In this document: piece by piece, positions 1 through 64,000 of the stretch
Layout of the letters: each line of letters begins with the position of its first letter
Position numbering within the stretch: position 1 is the stretch's first letter
Source: an uncultured Ruminococcus sp.
GTDB lineage: Bacteria; Bacillota; Clostridia; Oscillospirales; CAG-382
DNA length: 64,000 bases
NCBI GenBank assembly: GCA_964530795.1
Contig: CAZHBX010000001.1
Span: 92-64,091 of the forward strand
Reading direction: 5' to 3'
Notes under the pieces: model-generated
Seen by the model: the letters and a program-made list of their open reading frames with translations, nothing else
Told to the model about the DNA's origin: nothing
The model's database searches: none
Program-made: the position numbers and the translations under genes

Positions 1-35
1 GGTACGGCGGGGGAACGAGTCCCCCCCGCCGTACC
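1..35. other. GC-rich perfect hairpin at window edge
   Basis: GGTACGGCGGGGG (1-13) is the exact reverse complement of CCCCCGCCGTACC (23-35), with a 9-nt loop. No T-tract is present and the function is unassigned. It may belong to a feature cut by the window edge. Confidence 0.5.
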
Positions 36-143
36 CCTGCGTCACAGTTAGCCGGCATTGGTCTGGAAAAAGTCGGAATCTACCTGCAAATTCGTTGGCA
101 AACGGAGATGTGAAAGTTTACGGTCTGTTTGCGATTGCAGCCG

Positions 144-174
144 AAAGAAATCGCCGCCCGGTTCCGGGCGGCGA
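144..174 (-). terminator. Rho-independent terminator of fba
   Basis: 10-bp stem TCGCCGCCCG/CGGGCGGCGA (151-160/165-174) with a 4-nt loop, followed on the minus strand by TTTCTTT. It lies about 20 nt after the fba stop. Confidence 0.75.
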
Positions 175-196
175 CATGAAAATTAGGAAAACGTGT

Positions 197-1135
197 TCAG
201 GCCTTGCCGTTGCAGCCGAGTACGTCGACCAACTTGTGGCGAACCAGTTCCTTGATGTTCGCTCTCGCCGGCTTGAGGTACTCTCTCGGGTCGAACTTAT
301 CCGGATGTTCGTTAAAGAACTTTCGGATCGTTCCGGTCATCGCCAGCCGCAGATCGGAATCGATGTTAATCTTGCAGACCGCGGAACGGGCCGCTTCGCG
401 GAGCTGATCCTCCGGGACACCGATGGCGCCGGGCATCGCGCCGCCGTTTTCGTTGATCATCTTGACGTATTCCTGCGGGACCGAGGACGACCCATGCAGG
501 ACGATCGGGAATCCAGGCAGGCGCTTCTCGCACTCGTGCAGCACGTCGAACCGGAGCTGCGGCTTCGTGCCGGGCTTGAACTTATAGGCCCCGTGGGAAG
601 TTCCGATGGCGATGGCAAGGGAATCGCAGCCGGTCTTGGAGACGAACTCCTCGACTTCCTCCGGATGGGTATAGGAGGCGTCGCCGGCCTTGACCTTGAC
701 CTCGTCCTCAATACCGGCAAGGGTGCCGAGCTCGGCCTCGACCACAACGCCGTGGGCGTGGGCATACTCAACGACCTTGCGGGTAATCTCAATGTTCTCC
801 GCGAAAGGCTTGGAGGAAGCATCGATCATAACGGAGGTAAAGCCGCCGTCGATGCAGGCCTTGCAGGTCTCAAAATCCGGGCCGTGATCCAGATGCAGGA
901 CGATCGGAATATCCGGGCACTCGATGACCGCCGCCTCGACGAGCTTGACGAGGTAGGTGTGGTTCGCGTAGGCACGGGCTCCCTTGGAGACCTGTAGAAT
1001 GACCGGGGCTTTCTCTTCGGCGCAGGCTTCGGTGATCCCCTGTACAATCTCCATGTTGTTGACATTGAAGGCGCCAATAGCGTAGCCGCCGCTGTAGGCC
1101 TTCTTAAACATTTCAGTGGATGTGACGAGTGGCAT
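197..1135 (-). CDS. fba: Class II fructose-1,6-bisphosphate aldolase
   Basis: Track ORF 197..1207 trimmed to ATG 1135 (MPLVTSTEMFKKA). Class II FBA hallmarks are present: AFNVNN, LHLDHG, VLHGSSSVPQE. Confidence 0.9.
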   Translation of the reverse strand: MPLVTSTEMFKKAYSGGYAIGAFNVNNMEIVQGITEACAEEKAPVILQVSKGARAYANHTYLVKLVEAAVIECPDIPIVLHLDHGPDFETCKACIDGGFTSVMIDASSKPFAENIEITRKVVEYAHAHGVVVEAELGTLAGIEDEVKVKAGDASYTHPEEVEEFVSKTGCDSLAIAIGTSHGAYKFKPGTKPQLRFDVLHECEKRLPGFPIVLHGSSSVPQEYVKMINENGGAMPGAIGVPEDQLREAARSAVCKINIDSDLRLAMTGTIRKFFNEHPDKFDPREYLKPARANIKELVRHKLVDVLGCNGKA

Positions 1136-1249
1136 TTGGTTTACTCCTTTGTTGCGTTTTTTGAATTTTTCCGCATTCAGTTTACCGCAAAGCGCCGGAA
1201 AAGTCAAGGGGTTTCGGCAAGAATTTCCATTTTTTTCGGCCCGCGGGGT

Positions 1250-2641
1250 TTATTCCTCGGTCTGCACGTACTCCGCCGCGCAGTAGCCGTCGTACCAAAG
1301 TCCCGGGGACGCGGTATAGCGGGCGTGGTACCAGACCGTGCCGTCCTCGGACGTGACTGGTTCCGGATCAAGGAAGTCGATGTGCGCCCCCTCTGGGATG
1401 GTCGTGACAACGTTATCCGCCCCAATGACGGGCGAGGAGCGCAGTTTCAGCCGCGTCGTCGTGCGCGGAAGCTCACCGGGCGTGACCGGCTGGGAGGTTT
1501 CGGACGACGAGCCCTCCGGCGTACTGACGGTCGGCCGAGAGGTTTCGGACGACGAGCCCTCCGGCGTGCTGCCGGTTGGCCCGGAGGAGACCGACGACGG
1601 GTCGCTCACGGTCCCGCTCACGTCGGCCGAGACGGCCGGTTCGCTGACAGGTGGAACGCTGACGTCCCCGGACGTCGCACCGGGCGGGACCGACCCCGGG
1701 TCGGACAGAGCACCGGAAGGCGCATCCGACGACGTCTCCTGCGACACGTAGCCGGTCGAGGACACGGACGACAGGTCGGAAGCGGGCGTCTTGGGCGAGG
1801 ACAGGAACCAATAGAGGATATAGGTCAGCGCTCCCGCGAACAGCACCCCGAGCAGAATGCAGATCCGGTTGATAACGACCGGGGACATCCTACCGCTCTT
1901 CCCCGCTTTGGGATTTTCGGCGGCCGGGATCGGGAACTCGACGGACTCCCCGTCCGCGATCCCCTCGCGAATGCGCTCCGTGACCCGTTCAGGCAAGTCA
2001 AAATTCTTCCCGCAGGTGCGCAGCAGCTTATCGAGGTACGGAGCAAACAGTTCGCCGTCGCCCGGGTTCTTCGCTTCAAGCGCGGCGCGAAGCGCTTCGT
2101 GCCCGCTGTACACCCGGCATTTGACCGTCTGCACCGAGCAGCCGACCATCCCGGCAACCTCCTCGACCGGGAAGCGGGCGTAGTCGTACAGCAGCACGCA
2201 GATGCGATCGGCGTCCGGCAGAGCGCGCAGGCTCTCCGTGACCGTGTCGAGGTGAGAACGGCGAACATTGATCTCCGCGGTGGCCTGCGGACTTTGGCGG
2301 TTCATGCCGTCGAACAGGGAGGGGTCGCCCTCGACTTCGTCAACCGTCACGCTGTTGCCGCGGATGCCTGCCAACGCAATCTTCGCGAAGTAGAACGCGT
2401 TCCCGCAGATCCAATGGTAGAACGACTGTTCCTCAGGAATCGAGCGCTGGCTGCGCCAGGCGTACAGGAAGACCGAGCGGGTCGCGTCGGCGGCGGCCTC
2501 CTCCTCCCCCAGCAGGCAGTAGCAAAAATAGTAAACCCGTTTTCCGTAGGTCGAATAGAGCGCTTCAAACGCTTCCTCCGCACCCTCGCCGCCCGCGCGC
2601 AGACGAGCGGTGAGCCCGGCGATTCGTTCCGATTCCGTCAT
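1250..2641 (-). CDS. Sigma-70/ECF-type sigma factor fused to a TM helix, an S/T/P-rich linker and a C-terminal SH3b-like domain
   Basis: The N-terminal ~190 aa look like sigma regions 2 and 4 (YYFCYCLLGEEE..AADATRSVFLYAW; LPDADRICVLLYDYARFPVEEVAGMVGCSVQTVKCRVYSGHEAL). One hydrophobic helix follows (VVINRICILLGVLFAGALTYILYWFL), then about 120 aa of Ser/Pro/Thr-rich sequence. The C-terminus (LKLRSSPVIG..WYHARY..GYCAAEYV) is SH3b-like. I chose the ATG at 2641 because the ATG at 2686 abuts the -10 box. Confidence 0.75.
   Translation of the reverse strand: MTESERIAGLTARLRAGGEGAEEAFEALYSTYGKRVYYFCYCLLGEEEAAADATRSVFLYAWRSQRSIPEEQSFYHWICGNAFYFAKIALAGIRGNSVTVDEVEGDPSLFDGMNRQSPQATAEINVRRSHLDTVTESLRALPDADRICVLLYDYARFPVEEVAGMVGCSVQTVKCRVYSGHEALRAALEAKNPGDGELFAPYLDKLLRTCGKNFDLPERVTERIREGIADGESVEFPIPAAENPKAGKSGRMSPVVINRICILLGVLFAGALTYILYWFLSSPKTPASDLSSVSSTGYVSQETSSDAPSGALSDPGSVPPGATSGDVSVPPVSEPAVSADVSGTVSDPSSVSSGPTGSTPEGSSSETSRPTVSTPEGSSSETSQPVTPGELPRTTTRLKLRSSPVIGADNVVTTIPEGAHIDFLDPEPVTSEDGTVWYHARYTASPGLWYDGYCAAEYVQTEE
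1494..1567. repeat. In-frame 45-bp-period direct repeat in the linker of the sigma fusion
   Basis: The 29-bp unit GAGGTTTCGGACGACGAGCCCTCCGGCGT occurs at 1494-1522 and 1539-1567. On the minus strand it encodes the duplicated peptide STPEGSSSETS. Confidence 0.9.
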
Positions 2642-2686
2642 GACAATATTCCTTTCCAAGAATCCTTCCGATGTCTTTTCCTTCAT

Positions 2687-2714
2687 ATTATACTGATTTT
2701 CCGCAATCTGTCAA
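2687..2714 (-). promoter_or_regulatory. Sigma-A type promoter of the sigma-fusion gene
   Basis: Minus strand: TTGACA (2714-2709), 16-nt spacer, TATAAT (2692-2687). Confidence 0.7.
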
Positions 2715-2795
2715 GCACAGAGTGTAAACAATTCCTGAAAATATCGCCTTTGAATGAAAATATTTCGGCTTTTACGGAAATTTCGAAAAAAGCGG

Positions 2796-2824
2796 TTGAT
2801 TTTTCAGCCCATGTGTGATAGAAT
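2796..2824 (+). promoter_or_regulatory. Sigma-A type promoter of the PFK gene
   Basis: TTGATT (2796-2801), 17-nt spacer, TGaTAGAAT extended -10 (2816-2824). This places the track-ORF ATG at 2828 at the transcription start, not in the coding region. Confidence 0.65.
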
Positions 2825-2881
2825 AGAATGGATATCGTAAGAGAAAACATCCAAAAAAGAAAAAAGGAAACGGTGAACACA

Positions 2882-4129
2882 ATGAGCGCACTCAGAGGCG
2901 CGGCGGTGATCGGTCAGTCCGGCGGACCGACCTCGGTCATCAACGCATCCGCTTACGGCTGTATCAAGACAGCGCTGGAAAACGAAAACATTACGAAGGT
3001 CTACGGAATGTGCAACGGCATTAAGGGCCTGCTCGATGACAAGCTTTTCGTCATGGACGAGGAGGATCCGGCCGAGCTGGCGTTGATGAAAACCACCCCG
3101 TCCTCCGCCCTTGGCTCCTGCCGCTACAAGCTCAAGGACGCGTCGGTCGACGAGACCGATTACAAGCGCATCCTTGAGATTTTCCAAAAGCGCAACATCC
3201 GCTACTTCTTTTACAACGGCGGGAACGATTCGATGGACACCTGCAACAAGGTCTCCAAATATATGCTCGCGCACGGCTATGCGTGCCGCGTGATGGGCAT
3301 TCCGAAGACCATTGACAACGACCTCGCCGGAACCGACCACTGCCCCGGCTACGCGTCCGCCGCGAAGTACATCGCCACGTCCCTGATGGAGATCTACCAC
3401 GACGCGCGGGTGTACGATACCGGGATGATTACGGTCGTCGAGATCATGGGCCGCAATGCCGGCTGGCTGACGGCTTCCGCCGCCCTCGCTTGCGTGAAGG
3501 GGCAGGGTCCGGATCTGATCTATTGCCCGGAGAACGATTTCGACCTGCCGGCCTTCCTCGCGAAGGTGCAGTCGATCTACGCAAAGAACGGCAAGTGCAT
3601 CGTCGCCGTCTCCGAGGGCATCCACGACAAGGACGGCAAGTACATTTCCGAGTACGGCAACGACCTGTCCAACGCACGCGACGGGTTCGGCCACGCGCAG
3701 CTCGGCGGGCTGGCGTCCTACCTCGCCAACGAACTGAAGAAAGCCACCGGCGCGAAGGTCCGCGGGATCGAGCTTTCGCTTCTACAGCGCTGTGCGGCGC
3801 ACTGCGCCTCGAAAACGGACATCGAGGAGTCCTTCAACGCCGGGAAGACCGCGGTCGAAAAGGCGGTCGAGGGCATGACTGACAAGATGGTCGGCTTTGT
3901 GCGGGAGACCGTCAACGGCAAGTACGTCTGCAAGTACGAACTGTTTGACCTGACCGTCGTCGCCAACGCCGAAAAGAAGATCCCGGCCGACTGGTTCAAC
4001 GAGACTAAGGACGGTATGAACGAGAAGTTCGTCGCCTATGCGCTCCCGCTGATCCAAGGGGAGACCGATCTGCCGAAGGAGGACGGTCTGCCGAGGTTCG
4101 TCCGCCTCAAGAAAGTCCTCGCAAAGTAA
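2882..4129 (+). CDS. pfp: Phosphofructokinase, predicted pyrophosphate-dependent (PPi-PFK)
   Basis: PFK-family sequence (GQSGGPTSVINAS, GIPKTIDNDL, MGRNAGWL). GGNDS and PKTIDND carry Asp and Lys at the two positions that distinguish PPi- from ATP-dependent PFKs. Start moved to ATG 2882 (MSALRG) downstream of the promoter. Confidence 0.85.
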   Translation: MSALRGAAVIGQSGGPTSVINASAYGCIKTALENENITKVYGMCNGIKGLLDDKLFVMDEEDPAELALMKTTPSSALGSCRYKLKDASVDETDYKRILEIFQKRNIRYFFYNGGNDSMDTCNKVSKYMLAHGYACRVMGIPKTIDNDLAGTDHCPGYASAAKYIATSLMEIYHDARVYDTGMITVVEIMGRNAGWLTASAALACVKGQGPDLIYCPENDFDLPAFLAKVQSIYAKNGKCIVAVSEGIHDKDGKYISEYGNDLSNARDGFGHAQLGGLASYLANELKKATGAKVRGIELSLLQRCAAHCASKTDIEESFNAGKTAVEKAVEGMTDKMVGFVRETVNGKYVCKYELFDLTVVANAEKKIPADWFNETKDGMNEKFVAYALPLIQGETDLPKEDGLPRFVRLKKVLAK

Positions 4130-4341
4130 CAAGCACAATGGAAGAATCGGCGTTCCCCATCGCCCGTTTGCCGGAGAACGTCGGTTTTTGCTTCCATAAG
4201 GGGAGAATATGACGCGCACGACCATTACGAAATTCCCGCCGCATCTCCGGCAGATGGAATTGCTGCCCGCCGCTGCCGGAACGGCGGGTGCACCGTCGAA
4301 TCCGTCCCCTATGCACCAAGGAAAGGAAGGGACACCCCCCG

Positions 4342-5037
4342 CTATTCCAGCGCGAGACGGAGTTTTTCCAGCACCTTCTTTTCCATCCGGCTGACCTTGA
4401 CCTGCGTCATGCCGAGAAGTTCGCCAACCTTTTGCTGCGAAAGTCCGCGGTAGAACCGCAGCAGCACCAGCTGCTTCTCCTGCGCGGGCAACTCCTGGAT
4501 CGCCTGCCGCAGGGCCTCCCGCTCGCAAAGCTCGGAAATGTTATCCGTGCCGATAAGGTCCTCGAGCGCACGCTCCCCTACCGGCTCGGAAAAGGACAGC
4601 ACGGCGTTGCCGGCGTCGAGTCCCTCGACCGCCTCCTCAACCGTGCACCCGCAGTAGGCCGCAAGCTCCGTCACCGTCGGCTCGCAGCCGTTTTCCGCCG
4701 TGTACTCCTCCCGCTTCCGCAGCAAAAAAGCCCCCTTCTGCCGTAGATCCCGGCTGACCTTGATCATGCCGTCGTCCCGCAGAAAGCGCTTGATTTCCCC
4801 GATGATCAGCGGGACGGCATAGGTTGAAAAGGCCGTGCCGAGGGAGGTGTCGAAGTTGCGAATGGCTTTAAGCATCCCGATCGCCCCGAGCTGGCATAGG
4901 TCGTCGAACTCGACCCCCCGCCCGAGGAACCGGGCCGCAACCGATTTGACCAGCCCCATGTTCTCCCGCACCAGCGCGTCCTCGGCAGCCGAATCGCCCG
5001 AACGCGCACGGTCGAGAAGTTCCGGCGGGTTTTTCAT
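4342..5037 (-). CDS. sigF: Sporulation sigma factor F
   Basis: 231 aa from MKNPPELLDRARSGD. It has sigma-70 regions 2-4 and lies immediately after spoIIAB with a 4-nt ATGA overlap. The track ORF 4342..5466 runs on through spoIIAB in another frame. Confidence 0.9.
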   Translation of the reverse strand: MKNPPELLDRARSGDSAAEDALVRENMGLVKSVAARFLGRGVEFDDLCQLGAIGMLKAIRNFDTSLGTAFSTYAVPLIIGEIKRFLRDDGMIKVSRDLRQKGAFLLRKREEYTAENGCEPTVTELAAYCGCTVEEAVEGLDAGNAVLSFSEPVGERALEDLIGTDNISELCEREALRQAIQELPAQEKQLVLLRFYRGLSQQKVGELLGMTQVKVSRMEKKVLEKLRLALE

Positions 5038-5489
5038 CGCCCGACTTGCTTTTCGAGCACGACGGTCGTTCCCTTCCCCACGGTGGAACGCACCCGCAGT
5101 CTGTCCGTGAAGCTCTCCATGACGGTAAAGCCCATCCCGCTCCGCTCCCCTTCCGCGTCGGTCGTGTAGAGCGGCGTGCGGGCGAGGGCGACGTCCGGAA
5201 TGCCTCTGCCTTTGTCCTTGACCGTGATGCGGAGCAGACCCCCCGTCGTGCAGGTCGCCGTGATGTAAATCGGACAGTCCGCCTTGCAGTCGACGTCGCG
5301 ATAGGCGTGCACGATGCAGTTCGTGACCGCTTCGCTGACCGCCGTCTTCAGGTCGGACAGGACGCTGACCGGCGGGTCTAACTGGGCGACAAAGGCGGCG
5401 ACCGCCATCCGCGCGAATCCCTCGTTGATGCTCCTCGCCGGAAAAACGCATTTCATGCTGTTGCAAATCGGATCAGCTTGCTTTGCCAT
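5034..5489 (-). CDS. spoIIAB: Anti-sigma F factor (serine protein kinase)
   Basis: GHKL-type kinase motifs (EAVTNCIVHAY, DKGRGIP, GMGF) in the conserved spoIIAA-AB-sigF order. An AAAGGAG RBS lies 8 nt upstream of ATG 5489. Confidence 0.9.
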   Translation of the reverse strand: MAKQADPICNSMKCVFPARSINEGFARMAVAAFVAQLDPPVSVLSDLKTAVSEAVTNCIVHAYRDVDCKADCPIYITATCTTGGLLRITVKDKGRGIPDVALARTPLYTTDAEGERSGMGFTVMESFTDRLRVRSTVGKGTTVVLEKQVGR

Positions 5490-5805
5490 TTCCGTTGCTC
5501 CTTTCGATGCGGAGTAGCTTGTCCATCCCCGCGATGTTGAGAATTTTCATGACCGCCTCCGACGGGTCCTCCAAGATTAGCGCCGTGTCCTGCGTCGCGC
5601 ACTTGCGCATACGCCCCATCACCAGCCCCAGCCCGGAGGAATCGCAGAAGGTCACACCGGACAGGTTGAAGTAGAACACCCCCGGCAGCTCGGTCTCCAA
5701 GATCCGGTCGATGCGGGTGCGGACTTCCGCCGCATTGTGGTGATCGATCTCCCCGCGCAGATACAGCCGCAGCTTGTCCCCGTTTTTTTCTGTGGAAAAG
5801 TTCAT
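5473..5805 (-). CDS. spoIIAA: Anti-sigma F factor antagonist (STAS domain)
   Basis: 110-aa STAS protein with the phosphorylatable DSSGLG motif. It is the first gene of the spoIIA operon. Confidence 0.9.
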   Translation of the reverse strand: MNFSTEKNGDKLRLYLRGEIDHHNAAEVRTRIDRILETELPGVFYFNLSGVTFCDSSGLGLVMGRMRKCATQDTALILEDPSEAVMKILNIAGMDKLLRIERSNGNGKAS

Positions 5806-5908
5806 CCCGTCGCCTCTCCTTTCGTTTTCCTGTTCAGTATAGCAGAACCCTCACACCGATTTTGTCAAAACTCGTCGGGTGAGCGAAAATTCCGAAAGTT
5901 TTTTAAAA

Positions 5909-5935
5909 TCAGCACTCCAAAGTATAGAGTGCTAA
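5909..5935 (+). promoter_or_regulatory. CIRCE (HrcA operator) inverted repeat upstream of clpB
   Basis: TCAGCACTC-N9-GAGTGCTAA matches 17 of 18 positions of the consensus TTAGCACTC-N9-GAGTGCTAA. It lies about 115 nt upstream of the clpB ATG. Confidence 0.75.
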
Positions 5936-6050
5936 AATTCATTAAATAGACATAAAATAAACTCGAAATATTCATAATAATTGGGTATACTACCATTGGG
6001 TTGGAAAGAATCTTGTCTGAAAAAAGCAGTTTTCGGGAAGGAGTGCTATT

Positions 6051-8624
<2,574 letters not shown>

Positions 8625-8651
8625 GAACTGCAAGGAGTCCGTGCGGGGAAA

Positions 8652-8673
8652 GTGACCCCGCCGGGTCGCTTTT
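8652..8673 (+). terminator. Rho-independent terminator of clpB
   Basis: Stem GTGACCC/GGGTCGC (one G-U pair) with loop CGCC, followed by TTTT. It lies 28 nt after the clpB stop. Confidence 0.65.
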
Positions 8674-8785
8674 AACAGGACATCCCCACCGAATTACCGG
8701 CAAGCCGGGGAATTTGCGGAACGGGGGTGGGGGAAACGGGTTTTCCCCCCAACGTCCCCCTCTACGTAAAAAGGAGATGAAACGC

Positions 8786-9397
8786 ATGGACTTAACAGAA
8801 CTGCACGAACGAATGGCGGACGGTCGGCTGTACCTGCCTACGGACAAGGCGCTGCAAAAAGAGCAGCTCGACCGGCTGGAGCTGCTATACGACTATAACG
8901 CGACAAGACCGCACGAAGCGGAGAAGCGGACGGAACTGCTGAAGAAGATGTTCCGGGAAATCGGGGACGGATGCTACATCGAGCCGCCGTTCCACGCGAG
9001 CTGGGCGGGCAGGTACGTCACGTTCGGGAAGAACGTATACGCGAACTTCAACCTAACGCTGGTCGACGACGGGGAAATCACGGTCGGGGATTGCTGCATG
9101 TTCGGGCCGAACGTCACGGTCGCGACCGGCGGGCACCCGGTGGAGCCGTCGCTCCGCGCGCGGGCGTACCAGTATAACCTGCCGGTGCACATCGGGCGAA
9201 ACGTCTGGATCGGCGCGGGTGCTGTGCTGCTGCCGGGCGTGACGGTCGGGGACAATACCGTCGTCGGCGCGGGCAGCGTCGTGACAAAAGACCTGCCCGC
9301 GAACGTCGTCGCCGTCGGAAACCCCTGCCGCGTTCTGCGCGAGATTTCCGAGCGGGACCGTCTGTTCTATCGCCCCGGCCGCCCGATTGACGTCTGA
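8786..9397 (+). CDS. Maltose/galactoside O-acetyltransferase family (hexapeptide-repeat acetyltransferase)
   Basis: LYLPTD..L..ER motif at the N-terminus and left-handed beta-helix hexapeptide repeats (IGRNVWIGAGAVLLPGVTVGDNTVVGAGSVV). ATG 8786 was chosen because AAGGAG lies 9 nt upstream. The track ORF starts at 8594, inside the clpB 3' end. Confidence 0.8.
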   Translation: MDLTELHERMADGRLYLPTDKALQKEQLDRLELLYDYNATRPHEAEKRTELLKKMFREIGDGCYIEPPFHASWAGRYVTFGKNVYANFNLTLVDDGEITVGDCCMFGPNVTVATGGHPVEPSLRARAYQYNLPVHIGRNVWIGAGAVLLPGVTVGDNTVVGAGSVVTKDLPANVVAVGNPCRVLREISERDRLFYRPGRPIDV

Positions 9398-9455
9398 TTT
9401 TCCAAAAATTTCCGCAGAAAAAGAAAAATAGTTTTGCCTGTTCCGCTAAATCCTA

Positions 9456-9484
9456 TTGACAAGGTGGGTTTTATGTGATATACT
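9456..9484 (+). promoter_or_regulatory. Sigma-A type promoter of nifS-nifU
   Basis: TTGACA (9456-9461), 17-nt spacer, TGaTATACT extended -10 (9476-9484). Confidence 0.7.
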
Positions 9485-9525
9485 GCGTGTGAAAAGAAGA
9501 ACAAAGGAGTGGAAAGCGGAACCGT

Positions 9526-10728
9526 ATGGAGGAGAAAGCAAAACGAATTTACCTAGACCATGCCGCGACGACGGCGATGAGCAGGCGGTCGGTCGAGGCG
9601 ATGCTACCGTTCCTAACGGAGGAATACGGCAACCCGTCGAGCCTGCACACGACCGGGCAGAAGGCGAAGGAAGCGCTGGAAGGCGCCCGCGGGGAACTTG
9701 CCCGACTGCTGGGCGCGACGGCGAAGGAACTGACCTTCACGTCCGGCGGGAGCGAGGCGGACAACCAAGCTCTCCGGACCGCGGCGATGTGGGGCAAGCG
9801 GAAGGGCAAAACACACATCATTTCGACGGCGTTCGAGCACCACGCCGTCCTGCACACGCTCGAACAGCTCGGCCGGGAAGGGTTTGAAATCACCCTGCTG
9901 GACGTACACGAGAACGGACTGGTGACGGCCGAGGAGGTCCGCGCGGCAATCCGGCCGAACACGTGTCTGGTCAGCGTGATGTACGCGAACAACGAGATCG
10001 GAACGATCCAGCCAATTGCGGAGATCGGAAAAGTCTGCCGGGAGGCGGGGGTGCTGTTCCACACCGACGCCGTACAGGCTGCGGGGCACCTGCCGATCGA
10101 CGTGCAGGAACAGAACATCGACCTGCTCTGCATCTCGGCGCACAAATTCCACGGCCCGAAAGGAGTCGGACTGCTGTACTGTCGCAAGGACATCCCGCTC
10201 GCGACGCTGGTCGAAGGCGGCGCGCAGGAACGCGGGAAGCGCGCAGGGACGGAAAACGTCGCCGGGGCCGTCGCGATGACGGCCGCGCTGCGCGAGGCGG
10301 TTGATAACATGGAGCGGAATACCGCCTACGTCGGCAGACTGCGGGACCGGCTGATCGACGGGCTGCGCAAGATCCCGCACAGCGCCCTCAACGGTGACCG
10401 CGCGTCGCGACTGCCGGGGAACGTCAACTTCTGCTTTGAGGGCATAGAGGGCGAGTCGCTGCTGTTGCTGCTGGACCAGAAGGGCATCTGTGCTTCGTCC
10501 GGGTCCGCCTGCACGTCCGGTTCGCTGGACCCGAGCCATGTCCTGCTCGCAATCGGGCGGCCGCACGAGGTCGCGCACGGGTCGCTGCGGTTAACGCTGG
10601 ACGCGGAGAACACCGATGAAGAAGTGGACGAGGTCCTGCGCTGGGTCCCGTGGGCAGTCGAAAAGCTGCGCGGGATGTCCCCAGTCTGGAAAGAGCTCGT
10701 GGCAGGCGAAAAGCAGTTCCTGCTGTGA
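9526..10728 (+). CDS. nifS: Cysteine desulfurase, NifS type
   Basis: Class V aminotransferase fold with the PLP lysine motif SAHKFHGPKG and the catalytic loop SSGSACTSG. It is followed by the scaffold gene. Confidence 0.9.
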   Translation: MEEKAKRIYLDHAATTAMSRRSVEAMLPFLTEEYGNPSSLHTTGQKAKEALEGARGELARLLGATAKELTFTSGGSEADNQALRTAAMWGKRKGKTHIISTAFEHHAVLHTLEQLGREGFEITLLDVHENGLVTAEEVRAAIRPNTCLVSVMYANNEIGTIQPIAEIGKVCREAGVLFHTDAVQAAGHLPIDVQEQNIDLLCISAHKFHGPKGVGLLYCRKDIPLATLVEGGAQERGKRAGTENVAGAVAMTAALREAVDNMERNTAYVGRLRDRLIDGLRKIPHSALNGDRASRLPGNVNFCFEGIEGESLLLLLDQKGICASSGSACTSGSLDPSHVLLAIGRPHEVAHGSLRLTLDAENTDEEVDEVLRWVPWAVEKLRGMSPVWKELVAGEKQFLL

Positions 10729-10755
10729 TTTTGTCGAAAGGATGGACGAATTTCT

Positions 10756-11160
10756 ATGGCACTCTACAGTGAAAAAGTGATGGACCACTTCACCAACCCG
10801 CGCAACGTCGGCAGCATCCCGGACGCCAACGGCATCGGCGAGGTCGGCAACGCCCGCTGCGGCGACATCATGAAAATTTACCTCAAGATTGAAAACGAAA
10901 TCATCGTTGACGTAAAGTTCGAAACGTTTGGCTGCGGTTCCGCGATCGCCTCGAGCTCAATGGCGACCGAAATGATCAAGGGCAAGCCTGTCAGCCAAGC
11001 GCTCGAGCTGACCAACAAGGCCATCGCGGAAGCACTCGACGGGCTGCCCGCCCACAAACTGCACTGCTCCGTCCTGGCCGAGGAGGCTATCCGCGCCGCC
11101 ATCGACGACTACAATAAGCGTTCGGGCAAAACGTCCGAAACGCCTGCTGCAGAAAGCTAA
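10756..11160 (+). CDS. nifU: Fe-S cluster assembly scaffold, NifU/IscU type
   Basis: Three conserved cluster cysteines in the expected context (GNARCGD, FGCGSAIASS, LHCSVLAE). Confidence 0.9.
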   Translation: MALYSEKVMDHFTNPRNVGSIPDANGIGEVGNARCGDIMKIYLKIENEIIVDVKFETFGCGSAIASSSMATEMIKGKPVSQALELTNKAIAEALDGLPAHKLHCSVLAEEAIRAAIDDYNKRSGKTSETPAAES

Positions 11161-11220
11161 AATCCTTGCGTGAGAGGTACGTGCGGGGGTACCGGCAACC
11201 CCTGGCACCCCGGCGTCTGC

Positions 11221-11253
11221 GCCCATCGGCAAAGTCGATGGGCTTTTCTTTTT
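11221..11253 (+). terminator. Rho-independent terminator after nifU
   Basis: GCCCATCG / CGATGGGC 8-bp stem with a 7-nt loop, followed by TTTTCTTTTT. Confidence 0.8.
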
Positions 11254-11305
11254 CAAGTAGTTGACTCTTATTCCGCGAGGGGAGCGGCTCCCCCACACGT
11301 ACTTC

Positions 11306-12070
11306 TTACTTCGTCTTTTTGAAATGGAATTTGTTTTCGGTCCCCTCAAACAGGCGGCGGATGTTGGAACGGTGCATGAAGATGAGCAGCAGGCCGATGA
11401 AAATGGAGAAGATGATGGCGGGCAGGGACGGGAGAGTCCCGCGCAGGGCGGCGCTGCTGTAGACGATGCCAGGAAGCGCGAACCCGGCGATAATGGAACC
11501 GAGCGAGACGTACTGCGTAATAAGGACGGTGACGACGAAAAGCAGAAACGCGATGAGAAACACCTGCCAGTCGATCATCAGGACCATGGTCGCGGCGGTC
11601 AGCACACCCTTTCCGCCGCGGAAATGGTAATACAATGGGAAGATGTGCCCGAGCATACAGAACACCCCGGCGAAGTACGCGCCCCACTCGCCGCAGGCGA
11701 CGATACCGATGACGACGGACAGGAACTGCTTGGCGATGTCGCCGAGCAGGGTGAACAGGGCGGCCTGCTTGCCGTAGACTCGCGCCATGTTGGTCAGCCC
11801 GGCGTTGCCGGAGCCGTGCTTGCGGATATCGTCGTGGTAGCGGCAGTGCGAAACGATAATGGCGGCGTTAAGGCTGCCGAGCAGGTACGGCAGAACGCTG
11901 CAAACCAGCACCGCCGCGCAGAAAATCAGCGCGGCCTCCGTCGGTTTCCCGCTGTTGAGCAGGTCGTGGTGCAGCCAGTTAAGGAACCCCTGGAAGGACT
12001 CCCCTTCCGCGAGGTGCAGCCGTTCGGCCACGCCGAGCGCATTCCAGAGCCATTGAAAGAATTGCAGCAT
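11306..12070 (-). CDS. plsY: Acyl-phosphate:glycerol-3-phosphate acyltransferase PlsY
   Basis: The PlsY core is present (YLLGSLNAAIIVS, HGSGNAGLTNMARV, multiple TM helices). ATG 12070 sits one nt after the der stop. This gives an N-terminal extension of about 50 aa relative to typical PlsY, so an internal non-ATG start cannot be excluded. Confidence 0.8.
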   Translation of the reverse strand: MLQFFQWLWNALGVAERLHLAEGESFQGFLNWLHHDLLNSGKPTEAALIFCAAVLVCSVLPYLLGSLNAAIIVSHCRYHDDIRKHGSGNAGLTNMARVYGKQAALFTLLGDIAKQFLSVVIGIVACGEWGAYFAGVFCMLGHIFPLYYHFRGGKGVLTAATMVLMIDWQVFLIAFLLFVVTVLITQYVSLGSIIAGFALPGIVYSSAALRGTLPSLPAIIFSIFIGLLLIFMHRSNIRRLFEGTENKFHFKKTK

Positions 12071-12071
12071 C

Positions 12072-13394
12072 TCACTCGTCCCCCTTTTGCTTGATGATGA
12101 GCCGGATGGGCGTCCCGCCGAAGCCAAACGTGTTCCGCAGGCAATTTTCAATGTAGCGCTGGTAGGAGTAATGGAACAGTTCGGCGCTGTTGCAAAAGCA
12201 GGCGAAGGTCGGCGGGTTGGTTCCGGTCTGGGTCATGTAGTAGAGCTTCAGGCGGCGGCCCTTATCCGTCGGCGGCTGGACGCGGCCGGTGATGTCCGCC
12301 AAAAAGTCGTTGAGAACCCCGGTCGTGACGCGCCTGCAGGACTCGCGGTAGACGTCGTTGACAAGCGGAAAAAGCTTGTCGAGCCGCTGACCGGTCTTCG
12401 CCGAAACGAAGAGGATCGGGGCGTAGGGCATGTAGGCGAGCGCCGCGCGGACATTTTTGACGAACGCGTCGTGGGTCCTGCTGTCCTTTTCGACCAGATC
12501 CCATTTGTTGACGACGATCACGCTCGCCTTGCCCGCGTTGTGCGCGAGTCCCGCGATGTGCTCGTCCTGCGCCGTGATCCCCTCGTTCGCGTCAATGAGG
12601 ATCAGGCAGACGTCACTGTTTTCGACCGCCATGTTCGCGCGCAGGACGCTGTACTTTTCAACGCGATCCTCGATGCGCGCGCTGCGGCGGATACCCGCCG
12701 TATCGACAAGAACGTAGCGGCCGAACGCGTTGTCGACATTTGTGTCCACCGCGTCCCGCGTCGTGCCCGCCATGTCGGAAACGATGACGCGGTCCTCCCC
12801 GCAGATGCGGTTGATCAGCGAGCTTTTACCCGCGTTCGGCTTGCCGATGACGGCGACGCGGATGCGCCCCTCGTCGGCGGAAGAAGATTCCTCAGGGGGG
12901 AGCAATTGCACGATGCGATCGAGCAGATCGCCCGTTCCCGTGCCGCTCAAGGAGGAAAGCGGAAAGACCTCCTCAAAGCCAAGGGCGTAGAACTCGTAGA
13001 ACTCCGCGGGCGTTTCGCCAACGCTGTCAACCTTGTTAACGGCGACAAGCACCGGCTTGCGCGTCCTGCGCAGCATCGTCGCGATGTCGCAGTCGGCGTC
13101 CGTCAGACCGCTTTTCAGGTCGCACAGGAACACGAGCACATCCGCGTGCCGCATGGCGATCTCCGCCTGGTCGCGCATCTGCACGAGTAGCGGGCTGTCC
13201 GTCTGCGGCTCGATACCGCCCGTGTCGATGAGGCGGAAGGTCCGCCCGTTCCACTCCACGTCCCGGTAGAGGCGGTCCCGGGTCACGCCGGGAGTATCCT
13301 CCACGATCGCGGTCCGCGCGCCAGTCAGACGATTGAACAGCGTGCTTTTGCCCACGTTCGGACGCCCGATGACCGCAACGACTCCTTTAGCCAT
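12072..13394 (-). CDS. der: Ribosome-associated GTPase Der (EngA)
   Basis: Two tandem GTPase domains (GRPNVGKST and GKPNAGKSS P-loops; DTGG and DTAG) plus a KH-like C-terminus. Confidence 0.95.
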   Translation of the reverse strand: MAKGVVAVIGRPNVGKSTLFNRLTGARTAIVEDTPGVTRDRLYRDVEWNGRTFRLIDTGGIEPQTDSPLLVQMRDQAEIAMRHADVLVFLCDLKSGLTDADCDIATMLRRTRKPVLVAVNKVDSVGETPAEFYEFYALGFEEVFPLSSLSGTGTGDLLDRIVQLLPPEESSSADEGRIRVAVIGKPNAGKSSLINRICGEDRVIVSDMAGTTRDAVDTNVDNAFGRYVLVDTAGIRRSARIEDRVEKYSVLRANMAVENSDVCLILIDANEGITAQDEHIAGLAHNAGKASVIVVNKWDLVEKDSRTHDAFVKNVRAALAYMPYAPILFVSAKTGQRLDKLFPLVNDVYRESCRRVTTGVLNDFLADITGRVQPPTDKGRRLKLYYMTQTGTNPPTFACFCNSAELFHYSYQRYIENCLRNTFGFGGTPIRLIIKQKGDE

Positions 13395-14706
13395 CCGTCT
13401 CTTCTCCTTCCCTGTTTCCGAGCAGTTTTTCGAGCAGGTCTCCGCCGTTCCGGGAGGTCACCTCGACCCGGACGCGCAGCTTTTTCCGCACATCGTCAAG
13501 ACTGACGCCGTCAAGGAATAGGTCTCCCTCATGGCGAAGCATATTCTCCGGCAGGAGCAGCACGTCCCCGAGCGGAAGGCCAGAGAGTTGCTCGATCAGA
13601 TCCCCGCCGGTCACAAGCCCGCTGACCGTGATGCTTTCGCCGAAGAAGCGATTGCGGATCGCGTGGACGTCCACCCGCAGCGACGGGAACCGGTCGCGGG
13701 CGAGCGACGCAAGCTCCTGCATATGCATTTCGGCGGCGACGCCGGTCGCGATGCTGACATGGCGGTCCGCCGGCGTGTCCGCGCAGTTTTCCAGCGCTTC
13801 GCGAAACTCCTCGGTGTGCAGCCGGAGCATCCCCACGCCATTTTCCAGCTGGGGGTAATCCTCGTAGGCTTCCGCGGGCGGGATCGGCCGCCCGGCAATC
13901 AGATAGAACTCGTCCGACGCGTACACCGTCCGTGATTCCCGCTCCCGCAGGCACTCCGCCGCCTTCCACTCGACGCGGTCGATTACATCCCGCGCGGAAT
14001 CCCGGTCGAAAGGTTGAATCTCCGTCAACCCCTGACGATAGGCGGTCATCCCGCACGGGACGCACGCGAGGCTTTCGAGGTTTTCAAGTTTACATAATTT
14101 ATCCATCGAGAAATCCAGCTCATCGCCGTCGTTGATTCCCCGGCAGAGCACCAGTTGGGCGTTGATGCGGATCCCACCCTCGTCGAGCTGCTTCAGGTAG
14201 CGCAGCTTCTCCCCGGCGAACTTATTGCGCATCATTTTTACGCGAAGTCCGGGGTTCATTGTGTGAACCGACACGTTGACCGGGGAAATTCGCATCCGGA
14301 CAATGCGCTCGACGTCGCTGTCCTTCAGATTCGTCAGGGTGACATAATTTCCCATCAGGAAGGACAGCCGCTCGTCGTCGTCCTTGAAATAGATGGTTTC
14401 CCGCATCCCCGGGGGGTTCTGGTCGATGAAGCAGAAGATGCAGTGGTTCGTGCAGCGCTTTTTCTCGTCCATCAGGTAGCTGCCGAACTCCAGACCCAGC
14501 TCCTCGTAGACGCGGTTGTGCAGGCGGAAGGTCAGTTCCTCCCCACCGCGTGAGACCGTCAGCACGCAGCGCGGGTCGGTCGCGAAGAAGCGGTAATCCA
14601 GAACGTCCCGGATCGGCTCGCCGTTGACCGTCAGCAGCAGATCGCCGGGACACACGCCCGCCCTCGCCGCGGGACTGCCGGGTCGCACATCCCGAATCTC
14701 CACCAT
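13387..14706 (-). CDS. DUF512 protein (PDZ domain plus radical-SAM-like domain)
   Basis: N-terminal PDZ-like segment (GSPAARAGVCPGDLLLTVNG) and a Cys cluster CTNHCIFCF. It sits in the conserved position upstream of der in Firmicutes. Confidence 0.8.
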   Translation of the reverse strand: MVEIRDVRPGSPAARAGVCPGDLLLTVNGEPIRDVLDYRFFATDPRCVLTVSRGGEELTFRLHNRVYEELGLEFGSYLMDEKKRCTNHCIFCFIDQNPPGMRETIYFKDDDERLSFLMGNYVTLTNLKDSDVERIVRMRISPVNVSVHTMNPGLRVKMMRNKFAGEKLRYLKQLDEGGIRINAQLVLCRGINDGDELDFSMDKLCKLENLESLACVPCGMTAYRQGLTEIQPFDRDSARDVIDRVEWKAAECLRERESRTVYASDEFYLIAGRPIPPAEAYEDYPQLENGVGMLRLHTEEFREALENCADTPADRHVSIATGVAAEMHMQELASLARDRFPSLRVDVHAIRNRFFGESITVSGLVTGGDLIEQLSGLPLGDVLLLPENMLRHEGDLFLDGVSLDDVRKKLRVRVEVTSRNGGDLLEKLLGNREGEETDG

Positions 14707-14735
14707 TCGTCCTTCCCCTCCTTCCCCGCGAAACG

Positions 14736-14778
14736 AAAAAGGCGTGCCGCTCGGTGCCGTAGAAGCTGAGCAACACGC
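14736..14778 (-). terminator. Rho-independent terminator of yceD-rpmF
   Basis: On the minus strand, GCGTGTTGCTC...GAGCGGCACGC forms an 11-bp stem (two G-U pairs) followed by CTTTTT. It lies just after the rpmF stop. Confidence 0.65.
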
Positions 14779-14784
14779 TTTTCT

Positions 14785-14976
14785 TTAAGCCTTTTCTTCC
14801 TCAATCTTCAAGACTTCTCTGCGGCGGTAATACCCGCAGGACTTGCAGACGCGGTGAGAAAGGTTGTACGCACCGCACTTCGGACACTTCATCATGTCAG
14901 GAAGCTCCAGCTTCCAGACGGCGGAGCGGCGCTTGTCGCGCCTTGCTTTGGAGACTTTTCTCTTGGGAACTGCCAT
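14785..14976 (-). CDS. rpmF: 50S ribosomal protein L32 (zinc-ribbon form)
   Basis: [18 protein letters not shown]-terminus and a CPKCG...CKSCG motif. Confidence 0.95.
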
Positions 14977-15000
14977 CTCTCATATCCCTCCTTTGTATGC

Positions 15001-15510
15001 TCAATCTTCTTCCTGAAAAAAATTTTGCAGGACGCCCCAACGGGGATCCCGTTCGCGCAGGTCGCAGGAACACTGCGTGACATTGCGGTCGCAGCCGCAG
15101 ACCGGACATAGCCCGAGGCAATCCTCCTTGCAAAGGAAGCGGTAGGGCAGCTCCAGCAGAAGCTGACTCCGTACGACCTCCGACAGGTCCAGACAACCGT
15201 CCTCAAGCAGCAGGAACTCCTCCATATCCTCCCCGGCGAGCGTTTCGGCCAGCCGATAGGACATCGGAAACCGAAAAGTTCTCCGAAACGCCCGACAGCA
15301 CCGCGCGCAGCGAAATTCGCCGTCGAGCACAAGCTCCCCTTCCAGCGTCAGACATCCGGCGTGATTTTCCACCCGACCGGAGACCGAAAGCGTACCGGAC
15401 AGCAAGTCGTCGGAAAATTCCTTCGCGTCTTCACCCGAAAGCGCACGTTCCTCCGCGAACGGCAGGTCCTTCACCGATTCGCCGATGAGCTCCCGCAGAT
15501 CCAGCACCAT
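15001..15510 (-). CDS. yceD: YceD/DUF177 family protein
   Basis: 169 aa from MVLDLRELIG, with the C-terminal Cys motifs C..C..CPVCG typical of DUF177. It has the conserved pairing with rpmF. The track ORF 5' extension overlaps the promoter. Confidence 0.85.
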   Translation of the reverse strand: MVLDLRELIGESVKDLPFAEERALSGEDAKEFSDDLLSGTLSVSGRVENHAGCLTLEGELVLDGEFRCARCCRAFRRTFRFPMSYRLAETLAGEDMEEFLLLEDGCLDLSEVVRSQLLLELPYRFLCKEDCLGLCPVCGCDRNVTQCSCDLRERDPRWGVLQNFFQEED

Positions 15511-15568
15511 CGGTTTCGTCCCCTTCCTGCCTGCTCTTTCCCGGCCAGTCGTCACACAAGTACATTCT

Positions 15569-15597
15569 ATTATATCGAATCGGAACGAATTTGTCAA
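15569..15597 (-). promoter_or_regulatory. Consensus sigma-A promoter of yceD-rpmF
   Basis: Minus strand: TTGACA (15597-15592), 17-nt spacer, TATAAT (15574-15569). Confidence 0.8.
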
Positions 15598-15772
15598 GAC
15601 TTTTTTCGAAGGTTTTGCATTTTTTTGGATTTTACTCCCTCTGGCGAACGCTTTTCCCAGAAAAAGGTTGCGCTCGGAAGGAATTTGTGGTAGTATAGTT
15701 CCGTTTTCAAAAACCAAAACTAACCTTGTCAAAAAACCGAACGGGAAAGGATTGGTTTAAGGAATGTTCTGC

Positions 15773-15949
15773 ATGAAGAAACTCATCGCCTCGCACCGCC
15801 TGCTCTGCAACATGGTCGGCGTCGCCGTGGGAGTCGGACTGGGCGTGCTGGCTGCGAACCTCACGGTCAACCGCTGCTCCTGCGCATGCAGCCTGAAGAA
15901 GCGGGCAAAGAAAGCGTTCAAAGCCCTCGAAGACAAGATGGACTGCTGA
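15773..15949 (+). CDS. Small hypothetical membrane protein (58 aa)
   Basis: AAGGA lies 9 nt upstream of ATG 15773. There is one hydrophobic helix (MVGVAVGVGLGVLAANL) and a basic C-terminus. No family was recognised. Confidence 0.35.
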   Translation: MKKLIASHRLLCNMVGVAVGVGLGVLAANLTVNRCSCACSLKKRAKKAFKALEDKMDC

Positions 15950-16013
15950 CCCACTCGGGCGGGGAACCGCCCCTACATATGGTCTGCCGAATAAACCGCA
16001 AGGAGGAACCGTT

Positions 16014-16697
16014 TTGAGAAAATCCATCGGGAACCGGCTGGAGCTGGTCTCGGACCTGCTGCATACATACGGTCCGTTCCGCCGCATGGCAGACGTCGGT
16101 TCGGACCACGCCCTGCTCGCCATCCGCGCCCTCGAGCGAGGGGACGCCGCCTTCGCCATCGCGTCCGACCTGCGTCCGGGTCCGCTCGAACGCGGGCGGG
16201 TCAACGCCGCATCTCACAAGTTCGGGGAGGACCGCATCCGCTTTTGCCTGTCGGACGGGTTCGACGGGTTGGGGGAATTCGATTTCGACTGCGCCTGCGT
16301 CTGCGGAATGGGAGGCGAGCTGATCGCCGAACTGCTGAAACGGTACGGCCCCCACCCGGACTGCCGGTTTTTCTTACAGCCAATGACCGCGCAGGACGAC
16401 CTGCGGCGCTTCCTATGGGAGAACGGGTACCGCATCGACCGCGAAGCGTTCACCCGCGAACGGGACAGGCCCTACGCCGTCCTTGCCGTCCACTTCACCG
16501 GGGAAGCCCCGCAGCCGTACCGCTACGCGGATCTGTTCCTCGGCAGGGAACGCCCGCGGACCGACGCCTTCGCCGCCTACGCCGAAAAGGTTCGCGCGCA
16601 GGCGGAAAAGCGGCTGACCGGACGGCTCGCCCGCGGGCTCGACCCGACAGACGAGCGAAGCCTGCTCGCCGAGGCCGCGTCCCTTGCGAAAAAGTAG
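16014..16697 (+). CDS. trmK: tRNA (adenine22-N1)-methyltransferase TrmK family
   Basis: TTG start 7 nt after AGGAGG. Class I SAM methyltransferase motif ADVGSDHALL and GMGGELI, typical of the TrmK/DUF633 family. Confidence 0.8.
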   Translation: MRKSIGNRLELVSDLLHTYGPFRRMADVGSDHALLAIRALERGDAAFAIASDLRPGPLERGRVNAASHKFGEDRIRFCLSDGFDGLGEFDFDCACVCGMGGELIAELLKRYGPHPDCRFFLQPMTAQDDLRRFLWENGYRIDREAFTRERDRPYAVLAVHFTGEAPQPYRYADLFLGRERPRTDAFAAYAEKVRAQAEKRLTGRLARGLDPTDERSLLAEAASLAKK

Positions 16698-16711
16698 CCC
16701 CAAAACCGATT

Positions 16712-17266
16712 TTACAGGCAGCAAACGAACCGCTTGCCCAGCTTTTCCCGCAGCAGGTCCCGCAGCCGATCAACGTCAGACAGCGCCATGTTCCGCTTCG
16801 GCAGGAGGATGGCGGACTTGCGGGTCGGGTAAAAGTAGAAGAATCCGCCGGTCTCGTACACCCGGTAGAAACCATCGTAGAGGTAATCCTGCTGGCTGTC
16901 CGGCAGATGGCGGGGATTATGGGCGGGGTCGTAGAGAATTTCATAGATTAGTCCGTTTTTCCCGCAATGCACCGCGTGTGTCGCGTAGAGAAACGGCTTT
17001 TGCCGCACGCAGGTCTGCTTGACATGCCGCTTGATCAGGTAAAAAAACATGCAGAAGCAAAGCAGCACGATCGCCGAACCCAGCACGAGCGCCTTGCTTT
17101 TGAGCGAGATCCCGGCGAGAATCCCTGCGAGGCAGGCGAGCACGACCGCGAGGATGACGAAGAGCCGCACCCAGCGGGAGTACTTTCCCCGGAACAGATT
17201 AAACCGCATATATTCCCGGTAATCCGAAAGCACGATCTTCCCCCGGGCGGAAAGGTAGCCTTTCAA
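16712..17266 (-). CDS. YcxB-like membrane protein
   Basis: Two adjacent TM helices followed by a soluble C-terminal domain. Its start overlaps the apgM stop by 4 nt. The family call is by eye only. Confidence 0.55.
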   Translation of the reverse strand: MKGYLSARGKIVLSDYREYMRFNLFRGKYSRWVRLFVILAVVLACLAGILAGISLKSKALVLGSAIVLLCFCMFFYLIKRHVKQTCVRQKPFLYATHAVHCGKNGLIYEILYDPAHNPRHLPDSQQDYLYDGFYRVYETGGFFYFYPTRKSAILLPKRNMALSDVDRLRDLLREKLGKRFVCCL

Positions 17267-18483
17267 AGCGGTTTCCCCAGCAGCAGCCGCAGCAGGTCCT
17301 CCCCCTTGTGCAGGAAGACCCCGCCGTCAAACCCGCTCTGCTCGCAGTAGCAAGAGATTCCGCTGTCCCGCTCGGCCGTCGAATCGTACAGCACAAACGG
17401 CACAGCGTCGTGCGTGTGCGTGCGGACGTAGACCGGGGTCGGGTGGTCCGGCAGAAGCAGCAATCGGAACGGCTCGTCGACCCGGCGGAAGTACCCAAGC
17501 AGCGGGCAAAGGAGTTCGCGATCGATACGCTCGATGGCATCGATTTTATCGCGGTAGTTCCCTTGGTGGCCGCATTCGTCCGGCGCTTCGACGTGCAGGT
17601 AGACGAAATCGGCCCCGGTTTCCAGTTCGCGCACGGCCGTTTCCATCTTACCACGGTAGTTCGTGTTGAGCGCGCCGGTTGCCCCGGGGACGGCAGGCGC
17701 GCGCAGTCCGGCGCAAAGTCCGATGCCCTTTATTAAGTCCACGGCGCAGACCACGCTCCCCCGCAGACCGGTCATGCCGGTGAAATCCGGCAGCGACGGC
17801 TTTTTGCCCGGACTCCAGAGCCAGAGGGAGTTCGCCTTGCGCTTCCCGGCGTTCGCGCGGGCAAGGTTAACCGGGTGCCGGTTCAGGAAATCGTAGGACG
17901 CCCTTTGCAGCTCCCACATCGGGCGGGAGGAAGCGTTCTGCGGGCGATAATCGCCGATGCGCTTGCCGATAATGTCGTGCGGACGGGAAAAGTCCGTGAA
18001 CGGCGGGCAGTCCTTCCAGATCAGGCAATTCCGGTAGCCGACCCCGGTATAGAAGGTCTTTGCGGCGTCACCGAACTGCTTCTGCAGGTCGCGAACCAGC
18101 ACGTCCGCCTCCGCCGTCGTAATTTCCCCGGCGGAATGGTCGACCATATGCCGGTCGTCATAGTCGGTTTCCTCCTCCGTCAGGGTGACGATATTGGCGC
18201 GGATGGCCGTCTCGTCCGGCCGCATCTTAATTCCGATACTTGCCGCTTCGAGCGGGGAGCGCCCCTTGGAGTACACGCGGGGATCGTACCCCATGATGGC
18301 AAGGTTGGCCGTGTCGCTTTCCGGCACCATCCCCTCCGGGATCGTGTTGACCCGCCCGTTGATCCCTTTGGACGCGAGGTAGTTCATGCCCGGCTTGCGC
18401 GCGACGGAAAGCGGCGTTTCGCCGCCGAGCTCCCGCAACGGCAGGTCCGCCATCCCGTCCCCAACCAGAATCAGATACTTCAT
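17263..18483 (-). CDS. apgM: Cofactor-independent phosphoglycerate mutase (ApgM type)
   Basis: MKYLILVGDGMADLP N-terminus and metalloenzyme motifs (HVEAPDECGHQG, LLLPDHPTP). Start moved to ATG 18483 because the track ORF start lies in the -35 box. Confidence 0.85.
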   Translation of the reverse strand: MKYLILVGDGMADLPLRELGGETPLSVARKPGMNYLASKGINGRVNTIPEGMVPESDTANLAIMGYDPRVYSKGRSPLEAASIGIKMRPDETAIRANIVTLTEEETDYDDRHMVDHSAGEITTAEADVLVRDLQKQFGDAAKTFYTGVGYRNCLIWKDCPPFTDFSRPHDIIGKRIGDYRPQNASSRPMWELQRASYDFLNRHPVNLARANAGKRKANSLWLWSPGKKPSLPDFTGMTGLRGSVVCAVDLIKGIGLCAGLRAPAVPGATGALNTNYRGKMETAVRELETGADFVYLHVEAPDECGHQGNYRDKIDAIERIDRELLCPLLGYFRRVDEPFRLLLLPDHPTPVYVRTHTHDAVPFVLYDSTAERDSGISCYCEQSGFDGGVFLHKGEDLLRLLLGKPL

Positions 18484-18544
18484 ACGCCTTTTTGCACATT
18501 CCTTTCTTTGCGCGGGGGACTTCCTTTCCCGCCTGTTCTCTTCC

Positions 18545-18573
18545 AGTATAGCAAATTTAAGAAAGAAAATCAA
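18545..18573 (-). promoter_or_regulatory. Sigma-A type promoter of apgM
   Basis: Minus strand: TTGATT (18573-18568), 17-nt spacer, TGcTATACT (18553-18545). Confidence 0.7.
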
Positions 18574-18615
18574 CCGCCTTTTTGTTCAATCTTTTCGCCG
18601 TTCGACATTTTTTTG

Positions 18616-18644
18616 TTGACAAAACGGACAGCATCCCTTATAAT
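18616..18644 (+). promoter_or_regulatory. Consensus sigma-A promoter upstream of the DUF2493 gene
   Basis: TTGACA (18616-18621), 17-nt spacer, TATAAT (18639-18644). It predicts a leader of about 130 nt before ATG 18780. Confidence 0.75.
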
Positions 18645-18779
18645 AATGTGTGCAATGTCGGCGGAACAGACCGCATACGCGGTTTTAGATTGTCAATCAA
18701 CCCTTTTTCGACAGGCCGTTTATCAGCATTTTCATTTAGAAAATTTAGAATCAGGGAAAGCAGGAAAAGACGAGGCGCT

Positions 18780-19151
18780 ATGGAAGAAAAAAGGAAGCGG
18801 TTCCGCGTCGCGATCATCGGTTCGCGGAGCATCCGATCGGTCGATCTTTCGGCCTACATTCCCGCAGAGGCGACACAGCTGATTTCCGGCGGAGCGACCG
18901 GGGTCGATACGCTCGTCGAGGCGTATGCCCATGCTCACGGGATCCCCATCCAGGTCATCCGCCCGGATTACGCCCTGTATGGCCGAAAGGCCCCGTTGGT
19001 CCGCAACCGGCAAATTGTCGAGTGCGCCGATCTGGTCGTCGCCATTTGGGACGGGCGCTCGACCGGAACGACCTACACCGTCGATTACGCCAACGCGCGG
19101 GGGGTCCCGGTCCGATTATTTATCCCGCCGGCCGGCCCCAAAAAAGAATAA
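18780..19151 (+). CDS. DUF2493 / SLOG-superfamily protein
   Basis: 123 aa with a pattern typical of DUF2493: RVAIIGSR..ISGGATGVD..AHAHGIP..RPDY..YGRKAPLVRN..IWDGRSTGT. Confidence 0.7.
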   Translation: MEEKRKRFRVAIIGSRSIRSVDLSAYIPAEATQLISGGATGVDTLVEAYAHAHGIPIQVIRPDYALYGRKAPLVRNRQIVECADLVVAIWDGRSTGTTYTVDYANARGVPVRLFIPPAGPKKE

Positions 19152-19191
19152 AACCATCCTCGCCGGTACACAATACCGGAGAGGTGATTTT

Positions 19192-19641
19192 TTGAACGGA
19201 AAATGGATTTGGATGTTCGGCATCGGGGGAAGCGTGTACCTCCTGCTCGAGCTGCTCTACCGGGGGTACTCGCACCCTTCCATGTTCTTTGCCGGCGGGC
19301 TTTCCGCCGCCCTAATCTACCTCGTCTGCTGCGAAGGTCGGCTGCGACACGCGGGGTGGTACGTACGATGCGCCGTCGGGAGTTTGCTGATCACGTCCGT
19401 GGAGTTCTGCACGGGGCTGCTCCTCAACCTGCTGCTGCGGCTTGGGATCTGGGACTACTCGTCCTTACCGTTCAACCTCCTCGGACAGATCTGCCTGCCG
19501 TTTTCCGTACTCTGGTTCTTTCTGACCCTGCCGGTTCTGTTCCTCGGGGACTTGCTTTTCGGCGAACCGGCTCAATTGCGCCGCTCGAGGGCTTCCAAAA
19601 ACCGACCGAACGCCGCCCCGCCCCGCTCGTCCGGGCGGTAG
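19192..19641 (+). CDS. Small polytopic membrane protein (CmpB-like, putative ABC-transporter type IV family)
   Basis: Four hydrophobic segments. TTG 19192 lies 5 nt after GAGGTG, with ATG 19213 as an alternative start. The 3' tail overlaps the convergent galT by 70 nt. The family call is tentative. Confidence 0.5.
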   Translation: MNGKWIWMFGIGGSVYLLLELLYRGYSHPSMFFAGGLSAALIYLVCCEGRLRHAGWYVRCAVGSLLITSVEFCTGLLLNLLLRLGIWDYSSLPFNLLGQICLPFSVLWFFLTLPVLFLGDLLFGEPAQLRRSRASKNRPNAAPPRSSGR

Positions 19642-21068
19642 ACCCCCGCGTCCTCGAGCACCGCTTCGAATACCCGTCCGACCTCCTCGGCCAGCACCGT
19701 TTCCACGTTTTCCGGCGTAACCGTCCGCGCCTTACACACGCTTTCGAACCAGTCCGCATGGGACGCCGTCCCCGGCGTGTCGAGGGGCAGATCCGCACGG
19801 AACCGTCCGGCGACCTCCTCCAGTTCGCCCTTCAGTCGAGCGGGAAGGACCGCAAGCCCCATGACCTCGATCAGTCCGATGTTTTCCTTCTTGATATGGT
19901 GTTTTTCGGCGTGCGGGTGGTAGAGCCCGCCGGGGTGCTCGGGAGTCGTGAGGTTGTTGCGGAGTACGAGGTCAAGCTGGTACGCATCCCCACGCCGCCG
20001 TGCGATCGGGGTGATGGTGTTGTGCTTCCCGGTCCCGGTTTCGGCGTACACGCGGGCCGCCTCGTCCGTGTACGTCCGCCAGGTATCCAGCACCTTCGAC
20101 GCCAGTGAGGACACCTCCGCCCGCTCGCCGGTCAGCCGCAGCACGGTCAAAGGCCAGTACAGCCGCTCCGCCTTTACATCCGAAAAATCCCGCAGCGTGT
20201 ACGTCTCCGCCGTTTTCGCCCGCTCCATCGCGAACGTGTACCGTCCGCCCTGAAAGTGGTCGTGCGTCAGAATCGAACCGCCGACGATCGGCAGGTCGGC
20301 GTTCGAGCCGATGAAGTAGTGCGGGAAAAGTCCGACAAAGTCGAGCAGCCGTTCAAACGTCTCATGCGTGATCCGCATCGGGACATGTTTTTCATGAAAA
20401 ACAATGCAATGCTCCGGATAGTACACGTACGGCGAGTACTGGAACCACCACCAATCCCCCGCGAGCGTAACCGGGACGGCCCGCAGGTTCTGCCGCGCGG
20501 GGTGGTCCAGCCGTCCGGCGTAGCCGACGTTCTCGCCGCACAGCTGGCAGCGGGGGTATTTTTCTCCGCCCGCCGCCTTGAGCGCCGCCGCGATGGCCTT
20601 CGGGTCCTTCTCCGGCTTTGAAAGGTTGATTGTGATGTCCAGCGTGCCGTATTTCCCGTCGTACGTCCAGCGCAGGTCCTTCGCGACCCGCTCGGTGCGG
20701 ATATAGTTGCAGTCCCGGCTCAGCCGGTAGAACCCGTCCGTCGCCGTCTGCGGGCTTTTTTTGTAATCCACCGCGAATTTGTCCTGCACGGCCGACGGCA
20801 ACGGGGTGAACAGCGCCATGACCTTCGTGTCGAATAAATCCCGCTCGGTCGTGCCGTCGCCAATCACCCCATTCTGCACCGCCCGATCGCACAGCCCGTC
20901 CAGCAGCGCTTGCAGCGAATCCGTGGGCGGCGTCTCCGCGGGCGGAACGTACGTATCCTCCCCGAGCAGCTCCAGCAGCCGGTTCCGGTAGTACACCCGG
21001 TCCCGCTCGTCCGCGAGACCCTTCCGCTGCGCATAGTCGATCAGCGCGTCGATCCAGCCAATTTCCAT
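19572..21068 (-). CDS. galT: UDP-glucose--hexose-1-phosphate uridylyltransferase, type 2
   Basis: About 500-aa Firmicute-type GalT (KYPRCQLC, SPYVYYPEHCIVF, GGSILTHDHFQGG). ATG 21068 (MEIGWIDAL) is preferred because GGAGG lies 8 nt upstream. The track ORF begins at GTG 21086. Confidence 0.85.
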   Translation of the reverse strand: MEIGWIDALIDYAQRKGLADERDRVYYRNRLLELLGEDTYVPPAETPPTDSLQALLDGLCDRAVQNGVIGDGTTERDLFDTKVMALFTPLPSAVQDKFAVDYKKSPQTATDGFYRLSRDCNYIRTERVAKDLRWTYDGKYGTLDITINLSKPEKDPKAIAAALKAAGGEKYPRCQLCGENVGYAGRLDHPARQNLRAVPVTLAGDWWWFQYSPYVYYPEHCIVFHEKHVPMRITHETFERLLDFVGLFPHYFIGSNADLPIVGGSILTHDHFQGGRYTFAMERAKTAETYTLRDFSDVKAERLYWPLTVLRLTGERAEVSSLASKVLDTWRTYTDEAARVYAETGTGKHNTITPIARRRGDAYQLDLVLRNNLTTPEHPGGLYHPHAEKHHIKKENIGLIEVMGLAVLPARLKGELEEVAGRFRADLPLDTPGTASHADWFESVCKARTVTPENVETVLAEEVGRVFEAVLEDAGVYRPDERGGAAFGRFLEALERRN

Positions 21069-21139
21069 CCGCATCCCCTCCGCCACATGCTTTCCATAAT
21101 CTCAGTATACCGCATTTTTCGCCGTTCGTCAAGAAAGGT

Positions 21140-21168
21140 TTGACAAATTCCGAAAAATGTTTTATACT
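21140..21168 (+). promoter_or_regulatory. Sigma-A type promoter of the small secreted-protein gene
   Basis: TTGACA (21140-21145), 17-nt spacer, TATACT (21163-21168). Confidence 0.7.
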
Positions 21169-21213
21169 GTTTGATACTGTAGAAAATATGCTCCGTGAAA
21201 GGGGTTTTCCGCC

Positions 21214-21492
21214 ATGGCTTTCGCACGTCGCGCTTTGCTGCTCTCGCTCTGCTTCTGCGTCCTCCTGCCCGTCCTCGCCCTCCCCGCGCTCGCGTCATCC
21301 GAGCCTTCCGAGTCATCCGAGCCTTCGCCGCTCTCTCCCGTCGAACGAGTTTTCCAAATCGTTTCGCTCGTTATCCTGTTCGGCGGCATCGTCCTCTTGC
21401 CCGTCTATTTCGTCCTCAATTCCCGCCGGAAGCGCATGATCGCTTCGTTTGGAAAGGATCAAGGGGAGGATAAGGAAGACAAAGGCGAGTAA
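21214..21492 (+). CDS. Small hypothetical protein with signal peptide and C-terminal TM helix
   Basis: Signal-like N-terminus (LLLSLCFCVLLPVLALPALA), a SEPSESSEPS duplication from an 18-bp repeat, one TM helix and an acidic tail. A strong promoter lies upstream. Confidence 0.5.
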   Translation: MAFARRALLLSLCFCVLLPVLALPALASSEPSESSEPSPLSPVERVFQIVSLVILFGGIVLLPVYFVLNSRRKRMIASFGKDQGEDKEDKGE

Positions 21493-21694
21493 TCGTCCAA
21501 ACGTACCCCTTTACGTAATCATTTTTCCAATGAAATGACCGTGAGTACCCCGCCGTAAACTTGAAACCGCACTTCGCACCCGGCGGGCGGGAAGCCGTAT
21601 ACGCAGGACGGATCGCTCTGGCGCGGAACGCCGAATTTCGCCGGGAATGCGATGCGGATGGCCGCGAAGGGAAAAGACGGGTTCGGTCACCGTG

Positions 21695-22507
21695 TCAGCC
21701 CTGCTCGCGGATGTGCACGTCAACTTGGTGGAACGGGATCTCGATTCCGGTCTTGTCAAAGGCGCGCTTAACCGTTTCGGTCAGCTCCCACTGCACGGTC
21801 CAGTAGTCCTCACTCTTGCACCACGCGCGGAGCGTGAAGAGCAGAGCGCTTTCGTCCTGCTTGGTCATGTGGACGACCGGCGCGGGGGTGGAGAGCACCT
21901 GCGGGTGCGCTTCCGCGACGGCGAGCAGGACGCTGCGGACGCGGTCGATGTCGCTGTCGTAGGCAACGCCGAAGGTCACGTCCGCGCGAATGACCTCGTA
22001 GCCGGTGTAGTTGACGACGGAACTGTTCATCAGCGTGCCGTTCGGCAGGGTGACCCGCTTGTTGTCCGCCGTGCAGAGGGTGGTATAGAACAGCCCGATT
22101 TCCTTGACCGTCCCAACGTAATCCTGCGTGCTGATGAGCGCGCCGACGCGGAAGGGTTTGAAAATCAGGAGCATAATCCCGCCGGCGAGGTTGGAAAGCG
22201 AACCCTGCAGCGCAAGACCGATTGCGGCGCCGATGGTCGCGATGACCGTGATGACCGAGGACATCGGCACGCCGAGGATGCTGATGGCGGTGACGATCAG
22301 GATGGCCTTGACGGCGAAGGTCAGGATGCGTAAGAGGATCGACAGGACGGAATTGTCCATTTTCGCGGAGAACTTGCCACGGCGAATCCGCTTGGACACG
22401 AATTCGCACAGCCAGAAACCCACGGCCAGCACCACAGCGGCGAGGACCAGCCGCCCGCCGTAGGAGATGGCAAAGTTGACGACCGTTTCCAGGATGGAGT
22501 TAAACAT
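21695..22507 (-). CDS. mscS: Small-conductance mechanosensitive channel (MscS family)
   Basis: Three N-terminal TM helices with the pore-lining GAAIGLALQGSLSNLAGG, followed by the beta-domain motif (FRVGALI...G.V..I..F.T). Confidence 0.9.
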   Translation of the reverse strand: MFNSILETVVNFAISYGGRLVLAAVVLAVGFWLCEFVSKRIRRGKFSAKMDNSVLSILLRILTFAVKAILIVTAISILGVPMSSVITVIATIGAAIGLALQGSLSNLAGGIMLLIFKPFRVGALISTQDYVGTVKEIGLFYTTLCTADNKRVTLPNGTLMNSSVVNYTGYEVIRADVTFGVAYDSDIDRVRSVLLAVAEAHPQVLSTPAPVVHMTKQDESALLFTLRAWCKSEDYWTVQWELTETVKRAFDKTGIEIPFHQVDVHIREQG

Positions 22508-22543
22508 ACGAAGAAAAGCACCTCCGAAACCTTTTTTCTTTAT

Positions 22544-22572
22544 ATTTTAACGGCTCGCGGGACGGTTGTCAA
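22544..22572 (-). promoter_or_regulatory. Sigma-A type promoter of mscS
   Basis: Minus strand: TTGACA (22572-22567), 17-nt spacer, TAAAAT (22549-22544). Confidence 0.7.
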
Positions 22573-22624
22573 GGGCGAAACGAAAAGGTTTACAAATTTT
22601 CACAGATTTTATGCGGCAGACTTC

Positions 22625-22653
22625 TTGACAAGCGAACGAAGAAAAGGTATACT
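22625..22653 (+). promoter_or_regulatory. Sigma-A type promoter of parA-parB
   Basis: TTGACA (22625-22630), 17-nt spacer, TATACT (22648-22653). Confidence 0.75.
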
Positions 22654-22695
22654 AAATTGAATAGAAATTCTGCCGATGCGAAAGGGGGCAAGCCG

Positions 22696-23475
22696 ATGGG
22701 AAGGGGGAAGATTCTCTGCTTTGCCAACCAGAAGGGCGGCGTCGGGAAAACTACGTCGGCGCTGAACCTCGCCGCCTGCCTCGCGCGGGCGGGGAAGCGG
22801 GTGCTGCTCGTGGACGCCGATCCGCAGGGGAACGCTACGACCGGCATCGGCGTGCGCAAAAAGGATGTGCGCCTGACGGTTTACGACGTGCTCATCGGGC
22901 GCGCGCAGGCGGGACAGGCGGTCATCCGCACGAACGTCGCGAACCTGTCACTGCTCCCGTCGGGAATTGACCTTGTTGGGGCGGAAATCGAGCTCGTCGA
23001 AGAGGACCGGCGGGAGTACCGGCTCCGGGACGCGCTCGAACCGCTCCGGAAGGAATACGATTACCTGCTCATCGACTGTCCCCCGGCGCTCGGGCTGGTG
23101 ACGATCAACACGCTTGTCGCGTCGGACGGGGTGATCATCCCGATGCTGTGCGAATACTACTCACTGGAAGGGCTTTCTCAGCTTTCAAACACCGTCCGGC
23201 TCATCCGCAAGCGGTTTAACCCGTCGCTGGAGCTGGTTGGGGTGTTGATCAACATGTATGACGGGCGGCTGAACCTGACGGTCAGCGTGCTCGAGGAAAT
23301 TAAGAAGTTCTTCCCCGGCAAGCTGTTCCGCACGCCGATCCCGCGCTCCGTCCGCATCAGCGAAGCGCCGAGCTACGGAATGTCGATTCTGGACTACGAC
23401 CGAAACGGCAAAGGAGCCGCCGCCTACGCGGCGGTCGCGCGGGAGCTGATGGAACGGTGCGCACCGACTGCGTGA
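22696..23475 (+). CDS. soj: Chromosome partitioning ATPase ParA/Soj
   Basis: Deviant Walker A motif NQKGGVGKTTS and the ParA-family core. ATG 22696 follows the AAAGGGGG RBS. Confidence 0.9.
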   Translation: MGRGKILCFANQKGGVGKTTSALNLAACLARAGKRVLLVDADPQGNATTGIGVRKKDVRLTVYDVLIGRAQAGQAVIRTNVANLSLLPSGIDLVGAEIELVEEDRREYRLRDALEPLRKEYDYLLIDCPPALGLVTINTLVASDGVIIPMLCEYYSLEGLSQLSNTVRLIRKRFNPSLELVGVLINMYDGRLNLTVSVLEEIKKFFPGKLFRTPIPRSVRISEAPSYGMSILDYDRNGKGAAAYAAVARELMERCAPTA

Positions 23476-23491
23476 AAGGAGCGAGAGGTTC

Positions 23492-24385
23492 ATGGCAAAA
23501 AGAGGGCTTGGGCGCGGGTATGACGCTCTGATTTCCGACAACCAGACCGGCGGAACGGAAGCGGACGGGAATCTGGTCTCCCTGCGGCTTTCGGAAATCG
23601 AACCGAATCGCAAGCAGGCCCGCAAGCGCTTCGACGAGCAGTCGCTCGCCGAACTCGCCGGGTCGATCGCCGCCCACGGACTGCTTGAGCCGATTGTCGT
23701 GCGGCGGAAGGAGAACGGATACTACGAGATCGTCGCCGGGGAGCGCCGCTGGAGAGCCGCCCGGATGGCGGGACTGAATGAGCTGCCCGCGCTGGTGCGG
23801 GAACTGAGCGACGAGGAAGCCGCGCTGCTCTCGCTGATCGAGAATCTGCAGCGCAAGGACCTCAACCCGGTCGAGGAAGCGAAAGGTTACCGCGACCTGA
23901 TCGACGGATTCAATCTGACGCAGGAGGAAGCGGCGAACCGAGTCGGGAAATCCCGTGAAGCGGTCGCGAATCTGCTGCGGTTGCTGAAGCTGCCGGACGC
24001 GGTGCTGAATCTGGTCGAGTCGGGCGCGTTGTCCTACGGGCACGCGCGTGCACTGCTGCCGCTGGCGGAGCGGCTTTCGGAAAAGGAGCTGCTCGCGTTC
24101 GCCGAAAAGGTCGCATCGGAGGGGTATTCCGTGCGGCAGACCGAATCTCTGGTGCGCTCCCTGCGGAGCAGGCAAACCGAACAGAAACCGGAAAACCCGG
24201 TCCGGACGGAGTACTACCGCCGCCTCGAGCGCTGCGTCAGCGAACGAGCGGGGCGGAAGGCGACCATCCGGCTTGCGGAGGACGGGAGCGGAAAGCTGCT
24301 GCTCGCGTTCGCGTCCGCCGGGGACTTGGAGGAGCTGCTGAGGACCCTCTGCGGGGACGGGCTTTTTGAGGAGCTTTCCAACTGA
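23492..24385 (+). CDS. spo0J: Chromosome partitioning protein ParB/Spo0J
   Basis: ParB box (GLLEPIVVR, IVAGERRWRAA) and the HTH segment LTQEEAANRVGKSREAVANLLRLL. Confidence 0.9.
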   Translation: MAKRGLGRGYDALISDNQTGGTEADGNLVSLRLSEIEPNRKQARKRFDEQSLAELAGSIAAHGLLEPIVVRRKENGYYEIVAGERRWRAARMAGLNELPALVRELSDEEAALLSLIENLQRKDLNPVEEAKGYRDLIDGFNLTQEEAANRVGKSREAVANLLRLLKLPDAVLNLVESGALSYGHARALLPLAERLSEKELLAFAEKVASEGYSVRQTESLVRSLRSRQTEQKPENPVRTEYYRRLERCVSERAGRKATIRLAEDGSGKLLLAFASAGDLEELLRTLCGDGLFEELSN

Positions 24386-24440
24386 AACAGGGGAAAAATT
24401 CACATTCGATTGATTTTCAGAAAAAAGGACGATACGGGAC

Positions 24441-25718
24441 ATGATTGACATCAAGGTACTGCGCGAGCAGCCGGAAGAGGTCCGGGAAAATATCCGCAAG
24501 AAGTTTCAGCAGGACAAGCTCCCGCTCGTGGACCGGGCGCTGGAGCTGGACGGACGCAACCGCGCCATTAAGAGCGAGGTCGAAGCCCTGCGCTCCGAAC
24601 GCAACAAGGGCTCGAAGTCTATCGGCATGCTCATGGGGCAGGGCAAGCGGGAGGAAGCCGAGGCGCTCAAAAAGGAGATCGCGTCCCTTGGCGGCCGCAT
24701 TGACGCGCTTTCCGCCGAGGAAAAGCAGGTCGAGGAGGAGCTGCTCACCATCATGATGCGCATCCCGAACTTCATCGACCCCCGCGTCCCGATCGGCAGG
24801 GACGATAGCGAGAACGTCGAGCTCGAGCGGTTCGGCGAGCCGGTCGTGCCCCCGTTCGAGATTCCCTACCACACGGAGATCATGGAGAAACTGCACGGCA
24901 TCGACCTCGACGCCGCCGGACGGGTCGCCGGGAACGGGTTCTACTATCTCATGGGGGACGTCGCGCGACTGCATTCGGCGGTGCTGACGTACGCCCGGGA
25001 CTTCATGATCGACCGGGGATTCACCTACTGCATTCCCCCGTTCATGATCCGCTCCGCCGTCGCGAACGGGGTCATGAGCTTCGCGGAAATGGACGCGATG
25101 ATGTATAAGATCGAGGGCGAGGACCTCTACCTGATCGGCACGTCCGAGCATTCCATGATCGGGCGGTTCATCGACCAAATCCTCGATGCGTCGTCCCTTC
25201 CGCTGACGTTGACGAGCTACTCCCCCTGCTTCCGCAAGGAGAAGGGCGCCCACGGCATCGAGGAGCGCGGGGTCTACCGCATCCACCAGTTTGAAAAGCA
25301 GGAGATGATCGTCGTCTGTCGTCCGGAGGAGTCGCCGATGTGGTTCGACAAACTCTGGCGGAACACAGTCGATCTGTTCCGTTCGATGGACATTCCGGTG
25401 CGGACGCTGGAATGCTGCTCGGGCGACCTCGCGGACCTGAAAGTACGCTCGGTGGACGTCGAGGCGTGGTCCCCCCGGCAAAAGAAGTATTTCGAGGTCG
25501 GGAGCTGCTCGAACCTCGGCGACGCGCAGGCGCGCCGTCTGCGCATCCGTGTAAACGGCGCCGACGGCAAGTACCTGCCGCACACGCTCAACAACACCGT
25601 CGTCGCACCGCCCCGGATGCTGATCGCTTTCCTCGAAAACAACCTGCAATCTGACGGGAGCGTCCGAATTCCAAAAGCGCTTCGTCCGTATATGGGCGGA
25701 AAGACGGAGCTTCGCTGA
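24441..25718 (+). CDS. serS: Serine--tRNA ligase
   Basis: N-terminal coiled-coil arm plus class II aaRS motifs (FRKEKGAHG, YRIHQFEKQEM, NNTVVAPPR). Confidence 0.95.
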   Translation: MIDIKVLREQPEEVRENIRKKFQQDKLPLVDRALELDGRNRAIKSEVEALRSERNKGSKSIGMLMGQGKREEAEALKKEIASLGGRIDALSAEEKQVEEELLTIMMRIPNFIDPRVPIGRDDSENVELERFGEPVVPPFEIPYHTEIMEKLHGIDLDAAGRVAGNGFYYLMGDVARLHSAVLTYARDFMIDRGFTYCIPPFMIRSAVANGVMSFAEMDAMMYKIEGEDLYLIGTSEHSMIGRFIDQILDASSLPLTLTSYSPCFRKEKGAHGIEERGVYRIHQFEKQEMIVVCRPEESPMWFDKLWRNTVDLFRSMDIPVRTLECCSGDLADLKVRSVDVEAWSPRQKKYFEVGSCSNLGDAQARRLRIRVNGADGKYLPHTLNNTVVAPPRMLIAFLENNLQSDGSVRIPKALRPYMGGKTELR

Positions 25719-25719
25719 A

Positions 25720-26151
25720 ATGAAGTCCGCCGTCGCAATCGTCTGGATGATATTGGCGGGAATCGGCGTCGCATCCGTCTACCTCTGGTATTCCCGCGCT
25801 TTCCCGGGCAAGCTGGTTCGGAAGTTACTGGAGATTGACGCGACCTCGCCGGAAACGGCGGTCTCGCTCGAGACACTGCACGTCCGTTTAACCCCACCGC
25901 TGCGGTTCGCGCTGCGGGAGGGCGGAGCCTTGCAGGACGTGGTGCTGTCCCTGCCGTCGGAGGGCGGGGGAAAACTCTACTATCTCTCCCCCGACCGCCG
26001 GGACAAGGCCAAGGCAAAGTACCGTAACGAGGGCAACAGCATTCTGCTGGTCCTGTTCGCGATCGCCGCCCTGCTGCTGATCGGTCTGCTATTCTATTAC
26101 CTGTACCCGGTCGTTTCCGGCTGGCTGAGCGATTTTCTCGCCGCGAACTGA
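25720..26151 (+). CDS. Hypothetical membrane protein
   Basis: The ATG lies one nt after the serS stop. It has N- and C-terminal TM helices. No family was recognised. Confidence 0.5.
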   Translation: MKSAVAIVWMILAGIGVASVYLWYSRAFPGKLVRKLLEIDATSPETAVSLETLHVRLTPPLRFALREGGALQDVVLSLPSEGGGKLYYLSPDRRDKAKAKYRNEGNSILLVLFAIAALLLIGLLFYYLYPVVSGWLSDFLAAN

Positions 26152-26178
26152 CCGATCCCACCGAAAGGAGACACCCGC

Positions 26179-27075
26179 ATGAGAAGAAGAAATCCCCTAC
26201 ATATCGCCGTCGGCGTGGCCGTCGCGCTGGTGCTCGTGACGGTCGTCATCGTCCTGCTCGCCGGGTACCGCTACCTCTCCGAGGAGGGCGTGAAGTTCGT
26301 CGGGAAATCCATCGGCGGGCAACCCGCGGAGGGCGTGATCCATTACCCCGACGGCAGTTCGGCAAAACTGGATTCTGTCAACCGGACCATCACCTATGAC
26401 AACGGCGACGTCTACGAGGGGGACATCAGCGGCCTGTACCGCAACGGCAACGGCAAAATGACCTTTTCAAACGGCGACGTCTACGAAGGCGGATTCGTCA
26501 ACGATGAGATGAGCGGGAACGGCAAAATGACTTACGCCAACGGCGACGTCTACGAGGGCGGAATGCTCGAATCCATGAAGAACGGCTACGGGGTGTTTCG
26601 CTTCGTCAACGGGGATTCCTACGAGGGAACCTACGAAAAGGACGTCATGAGCGGGCAGGGAACGTTCACGTGGAGCTCCGGCGCACAGTACGTCGGGGCG
26701 TTCGCCGACGACGTCAAGAGCGGGAACGGCAAAATGACCTTTGAAAACGGCGACGTCTACGAGGGCGCCTTCGCGCAGGATATGCGCAACGGCAACGGGC
26801 AGTACACGTGGGCGGACGGAACCTCCTACACCGGAACCTTCCGCAACAACCTTATGGACACCCGCCTTGTTGACGCGAACGGCAACTTCGTCATTGGGTC
26901 CGACGGGGCGTACGCTCACGGGAGCGTCGCCTACTACACGACCGTGACGGAGAGCGGGAACAAGACCTACCGCGGGTACTTCGAGGCGGGCGTTATCGTC
27001 GCGGTGTACAGCGAATCCGGCGAGGCAGGCGACGCGAGTCAGCCCCTCCCCGGGGCGCAGGGGACGCAAGGATAA
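26179..27075 (+). CDS. Membrane-anchored MORN-repeat protein
   Basis: N-terminal TM anchor followed by about 8 consecutive MORN-type repeats (Y.G....G...G.G). An AAAGGAG RBS is present. Confidence 0.8.
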   Translation: MRRRNPLHIAVGVAVALVLVTVVIVLLAGYRYLSEEGVKFVGKSIGGQPAEGVIHYPDGSSAKLDSVNRTITYDNGDVYEGDISGLYRNGNGKMTFSNGDVYEGGFVNDEMSGNGKMTYANGDVYEGGMLESMKNGYGVFRFVNGDSYEGTYEKDVMSGQGTFTWSSGAQYVGAFADDVKSGNGKMTFENGDVYEGAFAQDMRNGNGQYTWADGTSYTGTFRNNLMDTRLVDANGNFVIGSDGAYAHGSVAYYTTVTESGNKTYRGYFEAGVIVAVYSESGEAGDASQPLPGAQGTQG

Positions 27076-27092
27076 GAAAGGACGGGAAACCT

Positions 27093-27968
27093 ATGGAAAA
27101 GCGGAAAGCGCGCTTCCGATTCTCCGCGTTCGCGGACGAGATTACACCGGAATTCGACGGACAGCTCGAAGCGCTTCAACAGTTAAACATTCCGCTTCTG
27201 GAGCTGCGCGGGGTGGACGGAAAGAGTTTTACCCTGCTGACGGATTCGGAAGCGGACGCGGTCAAACGGAAGCTGAAGGACGCAGGCATCGGTCTTTCGG
27301 CGCTCGGCTCGCCGATTGGCAAGCTGGACGCGGATGGGGATTGGGAAACCCACCGAAAGCTGTTTTTGCGGGTGCTGGAGCTCGGCGAACGGCTGGAATG
27401 CCGTCGGGTGCGGATATTTAGCTTCTACCCCGGCGCGCTTTCGGCGGAGGCGTTCGGGCAACGGGTGTTCGAGCGGCTCGGGGAACTGCTCGACATCGCC
27501 GACAGGCGGGGCTTTGAGCTCTGCCACGAGAACGAAAAGGACATCTACGGAGATTCCCCCGAACGGGAGGCGGCTCTGCTGCGGCACTTCGGCGGGCGGC
27601 TGCGCGCGGTGCTGGACCCCGGCAACTTCGCCTTCTGCCGGATGGACCCCTCCCCCGCCTATCCGCTGCTGAAGGACTACATTCGCTACTTCCACATCAA
27701 GGACGCCGACGAGAACGGGGTCATCGTCCCGCCGGGGAAAGGTGTCGCCGGGCTCGAACCGCTGCTCGCGAAGGTCGCGGATGACCGGGCAGGCGAGGAG
27801 GTCGTGCTGACCATGGAGCCCCATCTCATGGCGTTCACCGGGCTGTCCTCCCTCTCAAGACTGGAGGATATTCACCACAAATACACGTTTTCGTCGCCTT
27901 TTGAGGCCTTCCGCACTGCTTACGAGGCAACGCGGGAGATGGTTCGCCGTGTCTGCGAAGTTCAATAA
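27093..27968 (+). CDS. Sugar phosphate isomerase/epimerase (xylose-isomerase-like TIM barrel)
   Basis: The pattern of conserved acidic/His residues (CHENE, LDPGNF, HIKD, EP) is typical of the AP-endonuclease-2/TIM-barrel family. The call is by eye. Confidence 0.7.
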   Translation: MEKRKARFRFSAFADEITPEFDGQLEALQQLNIPLLELRGVDGKSFTLLTDSEADAVKRKLKDAGIGLSALGSPIGKLDADGDWETHRKLFLRVLELGERLECRRVRIFSFYPGALSAEAFGQRVFERLGELLDIADRRGFELCHENEKDIYGDSPEREAALLRHFGGRLRAVLDPGNFAFCRMDPSPAYPLLKDYIRYFHIKDADENGVIVPPGKGVAGLEPLLAKVADDRAGEEVVLTMEPHLMAFTGLSSLSRLEDIHHKYTFSSPFEAFRTAYEATREMVRRVCEVQ

Positions 27969-29514
27969 GCTGCTCGGGACCGCGAGCGGGAACCTGCTGC
28001 TCTGCACGGTTTCCGGCGCGGTCTTTTCGCTGCCGTACTTCTTCGAGCCGCTCTTTCCCCTGACCTACCTGTCGCTCGGGGTGTTCTTCTTCCTGCGAGG
28101 GCGGGAGGTTGTGCAAAAGATGGCGTTCCGGCCGTTTTTCTGCTTCCTTCTGGGGTTTCTGTTTCCGCTTTACACGTGGTTTTCCGCCCTGTATCCGCTC
28201 TCGGCAATGGGATTTTCCCGCGGGACAGCGTTCGGAGTGGTCCTGCTGTGTTGTATCGGAATCCCGGTCTTACAGGCCGCCGTGCAGGCGGCGGTTTTGC
28301 AGTTCTCCCGATTTTTTTCGGGGAACTCGGTTGGGGCGGCGCCGTTCCTGCGCGCCGTCGGATGCGGAGCGCTGTGGGTGCTGTCGGAGAAACTGCTCTC
28401 GTTCGGGTCGCTCGCCCTGCCGTGGGGGACAATCGCGCTCTCGCAGACCGGATGCCTTCCGTTGCTGCAAACGGTTTCGCTATTTGGAACAGACTGGATC
28501 GCGTTCCTGTGCGTAACGGTGTGCGCGCTGTGCGCGGAGGCATTTCGATGCGGGCGGAAGAGCCTGCTCGCGAGCGGGAGCGGACTGCTCGCGTTGGCGT
28601 TCCTCACCGGCGGGGTGCTGCTCGCGCTGCCGGACGGGTCGAAAGAATCAGTCCGTGCGGCGGCGATCCAGGGCAACCTTTCAACCGATGAGAAATGGGA
28701 GGACGAAGCGCTGCTCGACAGCCTTGAAACCTACCGAAACCTGACCGAACAGGCGGCAAAACAAGGCGCGAAGCTGATCCTGCTGCCGGAAAGCGCCGTG
28801 CCAGTCCCGTTTACGGAGGGCGGACCGCTGCACGAAGCGTTCGCGTCCATCGCGGAGAGCTACGACTGTACGATCCTGCTCGGCGTACTGCGGCGAGACG
28901 GGGACGGGCGGCTGCATAACAGTCTTGCCGCCGTGCTGCCGGACGGGTCGGTGCGCGGGTACTACGACAAGCAGCACCCGGTGCCATTCGGGGAGGTTCT
29001 GCCGCTGCGGGGGCTGATCGAAGCCGTGTGCCCGCCGCTCGCGGAGCTGAACCTCGGCGAGGAACTGGCCGTTTCGCCCACGGACGCGGTACTCGACTGC
29101 GGAGCCTACCGCATCGGGTGTTTCCTCTGCTTTGACTCGGTATTCAGCGGGCGGGAGCAGGCGGAAGGCGGACTTGACTTCTCCGTCATCGCGACCAACG
29201 ACGCGTGGTTCCGCGACAGCGCGGGCGTTTACCAGCACCTGCGCTACGCCAAACTCCGCGCCGCCGAAAGCGGACACGCGCTACTGCGGGCCGGGAACAC
29301 CGGCGTCTCCGCTCTGCTCGACGGAAAAGGCCGCGTCCTGCGGCAGACCGAACCGCTCGAACAGGCTGTGCTGTACGGCGAGCTGCCGCTCGGCGGACGG
29401 GACACGCTGTTTGGGATGACCGGGAGCCTCTTCCCCGCCCTCTCCGCCGGCTATCTGCTGTTCCTCGCGGGGTGGGCGCTCGTCCGACGGCTGCGGAAGC
29501 GGCGGAAAAATTGA
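27949..29514 (+). CDS. lnt: Apolipoprotein N-acyltransferase (Lnt-like, polytopic N-domain plus CN-hydrolase domain)
   Basis: About 7 TM segments followed by a nitrilase-fold domain with an E/K/C triad context (LILLPESAV, YDKQHPVPFGE, IGCFLCFDS). The start is uncertain: I chose GTG 27949, while the track uses TTG 27901. Either start overlaps the upstream gene. Confidence 0.75.
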   Translation: MSAKFNKLLGTASGNLLLCTVSGAVFSLPYFFEPLFPLTYLSLGVFFFLRGREVVQKMAFRPFFCFLLGFLFPLYTWFSALYPLSAMGFSRGTAFGVVLLCCIGIPVLQAAVQAAVLQFSRFFSGNSVGAAPFLRAVGCGALWVLSEKLLSFGSLALPWGTIALSQTGCLPLLQTVSLFGTDWIAFLCVTVCALCAEAFRCGRKSLLASGSGLLALAFLTGGVLLALPDGSKESVRAAAIQGNLSTDEKWEDEALLDSLETYRNLTEQAAKQGAKLILLPESAVPVPFTEGGPLHEAFASIAESYDCTILLGVLRRDGDGRLHNSLAAVLPDGSVRGYYDKQHPVPFGEVLPLRGLIEAVCPPLAELNLGEELAVSPTDAVLDCGAYRIGCFLCFDSVFSGREQAEGGLDFSVIATNDAWFRDSAGVYQHLRYAKLRAAESGHALLRAGNTGVSALLDGKGRVLRQTEPLEQAVLYGELPLGGRDTLFGMTGSLFPALSAGYLLFLAGWALVRRLRKRRKN

Positions 29515-29666
29515 GATGCGGCTGAACCGTTCTTTCGCATTTCGCCACATCAAAGAATGCCCTTCGCTGCGGAGGACACGCCTCCGAACGGCGCGAAGCA
29601 GAGGGACTTTCTGCAATATCACCAAAAGCATTCCATAGATTTCTTAAAAAGTTTCATTTTTACCTA

Positions 29667-29695
29667 TTGTTTTTTCGGTTCGCTTACGATATAAT
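29667..29695 (+). promoter_or_regulatory. Candidate promoter of adhE
   Basis: TTGTTT (29667-29672), 17-nt spacer, TATAAT (29690-29695), in an AT-rich segment. Confidence 0.5.
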
Positions 29696-29752
29696 ACTAC
29701 TGAATCAGGAATATCCTGTCGTATTTTGTAAAACCAAAAAACAAACGGAGAC

Positions 29753-32353
29753 ATGCACATGAAAACGGAACAAATTGTCAACTCGCCGGAAACGCTGTGC
29801 GAAACCCTTGCGAGGGTTCGCGCCTCCCAGCAAACGTACGGCACCTACGGGCAGGAGCAGGTCGACGCCATCTTCAAGGCCGCCGCCCTCGCCGCCAACA
29901 AAGCAAGGCTCCCGCTCGCCAAACTGGCGGTCGAAGAGACGGAAATGGGCTGCGTGGAGGACAAGGTAATCAAGAATACCTACGCCTCCGAGTATATTTA
30001 CAACGCCTATAAATCCGTCAAGACCTGCGGCGTCATCGAGGAGGATAAGGCCTTTGGATACAGAACCATCGCCGAGCCGGTCGGCATCCTCTCCGCTGTC
30101 ATTCCGACCACCAACCCCACCTCCACGGCCATCTTCAAGTGCCTGCTTGCGCTCAAGACCCGCAACGGCATCATCATCAGCCCCCATCCCCGCGCCAAGG
30201 CGTCGACAATCGCGGCCGCGAAGATCGTGCTCGACGCGGCGGTCAAGGCGGGCGCGCCGGAGGACATCATCGCTTGGATCGACGAACCTACGCTGGAACT
30301 GACCAACCTTCTTATGTCCGAATCCGACCTGATCCTCGCGACCGGCGGGCCGGGCATGGTCAAGGCCGCCTATTCGAGCGGAAAACCGGCGGTTGGCGTC
30401 GGCGCGGGCAACGTCCCCGCCGTCATCGACGACAGCGCCGACGTAGTGCTCGCGGTCAACTCGATCATCCATTCCAAGACGTTTGACAACGGCATGATCT
30501 GCGCGTCCGAGCAGTCGGTCATCGTGCTCGACGCCGTATATGACGCGGTTCGCGCCGAATTCGCCGCGCGGGGCGGGTATTTCATCCCCAAAAAGCAACT
30601 CGACGCGGTTCGAAAGACCATTCTCCCCGACGGCAAGCTGAATAACAAGATCGTCGGACAGACAGCCGAAACCATCGCCAAAATGGCGGGACTCGACGTT
30701 CCCGCCGGGACCAAACTGCTTATCGGCGAGGTCATGAGCGTCGAACCGTCCGAGGCGTTCGCCCACGAGAAGCTCTCCCCGGTCCTCGCGATGTACCGCG
30801 CCAAGGACTTCGAGGACGCAATGAAGAAGGCCGAGCGGCTTATCGAGGACGGCGGGTACGGGCACACCGCTTCCGTCTACCTTGACGTCCTGACCCAGAA
30901 GGAAAAACTCGACGCGTTCGCTCACCGCATGAAAGCCTGCCGCATTGTGGTCAAGTCCCCGTCCTCCCACGGCGGCATTGGCGATATCTACAATTTCAAG
31001 CTCAAGCCGTCCCTGACGCTCGGCTGCGGCTCGTGGGGCGGGAACTCCGTCTCGGAGAACGTCGGCGTCAAGCATCTGCTCAACATCAAAACCGTTGCCG
31101 AGAGGAGAGAGAACATGCTCTGGTTCCGCGCCCCCGAAAAGGTCTATCTCAAGAAGGGCTGCCTGCCGGTCGCGCTGGACGAAGTCGGCACGGTGCTCGC
31201 GAAAAAGCGCGCTTTTATCGTCACGGACTCCTTCCTCTATAAGAATGGCTACACCAAGCCGGTCACGGAGAAGCTGGACGAAATGAACATCACCCATACG
31301 ACGTTCTACAATGTCGCGCCGGATCCGACCCTGCAATGCGCCGAGGAGGGCGTCGCGCAGATGCGCATGTTCGAGCCGGACGTCATCATCGCCGTCGGAG
31401 GCGGGTCCGCGATGGACGCGGCGAAGATCATGTGGGTGCTCTACGAGCATCCGGAGGCGGATTTCCAGGATATGGCAATGCGTTTTATGGACATCCGCAA
31501 GCGCGTCTACACCTTCCCGAAGATGGGCGAAAAGGCATATTTTATCGCGATTCCGACCTCTGCCGGCACCGGTTCCGAGGTCACGCCGTTCGCCGTCATT
31601 ACCGACGGGGCAACCAAGTACCCGCTGGCGGATTACGAGCTGATGCCGGATATGGCGATCGTCGATGCGGACATGATGATGACCGCCCCGAAGGGTTTGA
31701 CCGCCGCGTCCGGAATTGACGCGGTGTCCCATGCGCTTGAAGCGTATGCGTCCGTCATGGCGACGGACTTCACCGATGGGCTTGCGATCCGGGCCTTGCA
31801 GATCATCTTCGCCTACCTGCCCCGCGCCTACGACAACGGCCCGAACGACCCGGTTGCCCGGGAAAAGATGGCGAACGCGGCGACGATGGCCGGTATGGCG
31901 TTTGCGAACGCATTCCTCGGCGTGTGCCATTCGATGGCGCACAAGCTCGGCGCTTTCCACCATCTGCCGCACGGCGTGGCGAACGCGCTGATGCTGCCAT
32001 ACGTCCTGCGGTTCAACGCATCGGAAGTGCCGACCAAGATGGGCACTTTCCCGCAGTACGACCACCCGCACACCCTGCGCCGCTACGCGGAAGTCGCCGA
32101 GGCGCTCGGAATTGACGGCAAGGACGACACGGAAAAGCTTGAAGGGCTAATCGCGAAGGTCGAGGAGCTCAAGGCGAAGGTCGGCATCAAGCCGTCCATT
32201 CAGGCTTACGGCATCGACGAGCAGGACTTCCTCGCCCGGCTCGACGACATGACGGAGCAGGCGTTCGATGACCAGTGCACCGGCGCGAACCCCCGCTACC
32301 CGCTCATGAGCGAAATCAAACAGATGTACCTCGATGCGTATTACGGAAAATAA
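29753..32353 (+). CDS. adhE: Bifunctional acetaldehyde-CoA/alcohol dehydrogenase
   Basis: 866 aa with an N-terminal aldehyde dehydrogenase domain and a C-terminal iron-type ADH domain (GGGSAMDAAK, HSMAHKLG). ATG 29759 is an alternative start. Confidence 0.95.
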   Translation: MHMKTEQIVNSPETLCETLARVRASQQTYGTYGQEQVDAIFKAAALAANKARLPLAKLAVEETEMGCVEDKVIKNTYASEYIYNAYKSVKTCGVIEEDKAFGYRTIAEPVGILSAVIPTTNPTSTAIFKCLLALKTRNGIIISPHPRAKASTIAAAKIVLDAAVKAGAPEDIIAWIDEPTLELTNLLMSESDLILATGGPGMVKAAYSSGKPAVGVGAGNVPAVIDDSADVVLAVNSIIHSKTFDNGMICASEQSVIVLDAVYDAVRAEFAARGGYFIPKKQLDAVRKTILPDGKLNNKIVGQTAETIAKMAGLDVPAGTKLLIGEVMSVEPSEAFAHEKLSPVLAMYRAKDFEDAMKKAERLIEDGGYGHTASVYLDVLTQKEKLDAFAHRMKACRIVVKSPSSHGGIGDIYNFKLKPSLTLGCGSWGGNSVSENVGVKHLLNIKTVAERRENMLWFRAPEKVYLKKGCLPVALDEVGTVLAKKRAFIVTDSFLYKNGYTKPVTEKLDEMNITHTTFYNVAPDPTLQCAEEGVAQMRMFEPDVIIAVGGGSAMDAAKIMWVLYEHPEADFQDMAMRFMDIRKRVYTFPKMGEKAYFIAIPTSAGTGSEVTPFAVITDGATKYPLADYELMPDMAIVDADMMMTAPKGLTAASGIDAVSHALEAYASVMATDFTDGLAIRALQIIFAYLPRAYDNGPNDPVAREKMANAATMAGMAFANAFLGVCHSMAHKLGAFHHLPHGVANALMLPYVLRFNASEVPTKMGTFPQYDHPHTLRRYAEVAEALGIDGKDDTEKLEGLIAKVEELKAKVGIKPSIQAYGIDEQDFLARLDDMTEQAFDDQCTGANPRYPLMSEIKQMYLDAYYGK

Positions 32354-32362
32354 ACAACGATT

Positions 32363-32394
32363 CCGGCCGGCATTTTGCCTGCCGGATTTTTTTT
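32363..32394 (+). terminator. Rho-independent terminator of adhE
   Basis: CCGGCCGGCA / TGCCTGCCGG stem (one mismatch) with loop TTTT, followed by a T8 tract. Confidence 0.8.
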
Positions 32395-32406
32395 GGCGGT
32401 TTTCTC

Positions 32407-32434
32407 TTGATTTTTTGAATTTTTTCATTATAAT
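32407..32434 (+). promoter_or_regulatory. Candidate promoter of the FTR-like/trxA pair
   Basis: TTGATT (32407-32412), 16-nt spacer, TATAAT (32429-32434). Confidence 0.55.
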
Positions 32435-32477
32435 AGAGAGTGAGAAAGGAATCCTAACAGAAAGGCAGAAATTCCGC

Positions 32478-32675
32478 ATGAAGATTCGTCTCAACGAGGA
32501 CGAGGAAGTCGTCCGCACCATCCGCGAAGGACTCGCGCAGAAGGACGGGTACTGCCCGTGCAGGGTCGGCAAAAGCGAGGACATCAAGTGCATGTGCAAG
32601 GAGTTCCGCGAGCAGATCGCCGACCCCGACTTCGAGGGATACTGTCACTGTATGCTCTACTACAAGGAAAAGTAA
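32478..32675 (+). CDS. Ferredoxin-thioredoxin-reductase catalytic-subunit-like small Cys-rich protein
   Basis: 65 aa with three Cys pairs, CPC (26/28), CMC (38/40) and CHC (56/58), as in the FTR catalytic chain. It lies directly upstream of trxA. Confidence 0.65.
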   Translation: MKIRLNEDEEVVRTIREGLAQKDGYCPCRVGKSEDIKCMCKEFREQIADPDFEGYCHCMLYYKEK

Positions 32676-32708
32676 ACCGTATAAAGAAAGAGAGGAAGGG
32701 TTTTCATC

Positions 32709-33020
32709 ATGGCGGAAATCAAATTGACGGAATCCAACTTTGAAAAGGAGGCGCTGCAAAGCGACCGCCCTGTGCTCATCGACTTCTGGGCCGCGTGGTG
32801 CGGACCGTGCCGGATGCTGTCTCCGGTCATTTCAGAGATCGCCGAGGAGCACCCGGAGTGGAAGGTCTGCAAGGTCAACGTGGACGAGGAAGCGGCGATC
32901 GCCGCCCGCTACGGGGTATCAAGCATCCCGACGGTAATCCGCATGGAAAACGGCACGGACGTCGCGAAGTCTGTCGGCTACCTGCCGAAGGAGGCCCTGC
33001 TCGACGAATTGGGGCTGTGA
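32709..33020 (+). CDS. trxA: Thioredoxin
   Basis: 103 aa with the active site WAAWCGPCRM. Confidence 0.95.
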   Translation: MAEIKLTESNFEKEALQSDRPVLIDFWAAWCGPCRMLSPVISEIAEEHPEWKVCKVNVDEEAAIAARYGVSSIPTVIRMENGTDVAKSVGYLPKEALLDELGL

Positions 33021-33043
33021 AAAACTGATAGAACCGCAGAAAG

Positions 33044-33071
33044 GCGCTGTACGCGAAGTACAGCGCTTTTT
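33044..33071 (+). terminator. Rho-independent terminator of trxA
   Basis: GCGCTGTAC / GTACAGCGC 9-bp stem with loop GCGAA, followed by TTTTT. Confidence 0.85.
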
Positions 33072-33175
33072 CGTTCGGATGCGACAAAAACCGCTCGCTT
33101 CCGCGCTGCTCACGCATATGCTGAAAGCAGGATAACAATCCAGAAAGCAAAAACGAAAGGAACGAACGGTTTTTC

Positions 33176-33982
33176 ATGGAGACAATCCTGCAAATCGCGC
33201 TGGGGATCCTCATCCCGCTCGCGGGCACGACGCTCGGAGCAGCCGCCGTGTTTCTGCTCAAGCGGCAGCCCGGCGCCGCGCTTGGCAAGGCCCTGCTCGG
33301 GTTCGCCGCGGGAGTCATGCTCGCGGCTTCCGTCTGGTCGCTGCTGCTGCCCGCCGTCGAAATGGCGGAGGAACAGGGGATCGCCGGGTGGATCCCAACG
33401 GTCACCGGGTTCTTCCTCGGGGTGGGGTTCCTGCTTGCGCTCGACGCGCTCGCGCCGGTGCTGCGCAAGAAATGCGAGCGGGAGGACGACCCGGAGCAAG
33501 GCCCGTCTCGCCGCAAGACTTCCCTGTTGCTCTTCGCCGTCACGCTGCACAATATCCCGGAGGGCATGGCGGTCGGGGTCATCTTCGCCGGGTTCGCGGC
33601 GGACAGCGCCGCCATCACTGCCGCGGGGGCGTTCGCGCTCTCGATCGGCATCGCAATCCAGAATATTCCGGAGGGGGCGATCATCTCGATGCCCTTGCTT
33701 TCAGGCGGGCATTCCCGCGGCAAAGCGTTCTTCCGGGGATTCCTCTCCGGGGCGGTCGAACCGCTCGGCGCGGTGTTGACGCTCGCGCTCGCGTCGCTGA
33801 TTACCCCGATCCTGCCCTACATCCTGTCATTCGCCGCCGGGACAATGGTGTACGTCACCGTCGAGGAGCTGATCCCGGAAGCGCAGGCGGGGACGCGGAC
33901 GGGTCTGGGCGGCACGCTTGGGACAATCAGCATCACGCTCGGGTTCGCGCTGATGATGCTGCTCGACGTGGCGCTCGGATGA
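33176..33982 (+). CDS. ZIP family divalent metal (zinc) transporter
   Basis: Polytopic protein with the ZIP signature helices (HNIPEGMAVG, QNIPEGA). Confidence 0.85.
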   Translation: METILQIALGILIPLAGTTLGAAAVFLLKRQPGAALGKALLGFAAGVMLAASVWSLLLPAVEMAEEQGIAGWIPTVTGFFLGVGFLLALDALAPVLRKKCEREDDPEQGPSRRKTSLLLFAVTLHNIPEGMAVGVIFAGFAADSAAITAAGAFALSIGIAIQNIPEGAIISMPLLSGGHSRGKAFFRGFLSGAVEPLGAVLTLALASLITPILPYILSFAAGTMVYVTVEELIPEAQAGTRTGLGGTLGTISITLGFALMMLLDVALG

Positions 33983-34011
33983 GGAAATCGCACATTTTTT
34001 CACAAAGCCTA

Positions 34012-34040
34012 TTGACAAAGTAGGCAAAATGTGGTATCCT
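34012..34040 (+). promoter_or_regulatory. Sigma-A type promoter of metY
   Basis: TTGACA (34012-34017), 17-nt spacer, TGgTATCCT (34032-34040). It predicts a leader of about 150 nt. Confidence 0.65.
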
Positions 34041-34198
34041 ACCCGTAACACCAAAAGGAACGCACAGAAAGGCGGGGAAACGGGCATGGGCGACACGTTC
34101 GAAAAGCTCATCAGGGCCAATTTTCGGTTCGGGCGAATGTGCTTTTGCGCAGGCCCGCCCCCGGAAAAGACGTTTACGAAAAGAAAGGAACAATAAAA

Positions 34199-35491
34199 AT
34201 GGAACCCAACAAGAATTATCGCTTTGAAACCCTACAGCTCCATGTCGGGCAGGAGCAGCCCGATCCGGCGACGGACGCCCGCGCCGTCCCGATTTACCAG
34301 ACGACCTCCTACGTGTTCCGCAATTCCGCGCACGCTGCGGCGAGGTTCAACCTGACGGACGCGGGCAACATCTACGGCCGACTGACCAATTCGACGCAGG
34401 ACGTGCTTGAAAAGCGCCTTGCCGCCCTCGAAGGCGGGGTCGCGGGTCTCGCGGTCGCCTCCGGCGCCGCCGCTGTGACCTACACCATCCTCGCGCTCGC
34501 GCAGGCCGGCGACCACATCGTCGCCCAGAAAACCATCTACGGCGGCAGCTATAACCTGCTCGCCCACACGCTTTCTCAGTACGGTATCAGTACGACCTTC
34601 ATCGACGCCCACAACCTTGCGGAAGTCGAGAACGCCATCCGCCCGAACACCAAGGCGATCTACCTCGAGACCCTTGGCAACCCGAACAGCGACATCCCAG
34701 ACATCGACGCCATCGCGGAGATCGCCCACCGGTACAAACTGCCGCTTGCCATCGACAACACGTTCGGCACGCCGTACCTGATCCGCCCGTTCGAGCATGG
34801 GGCGGACATCGTCGTGCATTCGGCGACGAAGTTCCTCGGCGGACACGGCACGTCGCTCGGCGGGATCATCGTGGATTCCGGCCGGTTCGACTGGAAGGCG
34901 AGCGGGAAGTTTCCGCACCTGTGCGAGCCGAATCCGAGTTACCACGGCGTGACCTTTACGGAGGCGGCGGGGCCCGCCGCGTTCGTGACGTACATCCGGG
35001 CGATTCTGCTGCGGGACACCGGGGCGTGCATTTCGCCGTTCAACGCGTTCCTGCTGCTGCAAGGGGTCGAGACGCTGTCCCTGCGTCTGGAGCGGCACAC
35101 GGAAAACACGAAAAAAGTCGTCGCCTACCTCGCGTCGCACCCGCTCGTGGAGAGGGTCAACCATCCGTCCCTTCCCGATCACCCCGATCACGCCCTGTAC
35201 GAACGCTACTTCCCCAACGGCGGGGCAAGCATCTTTACGTTCGACATCAAAGGCGGGCAGGAGGGAGCGCACAGGTTCATCGACAATTTGCAAATTTTCT
35301 CACTGCTCGCGAACGTTGCGGACGTCAAAAGCCTCGTCATCCACCCCGCGACGACCACACATTCCCAGCTGACCGACGAGGAACTGGCGGACCAGGGCAT
35401 CCACCGCAACACGATCCGCCTGTCCATCGGCACCGAGCACATCGACGACATCCTCGCCGACCTCGAGCGGGGCTTTGCCGCCGTGCGGTAA
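34199..35491 (+). CDS. metY: O-acetylhomoserine sulfhydrylase (aminocarboxypropyltransferase)
   Basis: Cys/Met-metabolism PLP enzyme (PIYQTTSYVF, HSATKFLGGHG). ATG 34199 follows AAAGGA. Confidence 0.9.
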   Translation: MEPNKNYRFETLQLHVGQEQPDPATDARAVPIYQTTSYVFRNSAHAAARFNLTDAGNIYGRLTNSTQDVLEKRLAALEGGVAGLAVASGAAAVTYTILALAQAGDHIVAQKTIYGGSYNLLAHTLSQYGISTTFIDAHNLAEVENAIRPNTKAIYLETLGNPNSDIPDIDAIAEIAHRYKLPLAIDNTFGTPYLIRPFEHGADIVVHSATKFLGGHGTSLGGIIVDSGRFDWKASGKFPHLCEPNPSYHGVTFTEAAGPAAFVTYIRAILLRDTGACISPFNAFLLLQGVETLSLRLERHTENTKKVVAYLASHPLVERVNHPSLPDHPDHALYERYFPNGGASIFTFDIKGGQEGAHRFIDNLQIFSLLANVADVKSLVIHPATTTHSQLTDEELADQGIHRNTIRLSIGTEHIDDILADLERGFAAVR

Positions 35492-35666
35492 GCGTATACA
35501 ACGGAAAAGACCCAGTCTGTCGAAACAGGTCTGTTAGGGCTTTCCCGGGACCGCGTGAAACGCAGCCCTAAACCCCTTGAGAATCCTCAGAAACTTCTTA
35601 ATTTGGGGTTTATGTGGTGTAAATTTCCTTTGGCTTCCTGCAAAAGGGATTTATTGACAATCTAAA

Positions 35667-35700
35667 GCCCCCCGTTTTGCGGGGGGCCTTGCATTTCTTT
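35667..35700 (+). terminator. Terminator-like GC hairpin in the metY-mnmA spacer
   Basis: GCCCCCCG / CGGGGGGC 8-bp stem with loop TTTTG, followed by the partly T-rich CTTGCATTTCTTT. It ends 18 nt before the mnmA ATG. Confidence 0.5.
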
Positions 35701-35717
35701 GAAAAGGAGGGACGGCC

Positions 35718-36791
35718 ATGGGCACGCTTTCCCGCGCTCTCATCGCGATGAGCGGAGGCGTCGATTCCGCTGTAGCGGCAAAGCTAACGCTCGAAGAAGG
35801 GTTCGACTGCGTCGGCTGCACAATGCGGCTGTATGACGGGGAGAAGGCTGCGTCTCGGACCTGCTGTTCGCTCGACGACGTGGAGGACGCCCGCGCCGTC
35901 GCGTACCGATTGGGCATCCCGTTTTACGTATTCAACCTGACCGAGGACTTCCGGCGGGAGGTCATCGGACGGTTCGTGCAATGCTATGAGGAGGGGAAAA
36001 CCCCGAACCCGTGCGTCGAATGCAACCGATACCTGAAATTCGGGCGGCTGTTCGACAAGGCGGACGTCCTCGACTGCCGGTATGTCGTGACCGGGCATTA
36101 CGCCCGCATCCGGCAGGACGGCGAGCGCTGGCTGCTGCTGAAGGCGCTCGACCCGGCGAAGGACCAGAGCTACGTGCTCTACGGTATGACGCAATCTCAG
36201 CTGGCCAGGACGCGGTTCCCGCTCGGCGGGCTTTCCAAACCGGACGTGCGAAAAATCGCCGCCGAAAGCGGGTTCCTCAACGCGGACAAGCCGGACAGTC
36301 AAGACATCTGCTTCGTCCCGGACGGAAATCACGCCTTGTTCATCGAGCGCTTCACCGGACGCAAAGCGATTCCGGGTCCGTTCGTAGACGAAACAGGAAA
36401 CGTTCTCGGGATGCATAAGGGCATCGTTCATTACACGATCGGGCAGCGCAAGGGGCTCGGCATCTCCTCCGACCGCCCGCTGTACGTCACGGCGATCGAC
36501 CCGGCGGCCAACACCGTCACCCTCTCCCACGCGGACGTCGGAAGCGGACTTTATACCCGTAAAGTGGTGATTCGCGGGGTCAATCTGATCACCTGCGAGC
36601 GATTGGACCGCCCGATCCGCGTCAAGGTCAAGCTGCGTTACCGCCAGCCGGAGCAACCCGCGACCGCCGAGCAGACGGACGACGACACGCTCGTCCTGTG
36701 CTTCGACGAGCCGCAGCGGGCTGCCGCGAAGGGGCAGGCGGCGGTGCTCTACGACGGCGAAACCGTCGTAGGCGGGGGCACGATCGTATGA
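35718..36791 (+). CDS. mnmA: tRNA 2-thiouridine(34) synthase
   Basis: PP-loop SGGVDSAVAA, the catalytic Cys context and the conserved C-terminal barrel. A GAAAAGGAGGG RBS is present. Confidence 0.95.
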   Translation: MGTLSRALIAMSGGVDSAVAAKLTLEEGFDCVGCTMRLYDGEKAASRTCCSLDDVEDARAVAYRLGIPFYVFNLTEDFRREVIGRFVQCYEEGKTPNPCVECNRYLKFGRLFDKADVLDCRYVVTGHYARIRQDGERWLLLKALDPAKDQSYVLYGMTQSQLARTRFPLGGLSKPDVRKIAAESGFLNADKPDSQDICFVPDGNHALFIERFTGRKAIPGPFVDETGNVLGMHKGIVHYTIGQRKGLGISSDRPLYVTAIDPAANTVTLSHADVGSGLYTRKVVIRGVNLITCERLDRPIRVKVKLRYRQPEQPATAEQTDDDTLVLCFDEPQRAAAKGQAAVLYDGETVVGGGTIV

Positions 36792-36984
36792 AACGGCTGT
36801 TGAAACGCGGGAGGCGCGCACAGACGCGGCGGAAACGAAGGGATTCAGCGGTTTCGAGCGGGAACAGCAGAATGTCCGGGCAGGGGCCGTCGGTCTCCTG
36901 CGGGGAAAAGGACTTTTTTGCGGCAAGGCCGTAAAGTTTCGGGAGGTATGCTTCGAGGATGCGGTCCGCCTGCGGTTTTTCCAT
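36628..36984 (-). pseudogene. Possible 5' stub of a sigma-70/ECF-type sigma factor gene
   Basis: GGAGA RBS then ATG 36984. The first ~45 aa (MEKPQADRILEAYLPKLYGLAAKKSFSPQETD..DILL) resemble a sigma region-2 N-terminus. The rest runs antisense into mnmA as an Arg-rich frame. Confidence 0.3.
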
Positions 36985-37057
36985 GGTTTTCTCCGGGCCG
37001 TTCGGTTTCCGTTTGCCCTTATCGTGCGAAGAAATGACAAAAAAGCAAGCCCTCCCC

Positions 37058-37086
37058 TTTACAAAAAACGGGAAGTATGGTAAAAT
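37058..37086 (+). promoter_or_regulatory. Sigma-A type promoter of glgB
   Basis: TTTACA (37058-37063), 17-nt spacer, TGgTAAAAT (37078-37086). The track-ORF ATG at 37077 lies inside it. Confidence 0.7.
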
Positions 37087-37112
37087 GGGGCAAAAAGGAA
37101 GGGGGATTTTCC

Positions 37113-39095
37113 GTGTACCGCATCCTGAAACTCGACCCGGCGCTCGCGCCGTTCGCAGCGGATATCGAGCTGCGCATGGAAAACTACCGCAAAACCAAAA
37201 AGCGCCTGCTTGGCGCAAAGGGAAACCTGTTCGACTTCGCGAACGGGCATCTGTATTTCGGCGTACACCGCACCGACAGCAACTGGGTCTATCGCGAATG
37301 GGCGCCTGGGGCGGAAAAACTGTACTTCACCGGGGATTTCAACGACTGGAACCCAACGGCGTGTCCGATGGCACGGCTGGAAAATGGGGTATTCGAGGTT
37401 CGCCTTGACGGGAAGGACGCCCTGCGGAACGGGCAGAAGGTGCAGACCGTCGTCGAGCGGGACGGGAGGCTGCTCCGGCGCATCCCGCTCTACGCGCACC
37501 GCGTCGTACAGGACCCCGTGACAGCCCTCTGGTGCGCCGAGATTGACGAGCCGGACGAACCTTTTCCCTGGACGGACGAAGGGTTTTGCCCGCAGAAGCC
37601 GCTTCTGATCTATGAATGCCATATCGGCATGGCGCAGGAGAAGGCGGGAATCGGCAGCTACGACGAGTTTCGCAGGAATATCCTGCCGCGGGTGAAGGAC
37701 GCGGGGTACACCGCCTTGCAGATCATGGCAATCATGGAGCACCCGTACTACGGCTCGTTCGGCTACCAGGTCACGAACTTCTTCGCCGCTTCCTCCCGGT
37801 TCGGGCGTGCAAGCGAACTGAAGGCGCTTATCGACGACGCACACCGGATGGGCATCGCCGTCCTGCTCGACGTCGTGCATTCCCACGCCGCCCGGAACAC
37901 GAACGAAGGCATCAACGAGTTCGACGGGACGACAAACCAATTCTTCCGCGAGGGTTCGGCGGGCGACCACCCGTCATGGGGAACGAAACTGTTCAACTAC
38001 GGCAAGGACGAGGTCCTGCACTTTCTGCTTTCAAACCTGAAATACTGGATGGAGGAATTTCACTTCGACGGTTTCCGCTTCGACGGGGTCACGTCCATGC
38101 TCTACCGCGACCACGGGCTCGGGACCGCTTTCACGGACTACCGGTACTACTTTTCGCTCAACACCGACGTCGAGGCGGTCACCTACCTCCAGCTCGCGAA
38201 CGAGTTGATCCACCGGGTCAACCCGCACGCGATCACGGTCGCAGAGGATATGTCCGGGATGCCGGGGATGTGCTTGCCGATCCGGGACGGAGGGATTGGT
38301 TTCAATTACCGGCTCGCGATGGGCGTGCCGGACGTGTGGGTCAAGTTCGTGACCGGCCTGCGGGACGAGGATTGGGACATGGAGAAGCTGTGGTACGAGC
38401 TGACCACCCGCCGCCCGGGCGAAAAGAACGTCGGCTACTGCGAGTCCCATGACCAGGCGCTCGTCGGGGACAAGACGCTGCTGTTCCGGCTGTGCGACGC
38501 GGAGATGTATACGGGCATGGAGAAACGCTCGCAGAACGCGGTCATTGACCGCGGGGTCGCGCTGCACAAGATGATCCGCCTGCTGACCGCCACGCTCGCC
38601 GGGGAAGCCTACCTCAACTTCATGGGCAACGAGTTCGGACACCCGGAATGGATCGATTTCCCCCGCGAGGGCAACGGCTGGAGTTACACCTACTGCCGCC
38701 GGCAATGGAGCCTCGCCGACAACGGGTTCCTGCGCTACGGGGAATTGCAGGCGTTCGACCGGGCGATGACCGGGCTGCTGCGGGACGAGCGGATTTTGGA
38801 AAAGAAAACGAGACGGCTTTTCGTCTCACAGGAGGACAAGCGGATCGTCTACGCGAAGGGGTCGGTGCTGTTCGCTTTCAATTTCCACCCGGTGCGGTCA
38901 TACGCGTCGGTGTTCCTGCCCGCGCCGTCGGCGGGGAAATACCGCGTGCTGTTCTCGTCCGACGACGGGCGGTTCGGCGGATTCGACCGTGTGGACGGGT
39001 CGTACGTGTACCGCGCCGTGCGGGCTGCGGACGGGGGGTGCGGGTTCCGGTGCTATCTGCCGGCGCGGTGCGCCGTGGTGTTTCAGAAGGGATAA
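37113..39095 (+). CDS. glgB: 1,4-alpha-glucan branching enzyme (GH13)
   Basis: GH13 catalytic regions (VLLDVVHSH, GFRFDGVTSM, GNEFGHPEW, SHDQ). GTG 37113 lies 6 nt after AAGGAAGGGGGA. Confidence 0.9.
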   Translation: MYRILKLDPALAPFAADIELRMENYRKTKKRLLGAKGNLFDFANGHLYFGVHRTDSNWVYREWAPGAEKLYFTGDFNDWNPTACPMARLENGVFEVRLDGKDALRNGQKVQTVVERDGRLLRRIPLYAHRVVQDPVTALWCAEIDEPDEPFPWTDEGFCPQKPLLIYECHIGMAQEKAGIGSYDEFRRNILPRVKDAGYTALQIMAIMEHPYYGSFGYQVTNFFAASSRFGRASELKALIDDAHRMGIAVLLDVVHSHAARNTNEGINEFDGTTNQFFREGSAGDHPSWGTKLFNYGKDEVLHFLLSNLKYWMEEFHFDGFRFDGVTSMLYRDHGLGTAFTDYRYYFSLNTDVEAVTYLQLANELIHRVNPHAITVAEDMSGMPGMCLPIRDGGIGFNYRLAMGVPDVWVKFVTGLRDEDWDMEKLWYELTTRRPGEKNVGYCESHDQALVGDKTLLFRLCDAEMYTGMEKRSQNAVIDRGVALHKMIRLLTATLAGEAYLNFMGNEFGHPEWIDFPREGNGWSYTYCRRQWSLADNGFLRYGELQAFDRAMTGLLRDERILEKKTRRLFVSQEDKRIVYAKGSVLFAFNFHPVRSYASVFLPAPSAGKYRVLFSSDDGRFGGFDRVDGSYVYRAVRAADGGCGFRCYLPARCAVVFQKG

Positions 39096-39169
39096 AAAAG
39101 CTGGAGGTTTGCCGGGACTGCGCGAACGCGGCCCGACCCCCCATGCAAAGAAACTTTTTAAGTCGTTTT

Positions 39170-40288
39170 TTACGATTGCAAAAAGGACATGAACGCGTTC
39201 TTATTTTCGATCGCGCTCGTCGTCGGGCGGCCGAGGTCTTTGCGGGCGCCGATGGCGCACTTGATCTCCAGGAAGGTCAGTTCGCGGCTTTCCTTCACGT
39301 CACGCAGAGCGGTTTCCAGTTCCTCCGAAGTTCGCGCCGTCAGGACGCGCGGGTAGCCGCACGCCTTCGCGACCGCGTACAGGTCAACGCTTCCCGCCGC
39401 CGTCGGCATCCCGCCGACGCTCTCATGCGCGCAGTTGTTGAGCAGGACGTGGACGAGGTTCTTGGGCTTCACGCTGCCGATAACCGCGAGCGCGCCCATA
39501 TGCATCAGCAGCGCCCCGTCCCCGTCGAGGCACCAGAACCGTTTCTCCGGCTTCTGCAGCGCCGCGCCGAGCGCGATCGACGAGCTGTGCCCCATCGACC
39601 CGACGGTCAGAAAATCCCGCCCGTGCCCGACGCCTGCCGCCTCACGCAGCTCGAACAGCTCGCGGGACGCTTTCCCGGTCGTACAGACGACCGCGTCCTC
39701 CCCGCTGGCGATGAGCAGGCGGCGAATCGCCGCCTCTCGCGTTAAAGGGTAGCCGTTGCGATAAACCCTGCGCCCGGCATAGGTCAGCGCACCCTTGCGA
39801 ATGACAAAAGCAACCTGCTTTCCCGCCGCGAGCAGTACACGGAAGCCGTTCATCGCCTTTTGCAACTGTTCCTCTGTCGTCTCCTTCCCGACAACGAAAC
39901 AGGAAACGTCCATCGTTTCCAGCAGTCGGACCGTCACTTCCCCCTGGAACCGGTGCTGCGGCTCGTCCGGCACACCGGGCTCCCCCCGCCAGCCGACGAC
40001 GAACACACACGGAATCGCGTAGACCGACCTGTTGAGCAGGGAGGCGAGCGGGTTGACCGCGTTCCCCTCCCCGCTGTTCTGGAGGTAAACCAGCGGGACT
40101 TTGCCGGTCGCGAGGTGGTACCCGGCGGCCAGCGCGACGCAGTTTCCCTCGTTCGCCGCAATCAGATGACATCGGGGGTCCTCCCCGCAGGTATCCAGCA
40201 GATAATCGCACAGCGGTCGAAGCAGGGAATCCGGCACCCCGGTATAGAAATCCGATCCCACGATGCGCAGAAAATCGATGACTTGCAT
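39170..40288 (-). CDS. ppd: Phosphonopyruvate decarboxylase (ThDP-dependent)
   Basis: 372 aa. The N-terminus (DFYTGVPDSLL, ANEGNCVALAAGY) and the ThDP motif GDGALLMH...LLNN are typical of Ppd/AepY/Fom2. It lies directly downstream of PEP mutase. Confidence 0.85.
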   Translation of the reverse strand: MQVIDFLRIVGSDFYTGVPDSLLRPLCDYLLDTCGEDPRCHLIAANEGNCVALAAGYHLATGKVPLVYLQNSGEGNAVNPLASLLNRSVYAIPCVFVVGWRGEPGVPDEPQHRFQGEVTVRLLETMDVSCFVVGKETTEEQLQKAMNGFRVLLAAGKQVAFVIRKGALTYAGRRVYRNGYPLTREAAIRRLLIASGEDAVVCTTGKASRELFELREAAGVGHGRDFLTVGSMGHSSSIALGAALQKPEKRFWCLDGDGALLMHMGALAVIGSVKPKNLVHVLLNNCAHESVGGMPTAAGSVDLYAVAKACGYPRVLTARTSEELETALRDVKESRELTFLEIKCAIGARKDLGRPTTSAIENKNAFMSFLQS

Positions 40289-40308
40289 GGTAAATCCTCC
40301 CCCCTCCT

Positions 40309-41604
40309 CTACAGCTCGTCGATGAGGGTGATGATATCCTTAATCGGCATCAGCCGGTCGTCGACCTCTTTCGCGCGGTGGTAGCGCAGGATGTCCTCCG
40401 CCGTGCGCTGCATCGCCGGGAAGGCGCTGCGCGTGAGCTGGTTGGCGTAGATGACGATATTGACCCCGTGGGCCGCCAGTTCCTCTTCCGTGACGCTGTT
40501 AAAGGAGGACGGCACGACGACGAGAGGGGTGTGCGGGTCGGTCCCGCGGAAACGGTCGCAGAATTCGAGAATCTGCGACGGGTCCTTCTTGCGGCTATGG
40601 ATCATGATCCCGTCCGCTCCCGCGCCGACGAACGCCGACGCGCGCGTCAGCGCGTCCTCCATGCCTTTTTCGAGGATCAGGCTCTCGATGCGGGCGATGA
40701 TCATGAAGTCCTCGGTCAGCTGCGCATGCTTGCCGGCCGAAATCTTGGCGCAGAACTCCTCGACCGGGGCCTGCTCCTGCTCGACTTCCGTACCGAACAG
40801 GCTGTTTTTCTTCAGTCCCACCTTATCCTCGATGATAACCGCGCTGACCCCCATCCGCTCGAGCGTGCGGACGTTATAGACGAAGTGCTCGGGAAGTCCG
40901 CCGGTATCACCGTCGAGGATGACCGGTTTGGTCGTAACCTCCATAATATCATCGATCGTACGCAGGCGGGAGGACATATCGACCAGTTCGATGTCCGGTT
41001 TTCCCTTCGCCGTCGAGTCGCAAAGCGAGCTCAGCCACATCGCGTCGAACTGGTCAAGCCGGCCGTTATGTTCGACGACAGTCTTTTCGGCAATTAACCC
41101 GGTCAGCCCGCTGTGCGCTTCGAGCGCCTTGACGATCGGACAGATGCGGATCAATTGCCGCAGCCGCTTGCGACGGTACTCCGGCATGGCGAGTTTCTCT
41201 TTCAGTTGGTTGTCCACCTCGCGGACGGCTTCGTTTCGAGTATAGGGCACGTCAAGGATCTGCCCGCCGTAAGCGGAAAGCAGCGACTCGACGCTCGCGC
41301 GGATTCCCGTCATCGGACCGACCAGCCAGTTGTCGCCGTGGATGACGTAATCCGGACGCAGGGCCGGGATAACGTCGGTGTAAAGCATATCGTTCTGCAC
41401 GACGACCTCCTCCACCCCGTCGATCTCGCCGTATAGCCGCATCCGCTCCTCAAGCGATTTGGTTGGGAAACGGTTGAAGCGAATCAGCGCTTCGTCCGAA
41501 AGCGCCCCGACGATGACCTTGCCGTAGCGGTGGGCCTGTTCGACGATGTTCAGGTGCCCTTCGTGGATGACATCCGTGCAGAAGCAGGCGTAAACGGTTT
41601 TCAT
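40309..41604 (-). CDS. Bifunctional cytidylyltransferase / phosphoenolpyruvate mutase (Fom1-like architecture)
   Basis: The N-terminal ~130 aa form an HxGH nucleotidyltransferase fold (CFCTDVIHEGHLNIV). The C-terminal isocitrate-lyase-superfamily domain carries the Ppm-diagnostic EDKVGLKKNS (EDK-X5-NS). Confidence 0.9.
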   Translation of the reverse strand: MKTVYACFCTDVIHEGHLNIVEQAHRYGKVIVGALSDEALIRFNRFPTKSLEERMRLYGEIDGVEEVVVQNDMLYTDVIPALRPDYVIHGDNWLVGPMTGIRASVESLLSAYGGQILDVPYTRNEAVREVDNQLKEKLAMPEYRRKRLRQLIRICPIVKALEAHSGLTGLIAEKTVVEHNGRLDQFDAMWLSSLCDSTAKGKPDIELVDMSSRLRTIDDIMEVTTKPVILDGDTGGLPEHFVYNVRTLERMGVSAVIIEDKVGLKKNSLFGTEVEQEQAPVEEFCAKISAGKHAQLTEDFMIIARIESLILEKGMEDALTRASAFVGAGADGIMIHSRKKDPSQILEFCDRFRGTDPHTPLVVVPSSFNSVTEEELAAHGVNIVIYANQLTRSAFPAMQRTAEDILRYHRAKEVDDRLMPIKDIITLIDEL

Positions 41605-41651
41605 ACGATACTCCCCTCCTCAAGCTCGCAAATTTGGTTTCATCCCCGTTT

Positions 41652-42827
41652 TCAGCGGAATTTATCGATGATTTCACGGACGAGGAAATCCGCCGTCTCG
41701 TCGATGCGGTCAAACGGGACGTGCTTGGGCAGGTTCGTCCCGAAGGCGGTCCGACACTTTTCGAGTAGTTCGTCGGTATAGGTCAGCACCCCGCCTTCGA
41801 CCCGCTCGATTCCGTCGAGATAGATGGATTCGCGGTTCTTCCGACGCATTTCCGCAAGCGAAAACGGCTTTTCGAGCACCTCCGCGCGGATGTGCTCGTC
41901 CCGCCCGTCGAGCAGCACCGGGTACCCGCCGAGTTCGCCGAACGCGCCGGGAATATGCAGCTTGCGCACCTGCCGGTCCCGCACGACGGCAAGACAGGCG
42001 CGGAGAATCTCGTAGTTGCTCGACGCGTTCATCATGTTGCGCTTCGCGTCGATTGGCATGGGGATGGCGCAGCGGGCGAACAGCTCGCTCTGCGCGACCG
42101 ACAGGACTTCCCCGCGGTAACGCAGCTCCAGCAGCAGCTCCTGCCCTTCCGCCTGCCCCTCCTTGCTGATGCAGACGTCGTGAAAGTGGGAGGCGGCGAA
42201 GGTCACGTCGATGTTGTAAGGGTCGGGAATACCGAGCAATTCCCCGGTGGCGAGCTTAAAGCGGTAGACGAGGTGGTTAAGGTTGCCGCTGCCGAAATCG
42301 GGATACGGAAGCCCCGCGGACTTCAGCCACGGCAGAATCGCGTCGGAATAGGACGTGTTGACGACGATCGCGTCCGGACTCGCCACTTCGCACGCCCGCA
42401 TGAGGTTACGCACGTACTTGACCGAAAGCGGCGCCCAGATGCCGTAGGCGCGGACATTCTTCCACGAGATGCTGCCGTACTTCAGCCCGGCGTAAGCGCG
42501 GCTGCTGTTGACGATGAAATCCGGCTGCCATGCGGAAAGCACCTCCGCGATGGACGGGACGTCGTCGAGGTTGACCGTGTCGAAGATGCGGACCGGCCCG
42601 CGGCAGCGCCCGCGAATGGACGTCGCGACCCGCAGGATATTCACATCGGAAATCAGTTTTTCCGGGTTCCGTCCGGCGACGGCCAGCTCGACGCCCTCGT
42701 CCGCGTCCGAAAGCAGGTAGTCGAGCAGATAGTGCCCGACGCTCCCGAGCCCAACGATGAGGATGCGGGCCTTGCGGGTTCCGAGCGGCTCGCGCAGCAG
42801 GTTGAGTTTGCGTTCCAACGGTGTCAT
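41652..42827 (-). CDS. NAD(P)-binding Rossmann dehydrogenase, saccharopine-dehydrogenase-like (tentative)
   Basis: N-terminal ILIVGLGSVGHYLLDYL (GxGxxG) and about 390 aa overall. An AGGAGGA RBS is present and the ATGA start overlaps the upstream gene. The family placement is by eye only. Confidence 0.55.
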   Translation of the reverse strand: MTPLERKLNLLREPLGTRKARILIVGLGSVGHYLLDYLLSDADEGVELAVAGRNPEKLISDVNILRVATSIRGRCRGPVRIFDTVNLDDVPSIAEVLSAWQPDFIVNSSRAYAGLKYGSISWKNVRAYGIWAPLSVKYVRNLMRACEVASPDAIVVNTSYSDAILPWLKSAGLPYPDFGSGNLNHLVYRFKLATGELLGIPDPYNIDVTFAASHFHDVCISKEGQAEGQELLLELRYRGEVLSVAQSELFARCAIPMPIDAKRNMMNASSNYEILRACLAVVRDRQVRKLHIPGAFGELGGYPVLLDGRDEHIRAEVLEKPFSLAEMRRKNRESIYLDGIERVEGGVLTYTDELLEKCRTAFGTNLPKHVPFDRIDETADFLVREIIDKFR

Positions 42828-43585
42828 GGCGTTTCCTCCTTGTTTTCGGGAATTCTGTCGAAATCCGAAACGGTATTGCAGTTGATCCAGCTTTCAAACG
42901 GGAGCATCCGATAGCTTTCCCGGTCCCGCCCGCCGAAGTACCTGCCGACGAAGGTCAGGTTCGTGCCCTGCCAGTCGCGTTCCGGCGTTTCCCGCACGAG
43001 CGCGCGCAGGCGGCCCGGGTCGGCAAACTTCCAGACCTGCCCGGAGTTGCGGATCTCCGTGAAGGGTTCGTCAACGCGCAGGGCGCCGTGGTCGGTGTCG
43101 TAGAGGTAATGCACATGCCCGCGCAAGTCGAGATAGAAAGCGACGGCTTTGTCCGCCGTAATGGGTTCGCGGTTATAGGTCATCACGTCCGCCGGACACT
43201 CACACACGATGGAAAACGACGGCGTATCGAGGTACAGATCCCCCTCGGCGAAGACCAGCTCGTCGAACGCCCCCTTGCAGGCTTCCAGCAGTCCGCAGTA
43301 CAGACTCCAGCCAGAACCGTACCGCTCGTAGGACAGGTTATCGACGAGGGTCAGACGGTCCGCAAGATCGGGAAACTCCCGACGGACGGTCTCCTCCAAT
43401 TCCCCGAAGCGGTACCCCCCGACGAGGATGTAGCGGTCGAACGGAACCAGCTGCCGCAGCAGGCGGGCAAGCAGGCAGGTCGAAAAGTCCCCCCGATGGT
43501 ACAGGCATTTGACGCATTCCCGCCCGACCGAGCGCGAGAACCGTGTTGCCATCCCGGCGACCGTCACCAACAGCACACGCTTCAT
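42824..43585 (-). CDS. LicC/MobA-like nucleotidyltransferase (candidate phosphonate cytidylyltransferase)
   Basis: N-terminal VAGMATRF (G-x-G-x-R signature of sugar/alcohol-phosphate nucleotidyltransferases). ATG 43585 overlaps the upstream stop as ATGA. Confidence 0.65.
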   Translation of the reverse strand: MKRVLLVTVAGMATRFSRSVGRECVKCLYHRGDFSTCLLARLLRQLVPFDRYILVGGYRFGELEETVRREFPDLADRLTLVDNLSYERYGSGWSLYCGLLEACKGAFDELVFAEGDLYLDTPSFSIVCECPADVMTYNREPITADKAVAFYLDLRGHVHYLYDTDHGALRVDEPFTEIRNSGQVWKFADPGRLRALVRETPERDWQGTNLTFVGRYFGGRDRESYRMLPFESWINCNTVSDFDRIPENKEETP

Positions 43586-44571
43586 TTTCGCAGCTCCCAC
43601 ACGCACGCTTCTATGCCCTTTTCAAGCGGGACGGATGGGGCCCAGCCGGTGCGGGAGCGGATCTTCTCGGTATTCAGCACCCGCCGCTCCGGGTCCGACG
43701 CCCGATAGCCCTTGAACGTAATCTTCGGGTCGGTCACGCCGAGCTTGTCGGCACACAGCCGCACGAGGTCGAGAATGGAGATTTCCTCCTCCGTCGCGAC
43801 GTTGTAGACGCTGCCGTCGAGGGCTTCCGGCGAACGGATCAGGGCGAGCACCGCCGAGCAGCTGTCCTCATTGTAGAGGAAGGTCCGGCGATTCTTTCGG
43901 CTGTTTTCCAGCAGCTCCACCCCGCCGGTGTCGCGCAGCTGGTGCAGGATATGCGGGATGATGTGCTTCGGGTAAAGCTCGCTCTTGCTGTAGACGTTCG
44001 CGAAGCGGATCGAGCAGCCTTTGATCTGCCCCTCGTTCACCGCGTCGCGCAGGAAGAATTCGGTCAGCAGCTTTCCGGTCGCGTAGCTGGTTCGCTGGCT
44101 GTGTTCGGCGTTCGCGAGACGGATATAATCGCTCTCCTTTACCCCGCCTTCCGCCCAGGACGCCATGGAATAGACCTCCGACGTCGAGCAGTTGATATAG
44201 ACCTCCGCCCCGGCTGAGATCGCCTGGTCGAGGAACCGCTTCATTCCGACGACGTTGGTCTGAAAGGTGCGGTTGATATGGTAAAAATGTTCCGTATGCA
44301 CCACGGCGGCGCAGTTGACGTAGACGATTCTGTCACAATGCGGTTTTTCCGCGAGCACCTCCTGCCGGATCCTCTCCATCTGCGCCGGGTCGTTCAGGTC
44401 GAACGGGTGGAAGGCGAAGAGCGGGTTGTCCCGCAAATCCTCGACCGACGCGAAGGAGGACGCAAAGAAGTTGTCAAAGCCGATGACCTTCTGCCCCGCC
44501 TTGGTCACTTGTCGGGCGAGCTCGCTGCCGGTCATGCCGGTCACGCCGCTGACGACATACAGTTCTTTCAT
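43582..44571 (-). CDS. NAD-dependent epimerase/dehydratase (extended SDR)
   Basis: GVTGMTGSEL glycine-rich motif, the YATGK catalytic Y-x3-K and a length of about 330 aa. Confidence 0.85.
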   Translation of the reverse strand: MKELYVVSGVTGMTGSELARQVTKAGQKVIGFDNFFASSFASVEDLRDNPLFAFHPFDLNDPAQMERIRQEVLAEKPHCDRIVYVNCAAVVHTEHFYHINRTFQTNVVGMKRFLDQAISAGAEVYINCSTSEVYSMASWAEGGVKESDYIRLANAEHSQRTSYATGKLLTEFFLRDAVNEGQIKGCSIRFANVYSKSELYPKHIIPHILHQLRDTGGVELLENSRKNRRTFLYNEDSCSAVLALIRSPEALDGSVYNVATEEEISILDLVRLCADKLGVTDPKITFKGYRASDPERRVLNTEKIRSRTGWAPSVPLEKGIEACVWELRK

Positions 44572-45287
44572 ATCCCTTTTTCCAGCCTTTCCCGGTAGAA
44601 ATCGTCTGTCTGCCCGCAGAAAGTCTTTTGCTCCGCGGCGACGTCGTACGGTACTTTTTGCAGTCGCACGTCACCGGTCGCCGTGTCGAGCAGGGCGAAC
44701 TGGGCGTGCGGCACGTGGTTGCGGGGCTGCCCGACCGAGCCGGGATTGAGGAACGCCGTCCGCTTGCGGTTACGGTGGGACGGGTCGTCCGCCGGGTAGC
44801 AGACCTCGAAAAAATGCGGGAGGTGGGAATGCCCGGAGAACACGTAGTCGTAAACCCGGCAGGCATCCGGTTGCGGTCCGGGACGAACGGACCCCCAGTA
44901 CACATCGTTCGGGCTGCCGTGTACGGCGAGGCAGTATACCCCATCGGCGTCAAACGCGCAGGGACCGTCCGTCAGTCCGTGCAGGTACGCGAGGGTGCTT
45001 TCGGTCAGCACGTTTTGCGTGTAGCGAGCACTCAGCCGCCCGCGCTCGGTCGAAAAGCGGGAGAAGTCCCCGTCGAGGACAGCCTGCTCGTGGTTGCCAC
45101 GCAGGTTGCAGAGCGCCGGAAAGGGCCACGACCGCACGAGCGAAACCACCTCGTTCGACCGCATTCCGTAGTCAATCAGGTCGCCGAGCAAAACCAACCC
45201 GTCCGGATTCGCACGTTTCAGCGCCTCGCCGACCGCGCGGGTCGCTTCCAAGTTGCCGTGCAGGTCGGATAGGATCGCAAGCTTCAT
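44568..45287 (-). CDS. Calcineurin-like metallophosphoesterase
   Basis: Motifs LSDLHGN, LLGDLIDYG, GNHE and GHSH appear in canonical order. It is the first gene of the operon. Confidence 0.85.
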   Translation of the reverse strand: MKLAILSDLHGNLEATRAVGEALKRANPDGLVLLGDLIDYGMRSNEVVSLVRSWPFPALCNLRGNHEQAVLDGDFSRFSTERGRLSARYTQNVLTESTLAYLHGLTDGPCAFDADGVYCLAVHGSPNDVYWGSVRPGPQPDACRVYDYVFSGHSHLPHFFEVCYPADDPSHRNRKRTAFLNPGSVGQPRNHVPHAQFALLDTATGDVRLQKVPYDVAAEQKTFCGQTDDFYRERLEKGI

Positions 45288-45397
45288 TGGCTGTTCCCCT
45301 TTCTGGCTGATTTTTGTCGATTTTGAACATAAAGGCGAAAGGGCTCTTTCGATGAATGCTGTTCAATTTCATTTCAAAATTCTATTAGTATGAACAC

Positions 45398-45426
45398 AGT
45401 ATACACCCGCTTTTTGAAAAAAGCAA
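45398..45426 (-). promoter_or_regulatory. Candidate sigma-A promoter of the phosphonate operon
   Basis: Minus strand: TTGCTT (45426-45421), 17-nt spacer, TATACT (45403-45398), in an AT-rich spacer. It predicts a leader of about 100 nt. Confidence 0.6.
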
Positions 45427-45504
45427 GTGTTTTTCAAAAAATTTCCGTGCATAATCAAAAATTGTACAGTTTCACGGTTCATTTTTTCCAAAAAAGCAGC
45501 AGAT

Positions 45505-45543
45505 AGAAAACAAGCGGGTCAAAAAAACCGGAACCCGCTTGTT
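45505..45543 (-). terminator. Rho-independent terminator of the lipoprotein gene
   Basis: 11-bp perfect stem AACAAGCGGGT/ACCCGCTTGTT (45509-45519/45533-45543) with a 13-nt loop. The minus-strand tail is TTCTATCT..CTTTTTT. Confidence 0.6.
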
Positions 45544-45632
45544 CATAAAATACGGCCATTGTTTCACGATTGATGCGTACCGCCAATGGCGGTACGCATG
45601 AAAACAGGCTCATCAAAACCGGAAAAGAACCG

Positions 45633-47411
45633 TCAGTCCGCCTTGAATTCGCCGGTATAGGAGCCAACCGTGACCGTGTAAGTCTCGCCTTTGGTCAGTT
45701 CGGGCAGGCTAAGGATGACCACCGCGTAGGGCAGCGACGGTTCGACGGTCAGCAGGATCTCCCCGCCGTCCCGCAGGACGATCTGCGTTCCGGCGGGCTG
45801 GTTCCCGACTTGCAGGGCGATAACCCCCTGCGACGAACCGCTGAATGTCTGCGCCATTCCGGCGCCGCCCGTTCCGACGAACCGACCGCCCGTGATTACG
45901 CCGCCGGTGTCAAAATCCAGCGCGGCGGTGTCACCCTCCGTCGGGCCGGTAACCGTCACGTCTCCGCCGGAGATCTCCAGCGAGCCATTCACATCAATCC
46001 CGTCGCCGTAAGCGACGATCGAAACCGTCCCGCCGGAAATAACGACCGAGCCGTCGGAGGAGCCGCCCGGTCCGCCGCCCGGTCCGCGCCCGCCGCCGAA
46101 GCCGAAGCCGCTTTCGTCCGTGCCGCCCGCCGCGTTGATGCCGTCGTCGTCCGCTGTCAGTTGAATCTCCCCGCCGGTGACGAGCACGTGCAGCCCTTCG
46201 ATCCCTTCGTAGCTATTCTCGACGCGAATGGTCCCGCCGGTCACGGTCAGGGCCTCGTCTGCATGAAAGCCATCGTCCCCGGTCAAAATCGTGAACGTCC
46301 CGCCGGCGACCGTCACATCGCCGTTGGAATGCACGGCGTCGTCGGCGCTGTCGAGTGCGAACGTCCCGCCGGCGAGCAGCAGCCCGCCGTCCGCTTTGAT
46401 CGCCTTTGTACTCTCCGTCGAATCGGTATCGGTCGAGGAGGTCACAGCGCGATTCCAGCCGGACCCGCCGAAACCGCCGGACGCATGCTGCGGACCGTTT
46501 TCGTGCCCGCCGCCGGACGTGACCGTCACGTCCCCGCCGGACACCCCCAGTGCGCCGCTCGCGCTGATCCCATCGCCGTCCGACACGACGGACAGCGAAC
46601 CGTCGGCGAGGTAGAAGTACCCGAGCGTCTCGTCACCCTCGTTCTCGACGTGGACGCCGTCCTTGCCGGTCTCCAGCACAAGTGCGGCGCCGTCGATGCG
46701 GACGCTGTCGTTCACATCAAATCCGTGCGAACCCGCCCGAACGGTATAGGTTCCGCCGGTAAGCACCAGGTCGTCCTTGCAGACCACCCCGTGCCCGCCC
46801 GGAGAAGTTACGGTCAGGCGGCCCGCGCCGTTGCAGGTCAGGTCCTGCTTGGAGAACAACACCCCGTCGATGCTGTCCCCATCGTCTGAAACGAAGGAAC
46901 CGCCGTTTGACAGAGTGTTCTCGCTGTCCTCCGCGAGCGTGATAAACACCTTGTCCGCCTCGCGGATGTACAGGGCGGCGGACGCGGAGCTGTTGACGTT
47001 CACCCCGTCGAGCACCAGCTGCAATTGATCGTTTTCCCCCGCGTCGACGAGAATCTGCCCATTGTCGAGCGTACCGGACAGGACGTAGGTTCCCTCGGCC
47101 CTGATCGTCACGGTTCCGCCGTCCACCGTCACGTCTTTGCTGTCACATTCCGCCGTCAAGCCTTGCAGCAGGATCCGCACGGCGTCCCCGTCGTCGTAGG
47201 ACGTGCGGCGGTCGCGGTCGGTGAATAGCGCGGCTTCGTCCCACGAAACCGCGCCCGAAAGGGTCCCCGAAACCGCGTCCGCTCCGCCATCGCCCGCCAA
47301 ACCTGCCGATTCCGCCGACGTGTCCTGCGAATGCGACTGCGCCTTCCCCGCCCCGCAGGCGGTGAGCAGTCCCGCCGCAAGCAGCAGCGACAGGAGCGCC
47401 TGCTTCTTCAT
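45633..47411 (-). CDS. Lipoprotein with Gly/Asp-rich parallel beta-helix repeats (Cthe_2159-like carbohydrate-binding family, tentative)
   Basis: ATG 47411 lies 8 nt after GGAGG. The signal peptide has the lipobox LLTAC. Many repeats of the form GG.V.V.SG.DGI/GGT.T. are present. Confidence 0.7.
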   Translation of the reverse strand: MKKQALLSLLLAAGLLTACGAGKAQSHSQDTSAESAGLAGDGGADAVSGTLSGAVSWDEAALFTDRDRRTSYDDGDAVRILLQGLTAECDSKDVTVDGGTVTIRAEGTYVLSGTLDNGQILVDAGENDQLQLVLDGVNVNSSASAALYIREADKVFITLAEDSENTLSNGGSFVSDDGDSIDGVLFSKQDLTCNGAGRLTVTSPGGHGVVCKDDLVLTGGTYTVRAGSHGFDVNDSVRIDGAALVLETGKDGVHVENEGDETLGYFYLADGSLSVVSDGDGISASGALGVSGGDVTVTSGGGHENGPQHASGGFGGSGWNRAVTSSTDTDSTESTKAIKADGGLLLAGGTFALDSADDAVHSNGDVTVAGGTFTILTGDDGFHADEALTVTGGTIRVENSYEGIEGLHVLVTGGEIQLTADDDGINAAGGTDESGFGFGGGRGPGGGPGGSSDGSVVISGGTVSIVAYGDGIDVNGSLEISGGDVTVTGPTEGDTAALDFDTGGVITGGRFVGTGGAGMAQTFSGSSQGVIALQVGNQPAGTQIVLRDGGEILLTVEPSLPYAVVILSLPELTKGETYTVTVGSYTGEFKAD

Positions 47412-47545
47412 ATGCCATGCCTCCCCGTTGGTTTTTCTTTGAGTATATGCTATAAAAATGAAACGTTTCGGTCGGAAAACGTGAATTTTTTGCAGATTAT
47501 TTTGAACAAACCGTAAATCCTTTCTCCGCCCGGACGCCTTCCGGC

Positions 47546-47574
47546 TTGACAAGGCGAGGGGATTGTGCTATGAT
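47546..47574 (+). promoter_or_regulatory. Sigma-A type promoter of the ABC-like gene
   Basis: TTGACA (47546-47551), 17-nt spacer, TGcTATGAT (47566-47574). The track ORF start at 47546 is the -35 box itself. Confidence 0.75.
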
Positions 47575-47596
47575 GAAAATAAAGGGAGGAAAATGT

Positions 47597-48232
47597 ATGA
47601 AGTCCGTACAGTCGCTCGAAATCACCCTGCGGCAGGGGCGGGTGTTCTGCAAATCCGCGTTCTATACCGCGTCGGACGGCTTTGACGCGGAGATCCGCTA
47701 CACCTTCACGCCGGGGATCCATCGGTTGATCGGAGACATCGATTCCGGAGTGTGGGCGGTCAGCTATCTGCTGTCCATGTACTGCCATACCCCGAAGTGC
47801 TTCTCCATGTTCGAACCGCCGGAAGTAACGGTGAACGGGAATGCGCTGTCCCTCGAGGAATTCGCTCGCTTCGCCTGCTACCTCGATAAGTCCTACCCGC
47901 TCTTCGCGAAAACCGCGCCGGTGTGCCGGCTGATCCAGAACGGCCTGCGCAGGACTCGCTCGAAACAGTCGCCGGAGGAGGTGCGGGAGCTTTTCGGCAT
48001 CTCCTCCGAGCGGTTCGACCGCCCGCTGTCCGATATGGGGGACGAACTGCTGCAGGCGATGGTCTCCGTGGCGTACAGCCAGAGGAAGGACGTTTTCTGC
48101 TTCCCGTGGATGAGTGAAAAGCGCCTTTCGGAGGTCCGCGAGAAGCTGCCGACGCTGCTCGACACCCTCGAGAGGTTGGGAAAAATCGTGCTGCTGCCCG
48201 TCGGTTCGCAGGCGGAAAAGCTGCTTCCGTAA
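47597..48232 (+). CDS. Stand-alone ABC-ATPase-like protein with degenerate catalytic motifs
   Basis: AAGGGAGGA RBS then ATG 47597. The layout matches an ABC nucleotide-binding domain, but Walker A reads GDIDSGVWAVS, the signature reads LSDMGDE and Walker B reads VFCFPWMSE. Confidence 0.55.
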   Translation: MKSVQSLEITLRQGRVFCKSAFYTASDGFDAEIRYTFTPGIHRLIGDIDSGVWAVSYLLSMYCHTPKCFSMFEPPEVTVNGNALSLEEFARFACYLDKSYPLFAKTAPVCRLIQNGLRRTRSKQSPEEVRELFGISSERFDRPLSDMGDELLQAMVSVAYSQRKDVFCFPWMSEKRLSEVREKLPTLLDTLERLGKIVLLPVGSQAEKLLP

Positions 48233-48399
48233 AAGGTTTCCGGTTTTTGTTCGATTTGATTCCTCCGGCAATTCAATGCATGTCCGCTGTACCGGCCGAT
48301 TTTCACGATCTGTCTTATGAAATACGGAGGGTGACTCCGCTTCGGCCAGCAGGCTGGGAGAGGATCGCCTGTTCCTCGGTGGCGGGCGGGTACTTCCGG

Positions 48400-48790
48400 A
48401 TCGCCCACACGCAGCGAAGCCCGGCCATTCCAGCGTTTCGGCGTGCTGCGGAACGCCGAAATTGTTCCGGTGTCGGTCCTCGTTTGCAAGGTAAAGTTCA
48501 AGTCGTTTCCCTCGTTTCGTTTGGCACTCCTGCCGGACAGCGCCTTTTTCAAAACGCGAAGCTCCGCCTGCAAATCCTTGCGTTTTTCTATTTTTCGGAC
48601 AGCGGTTCGATCTCTTCATCGTGCAGATACCGGCTCTGCTTAACGCCGCCCTGTGACCATTGATGGTAGTAATAGGTTTTTCCGCTGATGGTTTTTTTGC
48701 GAAGCCGTCAATAGCGAGTCCGCGCGTCCGCGCGGCAAAAGCTGTGCTTTTGTGCTTTGCGGCAGCAAAGCTGCGATGCTATTCTACCCT
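48400..48790 (-). pseudogene. Decayed gene remnants, including a HipA-type kinase catalytic-loop motif
   Basis: One frame reads ..KKTISGKTYYYHQWSQGGVKQSRYLHDEEIEPLSEK and then stops. A +1 shift continues as IEKRKDLQAELRVLKKAL. A third frame reads LYLANEDRHRNNFGV (48455-48484), matching the D-x-H-x-x-N-F motif of HipA-family kinases. No intact ORF is present. Confidence 0.35.
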
Positions 48791-48849
48791 GTTTTAACCC
48801 CTTTTGTCAATGGCATAACAGCAGGAGTCAAGAAAATTTCCATACGATT

Positions 48850-49116
48850 ATGAAGACTGCAGGAATCAAGGGCAGCTCCCACAAAAACGGCTCGCCCAAT
48901 ACGCTGGCGGATGGGTTTATCAGGGGCGCGAAAGATGCCGGGCATGAGATCTTAGAATTGGACGCAGCGCACATGGATATCCATCCGTGTCCCGGATGTA
49001 AGCACCGCGGGATGGACGGTCCCTGCGCATAGAAGGATGACATAGAAAAGATCCGGGATGCGCTGCTTTTTTCCGATGGGGTGACAGAATGGGCGGACGG
49101 CCTTGGCATTCAGTGA
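48850..49116 (+). pseudogene. Truncated flavodoxin-like FMN reductase / iron-sulfur flavoprotein gene
   Basis: MKTAGIKGSSHKNGSPNTLADGFIRGAKDAGHEILELD...PCPGCKHRGMDGPC matches the N-terminus of this family. There is an in-frame TAG at 49030, and homology ends after ..KDDIEKIRDALLFSDG. Confidence 0.55.
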
Positions 49117-49129
49117 AGGAGTAGCATGA

Positions 49130-51664
49130 ATGAAGCAACCAAAACAGATGATCAGACGAATTGTTGACTTGTGCATGGTCATCCTTCTGCCGCTTTTGAT
49201 GGCGGAAGTCCTGATCGGACAGGAAATCCACGAATGGCTCGGGACGGGAATGCTGGTTTTGTTTATCGCCCACCACGTTCTAAATGTTGGCTGGTGGAAA
49301 ACTCTCTTCAAAGGGAGATATACGCCGTCCCGCTGCTTTGGCGTGTCCCTCGACCTGCTGCTCCTTTTGGATATTATAGCTTTAGGCGTAAGCGGGATCA
49401 TGCTGTCCGGCTTTGTCTTTGACTTTCTCCCCATAAGCGGAGGGATGGCAGTCGCGAGAAAACTTCACCTCTTTGCCTCTTACTGGGGGCTGATCCTGAT
49501 GTCGGCGCACCTGGGACTGCATATGGAAATGCTCATAGGAGTCGGAAGGAAGCTGTTCCATATTTCAGGAAAGGGCGTGGCAAGGAAGTGGATTTTACGC
49601 GCACTCGCCGCGTCAGTATGCGCTTATGGCATTTACGCCTTTGCCAGCCAACGCATCTGGGACTATCTGTTCCTGCGGACGCATTTCGTGATGTTTGACG
49701 AGACAAAGACGGCGGTCGTCTACTTTGCCGAAACCGCCGCTATGATTGTGCTTTTCGCGGCGGCCGCGCACTACCTGAACAAACTTTTACGCCTTATGGG
49801 AAAGAAATCCGAAAAGAAGCAATTGAATGGAACGGCATGGAAAATATGCGCGTTCGCCGTTCCCGTGCTTGTTTGTGCGCTTGTGATTGCGGGGTTCAAT
49901 ATGCCATCGCGAAATTTGCCGTGGCAAAGCAAACCTGCCGAGCCTCCGACAAACAGCAATCTTGAACAAACCGCGGATGTGCAGGACGGATTTGTACTGA
50001 TAAAAGGCGACAGTTATAAAATGGGAAGCCCGAAGGATGAGCCGTGGCGCTCCGGCGATGAGGCACAGCACACTGTGACAGTGAGCGATTTCTATATCAG
50101 CCCCTATGAGGTCAGGCAAAGCGACTATGAATCGGTCACGGGAGAAAATCCTTCCAATTTTGCCGGAGATAACCTCCCCGTTGAAAACGTGTCGTGGCTG
50201 GACGCCATTGCTTACTGCAACGCGCTAAGCGAGAAGGAAAACCTCACGCCCGCCTATGCCGTGGACGGGCAGACTGTCACATGGGACAGGAGCGCGAACG
50301 GCTACCGTCTGCCCACCGAGGCGGAATGGGAATACGCCTGCCGCGCCGGGACGGCGACGCCGTTTAATACCGAAACCTCCATCGGCCCGGAGGAATCCAA
50401 CTATTATGGACATTACCCCTACGAGATCGAGAACAACTATTTTTCCCAAGGGAACCTTTCGACAAAGCCGGGCGAATACAGGCAGACGACGGTCGCCGTG
50501 GACAGTTTCTCCCCAAACGCCTGGGGGCTTTACAATATGCACGGCAACGTCAGCGAATGGGTGTGGGATTTCTACGGCGAATATGACATGTCCGACACCG
50601 CCGACCCCACAGGTCCTGAAACAGGGACGCGCCGCGTCTACCGGGGCGGCGGCTGGAACGATTTCGCCAAGAATCTGCGCTCTGCCTACCGTGCCACTCT
50701 GCCGGAGGATAAAGGCAGCTTCAACCTCGGCATCCGCCTTGTGCGGAACGCTGTGAACGGCGCGGGAAGTGTCACTACTTCCGGAACAGAAAATGAAACG
50801 GCAGATGGCGGAAAGGTATTGATTGCCTTCTTCTCTTGGGGCGGAAACACCAGAGGGATCGCGGAAGAAATCCAATCGCAGACCGGGGCGGATCTCTTTG
50901 AGATCGAGCTTGTCAATCCCTATTCAACCGACTACAACACCGTACTCGACCAGGCACAGCACGACCAGAACATCCAGGCGAGGCCGGAGATCAAAAACCA
51001 TGCGGAGAATTTTGAACAGTATGACACCATCCTCTTAGGCTATCCAAACTGGTGGGCGTCCATTCCCATGCCGATTGCCTCATTTTTAGAGGCGTATGAC
51101 TTTTCGGGCAAGACGATCATCCCGTTCTGCTCCCACGGGGGAGGGCGTTTCGGGCAGAGCCTGACGGCGATCGCCAAGCTGGCCCCTGATGCCGATATAG
51201 GCGAGCCGCTGTCTATCCATTACTCCGGCGGAAGCACACTGCCGGACGACATTGCAGACTGGCTGAAAGCAAATCGTATCCATGAAGGAGAGGAGGAAAA
51301 CGCTATGATGCAGATGAAAATCGGCGATACCGTAGTTTCGGTGGACTGGGAAAACAACACATCCGTGGAAGCATTGAGAGCACTGTGCGCAGATCATCCC
51401 CTGGAGATTCCGATGTCTATGTATGGCGGTTTTGAGCAGGTGGGTTCTCTCGGGCAGAACCTGCCGAATAGTGATTCGCAGATAACCACAGCCGCGGGAG
51501 ACATCGTCCTGTATTCCGGCGATCAGATTGTCGTGTTTTACGGATCGAATACGTGGTCCTACACCCGGCTTGGCAGGATTACGGACAAAACAAAAGACGA
51601 AATGGCAAAGCTTCTTTCCGGCGGCGATGTGACCGTCACGATAGCGGGGGGCAACATGGAATGA
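49130..51664 (+). CDS. Multidomain fusion: polytopic membrane domain (DUF4405-like) - SUMF1/FGE-like domain - flavodoxin-like domain - cyclophilin-like domain
   Basis: Seven hydrophobic segments by eye (aa 10-260). The SUMF1/FGE fold shows YRLPTEAEWEYACRAG, GLYNMHGNVSEWVWD and RVYRGGGW. The flavodoxin_4-like module shows VLIAFFSWGGNTRGIAEEI and ILLGYPNWWASIP. The C-terminal ~115 aa form a cyclophilin-like module (GDIVLYSGDQIVVFYG). Confidence 0.8.
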   Translation: MKQPKQMIRRIVDLCMVILLPLLMAEVLIGQEIHEWLGTGMLVLFIAHHVLNVGWWKTLFKGRYTPSRCFGVSLDLLLLLDIIALGVSGIMLSGFVFDFLPISGGMAVARKLHLFASYWGLILMSAHLGLHMEMLIGVGRKLFHISGKGVARKWILRALAASVCAYGIYAFASQRIWDYLFLRTHFVMFDETKTAVVYFAETAAMIVLFAAAAHYLNKLLRLMGKKSEKKQLNGTAWKICAFAVPVLVCALVIAGFNMPSRNLPWQSKPAEPPTNSNLEQTADVQDGFVLIKGDSYKMGSPKDEPWRSGDEAQHTVTVSDFYISPYEVRQSDYESVTGENPSNFAGDNLPVENVSWLDAIAYCNALSEKENLTPAYAVDGQTVTWDRSANGYRLPTEAEWEYACRAGTATPFNTETSIGPEESNYYGHYPYEIENNYFSQGNLSTKPGEYRQTTVAVDSFSPNAWGLYNMHGNVSEWVWDFYGEYDMSDTADPTGPETGTRRVYRGGGWNDFAKNLRSAYRATLPEDKGSFNLGIRLVRNAVNGAGSVTTSGTENETADGGKVLIAFFSWGGNTRGIAEEIQSQTGADLFEIELVNPYSTDYNTVLDQAQHDQNIQARPEIKNHAENFEQYDTILLGYPNWWASIPMPIASFLEAYDFSGKTIIPFCSHGGGRFGQSLTAIAKLAPDADIGEPLSIHYSGGSTLPDDIADWLKANRIHEGEEENAMMQMKIGDTVVSVDWENNTSVEALRALCADHPLEIPMSMYGGFEQVGSLGQNLPNSDSQITTAAGDIVLYSGDQIVVFYGSNTWSYTRLGRITDKTKDEMAKLLSGGDVTVTIAGGNME

Positions 51665-51709
51665 AACAGCGGGACAGTCTTTGAAAAAAACAATGAAGAT
51701 ATTTCAAAG

Positions 51710-51943
51710 GTGTTTTTCACCTTCGATATCAGCGCCGAGGGCATGGTGAAAGTGTATGGGGCTCTCGGCTGGAAACCGGAGGGAAAAGTCGCGGTGAAGC
51801 TTTCCACTGGGGAACCGCCGGCGAGCAATTATCTGCGTCCGGAACTGATTCAAGATGTTGTGCAAACCGCGGACGGGACGATCGTAGCGTGCAATACGGC
51901 ATACGGCGGCTCCCGCGCGGGTATGTTCCCGCCTTTCCGGTAG
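51710..51943 (+). pseudogene. N-terminal fragment of a DUF362-family gene
   Basis: FFTFDISAEGMVKVYGALGWKPEGKVAVKLSTGEPPASNYLRPELIQDVVQTADGTIVACNTAYGGSR matches the DUF362 N-terminus. The frame ends after 77 aa, whereas the family is normally over 300 aa. Confidence 0.5.
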
Positions 51944-52232
51944 TCAAGGCTTATCCCGCACGGCGCGCAGGGCAGAATCCGCCCGATTCGATTGTTTTGC
52001 ACCCAAATGCGCCACGTTGCGCCCAACCCGCACCCAATGCCCCCAAACTGGGTGCCAACGTGTGTTTGTATCAATCTCAATGGGGAACTTCCCATATAAT
52101 CCCTTTAGGAATCGCAGAATGAACGGCCTTAGACAATGTATATCCATCGATCCATGACCATTCCGAAGAAAATGCAGAACGGTCGTATTCGGCAAATACG
52201 GCTCGGGGCAACGCCCACCCTTCGCCTCCATG

Positions 52233-52263
52233 CAAAAAAGGACGGCTCTGACGAACCGTCCTT
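52233..52263 (-). terminator. Rho-independent terminator of rplQ (alpha operon end)
   Basis: AAGGACGG/CCGTCCTT 8-bp stem with a 10-nt loop. The minus strand follows with TTTTT, and the plus strand also has TTTTCT after the stem. Confidence 0.8.
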
Positions 52264-52290
52264 TTCTGCCGCCGTGTACATCTTTCGTAC

Positions 52291-52878
52291 TTACTCCGCC
52301 GGGGCTTCCCCCTCTTTCGGGGCTTCCCCCTCTTTCGGGGCTTCCCCCTCTTTCGGGGCTTCCTCCTCCGCCGGGGCCTCCTCCGCCGGGGCTTCTTCCC
52401 TCGGGGTTTCCACTTTCGACTCTTCGGACTTCTTGGCCTTCTTGGCCTTCTTGGCGGCCTTCTTCGCCGCCTTCGCGTCCGCCTTTTCTTCCTTCTTGTC
52501 CTTCTTGTCCTTCTTCGGGGCGTAGTAGCTTTCCGCGTCCACCAGCTCGATGAGCGCCATTTCCGCGCCGTCTCCGCGGCGCGGACCCAGCTTCAGAACC
52601 CGCGTGTAACCGCCGTTCCGCGCCTCATACAGCGGCGCAACGAACGTGAAGAGCTTGTAAACCGCTTCCTCCTTCTTCAGGAACGCGAGCGCCTGACGGC
52701 GGGAAGCCAACGTGTTCTGCTTGCCAAGCGTAATCATCTTGTCGGTCAACGCACTGACTTCCTTCGCGCGGGTATATGTCGTTTCGATGCGACCCGTTTC
52801 CAGCAGGAACGTCACCATGCCTTTGAGCATCGCCATCCTGTGGGACGTGGGTCTGCCTAACTTTCTTGTTCCGGGCAT
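52291..52878 (-). CDS. rplQ: 50S ribosomal protein L17 with a ~80-aa Lys/Ala/Glu/Pro-rich C-terminal extension
   Basis: Canonical L17 core ([15 protein letters not shown]...[24 protein letters not shown]) followed by [29 protein letters not shown]...[23 protein letters not shown]. Confidence 0.9.
52301..52354. repeat. Three perfect 18-bp tandem repeats inside the rplQ 3' end
   Basis: GGGGCTTCCCCCTCTTTC x3 (52301-52318, 52319-52336, 52337-52354), followed by degenerate copies up to about 52400. They encode (EAPKEG)n on the minus strand. Confidence 0.95.
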
Positions 52879-52907
52879 TTTCTTTCTGCCTCCTTACGCA
52901 CACAAAA

Positions 52908-53858
52908 TTATTCTTCGGGCTTTCTGAAAGCGAGCCCGAGCGACTGCAGCTTCAGAACGACCTCCTCCAGGGACTTCTTTCCGAGGTTGCGAACCTTAAT
53001 CATTTCCTCCTCGGACTTGCTGATGAGATCCTCCACGGTATCGATGTTCGCACGCTTCAAGCAGTTAAAGCTCCGCACGGACAGGTCAAGCTCCTCGATG
53101 GTCATCTCAAGTACCTTGCCCTTCTTCGTCTCCTCCCGCTCGACCAGAATCTCTGTATCCTTGGTCCCGTCGGACAGGTCAACAAACAGGTTCAGATGCT
53201 CGTTGAGGATCTTCGCGGCGAGGGAAACCGCTTCCTTCGCGTCGATCGTACCGTTCGTCGTGACCTCAAGCTGCAGGCGGTCGTAGTCGGTGACGTTGCC
53301 GACACGGGTGTTGGACACCGTGTAGTTTGCGGCGTAAACCGGCGTGTAGTTGGAGTCCGTGTAGATCACGCCGATGACCGGGTTTTCCGCCAGTTCCTTA
53401 TTGCGCTCCGCGGAAACATAGCCCCGCCCGTGCTCAAACGTCACCTGCATAAAGAACGACGTCCCGGGCTCGACCGTCGCGATGTGGTGGTCAGGGTTGA
53501 GAATCTCGATGTCGGAATCCGCCTGAATGTCGCCCGCCTTGACTTCCCCGCCGTGAGACTCGATCAGCACGGTCTTCGGCTCGCCGCAATACAGCTTCGC
53601 GACGATGCCTTTGACGTTGAGTACGATCTCCGGCACGTCCTCGCGAACGCCCGCAACCGCGGACAGTTCATGCAGCACGCCGTCAATCTTTATGCTCGAT
53701 GCGGCCACGCCGGGCAGCGAACCGATCAGCACCCGACGCAGGGCGTTGCCGAGCGTCATGCCGTATCCGCGCTCGAGCGGCTCGATGACAAACACGCCGT
53801 GTCTGCCGTCCTCGCTCACATCGGCCGTAACGATATTCGGCCTTTCGATTTCGATCAT
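52908..53858 (-). CDS. rpoA: DNA-directed RNA polymerase subunit alpha
   Basis: 316 aa with the N-terminus [25 protein letters not shown] and a C-terminal domain [17 protein letters not shown]. Confidence 0.95.
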
Positions 53859-53919
53859 GAATCAACTTCTCCTTTCTCGTGATACCTTCCAAGCAGCCTT
53901 TTTCAGGCCGCCGCACACC

Positions 53920-54558
53920 TTACTTGGAGTACAACTCGACGATCAGATGCTCCTCGAACGGGAAATCGATGTCCGCGCGCGTCGGCAGAGCGTTCACCGT
54001 CGCGCTGACCGGCTCGGTCGCGACCGTAAGCCAGGCGGGCACGGGTCTGCCGCCAATATTCTCGATAAGCGATTTAATCTTTTCGGACTCCTGGTTGGAT
54101 TTGCTGTCCTTGAGCGCGATCACGTCGCCCTGACGGACCAGCTGCGAAGGAATGTTGACCTTCTTCCCGTTGACGGTGAAATGACCGTGCAGGACGAGCT
54201 GACGCGCTTCCTTGCGGCTCGCAGCCAGACCCATGCGGTAAACCACATTGTCAAGCCGGCGCTCGATCATGATCAGCAGGTTTTCGCCCGTCTGACCCGG
54301 CTGGCGGTCGGCTTTCTCAAAGTAGTTCTTAAATTGCTTCTCCAGAATACCGTAGTAACGCTTTGCCTTCTGCTTCTCGCGAAGCTGGAGGGTGTACTCC
54401 TTCGGACGGCGGCGGGAAACGTTCGCCCCGTGCTGTCCGGGCGCCTGCCCTCTGCGGGTATAAGGACATTTGTCACTGGCGCATTTGTCGCCCTTCAGGT
54501 AGAGCTTCACGCCCTCCCGGCGGCAAAGTCGGCAGGACGGTCCAGTATATCTTGCCAT
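53920..54558 (-). CDS. rpsD: 30S ribosomal protein S4
   Basis: [17 protein letters not shown]-terminus and an S4 RNA-binding domain. Confidence 0.95.
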
Positions 54559-54577
54559 GTGTTAGCCTCCTTTTCAT

Positions 54578-54976
54578 TCAGACACGACGTCTCTTGGGCG
54601 GTCTGCATCCGTTGTGCGGGATCGGCGTCACGTCCTTGATCATCGTGATTTCCAGCCCGGCGACCTGCAAAGCGCGGATCGCGGATTCTCTGCCCTGTCC
54701 CGGGCCTTTGACGTACACCTGCACAGTCCGCAGCCCATGCTCCATCGCGGCCTTCGCGGCCGTCTCCGCCGCCATCTGCGCCGCGAACGGCGTGGACTTC
54801 CGCGATCCGCGGTAGCCGAGCTCGCCCGCCGACGCCCACGAGATCGCGTTCCCCTGCGTGTCCGTGATCGTCACGATGGTGTTGTTGAAGCTGGACTGGA
54901 TATGTGCCGCGCCCCGTTCGATATGCTTCTTTTCGCGGCGCTTTTTGGTAACCGTTTTCTTGGTGACCTTTGCCAT
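54578..54976 (-). CDS. rpsK: 30S ribosomal protein S11
   Basis: [18 protein letters not shown] and [18 protein letters not shown] motifs. Confidence 0.95.
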
Positions 54977-54994
54977 TGGTTGGCTGCCCTCCTT

Positions 54995-55363
54995 TTACTT
55001 CTTCTTGTTGGCGATGGTCTTGACCGGACCTTTTCTGGTTCTCGCGTTGGTCTTAGTGCGCTGACCATGAACCGGCAGACCCTTGCGGTGCCGTTGCCCG
55101 CGATAGCAATCGATCTCAACCATTCGCTTGATGTTCAGACCCACCTCACGGCGGAGATCGCCTTCGACAACGTAGTTGTTTTCAATGCAGTCACGGAGCT
55201 TGGCGATGTCGGATTCGCTCAAATCCTTCACGCGGGTGTCGGGGTTAATGCCGGTCTGCCTGAGAATCTCGTTGGAACGGCTTCTGCCGATCCCGTAGAT
55301 GTAGCAAAGCCCGATCTCAACCCGTTTTGCATTGGGAATATCAACACCTGAAATACGTGCCAT
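54995..55363 (-). CDS. rpsM: 30S ribosomal protein S13
   Basis: [11 protein letters not shown]-terminus in the conserved gene order. Confidence 0.95.
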
Positions 55364-55395
55364 TCTCTACTTTTTCCTTTCTGATTATGATGGGT

Positions 55396-55509
55396 TCAAC
55401 CTTGTTTTTGCTTGTGTTTGGGATTTTCGCAGATCACCATGACCTTGCCTTTTCTCCTGATAATCTTGCACTTGTCACAGATTTTCTTCACAGAGGGTTT
55501 GACCTTCAT
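55396..55509 (-). CDS. rpmJ: 50S ribosomal protein L36
   Basis: Hand translation (not in the ORF track): [37 protein letters not shown], 37 aa, between infA and rpsM. Confidence 0.9.
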
Positions 55510-55599
55510 GTGGGACACCTATCCTTTCTGAACCGAATCATGTCTGCCTTTTCGCAGTATTCCGTGCTTCTTTTATCCTGCGGCGAAATAAACGGGCGT

Positions 55600-55842
55600 T
55601 TATTTCGCTCTGAATGTGATACGTCCTTGATTCAGGTCGTAAACCGAAACCTCGACCTTCACCCGATCGCCCGGAAGAATTCGGATATAGTTCATCCGCA
55701 TCTTGCCGGAAATGTGTGCCGTCACCAGATGCCCGTTCGTCAGCTTCACACGGAACACCGTGTTCGGCAGCACCTCGACCACCGTGCCCTCACACTCGAT
55801 CACGTCGTCCCTTTCCTTAGCCAGAACAATTCCTCCTTCCAA
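55600..55842 (-). CDS. infA: Translation initiation factor IF-1
   Basis: S1-like core [35 protein letters not shown]. No ATG start is present. The candidates are TTG 55842 (GGAGG 8 nt upstream) or CTG 55824 (GGAGGA 6 nt upstream, which would give the canonical M-AKE.. N-terminus). Confidence 0.85.
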
Positions 55843-55845
55843 ACC

Positions 55846-56121
55846 TCACGCCTCCGGCGCCTGTCCCGTCGTTTCCCGGATCCACTGCCGCAAAAAGCGG
55901 TTCGTCACGACTGCCCCGTCAAACCGGAGCGCCTCGCCGTCGGCGCCGTACAACGGCCGCACATGCTTGCGTTTCTTCTTCTTCGGGCGTTCCACCGGGC
56001 GGATCCGGCCGTCCGCGAGGTACAGGTACTCCCCGTCCTCCCGCACGACCACGCAGACCACCCCGCGGTCCCGTCCCGCCAAGGGGACGACCGCCCGTCC
56101 TAACCAGCCATCATCACCCAT
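55846..56121 (-). CDS. KOW-domain small RNA-binding protein
   Basis: 91 aa (GRAVVPLAGRDRG..VVV..DG.YLYLADG) in the conserved Clostridia position between map and infA. The track ORF 55846..56502 overextends into map. Confidence 0.7.
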   Translation of the reverse strand: MGDDGWLGRAVVPLAGRDRGVVCVVVREDGEYLYLADGRIRPVERPKKKKRKHVRPLYGADGEALRFDGAVVTNRFLRQWIRETTGQAPEA

Positions 56122-56132
56122 AAAAACCCTTT

Positions 56133-56885
56133 TCAGCTCGGATCCGTCAGGATCCAAACTCCGTTTTTTGTTAGTGCAATCGTGTTTTCGTAGTGGGAGG
56201 AAAGTCTCCCGTCCTTCGTCACGACCGTCCAGCGGTTCGCGAGCGTGCGCACCTCGTGCGTCCCCGCGTTGATCATCGGCTCGATTGCGATCGTCATGCC
56301 CGCGCTCAGCCGAATGCCCCGGCCGGCGCTCCCGTAGTTCGGGACCTCCGGGTCCTCGTGGAGTTTCTGCCCCACGCCGTGCCCAACGTACTCCCGCACC
56401 ACGCTGCAGCCGTGCGCTTCCGCGTACGTCTGCACCGCGTGCCCGATGTCCCCGAGCCGTGCGCCCGGCGCCTCCGCGGCCCGGATCGCCTGAAAGAAGC
56501 ACTCCCGCGTCACCTCGACGAGCTGTTTCGCCTCGTCGCTGATTTCCCCGACCGGGAAGGTCGCGGCGCAGTCGCCGTGGTATCCGCGATAGAACGCCCC
56601 GACGTCGATCTTGACGAGATCCCCCGCCTTGAGCGCCCGGTCCGACGGGATCCCGTGGATCACTTCGTCATTGACGCTGACGCAGGCGGACGCCGGGAAC
56701 CCGTACAGGTGCAGGAACGACGGACTTGCCCCGTGCGAGCGAATCACCCTGCAAATCTCCGCGTCGATCTGGGCGGTGGTGACGCCCTCCTTGCAGAGCG
56801 CGCCGCCCGCCTCCCGCGCAAGCGCCGCAATCCGACCCGCGTCCCGCATCCTGCGCAGTTCCTCGTCCGTTCGTAACGTAATCAT
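56133..56885 (-). CDS. map: Type I methionine aminopeptidase
   Basis: Metal-ligand contexts (DVGA..GYHGD, GHGVG, EP) in a 250-aa protein. Confidence 0.95.
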
Positions 56886-57523
56886 TTCCCGATGCCGAGC
56901 GCCTCGCGCACCAAGCGGGACGTGTCTTCGACCCTGTCCTGCCCGTTGACCGTGCGCAAGAGGCCCTTCCGCTCGTAATAGGCCTTGAGCGGTTCGGTTT
57001 CGCGGTGGTAGACCGCGAGCCGGTTCCGCACGACGTCCGCTTTGTCGTCCGGCCGCTGCGAAAGCGCCGCGCCGCAGACGTCACATTTCCCTTCGTCCTT
57101 CTTCGGCGGGTTGTACAGCACATGATAGGTCGCGCCGCAGGACGGGCAGACCCGCCGCCCGCTCATGCGTTCAACGATCGTTTCGTCCGAGACTTCCAGC
57201 GAAAGCACACAGTCCACCGCAATCCCGAGCGACTCGAGCGCCTCCGCCTGCGGAACGGTCCGCGGGAAACCGTCGAGAATAAACCCGTTCTTGCAGTCGT
57301 CCCGCGCCAAGCGATCCCGCAGGATCCCGACGACCAGTTCGTCCGGGACCAAAGCCCCACTCGCCATGACCGTCTCGGCCCGCTTGCCAAGTGCCGTGCC
57401 TTCCTTGATCGCCGCACGCAGCATCGCGCCGGTTGAAACCGTCGGAATCCGCAGGGCCGCGCTGATCCGTTCGCCCTGCGTGCCCTTTCCGGCGCCCGGA
57501 GGGCCGAACAGAATGAGTTTCAT
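56882..57523 (-). CDS. adk: Adenylate kinase (zinc-lid type)
   Basis: [11 protein letters not shown]-loop and a Cys4 lid (CPSCG...CDVCG). Confidence 0.95.
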
Positions 57524-57544
57524 CGCAAATCAACCTTTCTTCAC

Positions 57545-58828
57545 TTACGCAAGGAAGCCCTTGTAATGCCGCATCGTCGTTTCGGACTCGATGTCGCGCG
57601 CAGTCTGCAACGCGACGTCCACCACGATGATGACCGACGTGCCGCCATGCACCAGCGCGCCCAGCGCGGTCCAGCCGGTCCAGCTCATGAGAATCGGGAA
57701 GATCGACATGAACGCCAGGAACAGGGCGCCGATGAGCGTCACACGATGGACGACTTTCTTGATATACTGCGCCGTCGGCTGACCCGGGCGGTAACCCAAG
57801 ATCGTGCCGCCGTTCGCCTTGAGGTTGTTGGCAACCTCGTTGACGTTAAACGAGATCGCAATATAGAAGTACGCGAAAGCGATAATCAGCACGAACATCA
57901 CGATCACATAGATCGGGCTGCTCGGCGAGAACCACTTCTGCACCCACGCCTGGAACTTGCCGCCGATCAGCAGCGCCAGCGTCGCGGGCAGCGAAACGAT
58001 CGCGTTCGCGAAGATGATCGGCATGACACCGCCCATCATGACGCGAATCGGGAGATACGTGTTCGCGCCGCCGTACATTTTCCGTCCGACCTGCCGCTTC
58101 GCGTACTGCACCGGCAGCCGCCGCTCGGAGTTCGAGAAAAAGACGACCAGCGTCACGATCGCGAGCATCATCACCACCGCGAGGATCACACCGAGAATGT
58201 CGCCGAAGCTGATCGTGATGTTGAGCATGGACTCGACGACCGACGGGACACTCGAAATGATGTTCGCAAACAGGATCAGCGAGATTCCGTTGCCGATGCC
58301 CTTTTCGTCGATCCGTTCGCCGATCCACATGACCAGGCATGCCCCGGCGGTGTGGCAAGCGAGAATGACAATCATCGTGAACCACTTCGGCATATTGGAA
58401 TCGATCAGGCCCTGACTGTTGAGCGTCGCATAGTAGCCGTACGACGTGACCAGCGCGAGAGCGATCGTGACGTACCGGGTGATTTTCGAGATTTTAGCCT
58501 GCCCTTCCGGACCGCTCTTCGCGATGCGTTCGAGGGCGGGAATCGCGATTGTCAGCAACTGAATGACGATCGACGCGGTGATATACGGGCTGACGCCGAG
58601 TGCGAACAACGTCGCGTTCTGGAACGCCTGCCCGGCAAGCATACTGAAGTATCCAAACAACGTTCCGTTCGTCGCGGTGGAATCAAACAGTTCGCTGACT
58701 CCCTTGCTGTCGATGAACGGCACCATGATGTTCGCCCCGAAACGGAACACCACGATGATGAACAATGTGTAGAGCATCCGTTTGCGAATTTCCGGCACCC
58801 TCCACGCATTCTTGAAAATCTTGAACAT
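57545..58828 (-). CDS. secY: Preprotein translocase subunit SecY
   Basis: 427-aa 10-TM protein in the conserved position between rplO and adk. Confidence 0.95.
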   Translation of the reverse strand: MFKIFKNAWRVPEIRKRMLYTLFIIVVFRFGANIMVPFIDSKGVSELFDSTATNGTLFGYFSMLAGQAFQNATLFALGVSPYITASIVIQLLTIAIPALERIAKSGPEGQAKISKITRYVTIALALVTSYGYYATLNSQGLIDSNMPKWFTMIVILACHTAGACLVMWIGERIDEKGIGNGISLILFANIISSVPSVVESMLNITISFGDILGVILAVVMMLAIVTLVVFFSNSERRLPVQYAKRQVGRKMYGGANTYLPIRVMMGGVMPIIFANAIVSLPATLALLIGGKFQAWVQKWFSPSSPIYVIVMFVLIIAFAYFYIAISFNVNEVANNLKANGGTILGYRPGQPTAQYIKKVVHRVTLIGALFLAFMSIFPILMSWTGWTALGALVHGGTSVIIVVDVALQTARDIESETTMRHYKGFLA

Positions 58829-58898
58829 GCTTACTCACCTGCCCTTTCGAAAAGCATTGCGGCCTTTTCCGCGCGCCGATTGCGTTCGGACGAACATT

Positions 58899-59339
58899 TT
58901 AAAGCACCTCCGTCTTTCCGCCTGCGGCTTCGATTTTCTCTTTTGCGGTAGCGGAAAAACGGGTGGCTTTCACGGTCAGGGGGTGAGTCAATTCGCCGTT
59001 GCCCAGCACCTTCAGCCCGTCAAAGGCGTTCTTGACCGTCCCGTCCGCGAGCAGCGTATCAAGACCGACGACTGCGCCGCTCTCGTAACGCTCCAAATCG
59101 GAAAGGTTGACGATGGCGAACCGCTTCGCGAAGCGGTTCTTGAATCCGCGCTTCGGCAGTTTGCGGTAAAGCGGAAGCTGGCCGCCCTCAAATCCGGGAC
59201 GGACCCCGCCGCCGGAGCGGGCATTCTGCCCTTTATGGCCGCGGCCGGCGGTCTTGCCGTTGCCGCTGCCCGCGCCCCGGCCCTTGCGGTACGCCGTCCT
59301 GACAGCGCCCGGCGCCGGGGAAAGCTCCTGTAGCTTCAT
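58899..59339 (-). CDS. rplO: 50S ribosomal protein L15
   Basis: [12 protein letters not shown]..GRGxGSGxGKT motif. Confidence 0.95.
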
Positions 59340-59359
59340 ATCTTTTGTTTCCTCCTCTT

Positions 59360-59536
59360 TCAGGCTTCATCGACGCGGACGAGGTGGGAAATGACCGCCA
59401 GCTTGCCGTCGATTTCCGGAGTCCTCTCGACCGTCTTGCGGTCGCCGATCTTGCGCAGCTCGAGCGACCTGCAAGTCAAAATCTGGTTCTCCTTGCGGCC
59501 GATGAGGCTTTTCGTCAATGTGATGGTAACTTTCAT
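59360..59536 (-). CDS. rpmD: 50S ribosomal protein L30
   Basis: Hand translation (the track shows only an off-frame ORF): [58 protein letters not shown], 58 aa. Confidence 0.9.
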
Positions 59537-59550
59537 CCCGAACCTCCTTT

Positions 59551-60045
59551 TCAGCGGACGTCCGCGACTTCAATGCCCCGTCGCCGCGCGACCTGATCGA
59601 CCGTTTGCAGCTCTTTGAGGGCCTCGAACGTCGCCTTGACCACGTTCGCCGGGTTGTTCGACCGCAGCGACTTGCCGCGGATGTCGCGGATCCCCGCCAT
59701 CTCCAGCACCGCGCGCATCTTGCCGCCGGCGATGATCCCGGTACCGGGCGCGGCGGGCTTCAGAAGCACCCTCCCGGCCCCGAATTCGCCGATAATCTCA
59801 TGCGGAATCGTCGTCCCGTCCAGCGGAACCTCAATGATGTTGCGCTTCGCGGCCTCGATGGCCTTGCGGATCGCGTCCGGCACTTCCGCCGCCTTCCCGA
59901 TCCCATAGCCGACCAGCCCTTCGCCGTTGCCGACGACGACCAACGCGGAGAACCGGCGGATCCGGCCGCCCTTGACCGTCTTCGAGACGCTCTTGGTATC
60001 GACCAGATTTTCCTTGAATTCGATGTTGGAATAATCCTTCTTCAT
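59551..60045 (-). CDS. rpsE: 30S ribosomal protein S5
   Basis: [24 protein letters not shown] motif in the conserved gene order. Confidence 0.95.
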
Positions 60046-60058
60046 CTCGTACTCCTCC

Positions 60059-60418
60059 TCAGAACTTCAGGCCGGCTTCGCGAGCGGCCTCCGCCAGCGC
60101 CTTAACACGGCCGTGGTACAGGTTGCCGCCCCGGTCGAACACCACCTCGGTGATGTTCTTTTCCAGCGCGCGCTTCGCGACAAGCTCACCGACCTTCTTG
60201 GCCGACTCGATATTCCCGCCCTCCTTGCCGAACGCCTTCTCCGTGGAGGAAGCGGCGACGAGCGTATGTCCGACGGTATCGTCGATGATTTGCACCTGAA
60301 TGTTCTCGTTGGAACGGTAGACGCAGAAACGGGGTCTTGCCGGAGTGCCGAAAATCTTGGCGCGGACTCTCTTATGCCGATGGAGCCGCTTTGCGTTGCT
60401 GTCAACGTGACGAATCAT
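60059..60418 (-). CDS. rplR: 50S ribosomal protein L18
   Basis: [42 protein letters not shown]. Confidence 0.95.
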
Positions 60419-60438
60419 GCTCTCTCACTCCTTCCCGT

Positions 60439-61002
60439 TTACTTCGCTTTACCGGCTTTGCCGGCCTTGCTTCTGACGTGCTCGCCCGCGTACCGGATGC
60501 CCTTTCCGTGGTACGGCTCGGGCGCGCGCTTGCCGCGGATGACCGCGGAGATCTGACCGACCTGCTGCTTGCTCGGGCCGCTGACCGTGATCTTCAGCCC
60601 GTTGCTGTCTTTCGGCACGTCGTAGGTGATGCCCTCCGGCGCCGGCACGAGGATATCATGCGAATAGCCGAGGTGCAGCAGAAGGTCCTTCCCTTTCATC
60701 TCGGCGCGGTAGCCGGTACCGACGATCTCCAAGCTCCGCGAATAGCCCTCGGTCACGCCGATGACCATGTTCGCGATGAGGGTTCTGGACAGCCCGTGCA
60801 GCGCACGGAACTCCTTTTCATCGTTGGGACGCTCGACCAAGATCTCGGCGCCCTCCTGCCGGACGGTGATGCCGGCGTGCAGCTTTTCGGAAAGCGTGCC
60901 CTTCGGCCCCTTGACCGTGACGAGGTTGTGGTCCCCGACCGTATCGATCGTCACCGTCACGCCCGCCGGAACCGCAATCGGTTTCTTGCCAATTCTGGAC
61001 AT
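60439..61002 (-). CDS. rplF: 50S ribosomal protein L6
   Basis: [18 protein letters not shown]-terminus. Confidence 0.95.
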
Positions 61003-61075
61003 ATGACCTTATTTCCTTTCTTGTCACTCGTGTTTCGTTTTTCCCTCAGCGGGGAAAATCCGCTTCGCGAATTTT

Positions 61076-61474
61076 TTACCAGACAAACGCGAGCACTTCG
61101 CCGCCCACGTTTTGCTTGCGGGCAGCCTTGTCGGTCATAATTCCACGGGAAGTGGAAACGATCGCGATGCCGAGGCCGTTTCTGACCTTCGGAATATCCT
61201 GACTTGCCGCATAAATCCTCAATCCGGGCTTGGAGACGCGCTTCAGTCCCTGGATGATCTTCTGCTTTCCCTCGCCGTACTTCAGGGTGATCGTGATGAT
61301 CCCCTGCTTGCCGTCGTCGGTCACTTGATAACCCTTGATATAGCCCTCGTCAAGAAGAATCTGAGCGATGGCTTTTTTCATATTGGAGGCGGGAACGTCC
61401 ACCGTATCATGCTTTGCGTCGTTCGCATTGCGGATGCGGGTGAGCAGATCCGCCACAACGTCTGTCATCTGCAT
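61076..61474 (-). CDS. rpsH: 30S ribosomal protein S8
   Basis: [14 protein letters not shown] motif in a 132-aa protein. Confidence 0.95.
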
Positions 61475-61494
61475 AGTACAATCCCCCTTTTCGA

Positions 61495-61680
61495 TTACCA
61501 GCTCGCCTTTTTCACACCCGGGATCTCGCCCCTGTAGGCGAGGTTCCGAAAGCAGATTCGGCAGACGCCGTACTTGCGCAGATACGCGTGCGGCCGTCCG
61601 CAGATCTTGCAGCGGGTGTACGCACGGGTGGAAAACTTCGGCTTCTTCTGCTGCTTGAGGATCATTGCCTTCTTTGCCAT
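61495..61680 (-). CDS. rpsZ: 30S ribosomal protein S14 type Z (zinc-binding)
   Basis: 61 aa with [20 protein letters not shown]. Confidence 0.95.
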
Positions 61681-61699
61681 GCTGTTTTCCTCCTTTCGC

Positions 61700-62242
61700 T
61701 TACTGTCTCGCGAACGGCGCGCCGAGCAGAGTCAGAAGCTCTCTGGCTTCCTCGTCCGTCTCCGCTGTCGTCACGAAGCAAATATCCATCCCGCGGACCT
61801 TGTCAACCTTATCGTACTCGATCTCCGGGAAAATCAACTGTTCCTTCAGGCCGATCGTGTAGTTCCCACGGCCGTCGAACGCGTTCGGGTTAATCCCCTT
61901 GAAGTCGCGCACGCGGGGCAGCGAGAGATTGAAGAACTTATCCACAAACTCCCACATATTCTCCGACCGCAGCGTGACCTTCACGCCGATCTTCATACCC
62001 GCGCGGACCTTGAAATTTGAAACCGACTTCTTCGCTGTTGTCGCGACCGCCTTCTGTCCCGTAATCGCGGTCAGGTCGGCGATGATCGCGTCGATCGCCT
62101 TCGGGTTGTCCTTTGCCTCGCCCGCGCCGACGTTGATGACGACCTTGTTCAGCCGCGGGATCTGCATCGGGCTCTTGTACTTGAACTTCGACATGAGAGC
62201 GGGCGCGACGTCGCTCTTATAGAATTCTTCCAATCTTGACAT
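61700..62242 (-). CDS. rplE: 50S ribosomal protein L5
   Basis: [18 protein letters not shown]-terminus in the conserved gene order. Confidence 0.95.
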
Positions 62243-62260
62243 CTTTCCGTTCCTCCCGCC

Positions 62261-62590
62261 TTAAAGTTCTTCCCCGCATTTGACGCAGACGCGCAGTTTT
62301 TCGCCCTTCTCCGTCACCTTCACGCGAGTACGGCGGCCTGCGTCGCACTTCGGGCAGTACAACTGCACCTTGCTTGCGTAGATCGCCCCTTCGGTCTTGA
62401 TGATGCCGCCCGGATCCCCCTGACGGCGGGGCTTGACGTGCTTGGACACGACGTGCACCCCTTCGACGATCACCTTGCCCTCCTTCGGGGAGACGCTGAT
62501 GACCTTGCCGACCGACTTCTTGCTGCCGTTGGCATATTCGCCGGAAATCACGACCACCGTGTCCCCGGTTTTAATGTGCATTTTACTCAT
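62261..62590 (-). CDS. rplX: 50S ribosomal protein L24 (with CxxC...CxxC C-terminal segment)
   Basis: KOW core (IKTGDTVVVISGEYANGSK.GKV) with a C-terminus YCPKCDAGRRTRVKVTEKGEKLRVCVKCGEEL. Confidence 0.95.
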   Translation of the reverse strand: MSKMHIKTGDTVVVISGEYANGSKKSVGKVISVSPKEGKVIVEGVHVVSKHVKPRRQGDPGGIIKTEGAIYASKVQLYCPKCDAGRRTRVKVTEKGEKLRVCVKCGEEL

Positions 62591-62605
62591 TTCGCGTTCC
62601 TCCCG

Positions 62606-62974
62606 TCAAACCACTTCCGGCGCGAGCGAAAGGATCTTCATATATTCGTGATCGCGAAGCTCTCTCGCCACCGGCCCGAAAATACGGGTGCCTCTGGGAT
62701 TCTTATCTTCCTTGATGATCACCGCCGCGTTCTCGTCGAACCGAACATACGACCCGTCGGCCCGTCTCGTCGGCTGGACCGTCCGCACCACCACGGCGCG
62801 CACGACCTCGCCCTTCTTGACCACGCCCCCCGGCGCCGCCTTCTTCACGGTGCAGACGACCACATCCCCCACGCCCGCGTAGCGTCGCCCGGTCCCGCCA
62901 AGTACACGGATGCACATAAGCTCCTTCGCCCCTGTGTTGTCGGCAACCTTCATTCGGGATTGCTGCTGTAGCAT
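62606..62974 (-). CDS. rplN: 50S ribosomal protein L14
   Basis: [28 protein letters not shown]-terminus. Confidence 0.95.
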
Positions 62975-62989
62975 TGCTGTACCTCCTGC

Positions 62990-63244
62990 TTACTTGGCTC
63001 TCTCGAGAATCTCGACAAGACGCCAGTTTTTGTCCTTTGAAAGCGGACGGGTCTCCATGATCCGCACTGTGTCGCCCACCCTCGCCTCGTTCTTTTCGTC
63101 ATGCGCCTTCAGCCGAAGCGTCCGTTTGAGAATCTTCTTATAGAGCGGGTGCTTGACGCTGTCGTGGATCGCCACGACGATGGTTTTGTCCATTTTGTCG
63201 CTGACGACCTGTCCGACGCGGACCTTTCTCATTGCTCTTTCCAT
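62990..63244 (-). CDS. rpsQ: 30S ribosomal protein S17
   Basis: [16 protein letters not shown]...[23 protein letters not shown]. An alternative start is at the second Met. Confidence 0.95.
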
Positions 63245-63263
63245 CTTTTCCGTTTCCTCCCTG

Positions 63264-63464
63264 TCAAGCCTTGCCGGAAATTTCTTTTTCCCGCAGCACG
63301 GTCAACATCCGCGCAATGGTCCTGCGCGTCTCGACGATCTTCATCGGATTGTCCAACTGGTTAATGGAATGCTGCATCCGCAGGTTGAACAGTGCTTCTT
63401 TCTGTTCGCGGACGGCCTTGGTCAGTTCGGAAGCGGTCATTTCTCTGATTTCCTTGATCTCCAT
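63264..63464 (-). CDS. rpmC: 50S ribosomal protein L29
   Basis: 66 aa with [27 protein letters not shown]. Confidence 0.95.
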
Positions 63465-63467
63465 CCC

Positions 63468-63896
63468 TTACGCCTCCTGATTCTCCAGTTCCGCCCTCGT
63501 GGCGAACTTGCACTTGATCGGCAGCTTGTGGGAGGCCAGCCGCATCGCTTCCCGCGCGGCGTCCTCGGGAATCCCGTCCATCTCGAACATCACGCGTCCC
63601 GGCTTGACCACCGCCACCCAGTATTCCGGCGAGCCTTTCCCGGAACCCATGCGGGTTTCCGCGGGCTTTTCCGTCACCGGCTTATCCGGGAAGATCTTGA
63701 TCCAGACGTTGCCCCCGCGCTTGATCGAACGCGTCATCGCGACACGGGCGGCCTCGATCTGGTTCGACGTGATCCACGCCGGTTCCAGCGCGACGAGTCC
63801 GTACTGTCCGTCGGTGATCCGGTTGCCGCGATAGGCTTTGCCGGTCATTCTGCCGCGGTGGACACGTCTGTATTTGACTCTCTTGGGCATTAACAT
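63468..63896 (-). CDS. rplP: 50S ribosomal protein L16
   Basis: [18 protein letters not shown]-terminus. The start overlaps the rpsC stop as TAATG. Confidence 0.95.
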
Positions 63897-64000
63897 TACC
63901 GTCTACCTCCCTCGCGTACATTGGTGCGCTTGACCTCGGAGAGAACCTCGCCCTTGTAGATCCAAACCTTGACGCCGATCTTCCCGTAGGTCGTCCGTGC
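63896..64000 (-). CDS. rpsC: 30S ribosomal protein S3, C-terminal 34 codons (partial, cut by window end)
   Basis: Hand translation: [34 protein letters not shown]-stop. It sits in the conserved position upstream of rplP. Confidence 0.85.

Follow-up and report, generated by a model that had tools for sequence, protein, structure and literature searches.

How does an operon that commits carbon to phosphonoacetaldehyde (PnAA) continue from there when it encodes neither an AEP transaminase (AEPT) nor an iron-type alcohol dehydrogenase (Fe-ADH), and to what end? The six-gene operon that raises this question is genuine. Its six ORFs occupy 39170-45287 of the minus strand of the window (the whole 64-kb stretch that was analysed), exactly where a sequence-only reading had placed them, and domain searches and motifs agree with the six gene identities assigned there (Table 1). 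The three ATGA start/stop overlaps indicating translational coupling (44568-44571, 43582-43585 and 42824-42827) follow from the ORF coordinates themselves; the other two junctions are 47 nt and 20 nt long, and a ribosome binding site of the GGAGG or AAGGGG type precedes all six starts. Upstream, a hairpin likely to be a terminator parts the Cthe_2159 gene from the operon, which makes a separate operon promoter in the 345-nt spacer plausible, although the hairpin is absent from the list of a simple terminator scan. The letters previously proposed as the operon's own promoter are present, and their role is that of a plausible candidate with a weak -35 element: the -10 matches the consensus at 5/6 positions and the -35 at only 3/6, because of which a consensus scan missed the site and reported TGGAAA-18-TACAAT as the sole minus-strand promoter-like site in the spacer.

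Table 1. Features of the operon and of the spacer upstream of it, in positions of the 64-kb window
Feature	Positions	Strand	Basis
Gene 6, ThDP-dependent phosphonopyruvate decarboxylase (Ppd), 372 aa	39170..40288	-	TIGR03297 455 bits (cutoff 312.5)
Gene 5, C-terminal PEP phosphomutase (Ppm)	40309..41169	-	TIGR02320 410 bits (cutoff 319.6); PF13714 2.7e-57
Gene 5, N-terminal HxGH cytidylyltransferase, Fom1 CyTase type	41185..41604	-	PF01467 E 6.5e-10; HEGH 41554-41565
Gene 4, X391, unclassified NADP-Rossmann oxidoreductase, 391 aa	41652..42827	-	sub-threshold PF03435
Gene 3, DUF6564 protein, nucleotidyltransferase fold, 253 aa	42824..43585	-	PF20202 E 1e-76
Gene 2, extended SDR, NDP-sugar epimerase/dehydratase/decarboxylase type, 329 aa	43582..44571	-	PF01370 5e-31; PF16363 6e-27
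Gene 1, calcineurin-like metallophosphoesterase, 239 aa	44568..45287	-	PF12850 E 5e-19; PF00149 9e-14
Candidate sigma-70-type promoter TTGCTT-17 nt-TATACT	45398..45426	-	TTGCTT 45426-45421, TATACT 45403-45398; read from sequence
Alternative promoter-like site TGGAAA-18 nt-TACAAT	45461..45490	-	consensus match only
Hairpin GAACAAGCGGGT...ACCCGCTTGTT then T-rich run, after the upstream Cthe_2159 gene	45503..45543	-	read from sequence

The Ppm domain of gene 5 (ORF 40309-41604, minus strand) carries the motif EDKVGLKKNS (40801-40830) and matches the solved Ppm 5unc (E 1e-43), and Ppd carries GDG-X26-NN (39434-39523). As both proteins exceed their equivalog cutoffs and have the diagnostic motifs, the claim that they commit carbon to PnAA is upheld; by family membership, Ppm converts PEP to phosphonopyruvate, which Ppd decarboxylates to PnAA. 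The N-terminal domain of gene 5 indeed has the Fom1 architecture, matching the Fom1 CyTase domain 5x3d at residues 4-135 (E 8e-24), and it also matches ethanolamine-phosphate cytidylyltransferase 3elb (E 6e-9). Taking this fusion (CT-Ppm) as a pointer to fosfomycin-like logic is not warranted, since PF01467 is found on 23.6% of all Ppm proteins, including those of AEP-type surface-tailoring clusters (PMC6697681; PMC8942020).

We found no gene for AEPT, PhpC-type Fe-ADH, LicD, a TagF-like protein or a glycosyltransferase in the operon, and tblastn of the 64-kb window, queried with accessory families from the related loci, detected none, confirming that transaminase, Fe-ADH and transferases are missing locally. 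The remaining genes of the window are housekeeping, and its sole Fe-ADH domain is part of a bifunctional AdhE (29753-32353).

The operon does not stand alone. Relatives of X391 are present in 285 species-representative genomes, and among the best 80 of these 285 all six genes lie within 10 kb in 59 and in identical order in 44, the metallophosphoesterase gene being found at 74 and Ppd at 65 of these 80 loci. Among the carriers are Clostridia, spirochaetes, archaea (methanogens and Thermoplasmata) and phage-like contigs, with Roseburia sp. 1XD42-69 and Bianquea renquensis NSJ-32 as cultured examples; the exact cassette was found in Methanobrevibacter, Methanomethylophilaceae and Thermoplasmata genomes, and in the closest relatives it is syntenic at 86% nucleotide identity. 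The cassette is conserved and horizontally spread, common to gut and rumen anaerobes, both bacteria and methanogens, and probably to some phages; it is widely shared and still uncharacterised, and not unique to the present genome.

Which of its products could act on PnAA? No AEPT or Fe-ADH family recurs among the neighbours of the 80 related loci, and the X391 gene lies directly upstream of CT-Ppm in most loci. Three minimal loci make X391 the candidate for the missing PnAA-converting enzyme: L056 has X391, CT-Ppm and Ppd besides three LicD genes, L090 pairs CT-Ppm and Ppd with an X391-like gene, and in L097 Ppd is accompanied by an X391-like gene. Using NADPH, X391 may act in lieu of AEP transaminase or Fe-alcohol dehydrogenase, either reducing PnAA to 2-hydroxyethylphosphonate (HEP) or condensing it reductively with ammonia, an amine or an amino acid to yield AEP or N-substituted AEP. 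A metagenomic locus (L096) carries a Ppd-Fe-ADH pair in addition to SDR-DUF6564-X391, so that at this locus PnAA reduction could fall to another enzyme than X391.

That gene 4 encodes a Rossmann dehydrogenase, as first read, holds at the level of the fold, whereas the family is unclassified. The sole domain match of X391 is to Sacchrp_dh_NADP (PF03435; 21.9 bits, under the cutoff of 25.1), and searches for NCBIfam, Sacchrp_dh_C, Ldh_1_N and Ldh_1_C matches returned none. In a profile of the family only the N-terminal ~95 residues match saccharopine and carboxyspermidine dehydrogenases (E 2e-6); what X391 shares with these and with carboxynorspermidine dehydrogenases is an NADP-type Rossmann domain, with GxGxxG followed by an invariant Arg after beta-2. 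For the C-terminal two-thirds no sequence relative of known function was found, and the motifs NSSRxxxGLKYGS, NTSYSD, GSGNxNH, SHFHD and KRNMMNASS are conserved in this family only. The chemistry of saccharopine and carboxyspermidine dehydrogenases is the condensation of an aldehyde with an amine. Distant X391 homologues, for their part, adjoin amino-acid enzymes: alanine racemase, MR/MLE, a C45 peptidase, ornithine cyclodeaminase, and an ArgRS-like protein plus an aminotransferase. We lean slightly towards reductive condensation over plain PnAA reduction.

The predicted fold favours carbonyl reduction, perhaps even of phosphonopyruvate. In the AF2 model (pLDDT 81) X391 resembles LDH and MDH in its overall two-domain fold, and its top Foldseek matches are all LDH/MDH-family 2-oxoacid dehydrogenases (E 3e-9). 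An LDH/MDH-like X391 might thus form phosphonolactate, pulling the Ppm equilibrium, with the later steps acting on a three-carbon phosphonate; in valinophos biosynthesis VlpB reduces phosphonopyruvate to phosphonolactate. Several related loci (L004, L040, L084 and L086) have Ppm without Ppd within 10 kb, and phosphonopyruvate is an analogue of oxaloacetate (PMC8942020). Yet the fold match is modest (TM about 0.5, rmsd 5-7 Å), X391 has no sequence-level LDH/MDH signature, and Ppd is present in this operon as in most related loci, where it and a reductase rivalling for one substrate would be uneconomical. We give this route very little probability.

The neighbourhoods of the relatives suggest what the phosphonate may be for. 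Of 83 loci, 43 have LicD near the cassette, in many cases immediately 5' of the metallophosphoesterase gene, and other neighbours encode TagF-like proteins, GT2, GT4, Wzx, Wzy, NeuB, an IspD-like NTase, flagellin and a DUF3880 glycosyltransferase, with flagellin-glycosylation genes among them. On the basis of this glycan-biosynthetic context we read the cassette as a phosphonate-tailoring module for surface glycans, and the missing transferases would be a trait of the present locus and not of the pathway. We propose, with fair though far from full confidence, that the cassette supplies surface glycopolymers or flagellin glycans with a two-carbon phosphonate head group in nucleotide-activated form, X391 replacing AEPT or Fe-ADH. 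The Fom1-type domain would yield a CMP-phosphonate, which LicD- or TagF-type transferases encoded outside the window would load onto the glycan. As neither operon nor window holds a transferase, we infer glycan attachment in the present organism from its relatives alone, and we agree with the earlier reading that the end product is not predictable from known pathways.

The sequence-only reading had itself leaned towards a small-molecule pathway. In the Streptomyces fosfomycin pathway the bifunctional CyTase-Ppm Fom1 converts HEP to CMP-HEP, after which Fom3, FomD and Fom4 act. By analogy HEP would be transiently cytidylylated, the SDR would modify the CMP-bound form and the metallophosphoesterase would release a free, possibly bioactive phosphonate. 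Several features fit this: an HxGH cytidylyltransferase, whose closest solved relative is the Fom1 CyTase, is fused to the PEP mutase and followed by Ppd, no transferase is linked, and the metallophosphoesterase, a metal-dependent hydrolase similar to nucleotide phosphodiesterases and to Ap4A hydrolases, might conceivably take off CMP in the role of FomD. At L090, a natural-product-like locus with a sigma factor, a methyltransferase, a cupin, a ThrRS copy and a carbamoyltransferase, a distant X391 homologue follows CT-Ppm-Ppd. Against this, the cassette has no FomC-type Fe-ADH, Fom3 B12-radical-SAM methyltransferase, HppE/Fom4 or DUF402 FomD, and the window has no Fom3-, Fom4- or FomD-type, exporter or resistance gene; the hosts are strict anaerobes, most related loci sit among genes for LicD, TagF-like proteins, GTs, Wzx and flagellin, and with CMP serving only as a transient handle the need for a second nucleotidyltransferase is hard to see. 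Decoration of glycans therefore seems more likely than a free metabolite of this kind, which we regard as improbable.

The second nucleotidyltransferase belongs with genes 1 and 2 to what may be a tightly coupled accessory sub-module that processes or re-activates a nucleotide-linked intermediate. Gene 1, for which we propose a putative phosphatase or phosphodiesterase step, encodes DxH, GD and GNH motifs, its best solved relatives being 3rqz and the Ap4A hydrolase/phosphodiesterase-type 3qfm. The GMD/UXS-like SDR has the motifs GVTGMTG (GxxGxxG), STSEVY and YATGK and a median 70% identity to its relatives; it falls far under every NCBIfam equivalog cutoff, and in the PDB UDP-glucuronate decarboxylase 4lk3 is best (E 1e-14), followed by GalE and RmlB. 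Gene 3, read from an ATG, with an open GTG at 43606 as an alternative, had been called LicC/MobA-like, which is right for the fold and not for the family, DUF6564. No NCBIfam match and no PDB relative by sequence were found for it; its AF2 model (pLDDT 90.7) matches inositol-1-P cytidylyltransferase 4jd0 (E 1e-10, TM 0.66), LicC 1jyk and PntC-AEPT 6pd2 (TM 0.69) in Foldseek, and the AGxxTR...K residues are invariant across the family, consistent with a predicted nucleotidyltransferase-fold enzyme.

It is conceivable that these genes and X391 form a separate nucleotide-sugar or alditol pathway, which merely shares a glycan target and an operon with ordinary CMP-AEP synthesis through a canonical AEPT encoded elsewhere. 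The best matches of the SDR are NDP-sugar enzymes, DUF6564 resembles sugar-1-P and inositol-1-P nucleotidyltransferases, and our AEPT search in this organism covers the 64-kb window only. L002/L018 carry the four upstream genes but neither Ppm nor Ppd within 10 kb, so that, given also the loci lacking Ppd, these genes may not strictly depend on PnAA, and the metallophosphoesterase-SDR-DUF6564 trio is missing from L056 and L090. On the other hand, X391 stays with CT-Ppm-Ppd when the other three genes are missing (L056, L090 and L097), no AEPT is recurrent around the 80 loci, both here and in L010-L012 the six genes keep together as an orphan unit with no glycan locus beside it, and gene order and ATGA coupling tie X391 to both halves. 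We consider a separate pathway unlikely, and favour a single head-group cassette.

How does such a cassette compare with described systems? The Pnt pathway, which places AEP on cell-surface glycans, uses Ppm, Ppd, AEPT, the PntC cytidylyltransferase and a LicD-like transferase (Rice et al. 2019, PMC6697681). The cassette shares its Ppm and Ppd core, a cytidylyltransferase, here fused to Ppm, and a nearby second NTase of LicC/PntC-like fold; relatives adjoin LicD-family transferases and glycan genes, and their hosts are anaerobic and host-associated. Unlike Pnt, it lacks AEPT and has instead the unclassified NADP oxidoreductase, the SDR and the metallophosphoesterase, its second NTase is DUF6564 (PF20202) and not PF12804, and no transferase is linked within the present window.

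The gene combination has reportedly been flagged already in archaea and Fibrobacter, among unclassified 'post-Ppd other' clusters: Fibrobacter succinogenes GCF 60 and archaeal GCFs 869 and 685 (Li & Horsman 2022, PMC8942020). These have Ppm, Ppd, PF12850 and PF16363 and none of seven known branch-point enzymes, as does the cassette, the Fibrobacter cluster being compared by its published description. That study neither named X391 or DUF6564 as conserved members nor assigned an enzyme to the reductive step, and the broad occurrence across gut Clostridia is not described in it. Although it has no AEPT, F. succinogenes reportedly produces N-(2-hydroxyethyl)-AEP, and reductive amination of the aldehyde in place of transamination was proposed (PMC8942020).

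Against the head-group proposal also stands a phage-like locus (L091), which has no Ppm and in which choline kinase and BCCT accompany the metallophosphoesterase, the SDR, two NTases and X391.

The six minus-strand genes are one instance of a surface phosphonate-tailoring pathway variant that is widespread and as yet uncharacterised; they encode in transcription order a metallophosphoesterase (MPE), an extended SDR, a DUF6564 protein, the 391-aa unclassified NADP-Rossmann oxidoreductase X391, a cytidylyltransferase-PEP mutase fusion (CT-Ppm) and a phosphonopyruvate decarboxylase (Ppd). The six reading frames and the three ATGA overlaps described in the sequence-only reading were recovered at exactly the same positions (see table); the remaining two intergenic gaps are 47 and 20 nt, and a Shine-Dalgarno-like motif precedes each of the six start codons. 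Of the promoter proposed there, the sequence itself is present; its -35 element is weak, and a consensus scan missed the promoter and listed another site instead. An independent promoter in the AT-rich 345-nt spacer before the operon is plausible, since a hairpin with a T-run follows the upstream gene of the Cthe_2159 family. Recent horizontal acquisition in the source genome was rejected: with 0.61-0.63, the GC content of the operon matches its flanks and the remainder of the window, and related MAGs show synteny at this locus.

Coordinates of the operon, its signals and other features of the window
Feature	Position (nt)	Strand	Remark
Fe-ADH domain within bifunctional AdhE	29753-32353		only Fe-ADH domain of the window
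Six-gene operon	39170-45287	-	MPE, SDR, DUF6564, X391, CT-Ppm, Ppd
EDKVGLKKNS motif of CT-Ppm	40801-40830	-	residues 259-268
ATGA overlap	42824-42827	-	
ATGA overlap	43582-43585	-	
ATGA overlap	44568-44571	-	
Candidate promoter TTGCTT-17-TATACT	45398-45426	-	weak -35 element
Site listed by consensus promoter scan	45461-45490		
Hairpin + T-run	~45503-45543		3' of upstream Cthe_2159-family gene
Cthe_2159-family carbohydrate-binding protein, putative lipoprotein	45633-47552	-	directly upstream of operon
844-aa fusion: DUF4405 membrane domain + FGE-sulfatase (SUMF1-like) + flavodoxin_4 + cyclophilin-like	49130-51664	+	

Curated models place the two committing enzymes securely in their families. 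In the 431-aa product of gene 5, the C-terminal two-thirds are assigned to PEP mutase, with 410.3 bits against the equivalog HMM TIGR02320 (curated cutoff 319.55) and with the EDK-X5-NS motif that sets Ppm apart from its isocitrate-lyase-family relatives. The product of the last gene is likewise assigned to phosphonopyruvate decarboxylase: it scores 455 bits against TIGR03297 (cutoff 312.5), carries the ThDP-binding GDG-X26-NN at residues 256-285 and falls far under the cutoffs of the sulfopyruvate decarboxylase models. The likeness of gene 5 to Fom1 holds as well, the N-terminal 135 residues being an HxGH cytidylyltransferase (PF01467, 6.5e-10; HEGH motif) whose closest solved relative is the Fom1 CyTase domain (5x3d, E 8e-24, residues 4-135). 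This fused architecture is found in 23.6% of Ppm proteins.

That a transaminase, an iron-type alcohol dehydrogenase and transferases are missing proved correct for the operon locus. AEP transaminase (AEPT; class V aminotransferase, PhnW/AEPT) is absent from the operon and the window, and FomC-type Fe-ADH, Fom3, FomD (DUF402) and Fom4/HppE were found neither in the operon nor in other window ORFs. The cassette thus shares with fosfomycin biosynthesis the Fom1 architecture and lacks every other enzyme of that pathway, and a fosfomycin-type cluster was rejected, these partners being absent from the operon and the window. It differs from the 2-hydroxyethylphosphonate (HEP) branch of the PhpC/FomC/DhpG type, in which a Group III Fe-ADH (PF00465) stands beside Ppd. 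In its workings the cassette resembles a phosphonyl-tailoring (Pnt) pathway, yet in the AEP version AEPT is linked to Ppm-Ppd and the second nucleotidyltransferase is the PF12804 protein PntC, whereas the operon has no AEPT and its putative second nucleotidyltransferase, DUF6564, gives no PF12804 match, so that it falls outside the AEP-type Pnt pathways. It does match the cluster type that Li & Horsman called 'post-Ppd other' (Fibrobacter GCF 60, archaeal GCFs 869 and 685); they noted that F. succinogenes shares PF12850 and PF16363 genes with archaeal Ppm-Ppd clusters (PMC8942020). As we find the cassette in three archaeal lineages, those archaeal clusters are probably this cassette. A search of newer literature on Pnt pathways and phosphonoglycans returned nothing that characterises the six-gene set.

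A species-level scan (one genome per species) with the X391 alignment A1 as query, the diverse alignment A3 being too divergent, found X391 relatives in 285 genomes. Among the best 80 of these, the four upstream genes are present in 71, CT-Ppm in 73, Ppd in 65 and all six genes in 59, and 44 loci have the identical contiguous gene order. The observation behind the sequence-only reading is confirmed and its interpretation supported in part; this recurrence changes the interpretation, as the operon is no unique Fom1-like oddity. The bacterial hosts include Lachnospiraceae, Oscillospiraceae, Christensenellaceae, Roseburia, Acetatifactor, Hungatella, Ruminococcus and spirochaetes (Treponema), and the archaeal ones a Thermoplasmata archaeon, a Methanomethylophilaceae archaeon and Methanobrevibacter (loci L071, L072 and L088). 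X391 identities of 53-62% across these phyla indicate that the cassette has spread horizontally as a unit. Cultured carriers are Roseburia sp. 1XD42-69 (L019), Pilosibacter fragilis CSJ-4 (L030), Bianquea renquensis NSJ-32 (L031) and Kineothrix sp. MSJ-39 (L068). Closest to the operon, at about 86% nucleotide identity, are MAGs of rabbit-gut Clostridia, which share the flanking Cthe_2159 gene; it is syntenic with the operon in the related MAGs L010 and L011, and in L011 the synteny with the window reaches into the glgB region too. MAGs labelled Muribaculum are also among the hosts. Three loci assigned to Muribaculum sp. NALB_7961 (L034, L039, L056) combine flagellin genes with a Clostridia-like cassette, and one such MAG holds two copies, a complete one (L039) and a minimal one (L056). 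Muribaculum is a non-flagellated genus of the Bacteroidota, and these cassettes probably reflect mis-binning rather than true presence in that phylum. About 13% of known Ppm neighbourhoods are without assignable chemistry, and the cassette, found in hundreds of gut and rumen species of two domains, seems to rank among the more common types that lack an assignment.

Pnt loci carry a LicD-like phosphotransferase or glycosyltransferases nearby; the window has none, whereas LicD (PF04991, E 1.5e-36) is the dominant accessory family of the related loci (71 copies in 43 of 83 by ORF clustering), often directly upstream of the MPE gene. In L084 one LicD gene lies at 7318-8220. Other recurrent neighbours are GT2, GT4, TagF-like CDP-glycerol glycerophosphotransferases, IspD/TarI-like nucleotidyltransferases, Wzx-like and Wzy-like proteins, NeuB and UDP-sugar enzymes, and several loci contain flagellin genes together with DUF3880-type glycosyltransferases or FlgM/FlgN/FlgK. 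No recurrent aminotransferase-V or Fe-ADH family was seen near the 80 loci by ORF clustering or in a Pfam tally of the top 25 neighbour families, a scope that could miss an AEPT or Fe-ADH gene confined to one locus. Given the LicD, glycosyltransferase and Wzx-type neighbours and the lack of these two recurrent families, the cassette normally belongs to cell-surface or flagellin glycan loci. LicD, GT2, GT4, TagF-like, Wzx and the other accessory families of related loci gave zero tblastn matches in the 64-kb window; the window copy is an orphan, and its transferases would have to be encoded elsewhere.

Flagellin genes lie near the cassette in L056, L021, L044, L062 and L068, and FlgM, FlgN and FlgK at 18-21 kb in L007-L009. 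The flagellin loci also hold DUF3880/Glyco_trans_1_2 proteins and look like flagellin-glycosylation islands, which suggests that flagellin glycans are phosphonate-modified in some carriers. Large C2185-like_N/sulfatase-like proteins (families f11 and C2185-like_N) recur near the cassette (L002, 3014-4813 and 13440-15194; L004, 16826-18616; other loci), and radical-SAM proteins (four families) and SPASM proteins (two families) turned up in the Pfam tally; together these may be alkaline-phosphatase-superfamily phosphonate or phosphoglycerol transferases with their maturases. A protein of ~700 aa next to the cassette (11321-13396 in L002/L018; also L025 and L026) joins an uncharacterised 500-aa N-terminal region to a C-terminal domain of citrate-lyase-ligase type (HIGH nucleotidyltransferase), and in L002/L018 it holds the usual position of CT-Ppm.

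Which gene, then, acts on phosphonoacetaldehyde (PnAA)? The smallest sets point to X391. In the minimal locus L056 three LicD genes are followed by X391, CT-Ppm and Ppd, with MPE, SDR and DUF6564 missing; in L090, a natural-product-like setting, CT-Ppm and Ppd are accompanied by an X391 homologue of 35% identity; and in L097 a homologue directly follows Ppd. As X391 is the gene most tightly tied to Ppm-Ppd and the sole redox enzyme of the minimal sets, we infer that it converts PnAA in place of AEPT or PhpC. Some loci, however, depart from this pattern. L002/L018 have the four upstream genes and no Ppm or Ppd within 10 kb, L004, L040, L084 and L086 have Ppm without a nearby Ppd, and the phage-like L091 has MPE, SDR, two nucleotidyltransferases and X391 without Ppm. 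One distant locus, L096, holds a Ppd-Fe-ADH pair plus SDR-DUF6564-X391 among gene fragments, and is the only one with that pairing. The L090 contig (ENA ERZ27236663 k141_5156895, 5488-17137) continues beyond the X391-like gene with an ECF-type sigma factor, a SAM methyltransferase, a small cupin, a 455-aa uncharacterised protein, a threonyl-tRNA synthetase copy, an MGS-like GT and a carbamoyltransferase; the locus may make a free phosphonate metabolite, and the synthetase copy possibly serves self-resistance.

X391 fits no characterised family in full. More than 2,900 relatives occur in a large protein collection, the top 120 all being about 60% identical and 391 aa long. PDB sequence searches yielded no usable match for X391 or for the gene 3 product, and only fold comparison was informative. 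X391 scores 21.9 bits against PF03435 (Sacchrp_dh_NADP), below the Pfam gathering threshold of 25.1, the Pfam search gave no match to the saccharopine dehydrogenase C-terminal domain (PF16653), and the family profile matches only ~95 N-terminal residues of the saccharopine and carboxyspermidine dehydrogenases 4rl6 and 8deb (E 2e-6). With a sub-threshold score and similarity confined to the N-terminus, a bona fide saccharopine dehydrogenase was rejected. The AF2 model (pLDDT 81) is overall closest to LDH/MDH (Foldseek E 3e-9, TM about 0.5, rmsd 5-7 A), and neither Pfam (Ldh_1_N, Ldh_1_C) nor PDB sequence search gave an LDH/MDH match; a bona fide LDH/MDH was set aside too, the likeness seen being one of fold. 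An invariant Arg after beta-2 suggests that the enzyme uses NADP(H).

Two chemistries are conceivable. X391 could simply reduce PnAA to HEP, with which its LDH/MDH-like predicted fold is consistent, as is the Fom1-type cytidylyltransferase, whose characterised homologue acts on HEP (PMC6697681). Alternatively, it could condense PnAA reductively with an amine, as its Rossmann domain is of the saccharopine/carboxyspermidine dehydrogenase type and its distant homologues adjoin amino-acid enzymes. The saccharopine/carboxyspermidine dehydrogenase family joins an aldehyde to an amine. Homologues on rhizobial plasmids lie near alanine racemase, a DMT transporter, a HAD hydrolase, a C45 peptidase and MR/MLE, and other distant homologues accompany ornithine cyclodeaminase and MR/MLE, or an ArgRS-like protein, an aminotransferase, a methyltransferase and a HAD protein. 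The alanine racemase/DMT/HAD block of the plasmids argues that the wider X391 family is not phosphonate-specific, and it may handle amino-acid-derived amines. Condensation with an amine is also consistent with F. succinogenes, which makes N-(2-hydroxyethyl)-AEP without AEPT and for which Li & Horsman proposed reductive amination with ethanolamine (PMC8942020); Fibrobacter is not among the best 80 of the 285 genomes of our X391 scan. The plasmid loci themselves, L094 (Rhizobium tumorigenes pRt1078, 6049-10149) and L095 (Mesorhizobium japonicum pMLa, 5706-10146), encode homologues of 28-31% identity and conserve the block of alanine racemase, DMT transporter and TIGR01459 HAD hydrolase, with C45 peptidase, MR/MLE and opine-oxidase-like FAD/2Fe-2S genes nearby.

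Gene 1 encodes a calcineurin-type metallophosphoesterase with intact metal motifs, its nearest solved relatives being the uncharacterised MPE 3rqz and the Ap4A-hydrolase/phosphodiesterase-type 3qfm. The extended SDR of gene 2 is under the cutoff of every NCBIfam equivalog; among solved structures it comes nearest to UDP-glucuronate decarboxylase, GalE and RmlB (E about 1e-14), and it carries Thr-Ser-Glu (STSEVY) plus YxxxK, a signature common to GDP-mannose dehydratase (GMD) and UXS-type enzymes. Gene 3 belongs to DUF6564 (PF20202, E 1e-76), a family with an invariant AGxxTR...K signature. Sequence search found no PDB relative for it, and its confident AF2 model (pLDDT 90.7) resembles by Foldseek cytidylyltransferases and sugar-1-P nucleotidyltransferases, namely inositol-1-P cytidylyltransferase 4jd0, LicC 1jyk and PntC-AEPT 6pd2 (TM 0.69). 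The Pfam search gave no match of gene 3 to PF12804, the family of the LicC-like AEP cytidylyltransferase PntC, and a full-text literature search for DUF6564/PF20202 found no paper.

Putting reductive condensation and these activities together, we tentatively raise the possibility, on balance a doubtful one, that X391 opens an eighth, hitherto unrecognised early phosphonate branch point leading to a CMP-activated N-substituted AEP that LicD installs on the surfaces of gut microbes. X391, with NADPH and its saccharopine-DH-like Rossmann domain, would couple PnAA to an amine or amino acid, and the GMD/UXS-like SDR, the two cytidylyltransferases and the MPE would turn its product into the activated compound, for example that of N-(2-hydroxyethyl)-AEP, an orphan head group known from Fibrobacter; its transfer to cell walls and flagellin of gut Clostridia, spirochaetes, methanogens and some phages would then fall to LicD-type enzymes. 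In a speculative, chemically coherent scheme, X391 would first join PnAA to serine or phosphoserine, a cytidylyltransferase would provide a nucleotide handle, the UXS/GMD-like SDR would oxidise the beta-hydroxyl with ensuing decarboxylation and re-reduction to a hydroxyethyl group, by analogy with UXS and SDR-type threonine/serine 3-dehydrogenases, and the MPE would finally remove phosphate or nucleotide.

Phosphonate decorations (AEP, phosphocholine analogues) shape the dealings of host-associated microbes with immunity and phages. What gives the cassette its value is X391 and DUF6564, both testable candidates for a new phosphonate chemistry of abundant gut anaerobes, X391 being a compact candidate for the missing step after PnAA. 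Solving the cassette would extend phosphonate biosynthesis by a new branch-point enzyme and give DUF6564 and an unclassified oxidoreductase family a function. It would also bring to light a new modification of the surface or the flagellin of abundant gut commensals, and would probably account for N-(2-hydroxyethyl)-AEP, so far an orphan, in Fibrobacter. If the product is an N-substituted AEP, a widespread and unrecognised phosphonate surface chemistry would exist in the mammalian gut; if it is plain HEP or AEP, the finding shrinks to a non-homologous replacement of a known step.

The linkage to phages rests on the gene content of two contigs, one GenBank phage match and one BFVD match. L092 (ENA ERZ1764566 NODE_29, a 133 kb contig) encodes Ppm-NTP_transf_3, Ppd, MPE, SDR, DUF6564 and X391 at 1618-9158, and L091 (Logan ERR10101441_601, 121 kb) encodes at 1-9164 MPE, a phosphomutase-family protein, SDR, choline kinase, BCCT, two nucleotidyltransferases and X391. 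Their neighbours are phage-like (SbcCD, NAD-ligase, dATPase, TMP-kinase-like, NrdD, thymidine kinase, endolysin-like; many small same-strand ORFs), the 17 kb examined showed no genes for phage structural proteins, and IMG/VR scans for phage copies of the cassette found nothing. The cultured Vibrio phage Va2 (L093, MW073017.1, 86429-87580) has a lone X391 homologue (31% identity, 98% query coverage) that is annotated as hypothetical and surrounded by hypothetical genes. In BFVD the X391 model has a single strong structural match, A0A873WBD4 (383 aa, TM 0.78), which is probably this same protein.

In the window, the genes near the operon are housekeeping ones (MnmA, O-acetylhomoserine sulfhydrylase, AdhE and a ribosomal protein/adk/map/secY block), and a GH13 branching-enzyme-like gene is convergent with ppd. 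Inspection by eye places an internal signal sequence of the lipoprotein type in the Cthe_2159-family reading frame. The 844-aa four-domain fusion has an unusual architecture and is surrounded by DNA with a GC content of 0.54-0.55, below that of the rest of the window.

Follow-up and report, generated by a model that had tools for sequence, protein, structure and literature searches.

Phosphonoacetaldehyde (PnAA) has, to our knowledge, only three biochemically established fates in pathways of this kind, namely transamination, reduction by an Fe-ADH, and oxidation. The locus studied here raises the question of what happens to PnAA once phosphonopyruvate decarboxylase (Ppd) has released it. The locus lies in a window of 64,000 nucleotides from an uncultured Ruminococcus sp. 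whose genome (95.8% complete) contained no AEP transaminase (AEPT) of either type. The gene of interest, referred to as the target, encodes an oxidoreductase and stands just upstream of the genes for PEP mutase (Ppm) and Ppd.

The target gene and its operon

The target is an ATG-to-TGA open reading frame of 391 amino acids on the minus strand, at positions 41652-42827 of the window. The length and coordinates given in the initial annotation hold, while the strand should be read as minus, as the plus-strand reading of the same positions has an internal stop and odd residues throughout and was rejected. The N-terminal GxGxxG motif that had been described was found at residues 22-34 (ILIVGLGSVGHYL), where it takes the form of a GLGSVG Rossmann motif. 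With a GC3 of 0.83 and a GC2 of 0.41, the gene resembles the remaining genes of the window, which is 60% GC. Furthermore, more than 2,900 homologues were collected at E<=1e-3, the majority with a length of exactly 391 amino acids, and the AF2 model reached a pLDDT of 95.6 and a pTM of 0.94. Codon-position composition, homologues and model confidence thus show the target to be a real gene and not a chance reading frame. A search for fused forms of 686-2000 amino acids found none, and no Pfam match was seen in the N-terminal 295 residues of the 668-residue P0194.

The target and its five neighbors form one minus-strand operon in the window, as follows:

44568..45287, minus strand: cytoplasmic metallophosphoesterase, YfcE/Ap4A-hydrolase-like, the first gene of the operon (Metallophos_2, E 4.8e-19)
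43582..44571, minus strand: extended SDR with UDP-glucuronate-decarboxylase-like motifs (Pfam Epimerase and GDP_Man_Dehyd)
42824..43606, minus strand: DUF6564 protein, LicC/PntC/IPCT-like nucleotidyltransferase (PF20202, E 1.3e-76)
41652..42827, minus strand: the target, a 391-residue NADP-type oxidoreductase with an LDH/MDH/GH4-like fold, of an uncharacterised family (ORF and translation)
40309..41604, minus strand: Fom1-type fusion of an N-terminal HIGH-type cytidylyltransferase (CyTase) with PEP mutase, Ppm (PF01467, PF13714, TIGR02320)
39170..40288, minus strand: Ppd, phosphonopyruvate decarboxylase (TIGR03297, 455 bits against a cut-off of 312.5)

The metallophosphoesterase matches 3rqz (E 2e-15) and 3qfm (E 2e-7) in the PDB and, as its Metallophos_2 match begins at residue 1, should lack a signal peptide. 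The best PDB match of the SDR is UXS1 (E 1.2e-14), with which its GFDNFF, STSEVY and YATGK motifs align; these motifs are kept in 66-72 of the 86 SDR reading frames of the loci examined. They mark the SDR, by sequence, as a putative member of the NAD+-retaining, redox-neutral class, and the target would thus be the only net reductase of the cassette. The DUF6564 gene, which is probably translated from the ATG at 43585, carries a VAGMATRF signature at the N-terminus of its translation. Its AF2 model (pLDDT 91.8) was matched by Foldseek to 4jd0, which we take to be an inositol-1-phosphate CTP transferase, to LicC (1jyk) and to PntC-AEPT (6pd2), with E values of 5e-11 to 1e-9 and a TM of about 0.7, and we therefore consider it a nucleotidyltransferase. 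In the fusion protein, PF01467 covers residues 11-97 and PF13714 residues 156-406, and the match to TIGR02320 (410 bits) is well above the cut-off of 320.

Two statements of the initial annotation regarding gene order agree with these data. The start of the target overlaps the stop of the upstream nucleotidyltransferase gene (ATGA, 42824-42827), with AGGAGG preceding the target ATG, as expected of translational coupling. On the other side, the Ppm fusion begins 47 nt past the end of the target and is followed by Ppd. Pfam revealed no Fe-ADH or PF00107 gene in the operon, and a scan of the operon for promoters and terminators gave counts no higher than in shuffled sequence.

Family, fold and cofactor site

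The initial annotation had assigned the target, by its overall look, to the group of saccharopine dehydrogenase, carboxynorspermidine dehydrogenase and homospermidine synthase. What remains of this resemblance is the N-terminal NADP-binding Rossmann domain. In the PDB, a profile of the target family retrieves 8deb (E 1.6e-7, residues ~6-113), 4ina and 4rl6 at E values of 1e-7 to 3e-6, and these matches span only the first 90-110 residues. Similarly, PF03435 is found at residues 22-112 only, with a score below its threshold (21.9 bits against 25.1, E 2.4e-4). The Sacchrp_dh_C domain (PF16653), which in saccharopine-type enzymes binds the amine/carbonyl pair, was not matched in the target by Pfam, and its absence weighs against amine-coupled chemistry. 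NCBIfam gave no match to the target, and a direct search of the PDB with its sequence returned only chance-level matches (e.g., a beta-lactamase at E 0.002).

When the whole protein is considered, the predicted structure points elsewhere. The best Foldseek matches of the model in the PDB are LDH/MDH (E 2e-9, target-normalised TM 0.64-0.66). By VIA, malate and lactate dehydrogenases align over 273-285 residues with Z scores of 21.8-19 and an rmsd of 3.0-3.6, the best being the malate dehydrogenase 6qss (Z 21.8, rmsd 3.0, 273 residues), and GH4 enzymes score Z 14.7-19. Saccharopine-type enzymes reach only 11.8 (4ina), 10.1 (5l76) and 9.8 (1e5l), over 184-198 residues. Atlas structure clusters present the same ranking, with TM values normalised by the target of 0.74-0.75 for LDH and 0.45 for the saccharopine dehydrogenase cluster. 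The earlier family assignment thus appears, on the model, to be wrong for the most part. What the saccharopine reductase and carboxy(nor)spermidine dehydrogenase group (PF03435 with PF16653; 8deb, 4ina, 1e5l) has in common with the target is a weakly similar N-terminal NADP domain and a reaction type, the NADPH-driven reductive condensation of an amine with a carbonyl, that has been proposed for the target as well; the whole-structure match, in contrast, is limited to about 190 residues at Z 10-12.

The likeness to LDH/MDH (6qss, 4plt, 1hyh) and GH4 (1up7, 5c3m) lies in a shared two-domain fold of ~275-310 residues (Z 21.8-17) and, for LDH/MDH, also in the N-terminal Rossmann domain and the placement of the catalytic His; the orthologues further have an Arg that may correspond to Arg171. 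Identity to both groups is, however, only 12-18%. Neither Ldh_1_N (PF00056) nor Ldh_1_C (PF02866) was matched in the target by Pfam at E<=0.01, a PF02866 search of the whole genome returned nothing at E<=0.001, the target included, and PF02056 was not found in the target either. A comparison with a true L-LDH by hhalign gave a probability of 22% and an E of 9e-4. The target further differs from LDH/MDH in an NADP-type cofactor site (Gly-Arg for Asp), in an extra Gly-rich HxPGxxGxxGGYP loop (residues 291-303), in a C-terminus longer by ~60 residues and in its context, which is phosphonate biosynthesis rather than central metabolism. According to the model, then, the target is the founder of an uncharacterised, probably NADPH-dependent oxidoreductase family built on the LDH/MDH scaffold.

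The residues that define catalysis in LDH are partly retained. His214 of the target aligns with LDH His195, the His of GEHGE, in the hhalign comparison and with the corresponding His of LDH 3wsv, and is conserved in 72 of 73 family members. Arg189 falls at the position of LDH Arg171 by hhalign, in a stretch where alignment confidence is low; it is invariant in orthologues, but among 64 distant members only 19 have Arg there, and most members carry Arg or Lys at position 191. Asn184 lies at the LDH Asp168 position, again within a low-confidence stretch, and Tyr160 replaces Asn140. Across the family, the invariant residues are R53, N157, D162, N182, H214, H291 and N331. As Gly52-Arg53 occupy, by hhalign, the site of the NAD-specific Asp that follows beta-2 in LDH, and as Arg53 is kept in 64 of 73 members, the sequence points to NADPH as the likely cofactor.

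Linkage across genomes

To describe how constant these neighbors are, we counted them in 60 species loci with enough flank. Near the target orthologue, Ppm was present in 59/60, Ppd in 55/60, DUF6564 in 59/60, the SDR in 57/60 and the metallophosphoesterase in 59/60, and all five partners were found together, within ~5 kb, in 52 of the 60. Co-occurrence with Ppm, which the initial annotation had singled out for examination, is thus close to universal. In four loci a Ppm::PF12804 fusion takes the place of the PF01467 fusion. In the five genomes where Ppd is absent nearby, a true Ppd is encoded elsewhere. Two loci that appeared to be exceptions (L003 and L027), with a 691-amino-acid CBS and Citrate_ly_lig protein following the module in place of Ppm, proved to be none, since their cluster continues and encodes Ppm, Ppd, AEPT and PntC ~10 kb further downstream. 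Beyond the five partners, only LicD, in 37 loci, and a GT2, in 17, were recurrent, and the conserved set of the species loci held no glycosyltransferase or sugar-phosphate-forming enzyme.

Among 399 sampled genomes of the class, an orthologue occurs in four, all of them among the 27 that are Ppm-positive. One genome (G001) has a four-gene module set apart from ppm, and genomes with an unlinked module still carry both Ppm and Ppd. AEPT was found within 10 kb in 2 of 80 loci. Nevertheless, the cassette cannot simply be a substitute for the transaminase, as it is also present in genomes that already have AEPT (G001, G002, L036, L065).

More distant homologues were sampled through ten individual contigs. 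Homologues of 32-39% identity keep the cassette partners in shuffled order, some on phage-like contigs, including reshuffled full gene sets in L112 and L113. In four loci (L102, L109, L110, L113) the homologue directly follows Ppd without an adjacent nucleotidyltransferase. In locus L102, CyTase::Ppm, Ppd and the homologue stand by themselves, the other three cassette genes being absent within 8 kb. The nucleotidyltransferase-then-homologue pair is kept in L103, L108 and L112. In L103 no Ppm was visible within 17 kb, and in L108 a PhpC-type Fe-ADH stands right after Ppd in addition to a trio of SDR, DUF6564 and homologue. A viral-contig scan with P0293 found no relatives. Taken over all groups, species-level genomes with the cassette number at least 281, among them Clostridia, Bacteroidota, Spirochaetota and archaea (methanogens as well as Thermoplasmata), with homologues on phage genomes. 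Cultured carriers are Roseburia sp. 1XD42-69, Bianquea renquensis, Pilosibacter fragilis and a Kineothrix sp.; the full cassette was found in archaeal MAGs of Methanobrevibacter, Thermoplasmata and Methanomethylophilaceae (L080, L081, L097).

The slot following Ppd, in which the initial annotation had placed the target, is therefore well supported by the near-universal linkage to Ppm and Ppd, by the retention of both in unlinked genomes, by the homologues of 32-39% identity and by a genome that lacks AEPT. The target probably performs the step that follows PnAA.

Candidate reactions and their meaning

We consider it likely that the target acts on PnAA as a reducing enzyme. PnAA from Ppd would be its substrate, with hydride passing from NADPH to C2 and His214 donating the proton. 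Known PnAA reductases that fill this slot after Ppm and Ppd are PhpC, FomC and DhpG, of the group III Fe-ADH fold, and PbfG, a Zn MDR of PF00107 (PMC13576164). They have in common with the target a nicotinamide cofactor and PnAA as presumed substrate. The fold of the target, however, is unrelated to theirs, and neither Pfam nor NCBIfam detected Fe-ADH (PF00465) or ADH_zinc_N (PF00107) in it; its product may not be 2-hydroxyethylphosphonate (HEP), and it comes with an obligatory set of three more genes that are missing from PhpC-type clusters.

The simplest reaction would be the NADPH-dependent reduction of PnAA to HEP, which the Fom1-type domain would turn into CMP-HEP for LicD. The target would then add a third class of PnAA reductase, one of LDH fold, to those of PhpC/FomC and PbfG. 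We regard this as a serious if doubtful option. It agrees with the fold, the catalytic His and the putative Arg171 equivalent, since known LDH/MDH members interconvert C=O and CH-OH, and with an operon in which no Fe-ADH or PF00107 gene is found. It also fits the partner of Ppm, as Fom1, the only characterised precedent of a fused PF01467 cytidylyltransferase, acts on HEP (PMC6697681). In the early fosfomycin pathway, as the work of Cho et al. (2017) is related in PMC6697681, Fom1 (CyTase::Ppm), Fom2 (Ppd) and FomC go together with transient cytidylylation and hydrolysis by FomD. The minimal cluster L102 looks like Fom1-Fom2-FomC, and the cassette itself has the fusion, Ppd and a reductase slot in common with that pathway, as well as a phosphodiesterase-type enzyme that could remove the nucleotide handle. 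On the other hand, its reductase and hydrolase belong to other families, it has no radical-SAM methyltransferase or epoxidase, it adds a second nucleotidyltransferase and the UXS-like SDR, and it resides in glycan loci of anaerobes rather than in an antibiotic cluster. Plain reduction would leave SDR, DUF6564 and metallophosphoesterase (57-59 of 60 loci), three strictly co-conserved genes, without a function, and it does not explain why L108 should keep its homologue in addition to a PhpC-type Fe-ADH. Moreover, a matching cluster has been reported together with a solved product in one organism only, and that product is a nitrogen-containing phosphonate (PMC8942020).

That organism is Fibrobacter succinogenes, which produces N-hydroxyethyl-AEP without AEPT and has PF12850 and PF16363 genes beside ppm, as in archaeal clusters; reductive amination with ethanolamine has been proposed as the origin of this compound (Li & Horsman 2022, PMC8942020). 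The 'Post-Ppd other' neighborhoods of the same study (F. succinogenes GCF 60, archaeal GCFs 869/685) combine, as the cassette does, Ppm, Ppd, a PF12850 phosphoesterase and a PF16363 SDR without AEPT. The study names neither the target family nor DUF6564, since neither had a usable Pfam model; the putative link between F. succinogenes and the target is drawn through the two shared domains that are named there. No match bearing the name Fibrobacter came from a profile search with the orthologue-like sequences that diverge most. As F. succinogenes, reported with the same cassette domains and without a transaminase, makes N-hydroxyethyl-AEP, we lean slightly to an amine-coupled reduction over plain reduction to HEP, while giving it somewhat less than an even chance. 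A redox-neutral SDR and the full cassette in archaeal MAGs also speak for it.

In our best explanation, the six genes, from metallophosphoesterase to Ppd, act as a mobile cassette whose product is a nucleotide-activated phosphonate head group that LicD-type transferases attach to surface glycans. In the amine-coupled version, PnAA would first form an iminium with a donor that carries both a hydroxyl and an amine (L-serine, ethanolamine or ethanolamine phosphate). The target would reduce the carbon of this iminium, and the N-substituted 2-aminoethylphosphonate (AEP) so produced would then be tethered to CMP by the nucleotidyltransferase. If serine were the donor, the UXS-like SDR could shorten this product through an oxidative decarboxylation that yields CMP-N-(2-hydroxyethyl)-AEP, a route that is of our own devising. 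In its most specific form, the target would be a PLP-independent, opine-synthase-like reductive aminase of LDH/MDH fold that uses NADPH to join PnAA to L-serine or ethanolamine, and once the product is tethered to CMP, oxidation, decarboxylation and re-reduction by the SDR would take off the serine carboxylate and lead to the same compound; we consider this conceivable but rather unlikely. The leading version assigns no role to the metallophosphoesterase or the second nucleotidyltransferase. We know of no LDH/MDH-superfamily enzyme that reduces imines or forms C-N bonds, the characterised members all acting on C=O or CH-OH, and an N-substituted AEP thus no longer follows from family membership.

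Two further readings place the target on other substrates. Its substrate might be a nucleotide-linked product of DUF6564, for example a carbonyl or sugar-like group bound to CMP or NDP, rather than a free phosphonate, so that SDR, phosphoesterase and target would constitute a separate sub-pathway of nucleotide-sugar type, the product of which merely accompanies the phosphonate. Translational coupling to the nucleotidyltransferase, the pairing of the two in L103, L108 and L112, the separation of the module from ppm in G001, the structural proximity (Z 17-19) of GH4 enzymes, whose substrates are phospho-sugars, and nine invariant basic residues in orthologues, more than a small dianion needs, are all in line with this. 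Nonetheless, every module-bearing genome tested also has Ppm, four homologues adjoin Ppd without a nucleotidyltransferase and the conserved set lacks glycosyltransferases and sugar-phosphate-forming enzymes, and we judge both the nucleotide-linked substrate and the separate sub-pathway improbable. More improbable still is an MDH-like reduction of phosphonopyruvate, the oxaloacetate analogue, to phosphonolactate, a reaction that has been proposed for VlpB of the valinophos cluster. Malate dehydrogenases are indeed the closest fold, and the putative Arg171 equivalent, an alpha-carboxylate binder, is invariant in orthologues and nearly so in the group of 30-39% identity. This reaction was also predicted by Li & Horsman (PMC8942020) for a true MDH beside ppm in Paenibacillus larvae. 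A true Ppd, however, is present in 55 of 60 loci and elsewhere in the genome for the other five, distant homologues stand directly after Ppd, and Ppd would compete for the substrate while already providing Ppm with its thermodynamic pull.

The literature searched contained no biochemical study of the target family or the cassette, no mention of DUF6564 and nothing that brings together PEP mutase, phosphonoacetaldehyde and saccharopine dehydrogenase. The cassette is probably a fourth, uncharacterised PnAA route, and the reaction of its net reductase, once identified, would define a new branch point after Ppd. A function would follow for several thousand proteins now called 'hypothetical' or mis-annotated as 'saccharopine dehydrogenase', as well as for DUF6564, and the origin of N-hydroxyethyl-AEP might be explained. 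If the target does form a C-N bond, such chemistry would be new to the LDH/MDH scaffold. Cell-surface phosphonates are common in gut and rumen microbes and, as the cassette is spread over bacterial and archaeal groups with homologues on phage genomes, it can be viewed as a mobile tool for repainting the surface of cells. If the reductive-aminase reading is true, CMP-N-(2-hydroxyethyl)-aminoethylphosphonate would be made from universal metabolites alone, and the six genes could for this reason be used by bacteria, methanogens and phages alike.

Gene and operon layout

The oxidoreductase gene, which the initial annotation placed at 41652-42827, is a real open reading frame of 391 aa, although it is read on the minus strand, from the ATG at 42827 to the TGA at 41652. 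Its glycine-rich motif, ILIVGLGSVGHYL, covers residues 22-34, an AGGAGG box lies 5' of the start, and its codon-position GC (0.64/0.41/0.83) is as in the other genes of the window, which has 60% GC. It belongs to a cassette of six genes, of which the first four are referred to below as the four-gene module:

45287-44568, minus strand: metallophosphoesterase (operon order 1)
44571-43582, minus strand: extended SDR (operon order 2)
43606-42824, minus strand: DUF6564 protein (operon order 3)
42827-41652, minus strand: oxidoreductase (operon order 4, between DUF6564 and a 47-nt spacer)
41604-40309, minus strand: PF01467 cytidylyltransferase fused to PEP mutase, CyTase::Ppm (TIGR02320, 410 bits)
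40288-39170, minus strand: phosphonopyruvate decarboxylase, Ppd (TIGR03297, 455 bits)

The coupling to a nucleotidyltransferase gene proposed earlier is seen in the shared ATGA (42824-42827), which contains the oxidoreductase ATG and the TGA of the upstream gene, and only the 47-nt spacer separates the oxidoreductase from the CyTase::Ppm and Ppd pair, directly upstream of which it had been placed. The upstream gene is properly read as a nucleotidyltransferase, as the DUF6564 model (pLDDT 91.8) matches inositol-1-phosphate CTP transferase, LicC and the phosphonate cytidylyltransferase PntC, and the AGxxTRF signature is kept. The SDR aligns best with human UDP-glucuronate decarboxylase (UXS1), with GFDNFF, STSEVY and YxxGK in register and kept in orthologues; the same motifs are those of GDP-mannose dehydratase as well as of UXS1. 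Extended SDRs of the UXS type retain bound NAD+ and proceed through oxidation, elimination or decarboxylation, and re-reduction, with no net redox change. As the cassette SDR belongs to this class, the 391-aa enzyme is the sole net reductase of the operon. The SDR motifs suggest that an oxidise, decarboxylate-or-eliminate, re-reduce step may take place on a nucleotide-tethered phosphonate, a step for which we know of no example in phosphonate biosynthesis. The metallophosphoesterase is cytoplasmic and closest to YfcE/Ap4A-hydrolase-type enzymes. The sole LicD gene of the genome lies on another contig (C15:34635-35303), and the phosphonate operon is thus apart from its presumed transferase.

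Fold, family and active site

Assignment to the saccharopine-dehydrogenase group, made initially by eye, holds for the cofactor domain only and is not supported for the whole protein. Pfam matched the saccharopine-dehydrogenase NADP-binding domain to residues 22-112 only, at a sub-threshold 21.9 bits (cut-off 25.1); the protein had no Pfam match to the saccharopine-type C-terminal domain and no NCBIfam match. An AlphaFold model built from a 73-sequence family alignment (pLDDT 95.6) has lactate and malate dehydrogenases (LDH, MDH) as its top PDB matches by Foldseek (E 2e-9). In an exhaustive VIA search with this model, MDH, LDH and hydroxyisocaproate dehydrogenase reached Z 21.8-19 over 273-285 residues and GH4 glycosidases Z 19-15, while saccharopine-type enzymes reached 11.8, 10.1 and 9.8 over ~190 residues, corresponding to the Rossmann half. 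The saccharopine assignment is confined to the cofactor domain because the family profile, when compared with PDB sequences, splits: residues ~6-113 match carboxyspermidine/saccharopine dehydrogenases and ~123-279 match L-LDH. The classical LDH/MDH C-terminal domain PF02866 had no match in the whole genome (1.72 Mb, 95.8% complete). A large protein collection contains more than 2,900 relatives, the majority of exactly 391 aa and with 60-66% identity, and when 1.84 billion cluster representatives were searched exhaustively, 435 were found at E<=1e-3.

Residues were mapped by profile alignment to a genuine L-LDH from another module-bearing genome (G001). H214 aligns with the catalytic His195, Tyr160 stands at the Asn140 position and Gly52-Arg53 in place of the NAD-selecting Asp of LDH; R189 falls at the Arg171 position and Asn184 at the Asp168 position, in a stretch where the alignment has low confidence. 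R53, N157, D162, N182, H214, H291 and N331 are essentially invariant among the 73 sequences. A Gly-Arg pair that follows beta-2 of a Rossmann fold is a sign of NADP(H) use. Given H214 on His195 and this NADP(H)-type Gly-Arg, the enzyme looks, by its residues, like one that donates hydride in biosynthesis and relays protons as LDH does.

Linkage to Ppm and Ppd, and distribution

When one genome was scanned for each species, 281 loci were obtained, and the best 80 of these were analysed; they belong to Lachnospiraceae, Oscillospiraceae, Christensenellaceae, Muribaculum, Treponema, Methanobrevibacter, Thermoplasmata and Methanomethylophilaceae, and the closest relatives (89-90%) are from rabbit-gut Clostridia MAGs. 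Partners were counted in those 60 loci that have 4 kb or more of flank on each side. The linkage to Ppm on which the initial hypothesis depended is found in 59/60, with DUF6564 and the phosphoesterase also in 59/60 each, the SDR in 57/60, Ppd in 55/60 and all five in 52/60. The single locus lacking Ppm has it 10 kb downstream, each genome of the five lacking Ppd encodes a true Ppd at another site, and the L099-L101 lineage, with the four-gene module alone, nevertheless has Ppm elsewhere. ORF clustering over the 80 loci gave only LicD (37 loci) and GT2 (17 loci) as further conserved partners, the remainder being varied glycan genes. The cassette is tied to Ppm and Ppd and usually to LicD. Among 399 sampled genomes of the class, Ppm occurs in 27 and the orthologue in 4, each of which is also a Ppm carrier; this should be read descriptively, as related genomes are not independent. 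Several loci (L071 and four others; L005/L006 at 17-19 kb) carry flagellin or FliD genes no more than 10 kb from the cassette; flagellin glycans are one possible target of the phosphonate head group.

As the orthologue is patchy (4/399 genomes of the class, 0/14 of the same order) yet 53-62% identical in Methanobrevibacter, Thermoplasmata, Muribaculum and Treponema MAGs, its distribution indicates that the cassette has spread horizontally between inhabitants of gut and rumen.

Gene orders around homologues of 32-39% identity show that the oxidoreductase is the member of the set that remains beside Ppd, and also beside the nucleotidyltransferase. L102 has CyTase::Ppm, Ppd and the homologue with no other cassette gene within 8 kb; in L109 and L110 Ppd is followed directly by the homologue; L108 has Ppd, a PhpC-type Fe-ADH, then SDR, DUF6564 and the homologue; and the phage-like L112 and L113 carry all six functions, reordered, with a Ppm::PF12804 fusion. 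In the cultured Vibrio phage Va2 (L114, MW073017.1) the genes are scattered over the genome:

86429-87580: oxidoreductase homologue
80916-81707: DUF6564 gene
~109743-110417: PEP-mutase-family gene

In phage-like L103 the module stands with genes resembling choline kinase and LicC and with a BCCT transporter gene, and no Ppm is found within the 17 kb that were searched; this gene set may hint that amino alcohols are supplied to the cassette chemistry. L103:1-9164 also holds an archaeal-type phosphoglycerate-mutase-like gene and a 398-aa gene of no named family, and its kinase is choline/ethanolamine-like. The cassette genes of Va2, L112, L113 and L103 sit among DNA-metabolism genes.

Other variants were seen in bacterial loci. 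A Lachnospiraceae MAG (L003:11321-13396, the same as L027) has a 691-aa protein after the four-gene module, with a C-terminal Citrate_ly_lig/HIGH nucleotidyltransferase domain and a 500-residue N-terminus with a faint CBS match; copies 36-40% identical occur in L034 and L035. In L060-L063 (Hungatella, Lachnospiraceae, Clostridiaceae) an ORF of 521 aa that matched nothing in Pfam lies between DUF6564 and the oxidoreductase, which is followed directly by Ppd, and Ppm is fused C-terminally to PF12804 rather than to the usual N-terminal PF01467. Fusion of Ppm to PF12804 or PF01467 is found in most cases (PMC6697681).

Candidate reactions

Aminoethylphosphonate (AEP) transaminase, of class-V or PntC-fused class-I type, was not found in this genome (95.8% complete), and it occurs within 10 kb in just 2/80 loci. 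In a few genomes the module occurs alongside a canonical transaminase cluster, and the module product is therefore other than plain AEP. The oxidoreductase has this fold, type of cofactor site, retained His and place in the six-gene cassette, and we infer that it reduces C2 of phosphonoacetaldehyde. The reductive condensation with an amine proposed initially can be favoured only tentatively, at somewhat less than even confidence; to our knowledge, such amine-coupled reduction has no precedent in the LDH/MDH fold, which counts against it. It is favoured because it fits the position of the enzyme as a hub between Ppd and the nucleotidyltransferase, and because it fits the one product that is known chemically from a matching cluster: F. 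succinogenes, which lacks the transaminase, is reported to make an N-hydroxyethyl derivative of AEP, for which reductive amination with ethanolamine was suggested (PMC8942020), and F. succinogenes probably has an orthologue of the oxidoreductase. With serine as donor, the amine-coupled version would also give the UXS-like SDR a role, namely an oxidative decarboxylation that leaves the hydroxyethyl group.

Plain reduction to hydroxyethylphosphonate (HEP) suits the LDH/MDH scaffold and the analogy to Fom1, whose PF01467 domain cytidylylates HEP (PMC6697681), but it would leave three obligatory cassette genes idle. It is also awkward where a PhpC-type enzyme coexists (L108), the known phosphonoacetaldehyde reductases being PhpC-type Fe-ADHs and PbfG Zn-MDRs (PMC13576164), and we rate it slightly below the amine-coupled version. 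Action on a nucleotide-linked substrate is improbable, and reduction of phosphonopyruvate very improbable.

In the literature searched, neither this family nor DUF6564 was the subject of a study. The neighbourhoods of F. succinogenes (GCF 60) and of archaeal GCFs 869/685 have been listed among the unclassified 'post-Ppd' ones, with PF12850 and PF16363 genes noted as shared between them (Li & Horsman 2022, PMC8942020). The oxidoreductase represents an uncharacterised enzyme family, probably of branch-point oxidoreductases acting after Ppd, in a cluster type that is published but unclassified.

Follow-up and report, generated by a model that had tools for sequence, protein, structure and literature searches.

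The gene at positions 49130..51664 of the window (the whole stretch of DNA analyzed, 64 kb of a 102-kb contig; all features given below are on the plus strand) probably encodes a device that exports electrons from a gut Clostridia cell to an external reaction, because a predicted two-haem membrane "wire" is joined in its product to three external domains: an FGE-like domain, a flavodoxin predicted to bind FMN, and a cyclophilin-like domain. Taken as a whole, with the pathway and the role discussed below, the reading of this protein as a single-chain transmembrane electron conduit appears to us reasonably likely on the evidence of its sequence. The pairing of wire and flavodoxin has been known since 2024; for the FGE-like and cyclophilin-like parts no study was found in the searchable literature.

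Gene Integrity and Domain Architecture

The reading frame is intact and single, encodes 844 residues, and is preceded by a Shine-Dalgarno-like GAAGGAG (49115..49121), read directly from the sequence 8 nt 5' of the ATG; a scan for promoters and terminators at the gene performed no better than on shuffled sequence and gave no promoter over background. Four Pfam-A domains were found in the protein, each over its gathering score, in agreement with the four-module fusion proposed in the first-pass annotation: DUF4405 (PF14358, residues 74-131, E 8.8e-9, 36.2 bits versus a cut-off of 26.7), FGE-sulfatase (residues 286-539, E 3.2e-44, a full-length match), Flavodoxin_4 (PF12682, residues 562-693, E 2.3e-26, 92.6 bits versus 24), and Cyclophil_like2 (PF18050, residues 729-838, E 7.1e-21, 74.8 bits versus 22.7). 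A seventh transmembrane (TM) helix, TM7, lies between the first two. The protein with precisely these four modules forms a cluster of one. The reading frame is not an assembly artefact, a concern raised previously, since the flavodoxin-cyclophilin junction recurs in proteins from other samples (P0107, P0262/L096, and P0277). In a full-length AlphaFold2 model, pLDDT lies below 50 over the greater part of both the FGE-like and the cyclophilin-like domain, too low for a reading of the active site or of the geometry between domains.

The Membrane Module and Its Histidines

Residues 1-237 (49130..49840) form a DUF4405-type cytochrome b core of six TM helices, as indicated by hydropathy and by AlphaFold2 helices, with both termini in the cytoplasm; TM7 is additional to this core and is absent from stand-alone DUF4405 proteins. 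The latter, of about 220-235 residues, match residues 5-225 of the window protein and belong to a population of DUF4405 relatives that comprises 3054 clusters at 50% identity. Modeled alone, the module has a pLDDT of 90 and a pTM of 0.84.

Only six residues, His34, Gly38, His48, His113, His127, and Gly129, are invariant across 97 distant relatives (32-60% identity), and the four histidines are conserved at >=98% in 120 close homologs. They form two pairs at a spacing of 14 residues, His34/His48 on TM2 and His113/His127 on TM4, which corresponds to the pattern of a di-haem cytochrome b. His34 (codon 49229..49231), at the outer end of TM2, and His113 (49466..49468) on TM4 are the predicted ligands of an outer haem, and His48 (49271..49273), at the inner end of TM2, and His127 (49508..49510) on TM4 those of an inner haem. 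The conserved-histidine motifs pointed out in the first-pass annotation contain His48 and His127, together with their less conserved neighbors His49 (73%) and His131 (87%), but miss His34 and His113.

In a profile comparison with PDB sequences, the segment R110-x-x-H113...H127-x-G129 was matched to helix B of the bc1 complex cytochrome b at a non-significant E of 0.6, and a Foldseek search of the PDB with the TM-only model (pLDDT 90) retrieved no solved structure resembling it (best E about 1). The likeness of the module to MsrQ and to PepSY-like cytochromes is therefore taken from the published analysis of DUF4405 (PMC11334425). In that work a purified Oscillospiraceae DUF4405 protein, MBD5117352.1, bound haem b, DUF4405 genes were found to cluster with those of exported, flavinylated Flavodoxin_4 proteins, and the DUF4405 relatives FezC and PepSY-like were tied to iron redox chemistry. 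The earlier speculation that a His-rich membrane module passes electrons to an external flavin agrees with what was shown or proposed there.

Topology and the Seventh Helix

Seven helices, the odd number counted by eye in the first-pass annotation, emerge both from Kyte-Doolittle hydropathy and from two AlphaFold2 runs, at about residues 4-29, 31-58, 66-92, 106-142, 150-173, 195-232, and 238-257. The basic N terminus and the Lys-rich loop after TM6 to which it drew attention are present, and this distribution of charge is family-wide: the mean number of Lys plus Arg in 59 homologs is 3.8 in the N terminus, 3.4 in loop 2-3, 4.5 in loop 4-5, and 5.3 in loop 6-7, against 0.1, 0.7, and 1.3 in the remaining three loops. 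These seven helices with their strong positive-inside pattern are the first of four independent lines that place everything after TM7 outside the cytoplasm (Nin-Cout), as had been proposed. Second, close relatives of the same soluble unit are lipoproteins or signal-anchored proteins; the FGE-flavodoxin units of L009 and L092, at 69-70% identity, are lipoproteins whose lipobox reads LAAC or LSAC, that of P0107 is signal-anchored, and lipoprotein versions exist for all three soluble domains. Third, TM7 (residues 238-257, 49841..49900, KICAFAVPVLVCALVIAGF) aligns with MKKICAFLLSAAMLFTLSAC, the signal peptide of the lipoprotein FGE-flavodoxin encoded in a common split version of the operon. Fourth, in P0422, a DUF4405-TM7-FMN_bind fusion, the FMN_bind domain occupies the same position after TM7 and carries a canonical ApbE flavinylation motif, DAVSGAT.

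TM7 is, on this evidence, a fossil lipoprotein signal peptide that now acts as an uncleaved in-to-out anchor, and the change from signal peptide to seventh helix is a clear case of topology kept through gene fusion. It is followed by a Pro/Ser/Glu-rich extracytoplasmic tether (residues 258-285, 49901..49984) with pLDDT < 50, which varies in length and is acidic in the homologs (mean of 7.4 Asp plus Glu versus 1.7 Lys plus Arg). It should be noted that an external flavodoxin fold, although correctly placed by the first-pass annotation, is not as unusual in these bacteria as was supposed, because a lipoprotein Flavodoxin_4 gene lies directly upstream at every homolog locus examined.

The Exported Soluble Domains

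The Flavodoxin_4 domain, which extends over residues 562-716 (50813..51277), is a predicted non-covalent FMN binder, as judged from its Pfam match, its model, and its FMN loops SWGGNT, YPNWW, and CSHGGG, which are invariant in the homologs. The best matches in both sequence and structure are two small stand-alone Bacteroides proteins from structural genomics, 4ICI (Foldseek TM-score 0.85) and the FMN-bound 3KLB (0.80), with about 33% identity; these have the same FMN loops and, like the window domain, lack the β1-α1 insertion, but the window flavodoxin is tethered extracellularly to a cytochrome. A covalent flavinylation site is regarded as typical of extracytosolic flavodoxins (PMC11334425), whereas a regular-expression search for the motif [DN]xx[ST][GS][AS][ST] found none in the exported flavin domain. 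The motif is present in the flavodoxins of the relatives P0465, P0470, and P0428, as it is in the FMN_bind domain of P0422.

The domain of FGE-sulfatase fold (residues 286-539, 49985..50746) matches TvpA, FGE, PorK, and PvdO among PDB sequences and retains the structural motifs of the superfamily (HxVxV, LPTEAEWEYA, GNVxEW, and RGGxW). Aligned with human FGE, it has a gap in place of the catalytic Cys336 and Ala513 in place of Cys341, so that both catalytic, copper-binding cysteines are missing; by this comparison it is not a true FGE, as had been suspected, and identity with FGE/SUMF1 was rejected. A sulfoxide synthase of the EgtB/OvoA type was also rejected: matches to EgtB and SenA are partial and far under their cut-offs, and Pfam and NCBIfam scans of the 844-residue protein found no N-terminal DinB-like iron-binding domain. 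At the exact position of the active-site cysteine loop stands the segment that is most strongly conserved in the whole family, a signature loop (residues 509-521, 50654..50692, WNDFAKNLRSAYR; consensus WNDFAKNxRSAYR) in which Trp509, Asn510, Asp511, Phe512, Ala513, Lys514, Asn515, Arg517, Ser518, Tyr520, and Arg521 are invariant in 59 homologs. Among 90 loci this motif is limited to the present family of gut Clostridia. A scan of contigs with the family alignment was swamped by generic FGE domains and returned only L009 and L023 as relevant loci; it gave no taxonomic census, because the LPTEAEWE pattern is common to the whole FGE superfamily.

The cyclophilin-like domain (residues 729-838, 51314..51643) has its closest relatives, at 70-77% identity, mostly in stand-alone lipoproteins, and its fusion to FGE-flavodoxin is rare. 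The domain has no match among PDB sequences, and no account of the function of Cyclophil_like2 was found in the searchable literature. The fusion junction (residues 717-728, 51278..51313, IHEGEEENAMMQ) shares the consensus GEEEN-x-x-M-x-MKIG with P0107, P0262/L096, and P0277 and is equivalent to the last part of the linker in the stand-alone lipoproteins. The idea that MMQMKIG preserves the start of a once independent gene was considered and rejected, since the lipoproteins hold ...EEMQMKIG within their mature linker; the fusion more likely arose through a deletion in which the signal peptide was lost along with most of the linker.

Two views of these modules appear to us about equally tenable, and each is tentative. 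In the first, the FGE fold with its WNDFAKNxRSAYR loop would be the catalytic center of an unrecognized class of flavin-fed extracytoplasmic redox enzymes, powered by di-haem DUF4405 proteins and abundant in Lachnospiraceae and Oscillospiraceae of the human and animal gut; these would act on an external small molecule or a cell-surface target under electrophile or oxidant stress, with the cyclophilin-like lipoprotein as a substrate-handling partner and with no covalent flavinylation. In the second, the conduit is the same, but the FGE-like and cyclophilin-like domains are non-catalytic spacers, ligand binders, or modules that dock the flavodoxin to the cytochrome or to the cell wall, and the FMN is the terminal reductant for soluble acceptors, for example Fe(III) chelates, quinones, free flavins, or O2. 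The non-catalytic view gains from the existence of several proteins of FGE fold whose role is structural or at least not enzymatic, PorK/GldK among the best matches being an example, and from the connection of FezC and PepSY-like with iron; moreover, the FGE domain seems dispensable for electron hand-off, because many relatives have DUF4405 fused directly to Flavodoxin_4 or FMN_bind without it. It does not readily explain why conservation peaks precisely at the active-site loop, nor why FGE and flavodoxin remain paired under each of the three modes of anchoring, as a 7-TM protein, as a lipoprotein, or with a signal anchor.

Homologous Operons and the Window Locus

An initial search matched more than 7000 sequences at E <= 1e-5. 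As separate neighboring genes, for which the first-pass annotation had recommended a search, DUF4405 and a lipoprotein FGE-flavodoxin occur with overlapping reading frames in a split operon (L092-L095) that encodes a MerR regulator, a Flavodoxin_4 lipoprotein, DUF4405 (226 residues), the lipoprotein FGE-flavodoxin, an aldo/keto reductase with a 4Fe-4S domain (AKR-Fer4), and a CMD-cupin protein; the stop codon of the DUF4405 gene overlaps the next start as ATGA. The window protein is collinear with these two products joined together, residues 5-230 with the first (residues 2-226 of the L092 protein) and residues 238-717 with the second. In the collection, 151 blocks list the split-operon protein. 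Homologous operons begin with a MerR, TetR, or LysR regulator, the MerR being weakly NmlR-like (E 2e-10, with a sub-threshold 40.7 bits versus a cut-off of 175), and also encode CMD-cupin proteins and the cytoplasmic proteins FMN_red, AKR, and AKR-Fer4. An ApbE gene is found, about 2 kb downstream, in L004-L006 only, and integrase or Mob genes adjoin homolog loci.

The locus in the window is the remnant of a decayed island, yet the 844-residue gene is under purifying selection. Upstream (48850..49086) is an FMN_red pseudogene, what is left of an NAD(P)H-dependent FMN reductase; it contains an in-frame TAG at 49031 and retains residues 1-79 out of about 177 (61% identity to the FMN_red of L007 by tblastn; Pfam E 1.6e-4), and downstream is a DUF362 fragment (51686..51919; residues 67-144 of 360) with 69% tblastn identity to the DUF362 protein of L002 and, on its own, no Pfam match. 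Genes for a lipoprotein flavodoxin, AKR, CMD-cupin, and MerR are absent from the locus and from the 64-kb window, and tblastn with the ApbE of L004 found no apbE in the window. These flanking fragments and missing partners, together with a dip in GC content relative to the flanks, the mobility genes beside homolog loci, and the singleton status of the protein, could indicate that the gene is a recently stranded relic that no longer works, whatever its relatives do. We consider this unlikely: the 2.5-kb reading frame is intact and has a good Shine-Dalgarno sequence, every column that is invariant in 59 homologs is kept, dN/dS relative to homologous genes is 0.05-0.13 in every module, and the partner genes could be elsewhere in the genome.

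Proposed Mechanism

Our analysis shows the identities of the domains, the topology, the histidine pattern, and the collinearity with the split operon, and haem b binding by DUF4405 has been shown by others for a relative. For a working electron conduit, we infer which way the electrons move, what supplies and what receives them, and any catalysis by the FGE-like and cyclophilin-like domains as follows. The six-helix core would hold two b-type haems, one bound by His48 and His127 near the cytoplasmic face and one by His34 and His113 near the outer face, and would be fed by a cytoplasmic NAD(P)H-linked reductase, for which the FMN_red protein and the aldo/keto reductase with a 4Fe-4S domain of the homologous operons are candidates. 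TM7, the former signal peptide, would take the chain outside the cell, where the tethered Flavodoxin_4 with non-covalent FMN would accept the electrons. The final step may be a reduction at the FGE-fold domain, or with a substrate held by it, the cysteine loop being replaced there by the invariant WNDFAKNxRSAYR loop; the fused cyclophilin-like domain, elsewhere a separate lipoprotein, probably assists. The role is likely to be an inducible extracytoplasmic reductive defense against oxidants or electrophiles rather than energy-conserving respiration, because the homologous operons have MerR, TetR, or LysR regulators, aldo/keto reductases, and CMD-cupin proteins, an argument based on the annotations of neighbors and the sub-threshold NmlR match.

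Electrons might instead flow inward, from an extracellular substrate oxidized by the external FGE-like and flavodoxin domains by way of the haems to an acceptor in the cytoplasm. In principle a haem wire can run in either direction, and the FGE-like domain gives a full-length match (E 1.3e-18) to PvdO, a periplasmic FGE-fold protein named dihydropyoverdine dehydrogenase in NCBIfam; nevertheless, we regard inward flow as improbable, given that the cytoplasmic neighbors are NAD(P)H-type reductases, which suggests donors, and that the characterized analogues export electrons (PMC11334425, PMC8238504). Least probable is an ordinary membrane-tethered cytoplasmic flavoprotein, with an even effective number of TM helices or an external N terminus, a view that can draw only on the indirect nature of the topological assignment and is opposed by the positive-inside census, the kinship of TM7 with a signal peptide, the lipoprotein versions of all three soluble domains, and the ApbE motif of the FMN_bind fusion.

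Relation to Known Systems

The FGE-like domain shares its fold family with SUMF1, PvdO, PorK/GldK, the C-terminal domain of EgtB, and TvpA of Treponema denticola, but differs in the loss of both catalytic cysteines, in having no DinB/EgtB iron domain, and in the WNDFAKNxRSAYR loop, which is specific to the family of the window protein; in addition, there are no sulfatase genes near the window gene.

In Escherichia coli the haem b membrane protein MsrQ shuttles electrons from a cytoplasmic flavin reductase, Fre, to the extracytoplasmic enzyme MsrP as part of a stress response. The proposed conduit would be analogous in using a haem b membrane relay supplied by a cytoplasmic flavin reductase, but there is no relationship between the two in sequence or detectable by Foldseek, the external partner of MsrQ is a molybdoenzyme as opposed to a flavodoxin and FGE-like domain, and the window protein belongs to Gram-positive bacteria without a periplasm. 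In the flavin-based extracellular electron transfer of the Listeria type (Ndh2, EetA/B, PplA, and FmnB/ApbE; PMC8238504), electrons are likewise exported to a lipid- or membrane-anchored extracytoplasmic flavoprotein in Firmicutes, as proposed here, but through quinone and EetA/B, with no haem and with FMN covalently attached to FMN_bind, whereas the window protein combines a predicted haem wire with a flavodoxin fold that lacks a flavinylation motif.

The closest system is that of DUF4405 cytochromes clustered with exported, ApbE-flavinylated Flavodoxin_4, described by the Light laboratory (mSystems 2024; PMC11334425). It has the same membrane (PF14358) and flavin (PF12682) modules, the same six-TM core with four conserved histidines and exported flavodoxin, and the same bacterial group, the published example being from an Oscillospiraceae bacterium and the only named member of the cluster that contains the window's rpsD being from an Oscillospiraceae MAG. 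In the window protein, however, the modules are one polypeptide by means of TM7, the flavodoxin lacks the β1-α1 insertion that bears the flavinylated Ser, the 64-kb window has no apbE, and an FGE fold is interposed and a rare cyclophilin-like domain appended. Of the architecture as a whole, therefore, the cytochrome-flavodoxin pairing was already characterized when the first-pass annotation asked about it, but the FGE-like and cyclophilin-like modules are mentioned neither in that report nor elsewhere in the searchable literature, in which no description of the FGE-flavodoxin combination was found.

The study of extracytosolic electron transfer in Gram-positive bacteria of the gut is recent, and within it DUF4405 was recognized only in 2024, in the context of ApbE flavinylation. 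The present locus points to a large sister branch in which fused or overlapping genes couple DUF4405 to an exported flavodoxin that has no flavinylation site and to an FGE-fold domain. This branch is a concrete set of proteins for testing haem-to-flavin electron export and a counter-example to the notion that covalent flavin is a requirement for exported flavoproteins. It also offers a first functional handle, in the form of a redox partner, on the Cyclophil_like2 family and on one branch of the "SUMF1/EgtB/PvdO family" proteins that are not FGEs, a very large group.

Results

The 844-aa protein is encoded by a single unbroken ORF of 844 codons (window 49130..51664, + strand), with a Shine-Dalgarno motif, GAAGGAG, 8 nt 5' of the ATG. 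Four Pfam-A domains, each above its gathering score, are present: DUF4405 (residues 74-131, E 8.8e-9), FGE-sulfatase (residues 286-539, E 3.2e-44), Flavodoxin_4 (residues 562-693, E 2.3e-26), and Cyclophil_like2 (residues 729-838, E 7.1e-21). The flavodoxin matches in NCBIfam, PRK06934 and PRK07116, accord with Pfam, and the FGE fold is matched there by GldK, PvdO, and EgtB models that are partial and sub-threshold. Since chance cannot yield an ORF of this size with such E-values, the observation in the first-pass annotation of one intact gene joining four modules is confirmed.

Among the matches listed, close homologs (57-80% identity) have three modules and a length of ~730 aa, stopping shortly after the flavodoxin, and the window protein is a singleton on clustering at 90% identity. 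The flavodoxin-to-cyclophilin junction, GEEEN-x-x-M-x-MKIG, is shared with three entries from other samples: P0107, which consists of a signal anchor, FGE, flavodoxin, and cyclophilin-like domains (74% identity) and is called inside its 5.8-kb contig; L096/P0262, which has assembly frameshifts and, at 83% nucleotide identity, is collinear along the 1.6 kb between residue 314 and the stop codon; and P0277, a lipoprotein flavodoxin fused to a cyclophilin-like domain. Nei-Gojobori dN/dS values are 0.05-0.13 per module, including the cyclophilin-like module compared with P0107, but are approximate, with synonymous sites near saturation. Because the junction recurs and dN/dS is low, the four-module fusion is judged genuine but rare, and not the assembly or frameshift artefact considered earlier. 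The junction sequence is also the tether end of stand-alone Cyclophil_like2 lipoproteins and, by Rosetta-stone logic, the fusion links these lipoproteins functionally to the exported flavodoxins. A solved relative of the cyclophilin-like domain was not found by sequence search, nor was a function for Cyclophil_like2 in the searchable literature. In two loci encoding a Cyclophil_like2 lipoprotein, P0216 (L090 and L091), the adjoining genes encode a LysR regulator, a hexapeptide transferase, and two esterases, and no flavodoxin; given this context of some stand-alone lipoproteins, Cyclophil_like2 may not be restricted to redox systems. A further relative, P0500 (441 aa), has DUF4405-TM7 and an FGE-like start (GFVLIPGGSFMMGSPD) running straight into mid-flavodoxin, and has the appearance of a three-module family member that carries an internal deletion or has become a pseudogene.

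An extracellular position for all that follows TM7 rests on four independent arguments, so that the topology proposed from the sequence alone is well supported as a prediction. The first is a Lys+Arg census of 59 homologs, in which the means are 3.8 for the N-terminus and 3.4, 4.5, and 5.3 for loops 2-3, 4-5, and 6-7, respectively, and 0.1, 0.7, and 1.3 for the alternate loops; the tether after TM7 is acidic and varies in length. The second is the export of relatives. An FGE-flavodoxin protein from a Lachnospiraceae MAG (70% identical) has the N-terminus MKRVTAIFLSIILAVSLAACGQ, a lipobox, and very common FGE-flavodoxin proteins of ~490-500 aa (P0263, P0324) start likewise; P0107 has its signal anchor, the Flavodoxin_4 genes directly upstream in the comparison loci L002, L004, L009, and L092 encode lipoproteins with long low-complexity tethers, and most of the nearest Cyclophil_like2 relatives (70-77% identity) are lipoproteins. 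The third is the nature of the DUF4405 fusion partners, as FMN_bind with an ApbE motif and Flavodoxin_4 with a flavinylation insertion are markers of extracytosolic location (PMC8238504, PMC11334425): C-terminal FMN_bind with the canonical ApbE motif DAVSGAT follows TM7 of the DUF4405 protein P0422, and Flavodoxin_4 with a flavinylation insertion (D-S-V-S-S-A-S) follows TM7 in P0465, P0470, and P0428.

The fourth argument comes from a split operon (L092-L095) with the gene order MerR, Flavodoxin_4 lipoprotein, DUF4405 (226 aa), lipoprotein FGE-Flavodoxin_4 (501 aa), AKR-Fer4, and CMD-cupin; 151 blocks of the collection list P0324, which the operon encodes. The stop codon of DUF4405 overlaps the start codon that follows as ATGA (L092 8324-10506; also L093-L095), which suggests translational coupling of the DUF4405 and lipoprotein FGE-flavodoxin genes. 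A one-base change at the overlap would restore the fused architecture. In BLASTP alignments, the two products set end to end run collinear with the window protein, DUF4405 aa 2-226 matching residues 5-230 (45% identity) and lipoprotein aa 3-501 matching residues 238-717 (69% identity). The latter alignment begins within the signal peptide (MKKICAFLLSAAMLFTLSAC versus WKICAFAVPVLVCALVIAGF), and TM7 is therefore a fossil signal peptide whose lipobox has been lost. Signal peptides insert with the N terminus in and the C terminus out.

Seven helices are indicated by hydropathy and two AlphaFold2 runs, with pLDDT 75-95 across the membrane part of the full-length model and pLDDT 90 and pTM 0.84 for the membrane module alone. 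Residues 1-262, used as the query against 1.84 billion representative proteins, gave 3054 related clusters, the best matches being mostly stand-alone proteins of ~220-235 aa that cover residues 5-225, corresponding to TM1-TM6 only. In an alignment of 97 relatives (32-60% identity), only H34, G38, H48, H113, H127, and G129 are invariant; the conserved histidines form two pairs, on TM2 and TM4, with 14-residue spacing in each. This pattern is a classical hallmark of a transmembrane stack of two bis-His b-haems, which is accordingly predicted for the window protein; the deduced topology would put H34 and H113 towards the outside of the membrane and H48 and H127 towards the cytoplasmic side. The motifs noted earlier, AHH and AHLGLH, do hold two of the four conserved histidines, but conservation among close homologs is lower at H49 (73%) and H131 (87%). 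DUF4405 was predicted to be cytochrome b-like by Makarova et al., 2015 (PMC5898192). Haem b is reported to co-purify with a DUF4405 protein from Oscillospiraceae (PMC11334425, mSystems 2024); the same study models six TM segments with four histidines at the centre and describes gene clusters with apbE and exported Flavodoxin_4. A Foldseek search of the PDB for structural kinship to solved cytochromes returned no match with E below about 1; a profile-versus-PDB search gave a non-significant match (E 0.6) to bc1 cytochrome b, in which R110-x-x-H113...H127-x-G129 is aligned to the haem-ligand helix B.

Two FMN-bound Bacteroides structures, 3KLB and 4ICI, superpose on the modelled flavodoxin domain (TM-scores 0.80 and 0.85, respectively), and both align without gaps to its beta1-loop-alpha1 region. 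The FMN loops SWGGNT, YPNWW, and CSHGGG are all invariant in the family. The insertion used by ApbE and the Ser/Thr motif are absent from the domain in the alignment to 3KLB/4ICI and in a motif search; the flavodoxin is therefore probably an exported, non-covalent FMN type, a departure from the generalisation of PMC11334425 in having no flavinylation site.

Discussion

The present sequence analysis shows domain identity, topology, the ligand pattern, and genetic coupling, and haem binding is shown solely for a DUF4405 relative; an outward electron path is proposed. A cytoplasmic NAD(P)H-linked reductase would donate electrons to the inner haem (H48, H127), from which they would move on to the outer haem (H34, H113) and then to the FMN of the tethered flavodoxin; they would end on a terminal acceptor dealt with by the FGE-like and cyclophilin-like domains, or perhaps on the separate lipoprotein flavodoxin. 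The path would resemble those of MsrQ-MsrP with Fre and of the DUF4405-flavodoxin clusters of PMC11334425. The direction of electron flow, the donor, the acceptor, and a role in stress defence are inferences.

Superfamily structural motifs persist in the FGE-fold domain, but of the human FGE cysteines, Cys336 is opposite a gap and Cys341 opposite Ala513; the earlier view that it is probably not an FGE is borne out by the retention of neither. An EgtB-type identity was ruled out, there being no EgtB-type iron domain. W509-N-D-F-A-K-N-x-R-S-x-Y-R521 is invariant in 59 homologs and, among 90 fetched loci, this motif is confined to the gut-Clostridia family of the window protein, other non-FGE relatives having RGGSW......CRSAxR. 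Conservation of the loop at the old FGE active site suggests a functional site. It is nevertheless possible, if the less favored reading, that neither the FGE-like nor the cyclophilin-like domain is catalytic and that the flavodoxin is the terminal reductant.

Directly upstream of the gene is an FMN_red pseudogene (NAD(P)H-dependent FMN reductase; 48850-49086, + strand), equivalent to aa 1-79 of the intact L007 gene (61% identity) with an in-frame TAG at 49031-49033, and directly downstream is a DUF362 fragment (51686-51919, + strand), equivalent to aa 67-144 of 360 in the L002 copy (69% identity). Both have intact counterparts in homolog loci and mark a decayed island. Recurrent neighbours in those loci are a MerR/TetR/LysR regulator, FMN_red, a CMD-cupin protein, a lipoprotein flavodoxin, and aldo/keto reductases, one with a 4Fe-4S domain; resemblance of the MerR regulator to NmlR is weak (E 2e-10, well under the cut-off), and integrase or Mob genes adjoin some loci. 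ApbE, AKR, CMD-cupin, MerR, and lipoprotein flavodoxin genes were not found within the 64-kb window. GC content drops to 0.51-0.57 at 48500-52000, most windows on either side having about 0.59-0.68, as would fit an insertion of horizontally acquired DNA next to the rplQ-rpoA-rpsD-rpsK-rpsM-infA-map-adk-secY cluster. That the locus is itself a relic is improbable: although remnants flank it, the gene between them has an unbroken ORF and low dN/dS. The sole named member of the 90% cluster of the window rpsD is from an Oscillospiraceae MAG. The adjoining rplQ (ribosomal protein L17; 52291-52878, - strand) encodes 195 aa, unusually long for L17, with a long Lys/Ala/Glu-rich C-terminal tail containing an 18-nt tandem repeat (52300-52368; 3.8 copies, 98% matches; peptide GEAPKE x3). 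Also nearby are a large predicted lipoprotein (MKKQALLSLLLAAGLLTACGAG...; 45633-47552, - strand) with many Gly/Asp/Thr-rich repeats resembling a beta-helix, and a candidate 211-aa ORF (47597-48232, + strand) with no Pfam match and with long overlapping antisense ORFs.

Inward electron flow through the same haems and flavodoxin is highly unlikely. A cytoplasmic location of the soluble domains is more unlikely still on the four topological arguments.

The first-pass annotation had raised the question of whether the architecture is already characterised. This applies to the cytochrome-flavodoxin principle, which is published, but not to the FGE-fold and cyclophilin-like parts. In terms of the searchable literature, what is new is the FGE-fold partner, with its signature loop, an exported flavodoxin lacking flavinylation, a cyclophilin-like fusion, and the conversion of a signal peptide into TM7.
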